From: an uncultured Candidatus Saccharibacteria bacterium
Lineage (GTDB): Bacteria; Patescibacteriota; Minisyncoccia; Minisyncoccales; CAZWEN01
NCBI GenBank assembly: GCA_964632775.1
Contig: CAZWEN010000011.1
Location: forward strand, 1 to 15,489
Direction of reading: 5' to 3'
Length of the DNA: 15,489 bases
Of the stretch, positions 1 through 15,489 are shown piece after piece. Positions within the stretch are counted from its first letter, which is position 1; each line of letters starts with the position of its first letter. Below the pieces are notes generated by a model, which did not search any database, was not told the origin of the DNA, and saw only the letters and a program-made list of their open reading frames with translations. The translations under genes and the position numbers were made by a program.

Positions 1-104
1 AGATTAATGGTTTTATACCAATCCATTCCCCCACTGGTAATCAAACTCCCGGCAAGAGCTACCAGAAAAACAATTAATGGAATAATAATATAATTTAACT
101 TCAT
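1..104 (-). CDS. membrane protein, N-terminal fragment (gene runs off the window start); tentatively TspO/MBR-like
   Basis: ATG at 102-104 on the minus strand. Hand translation MKLNYIIIPLIVFLVALAGSLITSGGMDWYKTIN... gives a hydrophobic helix then G-x-x-WY, reminiscent of TspO N-termini. Too truncated to confirm. TGGTAGAAT box lies 6 nt upstream of the ATG. Confidence 0.4.
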   Translation of the reverse strand, partial: MKLNYIIIPLIVFLVALAGSLITSGGMDWYKTIN

Positions 105-107
105 ATT

Positions 108-146
108 TTTATTCTACCAAAAAACCGCTTTCTTGACGATTTAAGA
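108..146 (-). promoter_or_regulatory. degenerate copy of the hairpin/T-run + TGGTAGAAT module, upstream of the truncated membrane gene
   Basis: Minus strand reads atcgtcaagaaagcggTTTTTTGGTAGAATaaaaatATG, with -10 TAGAAT at 116-111 and the ATG at 104-102. The stem is weaker than in the other copies. Confidence 0.45.
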
Positions 147-153
147 TTTTTAT

Positions 154-360
154 CTATTTTTCAAAGAAAAGAGAGATTGCAAATGCTGTGAACCCCGCCC
201 CAAGGCCTACAAACATACCAGCTGGTATGTTGTTTATTGCAAAACCAATTCCAAAACCCAGAAATAATCCTGCGGGAATAAAGAGAGCCCCTTTACCCTT
301 CTTGTCTTTTTTTTCTTTAATTTTTTCTTCTTCCATAAATTTTAAATTTTTAAAAGACAA
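154..360 (-). CDS. small Gly-rich membrane protein (hypothetical)
   Basis: ORF track 68 aa. Lys/Glu-rich N-tail, then hydrophobic Gly-rich segments (ALFIPAGLFLGFGIGF...GMFVGLGAGFTAFAISLFF). The track start at 360 is TTG; the first ATG is at 334-336 (MEEEK...), so the true start may be 336. Confidence 0.55.
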   Translation of the reverse strand: MSFKNLKFMEEEKIKEKKDKKGKGALFIPAGLFLGFGIGFAINNIPAGMFVGLGAGFTAFAISLFFEK

Positions 361-372
361 GACCTTTATATT

Positions 373-446
373 ATTCTACCAAAAAACCGCCTTCTTGGCG
401 ATTTTTTTTCGGGGCTCCCCTGGCTGGACGATGTTAGAACCTGTTT
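373..446 (-). promoter_or_regulatory. intergenic module: conserved 34-nt box + hairpin/T-run + TGGTAGAAT extended -10
   Basis: Minus strand reads aaacaggttctaacatcgtccagccaggggagcc (446-413), then AAAAAAATCGCC-aagaa-GGCGGTTTTTT (409-381), then TGGTAGAAT (-10 at 378-373). Sits between the 78-aa gene stop and the 68-aa gene. Confidence 0.6.
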
Positions 447-456
447 AAAAAAAAGG

Positions 457-693
457 TTATTTTTTTGACTTCTTAACAATATCAATAATGGCAAGAATCA
501 CACCTGTGCCTATTAAGCTATAACCTATTAATCGGTCATCTCCAAAAACAATTCCCGCAATGACAAATAAGAATGCAAGGGCAGCCAGTTTAGAAAGTGG
601 CTTTTGTTCTTTTTTTCTTCCCAGAATTACAACTATCGCAATTATAGCCAGTACAATAATGGATATTAAAATATAAATCTGTGAAGCGTTCAT
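457..693 (-). CDS. small integral membrane protein (hypothetical)
   Basis: ORF track 78 aa. Consecutive hydrophobic helices separated by RKKEQKP, ending in a KKSKK tail. ATG start; followed 10 nt downstream by the conserved 34-nt box and a hairpin/T-run. Confidence 0.6.
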   Translation of the reverse strand: MNASQIYILISIIVLAIIAIVVILGRKKEQKPLSKLAALAFLFVIAGIVFGDDRLIGYSLIGTGVILAIIDIVKKSKK

Positions 694-823
694 AGCAATA
701 TTAAAACCTGTTTTCTTTATTTAATAATAAATCATCCAGCAAAAAATTCAAGACCTAAATGTCGCTTTACATAGATTGCCCGTCTGTTTGAATAAATAAA
801 AATTGTTCAGCGATAGGCTTTTT

Positions 824-857
824 GGCTCCGGGGGATGGAGGATATTAGAATCTATTT
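824..857 (-). repeat. diverged copy of the conserved 34-nt box
   Basis: ggctccgggggatggaggatattagaatctattt matches 413-446 at 26 of 34 positions in an ungapped hand alignment. Starts 9 nt after the stop of the zinc-ribbon gene, the same position relative to a stop codon as the other copies. Confidence 0.5.
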
Positions 858-866
858 AAAAAAATT

Positions 867-1049
867 TTATTTCCCTATTTTTTCTAATTCCTTAAGGGCT
901 TTACAAACCGGGCAATAGCGATGAAAGTTTTTCCTAATGTTCTCTTCTAACTCAGGGGAAAATTTAGATATTTCAATCCAAAGCTCAAACTTAGTTTTGC
1001 AGACAGTACATTCTAATGCAATTTTTCTATAATTTTTGTTGTTATTCAT
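867..1049 (-). CDS. small zinc-ribbon protein (two CxxC pairs), hypothetical
   Basis: 60 aa with CTVC ... CPVC spaced about 30 aa apart. Begins 4 nt after the stop of the upstream DUF5661-like gene, so likely co-transcribed. GGGAGAAG Shine-Dalgarno-like sequence upstream. Confidence 0.6.
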   Translation of the reverse strand: MNNNKNYRKIALECTVCKTKFELWIEISKFSPELEENIRKNFHRYCPVCKALKELEKIGK

Positions 1050-1053
1050 ATTA

Positions 1054-1326
1054 CTATTTCTTCTCCCAATAATCTTCGGCTTCTTTTTCCATTCTATCTA
1101 ATCTTGTGTAGTAATCCGGGAATTCATTTAGATGAGCAAGGGCAATTTTCCCCGTCATTAAAGGATTGTCATCGGTAACATTAGTGTTGGGGTCACGAGT
1201 GCCATGTTCTAATTCTACATCCATTCCCATTCTGAATTGCTCAACATCAAATTTTGACCAATCAATTCCGAGGGTCTCGCCAATTTTTTTGGCTTCTTCG
1301 GTAGTAAAATGTTTTTTGTTTTCCAT
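1054..1326 (-). CDS. DUF5661-like small protein (hypothetical)
   Basis: Motifs MGMDVELEHG and IALAHLNEFPDYYTRL match my recollection of the DUF5661 family. The ORF track extends to 1362, but the ATG at 1324-1326 (MENKK...) has an AGGGAG Shine-Dalgarno 9 nt upstream. A TTGCGT-16-TAGAAT promoter-like pair ends only 2 nt before the 1362 ATG, so the shorter start is preferred. Confidence 0.65.
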   Translation of the reverse strand: MENKKHFTTEEAKKIGETLGIDWSKFDVEQFRMGMDVELEHGTRDPNTNVTDDNPLMTGKIALAHLNEFPDYYTRLDRMEKEAEDYWEKK

Positions 1327-1364
1327 TTTATTTTTCTCCCTTAATCTTTCAGCGCTGGGCATTT

Positions 1365-1392
1365 ATTCTAGAATTAAATAAATATTACGCAA
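1365..1392 (-). promoter_or_regulatory. sigma70-like promoter candidate for the DUF5661-like gene
   Basis: Minus strand reads TTGCGT (1392-1387), a 16-nt spacer, then TAGAAT (1370-1365). The left boundary of the duplication (1371) falls exactly between the two hexamers. Confidence 0.4.
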
Positions 1393-1454
1393 TATTAAAT
1401 GCGACTGAAAGACTTTTTGTTTATTTTTTATTTTCCGGACTTTTAATTTATTGA

Positions 1455-2132
1455 CTAAAAAATTGGTATTTCCAGCATTTGAACACCGGCTGGTAATTCA
1501 AACATACTGTCAGCGATATCACTAAAATCTATATTCTTTAACTCGGCTACTAAAGTGCCTTTGTCGGTAGCCGATTCTATTCTAATAAGTAACCCGTGCT
1601 CTATCCATACCCAGGACTTTGTCTCTTCTGTCTCGGTGGTATATTCGATGACCAGACAGGTCTTTCCATCCAGAATTTCAGTGCCAACAGTCACTGGATT
1701 ATATTTCATAATAGACTCGGATTGTTCTGTCGGAGATTCTCCTGCTGTTTCCTGAGCCTGGCCTAAACTTATTTTCATAGCCGTGTTTTCTGCCGGAAAA
1801 TATATATATGCCAACTGTTCACCCACGTCTACTGAATAGACCATACTCTTCCCTTCAAAAGTCCCTTCCATTCTCATTTTCTCTCCCTTCCGCCACATTG
1901 TTGTTGTAACTGCTGCCTCGCCAGGAGGAGTTACTACCATATCGTACTTTAAAGAGCTAATACCCACTGCCTTTCCCAAAATCGCAGTTAAAGATTCAAC
2001 CTCCTCTTCCTCTTCTTCTTCTTCGCCCAGTGGAACCACGCCTTCTTCTGCTTCTTTCTCTCCGCAGCCAGCGCCAACCAAAACCAAAACAGCTAAAAGT
2101 AAAATTGGAACGAAAACCGCTATTTTGCGCAT
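1455..2132 (-). CDS. secreted lipoprotein, copy A; tentatively LolA-like / lipoprotein-sorting-like fold
   Basis: Signal peptide plus lipobox MRKIAVFVPILLLAVLVLVGAG-C, then a poly-Glu linker (EEEEEEEEV). The C-terminal pattern (ILDGKTCLVIEY...WVWIEHGLLIRIE...FSDIADSMFELP) resembles LolA-like/DUF4367-type beta-sandwich proteins; the fold call is from memory only. G+C is markedly higher than in neighbouring genes. Confidence 0.8.
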   Translation of the reverse strand: MRKIAVFVPILLLAVLVLVGAGCGEKEAEEGVVPLGEEEEEEEEVESLTAILGKAVGISSLKYDMVVTPPGEAAVTTTMWRKGEKMRMEGTFEGKSMVYSVDVGEQLAYIYFPAENTAMKISLGQAQETAGESPTEQSESIMKYNPVTVGTEILDGKTCLVIEYTTETEETKSWVWIEHGLLIRIESATDKGTLVAELKNIDFSDIADSMFELPAGVQMLEIPIF

Positions 2133-2150
2133 ATTTTTATCTTTTAATTT

Positions 2151-2876
2151 TTAATTTTTTCGACCTTTGATTTTTTTAAAAAAATATCGACTTCCTATCG
2201 TTATTATACCAAAGATTATAATCAAAGATAACCACTGAGTCACGGATAAACTAAAATAGTGAGGGTCAGACAAGGGAGTGCCAGTAGAGCGGGTGAAATC
2301 TAAGAAAAATCGAGAAAAAGAATATAAAAACAGAAAAGAAAAAAATAACTGCCCCGGCTTTTTTAGCTTCGGTGTCAAAAACTTTAAAATTAAAAACAGT
2401 ATCAAGGCTGAAATTATTAAATATTCAGCTACCGGATGGCGAATCAGACCATCTGGCCAAATTATTCCCCAGGGTAAGGAGGTTTCTGCCCCCTGATGGT
2501 CATTGATTAAGGAACAGCCAATTCTGCCAATGGCAATGGATATTGGAGCTATAAATGCTGTCAAATCTGCGATTCGCCAAAATAATTTGAAATCAGTTTT
2601 AGTTAACTTAAAATAAAGGATTGCTGCAATTAAAACTCCCAAAAAACCTCCAAGAAAACTTAATCCTCCTTGCCCCAACAACTTTCCCCCAATCATTCCT
2701 CCCAAAAGAATCCAAATGGCCAACTTGTGAATAAAATCTGGTTCAATCCCCAGTTTTTTTGTTTTTTTTAAAACAAAAAGGTAGCCAATTAAAAAAGCTA
2801 GAGCAACAAAAATTCCCCAAGTATAAATAGTAACTGGGCCAATGACAAATTTATCAAAACAAAAATAAGGAATCAT
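2151..2876 (-). CDS. lgt: prolipoprotein diacylglyceryl transferase, copy A
   Basis: 241 aa polytopic membrane protein with Lgt motifs GRIGCSLINDHQG, RHPVAEYL and YSFSRFFLDFTR. Its ATG overlaps the lspA stop (ATGA at 2873-2876). Confidence 0.85.
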   Translation of the reverse strand: MIPYFCFDKFVIGPVTIYTWGIFVALAFLIGYLFVLKKTKKLGIEPDFIHKLAIWILLGGMIGGKLLGQGGLSFLGGFLGVLIAAILYFKLTKTDFKLFWRIADLTAFIAPISIAIGRIGCSLINDHQGAETSLPWGIIWPDGLIRHPVAEYLIISALILFLILKFLTPKLKKPGQLFFSFLFLYSFSRFFLDFTRSTGTPLSDPHYFSLSVTQWLSLIIIFGIITIGSRYFFKKIKGRKN

Positions 2877-3355
2877 TTTTTAAAAAAATTAACCACTAAA
2901 ATTATAATTCCTCCAATAATCATTAGGTCAGCGATATTAAAAATAGAAATGGGAAGAATGAAAATCTTCATCCAATCAATCACGTAGCCGAAAAATATTC
3001 TATCAAAAAAATTGCTCAAGCCACCTAAAATAATTAAAGAAAATCCGGTCGTCAAAAGAAAATCTTTTTTCTGCCAACTCCTGAAAAACAAAAAAAGGAG
3101 CAGCAATAATACTGCCCCGATTAAAAAATAAAGCAAAGTCGAATTAAAGGAAATAAAATATAAATTCGGATTTTTAAATAATTCCAGTTCGATTAAATTC
3201 CCTAAATAGAAATTTGGATGATTTAAAACAAACCATTTACTAAGACGGTCTAAAATTATCAAACTTAAACTGGAAAATATTAAAAACCTTAGACTATGCG
3301 AAGCATTCAAGGTTCTCGCTGAAGGCGGGGTTCTTATTTTGTTTTCCTGTTTCAT
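2873..3355 (-). CDS. lspA: lipoprotein signal peptidase II, copy A
   Basis: 160 aa with LspA motifs DRLSKW, GGLSNFFDRIFFGYVIDW and FNIADLMIIGG (catalytic Asp contexts). Carries an unusual ~24-aa N-terminal tail partly encoded by a dispersed 52-nt element. An in-frame TTG start inside that element is possible. Confidence 0.9.
   Translation of the reverse strand: MKQENKIRTPPSARTLNASHSLRFLIFSSLSLIILDRLSKWFVLNHPNFYLGNLIELELFKNPNLYFISFNSTLLYFLIGAVLLLLLFLFFRSWQKKDFLLTTGFSLIILGGLSNFFDRIFFGYVIDWMKIFILPISIFNIADLMIIGGIIILVVNFFKK
3287..3338 (-). repeat. 52-nt dispersed element, copy in the lspA-A 5' coding region (in frame)
   Basis: Minus-strand reading: aataagaaccccgccttcagcgagaaccttgaatgcttcgcatagtctaagg. 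Encodes IRTPPSARTLNASHSLR. Contains an ATGC-TTC-GCAT hairpin. Homologous to 6915-6968 in the opposite orientation. Confidence 0.75.
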
Positions 3356-3391
3356 TAATTTATATAAGAAATGAGCTCGAAATATTATTTT

Positions 3392-3463
3392 ATCCTACCA
3401 AAAAATCGCCTAACTGACGATTTTTTGCGAGCTCCCCTGGCTGGACGATGTTAGAACCTGTTT
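3392..3463 (-). promoter_or_regulatory. intergenic module: conserved 34-nt box + hairpin/T-run + TGGTAGGAT extended -10 (copy in unit A)
   Basis: Minus strand reads aaacaggttctaacatcgtccagccaggggagc (3463-3431), then the hairpin AAAAAATCGTC-agtta-GGCGATTTTTT (3426-3400), then TGGTAGGAT (-10 at 3397-3392). Nearly the same module occurs at 373-446. Confidence 0.6.
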
Positions 3464-3475
3464 GAGTTCAAAATA

Positions 3476-3513
3476 AAAAGTCCCAAACTTAGATTACTCT
3501 AAGGGGGACTTTT
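3476..3513 (-). terminator. intrinsic terminator of the 62-aa ORF (copy A); the stem contains its stop codon
   Basis: AAAAGTCCC (3476-3484) pairs with GGGACTTTT (3505-3513), and inner CTTAG (3488-3492) pairs with CTAAG (3499-3503). On the minus strand the stem is followed by TTATTTTG. The stop codon at 3499-3501 lies inside the stem. Confidence 0.65.
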
Positions 3514-3687
3514 CTGCCTCCACCTAGCAACTTCTTCTTTATCTAAAAAATGTTTACACTTTGAAGCTAATTCTTCCCAGAGTTTTTCTAATTCATCTAA
3601 ACTTCCAGATCGAGAAAACCTCTTAATCATTTCACCTTGTACGGTTCGGCAAACAATGTAACAGTAACATTGATTACAGCTTCTCAT
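3499..3687 (-). CDS. 62-aa Cys-rich hypothetical protein, copy A
   Basis: MRSCNQCYCYIVC... followed by a helical acidic/basic region. Best Shine-Dalgarno in the window (AAAGGAG, 4 nt before ATG), its own TTGATT-16-TATAAA promoter and its own terminator hairpin. I recognise no family. Confidence 0.6.
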   Translation of the reverse strand: MRSCNQCYCYIVCRTVQGEMIKRFSRSGSLDELEKLWEELASKCKHFLDKEEVARWRQKSPP

Positions 3688-3719
3688 TTTTCTCCTTTCT
3701 TATTAAGAACTAGTTTATA

Positions 3720-3747
3720 TTTATACTCCTTTTTTCAAAAAAATCAA
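3720..3747 (-). promoter_or_regulatory. sigma70-like promoter of the 62-aa ORF (copy A)
   Basis: Minus strand reads TTGATT (3747-3742), a 16-nt spacer, then TATAAA (3725-3720), about 32 nt upstream of the ATG at 3687. Confidence 0.55.
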
Positions 3748-3789
3748 GTCCTCGCCACTACCTCAGTGGCAAAAAATTAAAGGAATAGT

Positions 3790-3820
3790 AAAAAACCGTT
3801 AGTTTCCCTAACGGTTTTTT
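3790..3820. terminator. bidirectional intrinsic terminator hairpin (copy A)
   Basis: AAAAAA-CCGTTAG-tttcc-CTAACGG-TTTTTT: a 7-bp perfect stem flanked by an A-run and a T-run. Lies downstream of lipoprotein copy B on the minus strand. Confidence 0.7.
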
Positions 3821-3954
3821 CTTGTTAATTAAATGTCGCACAGAATGCCCAGTGAGGGGCTTTTGTTTTGGAATTAAACGAACATCACGCAATGTTAAAT
3901 GCGATTGACAGACTTTTTGTTTATTTTTTATTTCCCAGACTTTTAACTTATTGA

Positions 3955-4632
3955 CTAAAAAGTTGGTATTTCCAGCATTTGAACACCAGCTGGTAATTCA
4001 AACATGCTGTCAGGAATAACACTAAAATCTATATTCTTTAACTCGGCTACTAAAATGCCTTCGTCGGTAGTCGATTCTATTCTAATAAGTAATCCGTGCT
4101 CTATCCATACCCAGGACTTTGTCTCTTCTGTCTCGGTGGTGTATTCGATGACCAGACAGGTCTTTCCATCCAGAACTTCAGTGCCAACAGTCACTGGATT
4201 ATATTTCGTAATAGATTCAGATTGTTCTGTCGGAGATTCTCCTGCTGTTTCCTGAGCCTGGCCTAAACTTATTTTCATAGCCGTGTTTTCTGCCGGAAAA
4301 TATATATATGCCAACTGTTCACCCACGTCTACTGAATAGACCATACTCTTCCCTTCAAAAGTCCCTTCCATTCTCATTTTCTCTCCCTTCCGCCACATTG
4401 TTGTTGTAACTGCTGCCTCGCCAGGAGGAGTTACTACCATATCGTACTTTAAAGAGCTAATACCCACTGCCTTTCCCAAAATCGCAGTTAAAGATTCAAC
4501 CTCCTCTTCCTCTTCTTCTTCTTCGCCCAGTGGAACCACGCCTTCTTCTGCTTCTTTCTCTCCGCAGCCAGCGCCAACCAAAACCAAAACAGCTAAAAGT
4601 AAAATTGGAACGAAAACCGCTATTTTGCGCAT
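3955..4632 (-). CDS. secreted lipoprotein, copy B (8 aa substitutions in the last 88 residues vs copy A)
   Basis: Same signal peptide, lipobox and poly-Glu linker as copy A. Differs by M>T, I>V, A>T, K>E, T>I, D>V, A>P and I>T near the C-terminus. Confidence 0.8.
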   Translation of the reverse strand: MRKIAVFVPILLLAVLVLVGAGCGEKEAEEGVVPLGEEEEEEEEVESLTAILGKAVGISSLKYDMVVTPPGEAAVTTTMWRKGEKMRMEGTFEGKSMVYSVDVGEQLAYIYFPAENTAMKISLGQAQETAGESPTEQSESITKYNPVTVGTEVLDGKTCLVIEYTTETEETKSWVWIEHGLLIRIESTTDEGILVAELKNIDFSVIPDSMFELPAGVQMLEIPTF

Positions 4633-4650
4633 ATTTTTATCTTTTAATTT

Positions 4651-5376
4651 TTAATTTTTTCGACCTTTGATTTTTTTAAAAAAATATCGACTTCCTATCG
4701 TTATTATACCAAAGATTATAATCAAAGATAACCACTGAGTCACGGATAAACTAAAATAGTGAGGGTCAGACAAGGGAGTGCCAGTAGAGCGGGTGAAATC
4801 TAAGAAAAATCGAGAAAAAGAATATAAAAACAGAAAAGAAAAAAATAACTGCCCCGGCTTTTTTAGCTTCGGTGTCAAAAACTTTAAAATTAAAAACAGT
4901 ATCAAGGCTGAAATTATTAAATATTCAGCTACCGGATGGCGAATCAGACCATCTGGCCAAATTATTCCCCAGGGTAAGGAGGTTTCTGCCCCCTGATGGT
5001 CATTGATTAAGGAACAGCCAATTCTGCCAATGGCAATGGATATTGGAGCTATAAATGCTGTCAAATCTGCGATTCGCCAAAATAATTTGAAATCAGTTTT
5101 AGTTAACTTAAAATAAAGGATTGCTGCAATTAAAACTCCCAAAAAACCTCCAAGAAAACTTAATCCTCCTTGCCCCAACAACTTTCCCCCAATCATTCCT
5201 CCCAAAAGAATCCAAATGGCCAACTTGTGAATAAAATCTGGTTCAATCCCCAGTTTTTTTGTTTTTTTTAAAACAAAAAGGTAGCCAATTAAAAAAGCTA
5301 GAGCAACAAAAATTCCCCAAGTATAAATAGTAACTGGGCCAATGACAAATTTATCAAAACAAAAATAAGGAATCAT
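4651..5376 (-). CDS. lgt: prolipoprotein diacylglyceryl transferase, copy B
   Basis: Protein identical to copy A, with no nucleotide differences found. Confidence 0.85.
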   Translation of the reverse strand: MIPYFCFDKFVIGPVTIYTWGIFVALAFLIGYLFVLKKTKKLGIEPDFIHKLAIWILLGGMIGGKLLGQGGLSFLGGFLGVLIAAILYFKLTKTDFKLFWRIADLTAFIAPISIAIGRIGCSLINDHQGAETSLPWGIIWPDGLIRHPVAEYLIISALILFLILKFLTPKLKKPGQLFFSFLFLYSFSRFFLDFTRSTGTPLSDPHYFSLSVTQWLSLIIIFGIITIGSRYFFKKIKGRKN

Positions 5377-5855
5377 TTTTTAAAAAAATTAACCACTAAA
5401 ATTATAATTCCTCCAATAATCATTAGGTCAGCGATATTAAAAATAGAAATGGGAAGAATGAAAATCTTCATCCAATCAATCACGTAGCCGAAAAATATTC
5501 TATCAAAAAAATTGCTCAAGCCACCTAAAATAATTAAAGAAAATCCGGTCGTCAAAAGAAAATCTTTTTTCTGCCAACTCCTGAAAAACAAAAAAAGGAG
5601 CAGCAATAATACTGCCCCGATTAAAAAATAAAGCAAAGTCGAATTAAAGGAAATAAAATATAAATTCGGATTTTTAAATAATTCCAGTTCGATTAAATTC
5701 CCTAAATAGAAATTTGGATGATTTAAAACAAACCATTTACTAAGACGGTCTAAAATTATCAAACTTAAACTGGAAAATATTAAAAACCTTAGACTATGCG
5801 AAGCATTCAAGGTTCTCGCTGAAGGCGGGGTTCTTATTTTGTTTTCCTGTTTCAT
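5373..5855 (-). CDS. lspA: lipoprotein signal peptidase II, copy B
   Basis: Protein identical to copy A. ATGA overlap with lgt-B at 5373-5376. Confidence 0.9.
   Translation of the reverse strand: MKQENKIRTPPSARTLNASHSLRFLIFSSLSLIILDRLSKWFVLNHPNFYLGNLIELELFKNPNLYFISFNSTLLYFLIGAVLLLLLFLFFRSWQKKDFLLTTGFSLIILGGLSNFFDRIFFGYVIDWMKIFILPISIFNIADLMIIGGIIILVVNFFKK
5787..5838 (-). repeat. 52-nt dispersed element, copy in the lspA-B 5' coding region
   Basis: Identical to 3287-3338 and part of the duplicated unit. Confidence 0.75.
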
Positions 5856-5891
5856 TAATTTATATAAGAAATGAGCTCGAAATATTATTTT

Positions 5892-5963
5892 ATCCTACCA
5901 AAAAATCGCCTAACTGACGATTTTTTGCGAGCTCCCCTGGCTGGACGATGTTAGAACCTGTTT
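5892..5963 (-). promoter_or_regulatory. intergenic module (box + hairpin/T-run + extended -10), copy in unit B
   Basis: Identical to 3392-3463. Confidence 0.6.
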
Positions 5964-5975
5964 GAGTTCAAAATA

Positions 5976-6013
5976 AAAAGTCCCAAACTTAGATTACTCT
6001 AAGGGGGACTTTT
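5976..6013 (-). terminator. intrinsic terminator of the 62-aa ORF (copy B)
   Basis: Identical to 3476-3513. Confidence 0.65.
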
Positions 6014-6187
6014 CTGCCTCCACCTAGCAACTTCTTCTTTATCTAAAAAATGTTTACACTTTGAAGCTAATTCTTCCCAGAGTTTTTCTAATTCATCTAA
6101 ACTTCCAGATCGAGAAAACCTCTTAATCATTTCACCTTGTACGGTTCGGCAAACAATGTAACAGTAACATTGATTACAGCTTCTCAT
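5999..6187 (-). CDS. 62-aa Cys-rich hypothetical protein, copy B
   Basis: Identical to copy A, including promoter, Shine-Dalgarno and terminator. Confidence 0.6.
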   Translation of the reverse strand: MRSCNQCYCYIVCRTVQGEMIKRFSRSGSLDELEKLWEELASKCKHFLDKEEVARWRQKSPP

Positions 6188-6219
6188 TTTTCTCCTTTCT
6201 TATTAAGAACTAGTTTATA

Positions 6220-6247
6220 TTTATACTCCTTTTTTCAAAAAAATCAA
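6220..6247 (-). promoter_or_regulatory. sigma70-like promoter of the 62-aa ORF (copy B)
   Basis: Identical to 3720-3747. Confidence 0.55.
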
Positions 6248-6289
6248 GTCCTCGCCACTACCTCAGTGGCAAAAAATTAAAGGAATAGT

Positions 6290-6319
6290 AAAAAACCGTT
6301 AGTTTCCCTAACGGTTTTT
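6290..6319. terminator. bidirectional intrinsic terminator hairpin (copy B), downstream of the 150-aa membrane gene
   Basis: Same CCGTTAG/CTAACGG stem as copy A; the T-run is one nt shorter. Confidence 0.7.
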
Positions 6320-6373
6320 CTTGTTAATTAAATGTCGCACAGAATGCCCGGTGATGGGCTTTTGCGGTTTTGA

Positions 6374-6826
6374 TTATTTTTTTTCTGAGATAACCTTTAT
6401 TACTTTAGATAATCTGGTAAAAAGAAAAATAATGGCTACTTCCACGGTGATAAGAGAAACTTCTCTCAGGAGCGCCACGGATATACCTTCTGGAGAGTAG
6501 CTAAAATAGTCCTTGGTTAGAAAATTGATAATATATAAAATAACAGTTAAGCCAATCCAAGAATAAAGGAAGTACTCCCCCTGTCTCTCTATCTTTTTTT
6601 CTCCCAGCCACCTTAACATTTCTTTATGAATAGAATAAACAAATAAAACTGCAACATAAAAGAAACCTATTTTAGAAGGGGGAAAATCTCCCCGACTAAA
6701 AAACTCCATTGTCACCATGAGCATCGCTATTAGGGTAATGGTGGCGCAAATCAAAAATAGGTGTTTATTTATGGTAAATTCTATTTCTCTTACCTTTTTT
6801 AATTTTTCTTCAGGGATTCGTGGCAT
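6374..6826 (-). CDS. integral membrane protein (about 4 TM helices), hypothetical
   Basis: 150 aa with four hydrophobic stretches (LFLICATITLIAMLMVT, IGFFYVAVLFVYSI, FLYSWIGLTVILYIINFL, VSLITVEVAIIFLF). TGGTAAAAT box 6 nt upstream of the ATG and no Shine-Dalgarno. Confidence 0.65.
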   Translation of the reverse strand: MPRIPEEKLKKVREIEFTINKHLFLICATITLIAMLMVTMEFFSRGDFPPSKIGFFYVAVLFVYSIHKEMLRWLGEKKIERQGEYFLYSWIGLTVILYIINFLTKDYFSYSPEGISVALLREVSLITVEVAIIFLFTRLSKVIKVISEKK

Positions 6827-6847
6827 ATTTTAATTTTACCACATTTT

Positions 6848-6876
6848 AATAAAAAGTCAAGCCCAAAATGGCTTGA
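6848..6876 (-). terminator. intrinsic terminator, probably ending the uppS operon transcript
   Basis: TCAAGCC (6857-6863) pairs with GGCTTGA (6870-6876), loop caaaat. On the minus strand the stem is followed by CTTTTTATT. Confidence 0.6.
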
Positions 6877-6914
6877 ATTGTAGTGTAATAAATAAGCGGT
6901 TAAACCGTCGTAAT

Positions 6915-6968
6915 AATAAGAACCTCTCGCTTCGCTCAAGAACCTTGAATGCTTTGCATAGTCTAAGG
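6915..6968 (+). repeat. 54-nt dispersed element, intergenic copy (inverted relative to the lspA copies)
   Basis: Plus strand reads aataagaacctctcgcttcgctcaagaaccttgaatgctttgcatagtctaagg. The first 10 nt are identical to the minus-strand lspA element, and the last 30 nt match with 1 mismatch, located in the hairpin loop. Confidence 0.75.
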
Positions 6969-6997
6969 GAGGAAAACTAAAAGACGAATTCTTTTGT

Positions 6998-7030
6998 GCC
7001 TCGAGTTAATCGAGGCTTTTCTTTTATTTT
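6998..7030 (+). terminator. plus-strand-oriented terminator-like hairpin overlapping the uppS stop codon
   Basis: GCCTCGA (6998-7004) pairs with TCGAGGC (7010-7016), followed on the plus strand by TTTTCTTTTATTTT. On the minus strand there is no T-run after the stem. No plus-strand ORF lies upstream. Confidence 0.4.
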
Positions 7031-7704
7031 CCAAATCTTCGCTGGCGCTGGGCATAATCTGCCAGAGCTTGATCTAAATCTGTTTCCGTAAAGGCTGGCC
7101 AGTATTTCTTACAGAAATAAAGTTCAGAATAGGCCGCTTGCCATATTAAAAAATTAGAAATACGTTGTTCCTCACCAGTTCTGATAATTAAATCAAGGTC
7201 AGAGGTCCAGAGATTCTGGGAAATTACATCTTCGGTAATCTTTTCAGGGAGGATTTTCTTTTCAATTATCTTTTTTATTGCTTCGGCAATTTCAGCCCTT
7301 CCCCCGTAACTCAAAGCAAAATTTAAAACCATTCCCTTATTATTTTTGGTTAACTCCTCGGCCTTCCAGATTGTTTCTTGGAGAAATTTTGGCAATCTTT
7401 CTTTTTGACCAATTATCCTTACTTTAATTCCTTCTTTGTGAAGTTCTTTTAGATTATCAGCTATAGCTGATTCAGCCAATTTCATCAAGAAATTTACTTC
7501 TCTCTTTGCTCTCTTCCAATTTTCGGTAGAAAAAACAAACAAAGTTAAAATCTTTACTCCTCGCTCTTTAGACCATTTTATTAACTCTTTTACCTTTGCC
7601 AAACCTTTTCTATGTCCTTCAAAAGCTGGCAATCCTTTTTCTCTGGCCCATCGGCGATTACCATCAATAATGATGCCCAAATGATAAGGAATGTTTTTTA
7701 TCAT
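7024..7704 (-). CDS. uppS: undecaprenyl (polyprenyl) diphosphate synthase, cis-prenyltransferase
   Basis: 226 aa with motifs IIIDGNRRWA, FSTENWKR and RTGEEQRISNFLIWQAAYSELYF. Its ATG overlaps the stop of the upstream reductase gene (ATGA at 7701-7704). Confidence 0.92.
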   Translation of the reverse strand: MIKNIPYHLGIIIDGNRRWAREKGLPAFEGHRKGLAKVKELIKWSKERGVKILTLFVFSTENWKRAKREVNFLMKLAESAIADNLKELHKEGIKVRIIGQKERLPKFLQETIWKAEELTKNNKGMVLNFALSYGGRAEIAEAIKKIIEKKILPEKITEDVISQNLWTSDLDLIIRTGEEQRISNFLIWQAAYSELYFCKKYWPAFTETDLDQALADYAQRQRRFGK

Positions 7705-8696
7705 ATTAAAAAATCACTTTCAATTTTAACATTTTTCGGCAAAATCCAGGGAAAATTAAATCCCAAAAAATAAACTATTTTAGTGGCAATTTTTGAAAAA
7801 ATAATTTTTGGCAAAAAAGTTTTTTTCATCTCTTTTTGATATTTTAAAAAATTTGGGAAATTTTTCAAGAGCGTTTCAGCTGCTATTAATCCCCAGATTA
7901 CCCCTCCCCCACTCCAGGGTTTGGTTAAACCAGCTGCATCACCACAGAGAGTTATCAAAGAATGTTTAGGAATTAAAAACCCTTGAGGGACTATTCCTGG
8001 CTCTAATTTATTTAGTCGAAGACTGTTTTTCCTTAAAAAATTTTCAAAAAGTGCTTTGGCTTCTTTGGGACTAGAAATTATTCCGTATTCTATTTCTTTG
8101 CCCCTAGGAATTTTCCAGATGAAGCCCTGTTTTTGAGGCCAGGTTTCAACAAAATTTGAAGAGTCGCTTTTTGAAATAAATCCCTGGATGGCTAACAGAT
8201 ATTTTGGTTCTGATAATCCTAAACTTTTTCTAACCACAGAATTTGGCCCGTCACAGCCAATAATTCTGTCAAATTTTTTTTGAAATGTAGCGAGGTCTTG
8301 CTTCGTTACGTTATGATTTAAAATAATTTTTACACCGGAATTCTCAGCCAATTCGGCTACCAGATTATCAAGTTCAAAATGGCTCATTACTAAAAGTTTT
8401 TTGGAAAATCTAACCTTTATTGTTTTTTTAGGGAGTCGAAGAACATTTGTTCTTCTCCACCCTTCGCTACACTCGGGTAAATGAATTAAAGCTGACTCTA
8501 TTTGATTTTGAATTAATTTTTGACTTTGGGGAATAAATTCTAAAATTCTTTCGGAAAAAAGTCCAGAACAGGCTTTTTTTCCGATTTTTTCTTTTTTTTC
8601 AAATACAGTTACTTGATGCCCTTTTTCAGCTAATTTCCAAGCTAAATAAAGTCCAGTTATCCCCGCTCCAACAATGGCCACTTTTTGAGATTTCAT
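7701..8696 (-). CDS. FAD-dependent oxidoreductase, geranylgeranyl reductase (GGR/ChlP/MenJ-like) family
   Basis: 331 aa. N-terminal Rossmann motif [41 protein letters not shown], and GDAAGLTKPWSGGGV, typical of the GGR family. Confidence 0.75.
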   Translation of the reverse strand: MKSQKVAIVGAGITGLYLAWKLAEKGHQVTVFEKKEKIGKKACSGLFSERILEFIPQSQKLIQNQIESALIHLPECSEGWRRTNVLRLPKKTIKVRFSKKLLVMSHFELDNLVAELAENSGVKIILNHNVTKQDLATFQKKFDRIIGCDGPNSVVRKSLGLSEPKYLLAIQGFISKSDSSNFVETWPQKQGFIWKIPRGKEIEYGIISSPKEAKALFENFLRKNSLRLNKLEPGIVPQGFLIPKHSLITLCGDAAGLTKPWSGGGVIWGLIAAETLLKNFPNFLKYQKEMKKTFLPKIIFSKIATKIVYFLGFNFPWILPKNVKIESDFLI

Positions 8697-8850
8697 TGAT
8701 TATTTCTTCAAATCTTATTGGTTCTTTCTCCTGCTGTTTAGCTATAATGTAACCCGCAGCAAAAGAAAGTAAAGAAATTAGGATAACGCCAATAACTAAT
8801 ATTATATCTGCCAGATTTTCTTTGACAAATTGTTTAATTTTTGCTAACAT
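8626..8850 (-). CDS. small single-pass membrane protein (hypothetical); its 3' end overlaps the reductase gene by 71 nt
   Basis: 74 aa: [37 protein letters not shown], a TM helix, then a polar tail. The last ~23 codons lie in an alternative frame of the GGR-family gene, so the functional part may be only the N-terminal ~50 aa. Confidence 0.4.
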
Positions 8851-8858
8851 TTTTATAT

Positions 8859-9140
8859 ATGGCTAAGACTAAAGCAGGTGGAGCTACAAAATTAGGAAGG
8901 GATTCTCTACCAAAATATCTTGGGGTTAAGCTTTTTGAAGGACAAAAAGCTAAATCTGGCAGTATTATTATTCGCCAAAGGGGCACCAAATTCCTTCCCG
9001 GAAAAAATGTCAAACTGGGTAAGGATGACACCTTATATGCCTTGAAAGAAGGTATGGTTCGGTATAGGACAAAGAGAATCAAACGTTTTGATAAATCTCA
9101 AAGAAAAGCAAAAATTGTTAGCGTTGAACCGAGCACATAA
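8859..9140 (+). CDS. rpmA: 50S ribosomal protein L27
   Basis: [62 protein letters not shown] matches the L27 signature. The track start at 8841 is TTG; the ATG at 8859 gives the canonical N-terminus. TGCTAACAT box 8 nt upstream. Confidence 0.92.
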
Positions 9141-9153
9141 AGCATTATGTGCT
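9132..9153. other. perfect 9-bp palindromic hairpin shared by the convergent rpmA and pyrG 3' ends
   Basis: AGCACATAA (9132-9140) pairs with TTATGTGCT (9145-9153), loop agca. Each arm encodes Ser-Thr-stop for the gene on its strand. No flanking U-tract on either strand. Confidence 0.6.
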
Positions 9154-10773
9154 TCGGTGAATAGCTGCTTTAATGAATTCTCTAAACAACGGATGCGGCC
9201 GTAAAGGCCGTGATTTAAATTCCGGATGAAATTGGGTTCCGAGGAAAAAAGGATGGTTTTTCAATTCGATAATCTCAACCAGGTCTTTTTCGGGGTTTAT
9301 TCCGGCCATAACCATTCCCTTGGCCTCCAGGACCTCTCTAAACTCATTATTTAGCTCGTAGCGGTGGCGATGGCGCTCAGAAATGTCAGAGGTCCGGTAG
9401 GTTTTAAAACTAAGGGTTTTTGGCTTTATTCTGCATTTATACGCCCCTAATCTCATTGTCCCGCCATATTTTTTCTCTTTTAAAAGAGCTTTTTGTTCTG
9501 GCATAACGTCAATAACCGGGTACTTACAATTAGGAGAAAACTCAACCGAACCTGCTCCCTTTAAACCGCAAACATTTCTAGCCCATTCTACTACGGCCAG
9601 TTGCATTCCTAAACAAAGTCCCAAATAAGGGATTTTTTGTTTTCGGCAGAATTCAATGGCCTTTATCTTCCCTTCCACTCCCCTCTTACCAAAACCACCA
9701 GGAATAATTATTCCATCATAATCTTTTAACTCTTCAACTAGCCGGGATTTTTTTTCATAACCTTCGGCTCCTATCCAATGAATTTCCGGTTTTCTTTTAT
9801 GGAACCAGGCAGCATGTTTGATGGCCTCGATTATTGAAATATAAGAATCCATTAAAGTAAATTTTCCACTTTCAAAATATTTTCCAACTATGCCAATTTT
9901 GATGGGTTTTTTAGCATTTTCAACAGTATTTACCAATTTTTTCCAATCCTTTAAGTTATTTTTTCGAGGCCGCAAATCAAATTTTTTTAAAATTCGATTG
10001 CCTAAATTTTCTTTTTCAAAATTAACTGGAATTTCATAAATTGATTCGATGTCGGGAGCAGAAATAACATCTTTGATATCTACATTACAAAAAATGGAGA
10101 TTTTTCTTTTTCGGGGAGGGTCTAAGGGAACCCGAGCTCGGCCCAGAATAATATCGGGCTGAATTCCTGCTTCGTTTAGAGTTTTAACCGCGTTTTGGGT
10201 TGGTTTAGTTTTCATTTCGCCAATCATTTCTGGAATTGGTAAATAACTAACTAAAATAAAAAGAATGTCTTTGGGATTTGCCAACCGCATCATTCTGGCT
10301 GCTTCCAAAAATAGCATATTTTGATATTCACCCACTGTCCCCCCAATCTCAATTAAAACAAAATCAGCCTTGTTTTTTTGGGCTGCTTTTTTTATTCGCG
10401 ATATAACTTCATTAGGAATATCGGGAACTACCTCTACGCATCTCCCTTCGTATTCTAAATTTCTTTCTCTGCTTATCACTGCCTGATAAACTCGGCCAGT
10501 GGTAATATAATTATCAGTAGTTAAATTTTCATCTAAAAATCTTTCATAATTTCCAACATCCTGGTCGCATTCTATTCCGTCATCAGTTACAAAAATTTCC
10601 CCATGTTCAATGGGGTTCATGGTTCCAGCATCGACATTGATATAGGGGTCAATTTTAACTGCCGTAACCTGGAAGCCTTTTGACTTTAGAATCCTTCCAA
10701 TTGAAGCCACGGCTACCCCTTTGCCAATGCCAGACATTACGCCACCAGCAACAAAAATATATTTTGATGTCAT
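9145..10773 (-). CDS. pyrG: CTP synthase
   Basis: 542 aa. N-terminal [16 protein letters not shown], glutamine amidotransferase GLCLGMQ, and HRHRYE. Its ATG overlaps the rplI stop (ATGA at 10770-10773). Confidence 0.95.
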
Positions 10774-11228
10774 TCTGGTTTCTCTTCTTCTTTGGTAACG
10801 ATTACTTTTATTTCAGCTTCTAAATTATGCTCAAACTTAATTTTTACTGGAAATTCTCCCAGTTCTTTAATTGGTTCTTTTAACTCAAGTTGAATTTTTT
10901 TAATTTCAAAGCCGAGTTCTTTTAATTTCTCAAAAATTTTTTGAGAAGTAATTGATTCAAAAAGTTGGCCTTCTTCGCCGATTTTAACTGGGATAATCAC
11001 CTCCTGACCATCAATTGCACTAGCCAACCCTTGGGTTTTCTTTAATTCTTCCTCCGCCTTTTGGATTTCTGCTTCTTTTTGAGTTTCTAACCATAAAAGA
11101 GCTTCTTTTTCAGCTTTTTTTGCTAAACCTTTAGGAATCAAAAAATTCCTGGCATAGCCATCTTTAACTTCCTTAATCTCGTATTTCTTTCCCAGATTCT
11201 CAACGTCTTGTAATAGTATAACCCGCAT
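10770..11228 (-). CDS. rplI: 50S ribosomal protein L9
   Basis: [36 protein letters not shown] is a canonical L9 N-domain, followed by a long helix and a C-domain. Confidence 0.9.
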
Positions 11229-11242
11229 ATTATTAAATTATA

Positions 11243-12421
11243 TTATAAATTTTTAATTATTTCAATTGCCTTATCCAGCTGAGGATCTCTCTCTTCTTCA
11301 TAATCTTCTTCAGTCATTTCTATTTTTATATCTGGCTCCAACCCCTTGTCAGCGATGAGCTCGCCGTTTGGGGTTAGCCATTTGGCTACGGTTATTTTTA
11401 AAGAAGACCCTTCTCTTAATCTTTCTAATTCCTGGACTGAACCTTTACCAAAAGATTTCTCTCCAATTAATTTTATACCCTGATTGTCTCTCAAAGCGCC
11501 AGCTAAAATTTCTGAACCTGAAGCTGAACCCTGATTTATTAAAATCACTACTGGATATTCTGCAAAACTAGCATTACCTTCGGCTTTGTAAATCTTCTGC
11601 TCCTTAATTTGACCAAAATCCTCAATGACCACAATTTGTCCTCTTTCCAAAAACCAACCAGCAATATCCTGAGCTACCTCCAAATAACCACCAGGATTAT
11701 TTCTTAAATCCAAAATTATTTTTTGGCAGGGGCTGGTTAAAATTTCAATAGCCGCTTCCCTAAAATCAAAACTGGCTTTTTCTGAAAAATGATAAAGTTT
11801 TAAATAGGCAATATTTTCATCGATTATCTCCCATTTTAAAGAGGGAATCTCAATTACTCCTCTGACAATTTTAATTTCTTTAGTGGTTCCCCATTCTTCC
11901 CGCCAAATGCTTAAAATTACTTCCGTCCCCTTTTCACCCCGGATTAAATTAACTGCTTCATCAAGAGTAATATCAAGGGTTAAAGTATCATCCACTTTGA
12001 TGATTTTGTCTCCGGCTCGCAATCCGGCTTTTTGAGCCGGAGTCCCTTCCAGAGGAGCAATTACCTGAAGTTGGCCTTTTTTTTGACCAATTTCCATGCC
12101 CACCCCCTCAAAAGTTCCCTTAACATCTTCAATAAATCTTTTAGTGTCTTCTGGGTTTAAAAAGGTAGTATAAGGATCTTCCAAAGACTTGACCATTCCC
12201 GAAATTGCTCCGTAAATCATTTCTTGAATATCAAACTTTTCTTTATCAGCAAATTTTTCTTGGAGCTTATCCCAGGTTTCCCAAAAGAGGGAAAAATCAA
12301 TTTCTTCGGGAGGACAAATTTTACATTGGGATTTTCCAAAATAAAAACCTCCACCAAAACTGGCCAGAATAACAATAACTAAAAAAATTGAGATTAAAGT
12401 TTTTTTAACTAAAAAAGGCAT
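11243..12421 (-). CDS. S41 family C-terminal processing peptidase (Ctp/Prc-like) with N-terminal membrane anchor and PDZ domain
   Basis: 392 aa. TM anchor LISIFLVIVILASFGGGFYF, PDZ-like GLRAGDKIIKVDD, Ser region NQGSASGSEILAGAL and Lys region GEKSFGKGSVQ. Confidence 0.88.
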   Translation of the reverse strand: MPFLVKKTLISIFLVIVILASFGGGFYFGKSQCKICPPEEIDFSLFWETWDKLQEKFADKEKFDIQEMIYGAISGMVKSLEDPYTTFLNPEDTKRFIEDVKGTFEGVGMEIGQKKGQLQVIAPLEGTPAQKAGLRAGDKIIKVDDTLTLDITLDEAVNLIRGEKGTEVILSIWREEWGTTKEIKIVRGVIEIPSLKWEIIDENIAYLKLYHFSEKASFDFREAAIEILTSPCQKIILDLRNNPGGYLEVAQDIAGWFLERGQIVVIEDFGQIKEQKIYKAEGNASFAEYPVVILINQGSASGSEILAGALRDNQGIKLIGEKSFGKGSVQELERLREGSSLKITVAKWLTPNGELIADKGLEPDIKIEMTEEDYEEERDPQLDKAIEIIKNL

Positions 12422-12484
12422 ATCTAATCCCTTTTATAACAAAATTTAGATAAAAAGTCTATGTGTTTTTTTCTTTTGGCAATT

Positions 12485-14185
12485 TTACTCTAACTCTTTC
12501 TCTATATCTTTTATTTCTTTGCTCACAGATTCTTCGGTAACTTTTAGAGTCTCTTTCAATTCATCACAAACTTTTCTTTCTTTCTCAGTAAATCCCGGCT
12601 GTGAATCCAACATTTCAATTCGTTTTTCAATTTCTTTTCTTAGCCCTTCAAAAGATGTCCGGACGCTTTCTTTCGCCTCTTGGGTTTCTTTCTTTAATAT
12701 TTTTTTTGATTGCCAAATTCGGAAAACTAAAAATCCAAATATTAAAATTCCTAAAATCGAAATCAGAGCAAAAATTAAAGCTAAGGTCTTGAAGGTAATC
12801 AAAATTGGCCCGAAAGCTAACCCACTTAGGGAGATTTCCACTGTTTTTGGTTCAGTCACTTCACTCACCGCCCCTCTTTTGTCTTTAGCTTGGGCTGATA
12901 AAAAATAAGCGCCAGATTTAATTAGGTCTTTTGTAGAAAATGACCATTCTCCCTGATTGTTACTTAAAGTTAGCCAATTTTTAATTACTTTTTTATTTTT
13001 TTTCAAGAAAATTGTAATCTCATTTTCTGGAAGAGCTGTCCCCTCTGCATAAAATGTTTCCTCTCCAGAAACGTATGTCCTGGGCCAGATGGTAATCTGG
13101 GGACTCTCAATAGGCTCTACGTCTATTATTGTTTTGGCTTCAACTCCGTTTCCAGCTTCATCCATGGCTCGGACTATAACTGAACGGTGGCCAGGAGTTT
13201 GGAAAAACAAGGGAAAAGGATTAATTTGAGCAAGCATTAAATTTAAAAAGTTTTCTTCTCCAATTTTAAGTTTGTAATAACTAATTCCCGAGATATCATC
13301 ATTCGTTTCAAAATATAAGTTTGGTCGAGGATTGGTAGAATCCCCGGCATTATCAATTATTACTTCAAAGGGATAAGGAGGACGAACATCAACTTGAATC
13401 TTATAGTGAGCAGGTTCACTCCAGCCTATTTCATTTTCTAACCTGAGGTGGAAGTACCAAATCCCATCATTAATGTTTTTGTAAATCTTAGATTGAATTT
13501 TGCCCTCAGAATCGGTATCAGGTATAGTATTAGGGTCACGGTCTAAAATAAAACTCGCTCCGGTTACGTCCGGCCCCATCTCCCACTGAAAACGAGGGCT
13601 GTTATTGTTATACCACCCTTTTTCTTGAGGATGAGTCAGGCAAAGAATCTGAGGAGGTAAAGGAGCTTGACCAAGCCGAGCTTCGGCTTTTGCCTCAGGG
13701 AGAACTCTCGCCTTTTGAATAAAATATTTTGCTTCTTTAAGAAAAACTAAAATATTTGTTCCTTTTCCATCGTCAGCTAAAACTCGTCCCTCGCCCAGAG
13801 TAAGATCGACCATCCCTTCTTCTTTAGCTTTGAAGTTTATAGTAATTATATTGCCCACTCCAATAAAACCAGGGTGAGGCATCCCTCCAGAAAATGATAT
13901 TTCACCAGAGGAATTGGAAAAAACCGGCTCCTCTGGCCAAAGAGTAAAAATAGAACTCTCTTTTGAAATATTTAATACTTCTAATTTATCTAAAGGAAAA
14001 TAAATAGTAGCTTGAGCAGCATTAATAGGAATGCCGGCGGTATCTACTTTAACTTCTGCTGAAAAAGCATCTCCGACAATGAAACTTCCACTTCCTGAAG
14101 AAAGAAAAAGCGAACCTCCCTGAGCTTGAACAGGGACAGCAATAAAGAAAAATAGGATGGTAATTGGAATTATTGCCTTTTTCAT
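12485..14185 (-). CDS. cohesin-domain surface protein with C-terminal TM anchor and cytoplasmic coiled-coil tail
   Basis: 566 aa. Signal peptide (..AVPVQA/QGG), cohesin-like domain (GSLFLSSGSGSFIVGDAFSAEVKVDT...VLADDGKGTNIL), THPQEKGWYNNNSPRFQW Ig/FN3-like modules, TM helix (LALIFALISILGILIFGFLVF), and a Lys/Glu-rich tail. Its ATG overlaps the stop of the upstream paralog (ATGA at 14182-14185). Confidence 0.75.
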   Translation of the reverse strand: MKKAIIPITILFFFIAVPVQAQGGSLFLSSGSGSFIVGDAFSAEVKVDTAGIPINAAQATIYFPLDKLEVLNISKESSIFTLWPEEPVFSNSSGEISFSGGMPHPGFIGVGNIITINFKAKEEGMVDLTLGEGRVLADDGKGTNILVFLKEAKYFIQKARVLPEAKAEARLGQAPLPPQILCLTHPQEKGWYNNNSPRFQWEMGPDVTGASFILDRDPNTIPDTDSEGKIQSKIYKNINDGIWYFHLRLENEIGWSEPAHYKIQVDVRPPYPFEVIIDNAGDSTNPRPNLYFETNDDISGISYYKLKIGEENFLNLMLAQINPFPLFFQTPGHRSVIVRAMDEAGNGVEAKTIIDVEPIESPQITIWPRTYVSGEETFYAEGTALPENEITIFLKKNKKVIKNWLTLSNNQGEWSFSTKDLIKSGAYFLSAQAKDKRGAVSEVTEPKTVEISLSGLAFGPILITFKTLALIFALISILGILIFGFLVFRIWQSKKILKKETQEAKESVRTSFEGLRKEIEKRIEMLDSQPGFTEKERKVCDELKETLKVTEESVSKEIKDIEKELE

Positions 14186-15489
14186 ATTCCGTTCAATTTT
14201 CTTTTAAGTTCTCGGCCGTTTTTCTCTGTTTTATCTTTTATTTCTTTTAGAGCTGCTCTTTTTCGGCCAAGGCTTTTCTGACGTTTATGCCAAAAGAAAA
14301 CAATCACTAAAATAGCAACGATTAGAGTTAAGAAGATTAAAATTACCTTCCACCAGGGAAGAAAAAATGTCCAAATATTAATTCCCCTTTTGGTAATATA
14401 GAATATTTTTTCAACTGGAATAACTTCAATTTTCTCACTTGAATCTTGCCAATTCATCGCTCGATCAAAAGCTCTAACCATTACCCCATATTCTCCAGTA
14501 TCTAAAGAAGGCAACTTATAAGGAGAAGATACTTCAACAAAAAATCCAGTTTCCTTTTTCTGAGGAGCTTCGGTCAAATCAATAAGCTTTAGCTCATAAT
14601 GGTCTAGACCAGAAAGACTATCAGTAGTGATAAAAGAAACTATTGGTTCTTTAGCAGTCATCACCGGAGACCTTAAAGTTGGTTCGAAAGAAAGAGCAAA
14701 AACAGCCGGGGGAGTAGTGTCAATTAGCAAAATATAATGAGTTACTCCTCCCCAGACATCTCCCTTTTTAGCTTTAATGTGAAAATACCGGATTCCATCT
14801 TCCAGGTCAGTGTAAGAAACTGAAGTATAATCTCCTTCAGAAATATTATCGGGCACTCCGTAAAAGCTATCATCAATGCTATAATTAAAATCTATTACCC
14901 CCTCTTCCTTTTCCCAGGAAAGAGTAGGAGAATTGTTGTTATACCATTTATTTTGATCAGGATGAGTGGGAGAAAAAACTTTGGGCCCTTCAGGAGGAGG
15001 GATAATAATTTTGTAAACTCCCCTTCCTATTGAGCTCAAAATATTAGTTCCCTTTCCATCATCTAAAAGAACTTGAGAAGAATCTAAAATGGAAACTACC
15101 GCTTCCCCAGGGTTAATGGCTCGAAAAGTAATGGTCGAAACTAAACCAGAGGAAGTATTAATTCCTGGGGAAGGTGCTCCTCCCTGAAAAAAGGCCTTCC
15201 CCTCAATATTGGAAAAAGTGGGCTGAGAAATCCAGACAGCAATGAAAGACCTTCCGGCAGTTGGACTGGCTATTTGAAGTTTTCTTTGATTAAATTTTAA
15301 ATCTACTTTTACGGCATTAACATTGTTTCCTCCGGTATTGACAAATATTGAAACATCAAAAGTGCTACCTACAAAAAAGGTGCCTGACTGGGGAGAGAGA
15401 TAAAGAGAAGCCCCCTGAGCTTCAACAAAATCCTTTCCAGCAAAAAAAAGAAAAAATAGGATAAATGATATTAAGAATGTCTTTCTCAT
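14182..15489 (-). CDS. cohesin-domain surface protein, shorter paralog with C-terminal TM anchor
   Basis: 435 aa. The ATG sits exactly at the window edge (15487-15489). Signal peptide (..FVEA/QGA), cohesin-like domain (ASLYLSPQSGTFFVGSTFDVSIFVNT...LLDDGKGTNIL), THPDQNKWYNNNSPTLSW module, TM helix (VILIFLTLIVAILVIVFFW), and a basic tail. Confidence 0.75.
   Translation of the reverse strand: MRKTFLISFILFFLFFAGKDFVEAQGASLYLSPQSGTFFVGSTFDVSIFVNTGGNNVNAVKVDLKFNQRKLQIASPTAGRSFIAVWISQPTFSNIEGKAFFQGGAPSPGINTSSGLVSTITFRAINPGEAVVSILDSSQVLLDDGKGTNILSSIGRGVYKIIIPPPEGPKVFSPTHPDQNKWYNNNSPTLSWEKEEGVIDFNYSIDDSFYGVPDNISEGDYTSVSYTDLEDGIRYFHIKAKKGDVWGGVTHYILLIDTTPPAVFALSFEPTLRSPVMTAKEPIVSFITTDSLSGLDHYELKLIDLTEAPQKKETGFFVEVSSPYKLPSLDTGEYGVMVRAFDRAMNWQDSSEKIEVIPVEKIFYITKRGINIWTFFLPWWKVILIFLTLIVAILVIVFFWHKRQKSLGRKRAALKEIKDKTEKNGRELKRKLNGI

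Follow-up and report, generated by a model that had tools for sequence, protein, structure and literature searches.

Tandem amplifications of lspA are known from E. coli, where they arise under drug selection in culture, are unstable and underlie heteroresistance to LspA inhibitors (PMC7482066). Their size ranges from 89 kb to 3 Mb, direct repeats bound them, and a few passages suffice for their loss (Pantua et al. 2020, PMC7482066). Metagenome assemblers have been documented to produce false direct repeats and to mix up haplotypes (bioRxiv 10.1101/2025.04.22.649783). We analysed a stretch of 15,489 nt from an uncultured CPR bacterium, referred to as the window throughout, in which two cassettes carrying lspA, lgt and a lipoprotein gene follow each other.

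Like the E. coli amplifications (PMC7482066) this arrangement is head-to-tail, bounded by direct repeats, raises the number of lspA copies and is consistent with homologous recombination. It is unlike them in that the unit comprises only 2.5 kb, that the organism is uncultured and under no known selection, and that one copy is a cross-lineage hybrid whose existence is doubtful. With false duplications and strain mix-ups (bioRxiv 10.1101/2025.04.22.649783), which also affect diploid assemblies, it shares a long direct repeat with a perfectly identical core, edges that differ as two co-occurring variants, and the absence of the repeat from other assemblies of the same organism; those cases, however, stem from long-read assemblers and were demonstrated by read clipping, whereas ours is deduced from comparing contigs. 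Comparison with other assemblies of this organism suggests that the tandem duplication is most likely not a real genomic feature, and we favour, as the probable explanation, that the second cassette is an assembly composite of two lineages looped via a short repeated terminator rather than a gene amplification.

Structure and gene content of the repeat

Self-comparison of the window confirmed a head-to-tail repeat of two units (1371-3870 and 3871-6371), each composed of a 62-aa ORF, lspA, lgt and a LolA-like lipoprotein gene (Table 1). The initial annotation had described two complete cassettes with all four gene pairs offset by 2500 nt (1455/3955, 2151/4651, 2873/5373, 3499/5999), and both statements hold. 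Positions 1720-3814 and 4220-6314 are 100% identical over 2,095 nt at exactly this offset, far beyond chance. The copies are present at these coordinates but they are not uniform. In the left edge (1373-1719 versus 3873-4219) 25 of 347 sites (7%) differ, 10 of them within 82 intergenic and 15 within 265 coding positions, the latter amounting to 7 synonymous and 8 non-synonymous differences by codon. The last ~50 nt of the units differ by two SNPs and two indels (about 6%), namely a T6/T5 indel (3815-3820 / 6315-6319), which changes the offset to 2499 thereafter, two SNPs at which terminator module (a) has A (3851) and G (3856), and, at about 3865, an indel of 3 nt. As proposed, both ends of the unit lie in spacers, the right one 1-3 nt from the stop of the 150-aa gene. 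Homology between the copies continues weakly leftward to about 1350, so that the left boundary is not sharp. The left breakpoint had been placed between the -35 and -10 boxes of the DUF5661-like gene, a position undermined by the gene's likely start: DUF5661 homologues have 89-92 aa, and the true start is therefore probably the ATG at 1326.

The assignments of lspA and the lipoprotein gene were corroborated, and that of lgt is supported by its family profile. LspA matches PF01252 (Peptidase_A8, E=7e-20) and, at a level below the trusted cut-off, TIGR00077 (E=5e-16), and both catalytic Asp motifs (NFFDR, FNIAD) align to LspA 6RYO. In the alignment of Lgt with 5AZB the equivalents of Arg143 and Arg239 are retained, but the position of His103 is occupied by Leu and that of Asn146 by Cys; we take these four to be important signature residues. 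The same Leu and Cys are present in all relatives. Family profile searches returned no match for the 62-aa ORF, which is found upstream of lspA only in lineage B (defined below) and contig L047, and tRNA and Rfam scans of the window gave no match.

Table 1. Coordinates of features in the window
Feature	Position	Strand	Remarks
Lineage-A segment	1..1744		p68, p78, p60 and DUF5661 genes, degenerate g element, spacer, end of lipoprotein gene
Degenerate g element	1350-1372		within lineage-A segment
Lipoprotein gene, copy 1	1455..2132	-	225 aa, LolA-like/DUF4412, lipobox LVGAGC
A/B switch interval	1720..1744		also left end of the 100%-identical core
Copy-1 core	1720..3814		2,095 nt, 100% identical to 4220-6314
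lgt, copy 1	2151..2876	-	241 aa; PF01790, E=1.5e-37; aligns to E. coli Lgt 5AZB
lspA, copy 1	2873..3355	-	160 aa; 15-aa N-terminal insertion
E77 spacer module, copy 1	3390..3463	-	terminator plus extended -10 box; repeat families D2/D3; aligned with L047
62-aa Cys-rich ORF, copy 1	3499..3687	-	no family match
Terminator module (a)	3736..3870	-	g element, 13-bp hairpin, second hairpin
Second hairpin of module (a)	3737-3775		plus T7
13-bp hairpin of module (a)	3790-3820		A6/T6-flanked
g element of module (a)	3846-3863		GCCC-N6-GGGC
Spacer after copy-2 lipoprotein gene	3871..3954	-	left end is the claimed junction
Lipoprotein gene, copy 2	3955..4632	-	B type throughout
lgt, copy 2	4651..5376	-	within the 100%-identical core
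lspA, copy 2	5373..5855	-	within the 100%-identical core
62-aa ORF, copy 2	5999..6187	-	duplicate of 3499..3687
Terminator module (b)	6236..6371	-	begins right after stop of 150-aa gene
150-aa membrane protein gene (m150)	6374..6826	-	right flank; position conserved in relatives

Two lineages in one window

From 3828 to 15489 the window equals contigs L001, L048 and L051 of JGI sample 3300031351 with 0 mismatches in 11.6 kb (lineage B). Positions 54-1744, by comparison, are 99.7% identical (5 mismatches) to contig L004 from a different organism (lineage A), and the lineage-A segment is 99.4-99.5% identical to L005 and L006. The lineage-A contigs tile with L025 and L034 through 100% overlaps, giving the order FADred-uppS-lspA-lgt-lipoprotein-DUF5661 with one cassette; this cassette is only 75-90% identical to that of the window, and the lineage-A uppS only 42% at the amino acid level. 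Thus, the copy-1 edge is an orthologue from another organism and not an old paralogue. That copy 1 is a hybrid, with its left edge and entire left flank derived from the other lineage, had gone unnoticed in the view of a clean duplication.

Diverged edges around an identical centre are the picture expected from concerted evolution, and could in principle reflect gene conversion that homogenised the middle of an old duplication. We rejected this reading as highly improbable, since the copy-1 edge is 99.7% identical to the lone cassette that lineage A carries between uppS and DUF5661, i.e. the diverged edge is the orthologue from a single-copy lineage, and since no second copy occurs at the locus in any relative.

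At 1708, 1716 and 1719 copy 1 agrees with L004 and differs from copy 2; from 1745 on it agrees with copy 2 and differs from L004. The encoded copy-1 lipoprotein is B-type in residues 1-137 and A-type in residues 138-225, corresponding to the last 88 codons of the gene. This exact hybrid (P0002) is recorded on a single contig, a 15,536-nt NCBI contig with the flanks of the window, and the exact copy-2 lipoprotein is present on L001, L002 and, according to protein records, on a 27,147-nt NCBI contig. The switch between the lineages occurs within only 25 nt of shared sequence; exact A/B runs of up to 48 nt occur elsewhere. A stretch of 25 nt is too short for a chimera in a graph with k>=27, making a simple k-mer chimera unlikely, and a recombinant molecule with the hybrid lipoprotein is therefore probably real. 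The switch would fit an artefact only if a real single-copy recombinant strain existed or a merging or gap-closing step had taken place, and would be unexplained otherwise.

Terminator modules and the joint between the units

Modules (a) and (b) differ by T6 versus T5, two SNPs and a 3-nt indel, and are identical over about 79-115 nt. Sequence homologous to module (a) lies downstream of the lipoprotein gene in the single-copy contigs L031, L007, L008 and L050, a g element follows m150 also in L020-23, and in relatives the cassette is bracketed on both sides by repeated modules of g element plus terminator. As in REP- and terminator-like dispersed repeats, which act as nodes in recombination and in assembly graphs, short GC-rich hairpins (GCCC-N6-GGGC plus a terminator hairpin) occur in many spacers here; they are co-oriented with the genes, and in relatives as well as in the window they stand at either side of the cassette. 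The modules, defined by inspection at about 20 loci, were matched to no described REP/BIME family (no Rfam match).

The joint at 3870/3871 had been considered a novel junction with mere microhomology, which proved untenable. We looked there for a unit-end/unit-start junction absent from single-copy genomes and found none: L001 and L002 span the spacer 3871-3954 at 100%, and lipoprotein gene, spacer and GCCC-N6-GGGC element are contiguous in the single-copy contigs L031, L050 and L020-23. Since the sequence across 3870/3871 is just as continuous in single-copy relatives, no new joint exists there; judged by this comparison, the joint is ancestral and native rather than a product of duplication. 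The sole diagnostic joint would be that from module (a) to the promoter of the 62-aa ORF at 3735, which only the window displays; looking up the 62-aa ORF yielded no further contig that crosses from the module into the ORF.

The modules (3736-3870 versus 6236-6371) are flanking direct repeats of about 115-135 nt, a classic substrate for unequal crossover. A very recent, real duplication could thus have doubled the cassette by unequal homologous recombination between modules (a) and (b), with the left edge and flank of copy 1 stemming from the partner chromosome or from a subsequent exchange with lineage-A DNA. Spacer promoters and terminators are retained in both copies, and the dosage of LspA and Lgt would double. 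We regard this course of events as possible yet rather unlikely. Several observations speak for it: the A/B switch within 25 nt of identity resembles biological recombination and not a k-mer chimera, the downstream neighbour changes from lineage to lineage and the lipoprotein alleles are mosaic, marking the locus as a recombination hot spot, two versions of the locus occur in one related MAG, and lspA amplifications flanked by direct repeats are known (PMC7482066). Against it, the product of a crossover between the modules should end in module (a) followed by other sequence (X), but the window ends in lineage-A sequence without a module.

Copy number in relatives and independent assemblies

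In all 39 related loci (31 from metagenomes and 8 from MAGs) we found one cassette per locus and no tandem pair, which also counts against a real duplication. Likewise, the two-copy structure was not reproduced in the JGI, Logan or second NCBI assembly of the same strain. L001 and L002 end inside module (a), and the graph of L002 is without a copy-1 edge. L002, a Logan contig of lineage B, comprises 2,445 nt and equals window 6265..3821. We simulated de Bruijn graphs with k=31, presumably the k of the Logan assembly, a value supported by the exact 2,445-nt fit. A cassette followed by module (a) and other sequence, joined at 3735|3736, reproduced L002 to the base. For the window in its present form, breaks would be expected at 1720/4220 and 3460/5960, which L002 does not have; hence, the only possible chromosome exit in that run lies after the module. 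This evidence is blind to copy number, as a sequence running twice through cassette and module before X gives the same unitig (model M3).

L002 covers the unit almost as a circle, being only 55 nt short, as might be expected if a mobile or excisable 2.5-kb element (circular intermediate or composite transposon) had been captured as a dimer. The two module copies explain the near-circle exactly, and the cassette is syntenic and chromosomal in all relatives. ORFs and profile searches bore out the earlier statement that mobile-element genes are absent: neither a transposase nor an integrase is encoded in 1-7000. There are no terminal inverted repeats, and the one inverted repeat present (30 nt, 3287/5787 versus 6939) fails to delimit the unit. 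We therefore rejected the mobile element, the least probable of the readings considered.

The protein-record fields of the 27,147-nt NCBI contig list exact rplI, pyrG, FADred, uppS, m150, p62, LspA, Lgt and B-type lipoprotein; ctpA, the chimeric lipoprotein, DUF5661 and p78 are absent from these fields. With this content the contig must run at least 16 kb beyond the cassette into other sequence. Exact-protein look-ups never retrieved exact lineage-B proteins and exact left-flank proteins from one sample; they returned neither the contig of the window nor the 27,147-nt contig, the content of both being deduced from the longest-contig fields of the records. A literature search for the sample and run accessions gave no match. 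Among the best 120 matches each, neither a homologue of the XerD-like recombinase whose gene comes next after the homologous hairpin in L008 nor a DUF5661 homologue, as candidates for X, was located on the 27,147-nt contig. Both families are very widespread in CPR genomes.

Origin of the second cassette

For the assembly composite we propose the following course. Lineage B would supply window 1745-15489, its real order being uppS, the 150-aa gene, module (b), one cassette (62-aa ORF, lspA, lgt, lipoprotein gene), module (a) and X. As the modules are identical over about 79-115 nt, they would form a graph cycle that returns from the cassette's end to its beginning. The source contig would pass through this cycle once, using the same 2.1-kb core again, which would account for the 100% identity of the core, and then exit via the 3' end of the lineage-A lipoprotein allele into the lineage-A flank. 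The loop may have been made by the assembler or by a contig-merging or gap-closing step, and the joint of B core and A edge may either be real, in a single-copy recombinant strain, or go back to that error as well.

An assembly artefact had been named as a live option, and the mosaic and the absence from other assemblies support it. The core is exactly identical and the differing parts match lineages seen separately elsewhere; a graph cycle through a short repeat would permit the false path, and the k=31 simulation gives L002 only with another exit after the module. The source pipeline must have included a step of repeat resolution, scaffolding or merging, since an assembler that reports unitigs only cannot output one and the same 2.1 kb two times; from a real duplication, a repeat resolver working correctly would produce identical output. 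With two entries into the core, two exits and no other exit, the tandem would indeed be the only repeat-resolved path, but for a real duplication two rare events, the doubling itself and the acquisition of a foreign flank, must have struck the same locus of a lineage that has 0 SNPs over 11.6 kb to a strain showing neither. Moreover, a perfect direct repeat of 2.1 kb is unstable unless selected (PMC7482066).

Implications for lipoprotein processing

Amplification of lspA as a route to resistance, which the initial annotation had invoked, is real in E. coli (PMC7482066) but finds no support at this locus; an adaptive increase of lspA dosage is unsupported, as relatives have no tandem pair and the second copy is missing from same-strain assemblies. 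As it stands, the case is a cautionary one, illustrating how short repeated terminator modules and co-occurring lineages can give a deposited MAG contig a hybrid gene and a plausible-looking tandem duplication. Recognising such a case does not require reads: independent assemblies can be tiled, and the ends of their contigs interpreted. It is possible, though rather unlikely, that a natural CPR (Nealsonbacteria-like) population carries a fresh duplication of its whole lipoprotein-maturation operon (lspA, lgt and the LolA-like lipoprotein gene), born of unequal crossover between the terminator modules and joined to an imported flank, with LspA/Lgt dosage doubled in a streamlined genome, possibly under selection by LspA-directed natural products. 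If the duplication were true, it would be a rare natural dosage amplification of two core lipoprotein-processing enzymes in an uncultured, genome-reduced bacterium, and might be a footprint of globomycin- or myxovirescin-like compounds in sediment.

The repeat and its gene content

As the initial annotation had stated, the window contains a tandem repeat, matching itself at an offset of 2500 nt from about 1371 to 3870, with weak similarity reaching to about 1350 on the left. The core of the two copies is 100% identical over 2,095 nt. At the left edge 25 sites differ between them: the spacer accounts for 10 (of 82 positions) and the lipoprotein gene for 15 (of 265), the latter representing 7 synonymous and 8 non-synonymous codons. 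Over the right-hand 50 nt the differences are two SNPs and two indels (T6/T5 and one of 3 nt). The G+C content is 34%, all genes of interest lie on the minus strand, and the closest genomes are CPR MAGs labeled Nealsonbacteria or "Saccharibacteria".

LspA retains both catalytic Asp motifs and Lgt strongly matches PF01790. Alignment to E. coli Lgt (5AZB) revealed Leu at the position of His103 (FHGGL to FLGGF) and Cys at that of Asn146 (GRLGN to GRIGC) in the window protein and its CPR relatives, the equivalents of Arg143 and Arg239 being conserved. The window protein is about 20 aa shorter than Lgt of the retrieved locus L008 (263 aa), and Lgt of locus L023 (243 aa) is likewise short. The two positions deviating from the E. 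coli enzyme are, we assume, Lgt signature positions. The DUF5661 ORF was called as 102 aa, its homologues having 89-92 aa; translation probably begins at the ATG at 1326, which follows AAGGGAG. Across very many CPR genomes the protein shows 80-99% conservation.

Positions of features in the window and in retrieved contigs (prefix L)
Feature	Position	Strand	Remarks
Two large surface proteins, ctpA, rplI, pyrG, FAD reductase, uppS		minus	in this order from the right
rpmA		plus	by pyrG
150-aa membrane protein gene	6374-6826	minus	after uppS, right to left
Cassette (62-aa Cys-rich ORF, lspA, lgt, lipoprotein gene)	1371-3870, 3871-6371	minus	160-aa LspA, 241-aa Lgt, 225-aa lipoprotein; present twice
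lgt	2151-2876	minus
Lipoprotein gene		minus	LolA-like/DUF4412, lipobox LVGAGC
62-aa ORF	3499-3687, 5999-6187; L047:1894-2082
DUF5661 and three small ORFs	1054-1362 (DUF5661)		left end, beyond the cassettes
Identical core	1720-3814, 4220-6314
Diverged left edge	1373-1719, 3873-4219
Modules (a), (b)	3736-3870, 6236-6371
Recurring spacer modules	109-142, 371-446, 815-857, 3390-3463, 5890-5963
g motif	3846-3863, 6345-6362; L050:403-420, 737-754, 1354-1371
A/T-flanked hairpin	3842-3753
Hairpin at 150-aa gene	6857-6876
30-nt inverted repeat	3287-3316 and 5787-5816; 6939-6968
Variable downstream regions	1054-1372; L008:5530-9111; L023:3524-4514; L046:829-1226; L050:311-1270; L049:2494-2811
JAUWAW01 loci	L040:8991-11344, L041:9777-12974

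The window joins two lineages

Independent contigs were obtained by exact-protein look-ups. Those of lineage B match the right part of the window with 0 mismatches, both from JGI sample 3300031351 (L001, window 7606-3828; L048, 11500-7603; L051, 15489-11515) and from Logan runs SRR8556706 and SRR8556701 (L002, L003 and L052). Contigs of lineage A match 54-1744 at 99.4-99.7% (L004 from NCBI MAG GCA_964598345.1, L005 from SRR9700624, L006 from JGI 3300031643), and the identity of L004 falls to about 90% from 1745 on. Thus, lineage A makes up the window to the left of 1744 and lineage B from 1745 rightwards. The change of lineage takes place within 25 nt (1720-1744), where the identical core also has its left end. 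The lipoprotein encoded by copy 1 is a hybrid of B and A. This exact hybrid is recorded on only one contig, a 15,536-nt NCBI contig that also bears the flanking genes of the window and from which the window evidently comes, and no sample returned both exact B proteins and exact left-flank proteins in the look-ups.

Tiling of L004 with the contigs L025 and L034 (100% overlaps) yielded FADred-uppS-lspA-lgt-lipoprotein-DUF5661 with a single cassette for lineage A. This cassette is 75-90% identical to that of the window, the identity of the uppS protein being just 42%. This single-copy tiling refutes the idea of an old duplication with gene conversion.

The 62-aa ORF (CxxCxCxxxC) gave no family match and was found only in lineage B and on contig L047, with 97% nucleotide identity between them and two differences in the 64-nt upstream region, the rest of the contig being about 83% identical. 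Its substitutions, 2 synonymous and 2 non-synonymous, are compatible with a coding or a non-coding sequence. The 30-nt inverted repeat (29/30 complementary) is limited to lineage B (L001-L003). One arm lies within a 15-aa in-frame insertion (TPPSARTLNASHSLR) of the LspA N-terminal tail, which the 145-aa LspA of relatives lacks, and the other in the spacer between uppS and the 150-aa gene; it could reflect long-range RNA pairing or be the relic of a small inverted-repeat element.

Spacer modules at the joint

The initial annotation had regarded the 3870/3871 joint as a new junction. This does not hold, as the single-copy loci L031 and L050 have an uninterrupted run of lipoprotein gene, 84-nt spacer and GCCC-N6-GGGC element across the equivalent of 3871|3870. 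The A/T-flanked hairpin is also found 3' of the lipoprotein gene in L007, L008 and L031. L020-23 and L043 carry a like module (GC hairpin, terminator, extended -10 box) on either side of the cassette, before lspA and after the lipoprotein gene. Repeated spacer modules around the cassette are thus the native state. Modules (a) and (b) of lineage B are almost identical.

Short spacer modules of two families, E77 (terminator hairpin with a TGnTAnnAT box) and AAAGCCC-N6-GGGCA, occur repeatedly, always in the orientation of the genes. In relatives they reach up to 3 copies per 1.5 kb and lie on both sides of the cassette; they gave no match to Rfam. The hairpin that lies 5' of the 150-aa gene in the window is located 3' of that gene in L047, indicating that modules move between spacers.

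Other assemblies of lineage B

L001 and L002 span 3871|3870 and end inside module (a), at 3828 and 3821. We simulated k=31 unitigs under several genome models. A cassette with module (a) followed by other sequence from 3735|3736 gave a unitig of 2,445 nt (3821-6265) that is identical to L002. If the window is taken as given, breaks are expected at 1720/4220 and 3460/5960; L002 has none of them, indicating that the copy-1 edge and the left flank of the window are absent from that run and that the chromosome exits the locus after the module. This test is blind to copy number, as two cassette-module units with the same exit yield an identical unitig.

A second NCBI contig (27,147 nt) carries exact rplI, pyrG, FADred, uppS, 150-aa, 62-aa, LspA, Lgt and B-type lipoprotein proteins, and neither ctpA, the hybrid lipoprotein, DUF5661 nor p78. 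The contig must end near 11.3 (or 11.2)-12.4 kb in window coordinates, inside ctpA or directly ahead of it, and hence runs at least 16 kb past the cassette into sequence other than the left flank of the window. In lineage B the JGI contigs end at shared places, around 11500-11515 (inside ctpA) and 7603-7606 (FADred/uppS overlap), with no visible repeat at either; ctpA may vary between strains or lie in a coverage gap.

Relatives carry one cassette

One cassette is present at the locus in 31/31 metagenome loci and 8/8 MAG loci of relatives. The order FADred-uppS-(150-aa)-lspA-lgt-lipoprotein is conserved and the downstream neighbours vary by lineage, being DUF5661, an XerD-like recombinase pair, an SPFH protein, a convergent 108-aa ORF or a 78-aa ORF. 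Locus L049 has a MamF-like gene in place of the lipoprotein gene, and the lipoprotein alleles P0001-P0005 have mosaic C-termini. Recombination has a hot spot in this stretch after the lipoprotein gene. MAG JAUWAW01 (Candidatus Nealsonbacteria CSMAG_1304) contains two versions, about 95% alike, of an lspA-lgt-MamF-like-lipoprotein locus, with lspA truncated in one; the two contigs that bear them are equally covered (13.3x, 13.9x). Either the bin mixes two strains, or the duplication is real and dispersed.

Origin of the second copy

The simplest account of the second cassette, which we consider likely on comparison of the contigs, is an assembly composite of the two lineages. Lineage B would have a single cassette between two module copies, and the source assembly probably derives from samples containing both lineages. 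The assembly path would have led from module (a) back into the cassette, re-using the same core, and left via the lineage-A allele into the flank of lineage A. Re-use of one core would explain the perfect core, and a composite also the match of each edge to a separately observed lineage, the zero SNPs against the B strain and the lack of reproduction in other assemblies. Assemblers have been documented to yield false direct repeats and to confuse haplotypes (bioRxiv 10.1101/2025.04.22.649783).

Two points argue against a composite. A repeat-resolving assembler would output the same contig from a real duplication, such as a very recent one by unequal crossover between the modules combined with an imported flank, which we regard as rather unlikely. 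Moreover, the 25-nt identity at the A/B switch is too short for a k-mer chimera, while elsewhere there are exact shared runs of up to 48 nt. This makes it probable that there is a real recombinant with the hybrid lipoprotein, unless a step of merging or gap closing intervened. A mobile element is without support.

In E. coli, amplification of lspA confers resistance to LspA inhibitors, these amplifications being large, flanked by direct repeats and rapidly lost (PMC7482066). The proposal of an adaptive amplification found no support: nothing in the window points to selection, and it is doubtful whether the second copy exists at all. In the sequence the repeat is real; the organism probably lacks it.

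Follow-up and report, generated by a model that had tools for sequence, protein, structure and literature searches.

An apparent recombination mosaic in a repeated lspA-lgt-lipoprotein unit of a Patescibacteria-like genome

Introduction

When two neighbouring copies of a gene cluster are identical along most of their length and diverged at one edge, two kinds of history come to mind. Either the core has been kept uniform while the edge drifted, or the edge was already different and was brought in from elsewhere. The question is raised here by a window of 15,489 nt, the whole of contig C11 of a MAG (546 kb, 64 contigs, 90.5% complete) whose gene content and protein relatives point to a Patescibacteria-like organism. 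The window holds a 2.5-kb unit twice, and the original prediction, made from its letters, had offered both histories: an older duplication whose core is homogenised by gene conversion, or recombination with a diverged allele. A third account, in which the assembler itself is responsible for the second copy, also has to be weighed.

The repeated unit and its genes

The unit consists of orf62, lspA, lgt and the gene for a lipoprotein with a predicted LolA fold, and all of its genes lie on the minus strand. The window's copies of lgt and lspA are the sole ones in the MAG. The former matches the Pfam family LGT (PF01790) at 129.7 bits, above its gathering cut-off of 24.9, and the latter Peptidase_A8 (PF01252) at 72.1 bits, above a cut-off of 25; the two genes overlap in an ATGA. 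The product of orf62 (62 aa) has no family match, and Rfam and tRNA scans of the window returned nothing relevant.

From left to right, the left flank (54-1370) carries small membrane ORFs, a 60-aa zinc-ribbon-like ORF (867-1049) and a DUF5661 gene (1054-1362; Pfam DUF5661, 91 bits), again on the minus strand. Next comes the edge of copy 1 (1371-1719), which we call A-type and which comprises the last 88 codons of lipoprotein A (1455-1719) and an 84-nt 3' tail (1371-1454). The copy-1 core (1720-3819) contains the 5' part of the lipoprotein gene (to 2132), lgt (2151-2876), lspA (2873-3355), orf62 (3499-3687) and promoter and terminator modules. The inter-copy junction J1 (3820-3870) is made up of the extra T of a T-run, a 30-nt segment (3821-3850) in common with the right junction and a terminator-like hairpin at about 3847-3860. 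It is followed by the B-type edge of copy 2 (3871-4219), that is, the last 88 codons of lipoprotein B (3955-4219) and the 3' tail. The copy-2 core (4220-6319) has the same content (lipoprotein 5' part to 4632, lgt 4651-5376, lspA 5373-5855, orf62 5999-6187). The right junction J2 (6320-6372), with the module of J1 and a terminator-like hairpin of the orf150-tail type, lies between the unit and orf150 (6374-6826).

The lipoprotein has 225 aa, with a signal peptide, a lipobox cysteine, an acidic linker and a DUF4412/LolA_like domain. Its match to DUF4412 (24.9 bits) passes the cut-off of 21.6, and that to LolA_like (26.7 bits) falls below the cut-off of 30. A search of the PDB by sequence gave no match for this protein. 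An AlphaFold model built with 20 homologues (pLDDT 78.8, pTM 0.71) takes the form of an open beta-barrel that bears lid helices. Foldseek ranks LolA proteins first among its PDB matches (E ~1e-8, target-normalised TM up to 0.73). In the model, the eight residues that vary between the two copies lie in the last helix, in four strands and in loops, and they form no cluster.

Divergence between the two copies

We compared the copies ungapped at an offset of 2500. Positions 1720-3819 equal 4220-6319 without a single difference in 2100 nt, 5 nt more than the identical core of 2095 nt (1720-3814 and 4220-6314) that had been described from the sequence. Over the 349 positions of 1371-1719 and 3871-4219, by contrast, there are 25 differences, so that an identical stretch (0/2100) is bounded by diverged paralogous sequence (25/349). 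Had differences been spread evenly, the probability that all 25 would fall inside 349 of the 2449 aligned nt is about 7e-22; put the other way, a core that differed at the rate of the edge would show about 150 differences, and it shows none.

The composition of the edge differences agrees in every count with the original prediction. Twenty-two are transitions and three are transversions (at 1409, 1514 and 1519); ten fall in the non-coding tail of 84 nt, and the 15 within codons cause eight amino-acid changes (from copy 1 to copy 2: M142T, I153V, A188T, K191E, T193I, D205V, A207P and I224T). At the right-hand unit ends, the two substitutions (3851 A/G, 3856 G/T), the 1-nt difference in the T-run (6 T at 3815-3820 against 5 T at 6315-6319) and the 3-nt indel (GCG at 6364-6366) were likewise recovered.

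An excess of transitions can be a sign of editing or hypermutation. Here, every type of transition is represented (7 T>C, 6 A>G, 4 C>T and 5 G>A), so there is no deamination-type bias, and more diverged pairs of orthologues have transition to transversion ratios of 3-4:1. On these two grounds, editing or hypermutation is ruled out as the cause. Selection on the edge is also of an ordinary kind. Between the coding parts of edges A and B, dS is 0.13 and dN 0.040, and the resulting dN/dS of 0.30 sits within the range of orthologue pairs of the lipoprotein gene (0.17-0.37). The edge is under purifying selection, and this orthologue-like ratio rules out positive or relaxed selection there.

Polarising the 15 coding differences with 30 homologues places about eight derived changes on the A-type lineage and about five on the B-type lineage, and in the non-coding tail derived states occur on both edges too. 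The claim that the edge divergence is genuine and not noise is borne out by these derived states on both sides, by the orthologue-like dN/dS and by the occurrence of both edge types in independent assemblies. Moreover, the 5' part of the lipoprotein gene in the window core is separated from L019, a contig with the A-type edge from another assembly, by a dS of 0.15, matching the 0.13 between the two edges. The A and B genes are thus evenly diverged along their length, with the copy-1 gene a splice of both. We prefer to read the edge difference as allelic divergence that separates lineages, and not as drift after the duplication.

A-type sequence in other samples

The copy-1 edge and the left flank recur at 99.4-99.7% identity in four other assemblies, represented by L019 (a contig of GCA_964598345.1), L046 (a JGI contig), L049 (Logan SRR9700624) and L050 (JGI 3300031643). 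L019 agrees with copy 1 at 24 of the 25 diagnostic sites and differs from it at 5 of about 1690 nt over 54-1744, two of them within the 349 nt of the edge. Its lipoprotein gene is followed by the DUF5661, zinc-ribbon and membrane ORFs in the same way as in the window. L046 overlaps L019 by 521 identical nt and extends further, and the left flank differs from the composite of the two at 3 of 1317 nt. Against L049 and L050, the left flank and A edge show 99.4-99.5% identity. The proteins give the same picture: among the five members of the 90% cluster of the lipoprotein, P0005 (encoded on L019) has all eight A-type residues, and exact copies of the DUF5661 and 60-aa zinc-ribbon-like proteins were found only in the samples with L019, L049 and L050.

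The sequence past the edge is reached by L019 and L046 only, and there the resemblance ends. To the right of 1720-1744, these contigs are 7-24% diverged from the window core. Stepwise, the composite of L046 and L019 differs from copy 1 by 0.2% in the left flank, 0.6% in the edge and 0 of 25 nt in 1720-1744, and then by 7.0% in the 5' part of the mature lipoprotein, 23.6% in the signal peptide and spacer and 16.9% in lgt. The step from 0.6% to 7.0% is abrupt, being taken across 25 nt. The lgt of L046 has a 7-nt deletion, with a dS of 0.61 and a dN/dS of 0.15 against the window's lgt; the truncated protein has an exact match on L046 alone.

These comparisons also give the breakpoint its limits. 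The last site at which copy 1 agrees with L019 and not with copy 2 is 1719, and the first at which copy 1 agrees with copy 2 and not with L019 is 1745. The crossover in copy 1 is confined to the intervening 25 nt (1720-1744), which are identical in the A-type sequence of L019, copy 1 and copy 2 and begin at the core/edge boundary that had been noticed from the sequence. In the A-block samples, whose contigs are short and of low coverage, no exact core-type Lgt, LspA, lipoprotein B or UppS is on record. The exact chimeric lipoprotein A of copy 1 is on record from the window's own contig only, and among the other assemblies none has the join of A edge and core, or both copies together.

B-type sequence in other samples

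Six contigs, drawn from four other samples, match the core, B edge, J1 and right flank at 100%. L017 (JGI 3300031351) runs from window position 7606 to 3828 and has the copy-2 core contiguous with the right flank; L018 (Logan SRR8556706) runs from 6265 to 3821. The other four are L051 and L052 (SRR8556701), L053 (JGI 3300031280) and L054 (SRR8556706). As in the window, L017 (to 3828) and L018 (to 3821) carry J1-specific bases together with the copy-2 edge. Lipoprotein B, Lgt, LspA and orf150 also lie on a contig of 27,147 nt that has no lipoprotein A and no DUF5661. Each block thus has a near-identical counterpart in a separate population (99.4-99.7% for A, 100% for B).

In both L017 and L018, the path from core to B edge to J1 is unbroken at the point where a branch to the A edge would fork. 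Logan contig ends are otherwise accounted for by known 30-32 nt repeats. Neither the left-flank proteins nor the copy-1 edge were found in the B-block samples, and among the other assemblies the two edges never occur in one sample. With no fork, and with no left-flank genes found in SRR8556706 and JGI 3300031351, the strain present there lacks the window's copy-1 edge and differs in structure from the window.

This distribution bears directly on a rival explanation, in which the assembly made a loop through two co-occurring strains and the tandem duplication exists in no single genome. One of them would carry a recombinant allele in a single copy (left flank, A edge, core, J2, right flank), and the other would run from the core through the B edge to J1 and on into another copy of the intergenic modules; the two edges would then be strain alleles. 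In favour of this, the A and B blocks keep apart in the other visible assemblies, and L017 and L018 pass from core to B edge unforked. Much of what remains for and against the loop concerns the assembly graph, to which we return after the relatives.

Related loci and gene conversion

In the relatives of the lineage at about 77% lipoprotein identity (L024, L025, L026 and L029), the locus is single-copy, with the gene order rplI, pyrG, flavoprotein, uppS, orf150, lspA, lgt, lipoprotein. Closer lineages are rearranged. For example, L028 has orf150 and then the lipoprotein gene directly, and in L022 and L057 lspA-lgt is followed by a MamF/MmsF-family gene. P0014, the Lgt at 83%, proved to lie in a different arrangement (lspA-lgt-MamF). 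The B edge is nearest to L020 (9 of 264 nt) and farther from the A edge (15 of 264 nt). Maximum-likelihood trees of the 264-nt edge and of a 273-nt 5' part are star-like, with five lineages at 6-8% divergence. When the A and B edges are forced together in the tree of the 264-nt edge, the AU test (p 0.20) speaks neither for nor against the two being sisters.

It is against this background that the first option of the original prediction can be judged. An older tandem pair would have been homogenised within one genome, with copy 2 overwriting copy 1 by gene conversion from 1720-1744 rightwards to the junction and sparing only the outer edge of copy 1. Several features fit: diverged sequence borders the identical tract on either side, the switch falls in a 25-nt identical run, as RecA-type exchange needs, and the A-edge population does have a diverged lspA-lgt-lipoprotein unit at the position of copy 1, where a 7-nt deletion in lgt would be tolerable given a second intact copy. 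However, the dS of 0.61 in the lgt of that diverged unit is four times the dS of the lipoprotein gene (0.13-0.15), which does not make a simple old duplicate pair. Furthermore, the right side offers only about 50 nt of homology (J1 against J2) in which to resolve the tract, and an unconverted two-copy state was not found in L024, L025, L026 and L029. We do not favour this option, given that the relatives at about 77% are single-copy, that the A-edge samples have no core-type unit on record and that L020, not the A edge, lies nearest to the B edge; overall, we consider it improbable. The second option, recombination with a diverged allele, stands and fits best, with the copy-1 edge contiguous with a recurrent left flank and a step to 7-24% divergence beyond 1720-1744.

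The assembly graph and the number of copies

The contig ends of the MAG include eight pairs whose overlap is exactly 55 nt, as left behind by a SPAdes-type graph with a final k of 55. We are thus dealing with a de Bruijn short-read assembly and a perfect repeat (2100 nt) longer than both k and the reads. In a graph of this kind, the identical core is a single edge that is walked twice. Because the core is printed twice and isolated SNPs between copies are collapsed as bubbles, the count of 0/2100 is no independent evidence of identity or of copy number. The copy number of the 2.1-kb repeat rests on the assembler's resolution of a loop, and a short-read assembly alone cannot prove that both copies lie in one genome.

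At this locus the graph is a simple loop: the left flank and A edge lead into the core, and from the core the path goes either to J2 and the right flank or through J1 and the B edge back to the core. The two links that matter both need real reads behind them. Around the breakpoint, the A-type sequence and the core have no common run of 31 nt or more, and only 25 nt are identical at the breakpoint itself; at k=55, the join of A edge and core therefore needs real bridging reads, and a chimeric k-mer join of two populations is unlikely. On the other side, a single 55-mer covers both the 6-T run of J1 and position 3768, whose core-type base tells the core apart from the similar element on contig C39; reads therefore also bridged lipoprotein B, J1 and the sequence upstream of orf62.

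The explanation by a loop through two strains draws on the same properties of the graph. The eight 55-nt overlaps point to a SPAdes-type assembly at k=55, the longest identical run between the two edges is 47 nt (35 nt between J1 and J2), so no run of 55 nt or more is common to the edges, and a core of 2100 nt is beyond the span of short reads. The unit is also the only repeat longer than 300 nt that was resolved in the 546-kb MAG. Moreover, the J-left and hairpin modules are dispersed (C45, C39 and L027), and a second unit after J1 is not required. Against this, no contig end of the MAG overlaps or attaches to the duplicated region, and no alternative exit from J1 or from the core is visible. 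At k=55, at least about 55 nt after J1 must equal the right end of the core, including base 3768. Only the A and B edges leave the core, which makes a tandem array with the A edge at its end the sole closed path. Even two strains would still require a real recombinant join between A edge and core. Taken together, we regard the loop as a serious contender, if one that is more probably false than true.

Both copies in one genome remains the reading that we favour, on the basis that the graph shows only two exits from the core, with J1 returning to core-type sequence.

Junctions and intergenic elements

The junctions are built from elements that occur elsewhere. In the relatives, the terminator-like hairpin stands after both orf150 and the lipoprotein gene. 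The dispersed module, a conserved box with a hairpin of 10-bp stem, is also present on C45 and in L027. J1 consists of the lipoprotein-tail version of the hairpin and then the module, J2 of the orf150-tail version and then the same module. These different hairpin origins, together with homopolymer slippage, explain most of the small differences at the right-hand ends of the units, which are thus no sign of drift like that considered for the edge. A junction placed at a terminator-like hairpin and a dispersed module, found after both orf150 and the lipoprotein gene, points to recombination or slippage between short repeats.

Two other ideas about the junction were considered and not adopted. 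The start of C39 carries a 42-nt copy of the promoter module with one mismatch and might be what really adjoins J1; the k=55 graph lends this no support. The agent might also have been a site-specific recombinase: an integrase-family fragment adjoins the module in L027, and nothing like it stands out in the ORF lists for the module copies on C45 or the start of C39.

A proposed history of the locus

The robust part of our explanation is that the diverged edge represents a pre-existing allele lineage, attached by a homologous crossover at 1720-1744. The mosaic, its breakpoint interval and the independent occurrence of both blocks can all be read from the alignments; what we infer is that one genome physically holds both copies, in what order the events came and how the junction arose.

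The full history that we favour is a recombinant strain with both copies in one genome, produced by a young tandem duplication and by homologous recombination between lineages with its crossover at 1720-1744. We hold it tentatively, at a little short of an even chance. In this history, the 2.5-kb unit (orf62, lspA, lgt and the LolA-fold lipoprotein gene) would have been duplicated in tandem recently, by unequal recombination or slippage between short repeats at the junction. The A-type 3' end and the left flank would form one haplotype block that circulates in other populations, and the core, B-type edge, junction and right flank a second block present in yet other populations. A homologous-recombination crossover in the 25-nt identical stretch would have joined them, and the copy-1 lipoprotein would be a chimera of B-type residues 1-137 and A-type residues 138-225. 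The 7% divergence of the edge would then be older than the duplication and would have been brought in by recombination between lineages, as opposed to having escaped homogenisation after the duplication.

What would this mean for the organism? It is possible, though rather doubtful, that both copies lie in one 0.55-Mb genome and that a very recent doubling of the entire lipoprotein-maturation operon, with recombination between lineages, brought two circulating variants of a polymorphic LolA-fold surface lipoprotein to fixation next to each other. If so, this would be a way for a haploid to keep two alleles, with an lspA-lgt set for each. Provided that both copies are real, a small, symbiont-type genome would have a fresh duplication of its only lgt and lspA, along with two alleles of a conserved LolA-fold lipoprotein. 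Related populations also show rearrangement and recombination at this locus, which suggests that it is a variable envelope locus of Patescibacteria. There is also a lesson for reading short-read MAGs: an identical core with a diverged edge is not readable as concerted evolution. Such a reading is unsafe because the assembler prints a repeat edge twice and the flanking edges may be strain alleles.

Comparison with known systems

LolA and LolB form a superfamily (DUF4412/LolA_like) whose features are echoed by the window's lipoprotein in its predicted open barrel with lid helices, in a lipobox cysteine after the signal peptide and in having LolA proteins as top PDB matches. Sequence identity to LolA is only 9-17%, however, and the window protein is itself predicted to be lipid-anchored.

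The pattern as a whole can be set beside three known phenomena. Perfectly identical tracts in duplicated genes are familiar from concerted evolution by gene conversion, such as that of tufA/tufB in Salmonella and of rRNA operons. The window is alike in its two copies, its identical tract and its diverged margins, but differs in that the margin has an external, near-identical source haplotype, the relatives are single-copy and no unconverted two-copy state was found. False duplications and loop traversals, in turn, occur in SPAdes-type short-read assemblies of mixed strains. The window was likewise built on a k=55 graph, its repeat exceeds the read length, its core is perfect and its edges are distributed among samples in the manner of strain alleles; it differs in that J1 and the A edge-core join each need real bridging k-mers, and in that the bin offers no alternative exit.

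Mosaic alleles made by homologous recombination between lineages are well known from the pneumococcal pbp genes and from the porin and surface-protein mosaics of Neisseria. The window resembles these in its switch of ancestry within a gene, in the near-identical counterpart of each block, in the short identical run at the crossover and in ordinary purifying selection. It differs in that the mosaic lies in one copy of a tandem duplication, and the same genome would keep a B-type gene and a B/A chimera. As judged from sequence comparison, this variable envelope locus of a Patescibacteria-like genome shows an ordinary recombination mosaic, which the assembly may have exaggerated.

Dispersed modules and other repeats

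Both unit junctions, the one between the two copies (3820-3870) and the one between the unit and orf150 (6320-6372), have as their left part a dispersed intergenic module in which a conserved box is followed by a bidirectional terminator-like hairpin with a 10-bp stem. Copies lie at 3821-3845 plus 3790-3820 and at 6320-6344 plus 6291-6319 in the window, at 827-880 of C45 (C-numbers being contigs of the same MAG) and at 1715-1802 of L027 (L-numbers being contigs from other assemblies). The module sits behind different genes, both in the MAG genome and in a related lineage. A second module, consisting of a hairpin and a TTGATT -35-like box, lies upstream of orf62 (3736-3777 and 6236-6277) and recurs at C45:2889-2931 and, with one mismatch, at the very start of C39 (1-42). 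In some strains, the inter-copy junction could have C39 as an alternative neighbour.

Other repeats are also found within and around the unit. An element of 30-57 nt lies in frame within the lspA N-terminus (3287-3344 and 5787-5844), is inverted between uppS and orf150 (6912-6968), where k=31 Logan contigs break off at 6922 because of it, and is present on four other contigs (C6:4225-4279, C16:9231-9275, C21 and C47). Additionally, a promoter/terminator-like composite of 34 nt and 43 nt is repeated upstream of several minus-strand genes (109-142, 371-446, 815-857, 3390-3463 and 5890-5963) and is shared with L021, L027 and L028.

Regarding the assembly itself, eight contig-end pairs overlap by exactly 55 nt, which shows that the MAG was assembled on a SPAdes-type de Bruijn graph with k=55. 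These pairs (C9/C13, C15/C47, C21/C37, C23/C43, C29/C53, C40/C60, C44/C5 and C49/C38) are neighbours in the graph, and it would be possible to join them.

The locus in related lineages

Gene order at the locus varies between close lineages (L028, L022, L057, L024-L026 and L029): we find a single-copy orf150-lspA-lgt-lipoprotein arrangement, orf150-lipoprotein without the enzymes, and lspA-lgt-MamF/MmsF. L026 carries an orf62-like stretch about 1.5 kb downstream of its lipoprotein gene, and C2:24903-25502 in the window's own MAG is homologous to the gene that adjoins the lipoprotein gene in those relatives. In one related lineage (L027:1367-2007), a MazG-family gene comes after the lipoprotein gene; next are the dispersed module and, in convergent orientation, a tyrosine-recombinase fragment (Phage_integrase, 52.9 bits). 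L042, from another lineage, holds two lipoprotein homologues (180-272 and 1494-2168) about 1.2 kb apart, with a 356-aa membrane-anchored protein between them; here the lipoprotein gene seems to have been duplicated independently.

In the population with the A-type lipoprotein 3' edge, L046 (JGI Ga0315547_1072457), which overlaps L019, carries an lgt copy (28-760) with a 7-nt deletion truncating it at residue 151 and a 1-nt deletion as a second lesion. Despite these deletions, dN/dS against the window lgt is 0.15; the copy is a pseudogene of very recent origin, or else the contig contains an error. If the truncation is real, that genome needs another lgt.

Beyond the unit, uppS and the flavoprotein gene (7024-8696) overlap by ATGA, as originally noted. 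The flavoprotein gene matches FAD/NAD(P)-binding domains only, and the pair is kept in the lineage at about 77% lipoprotein identity.
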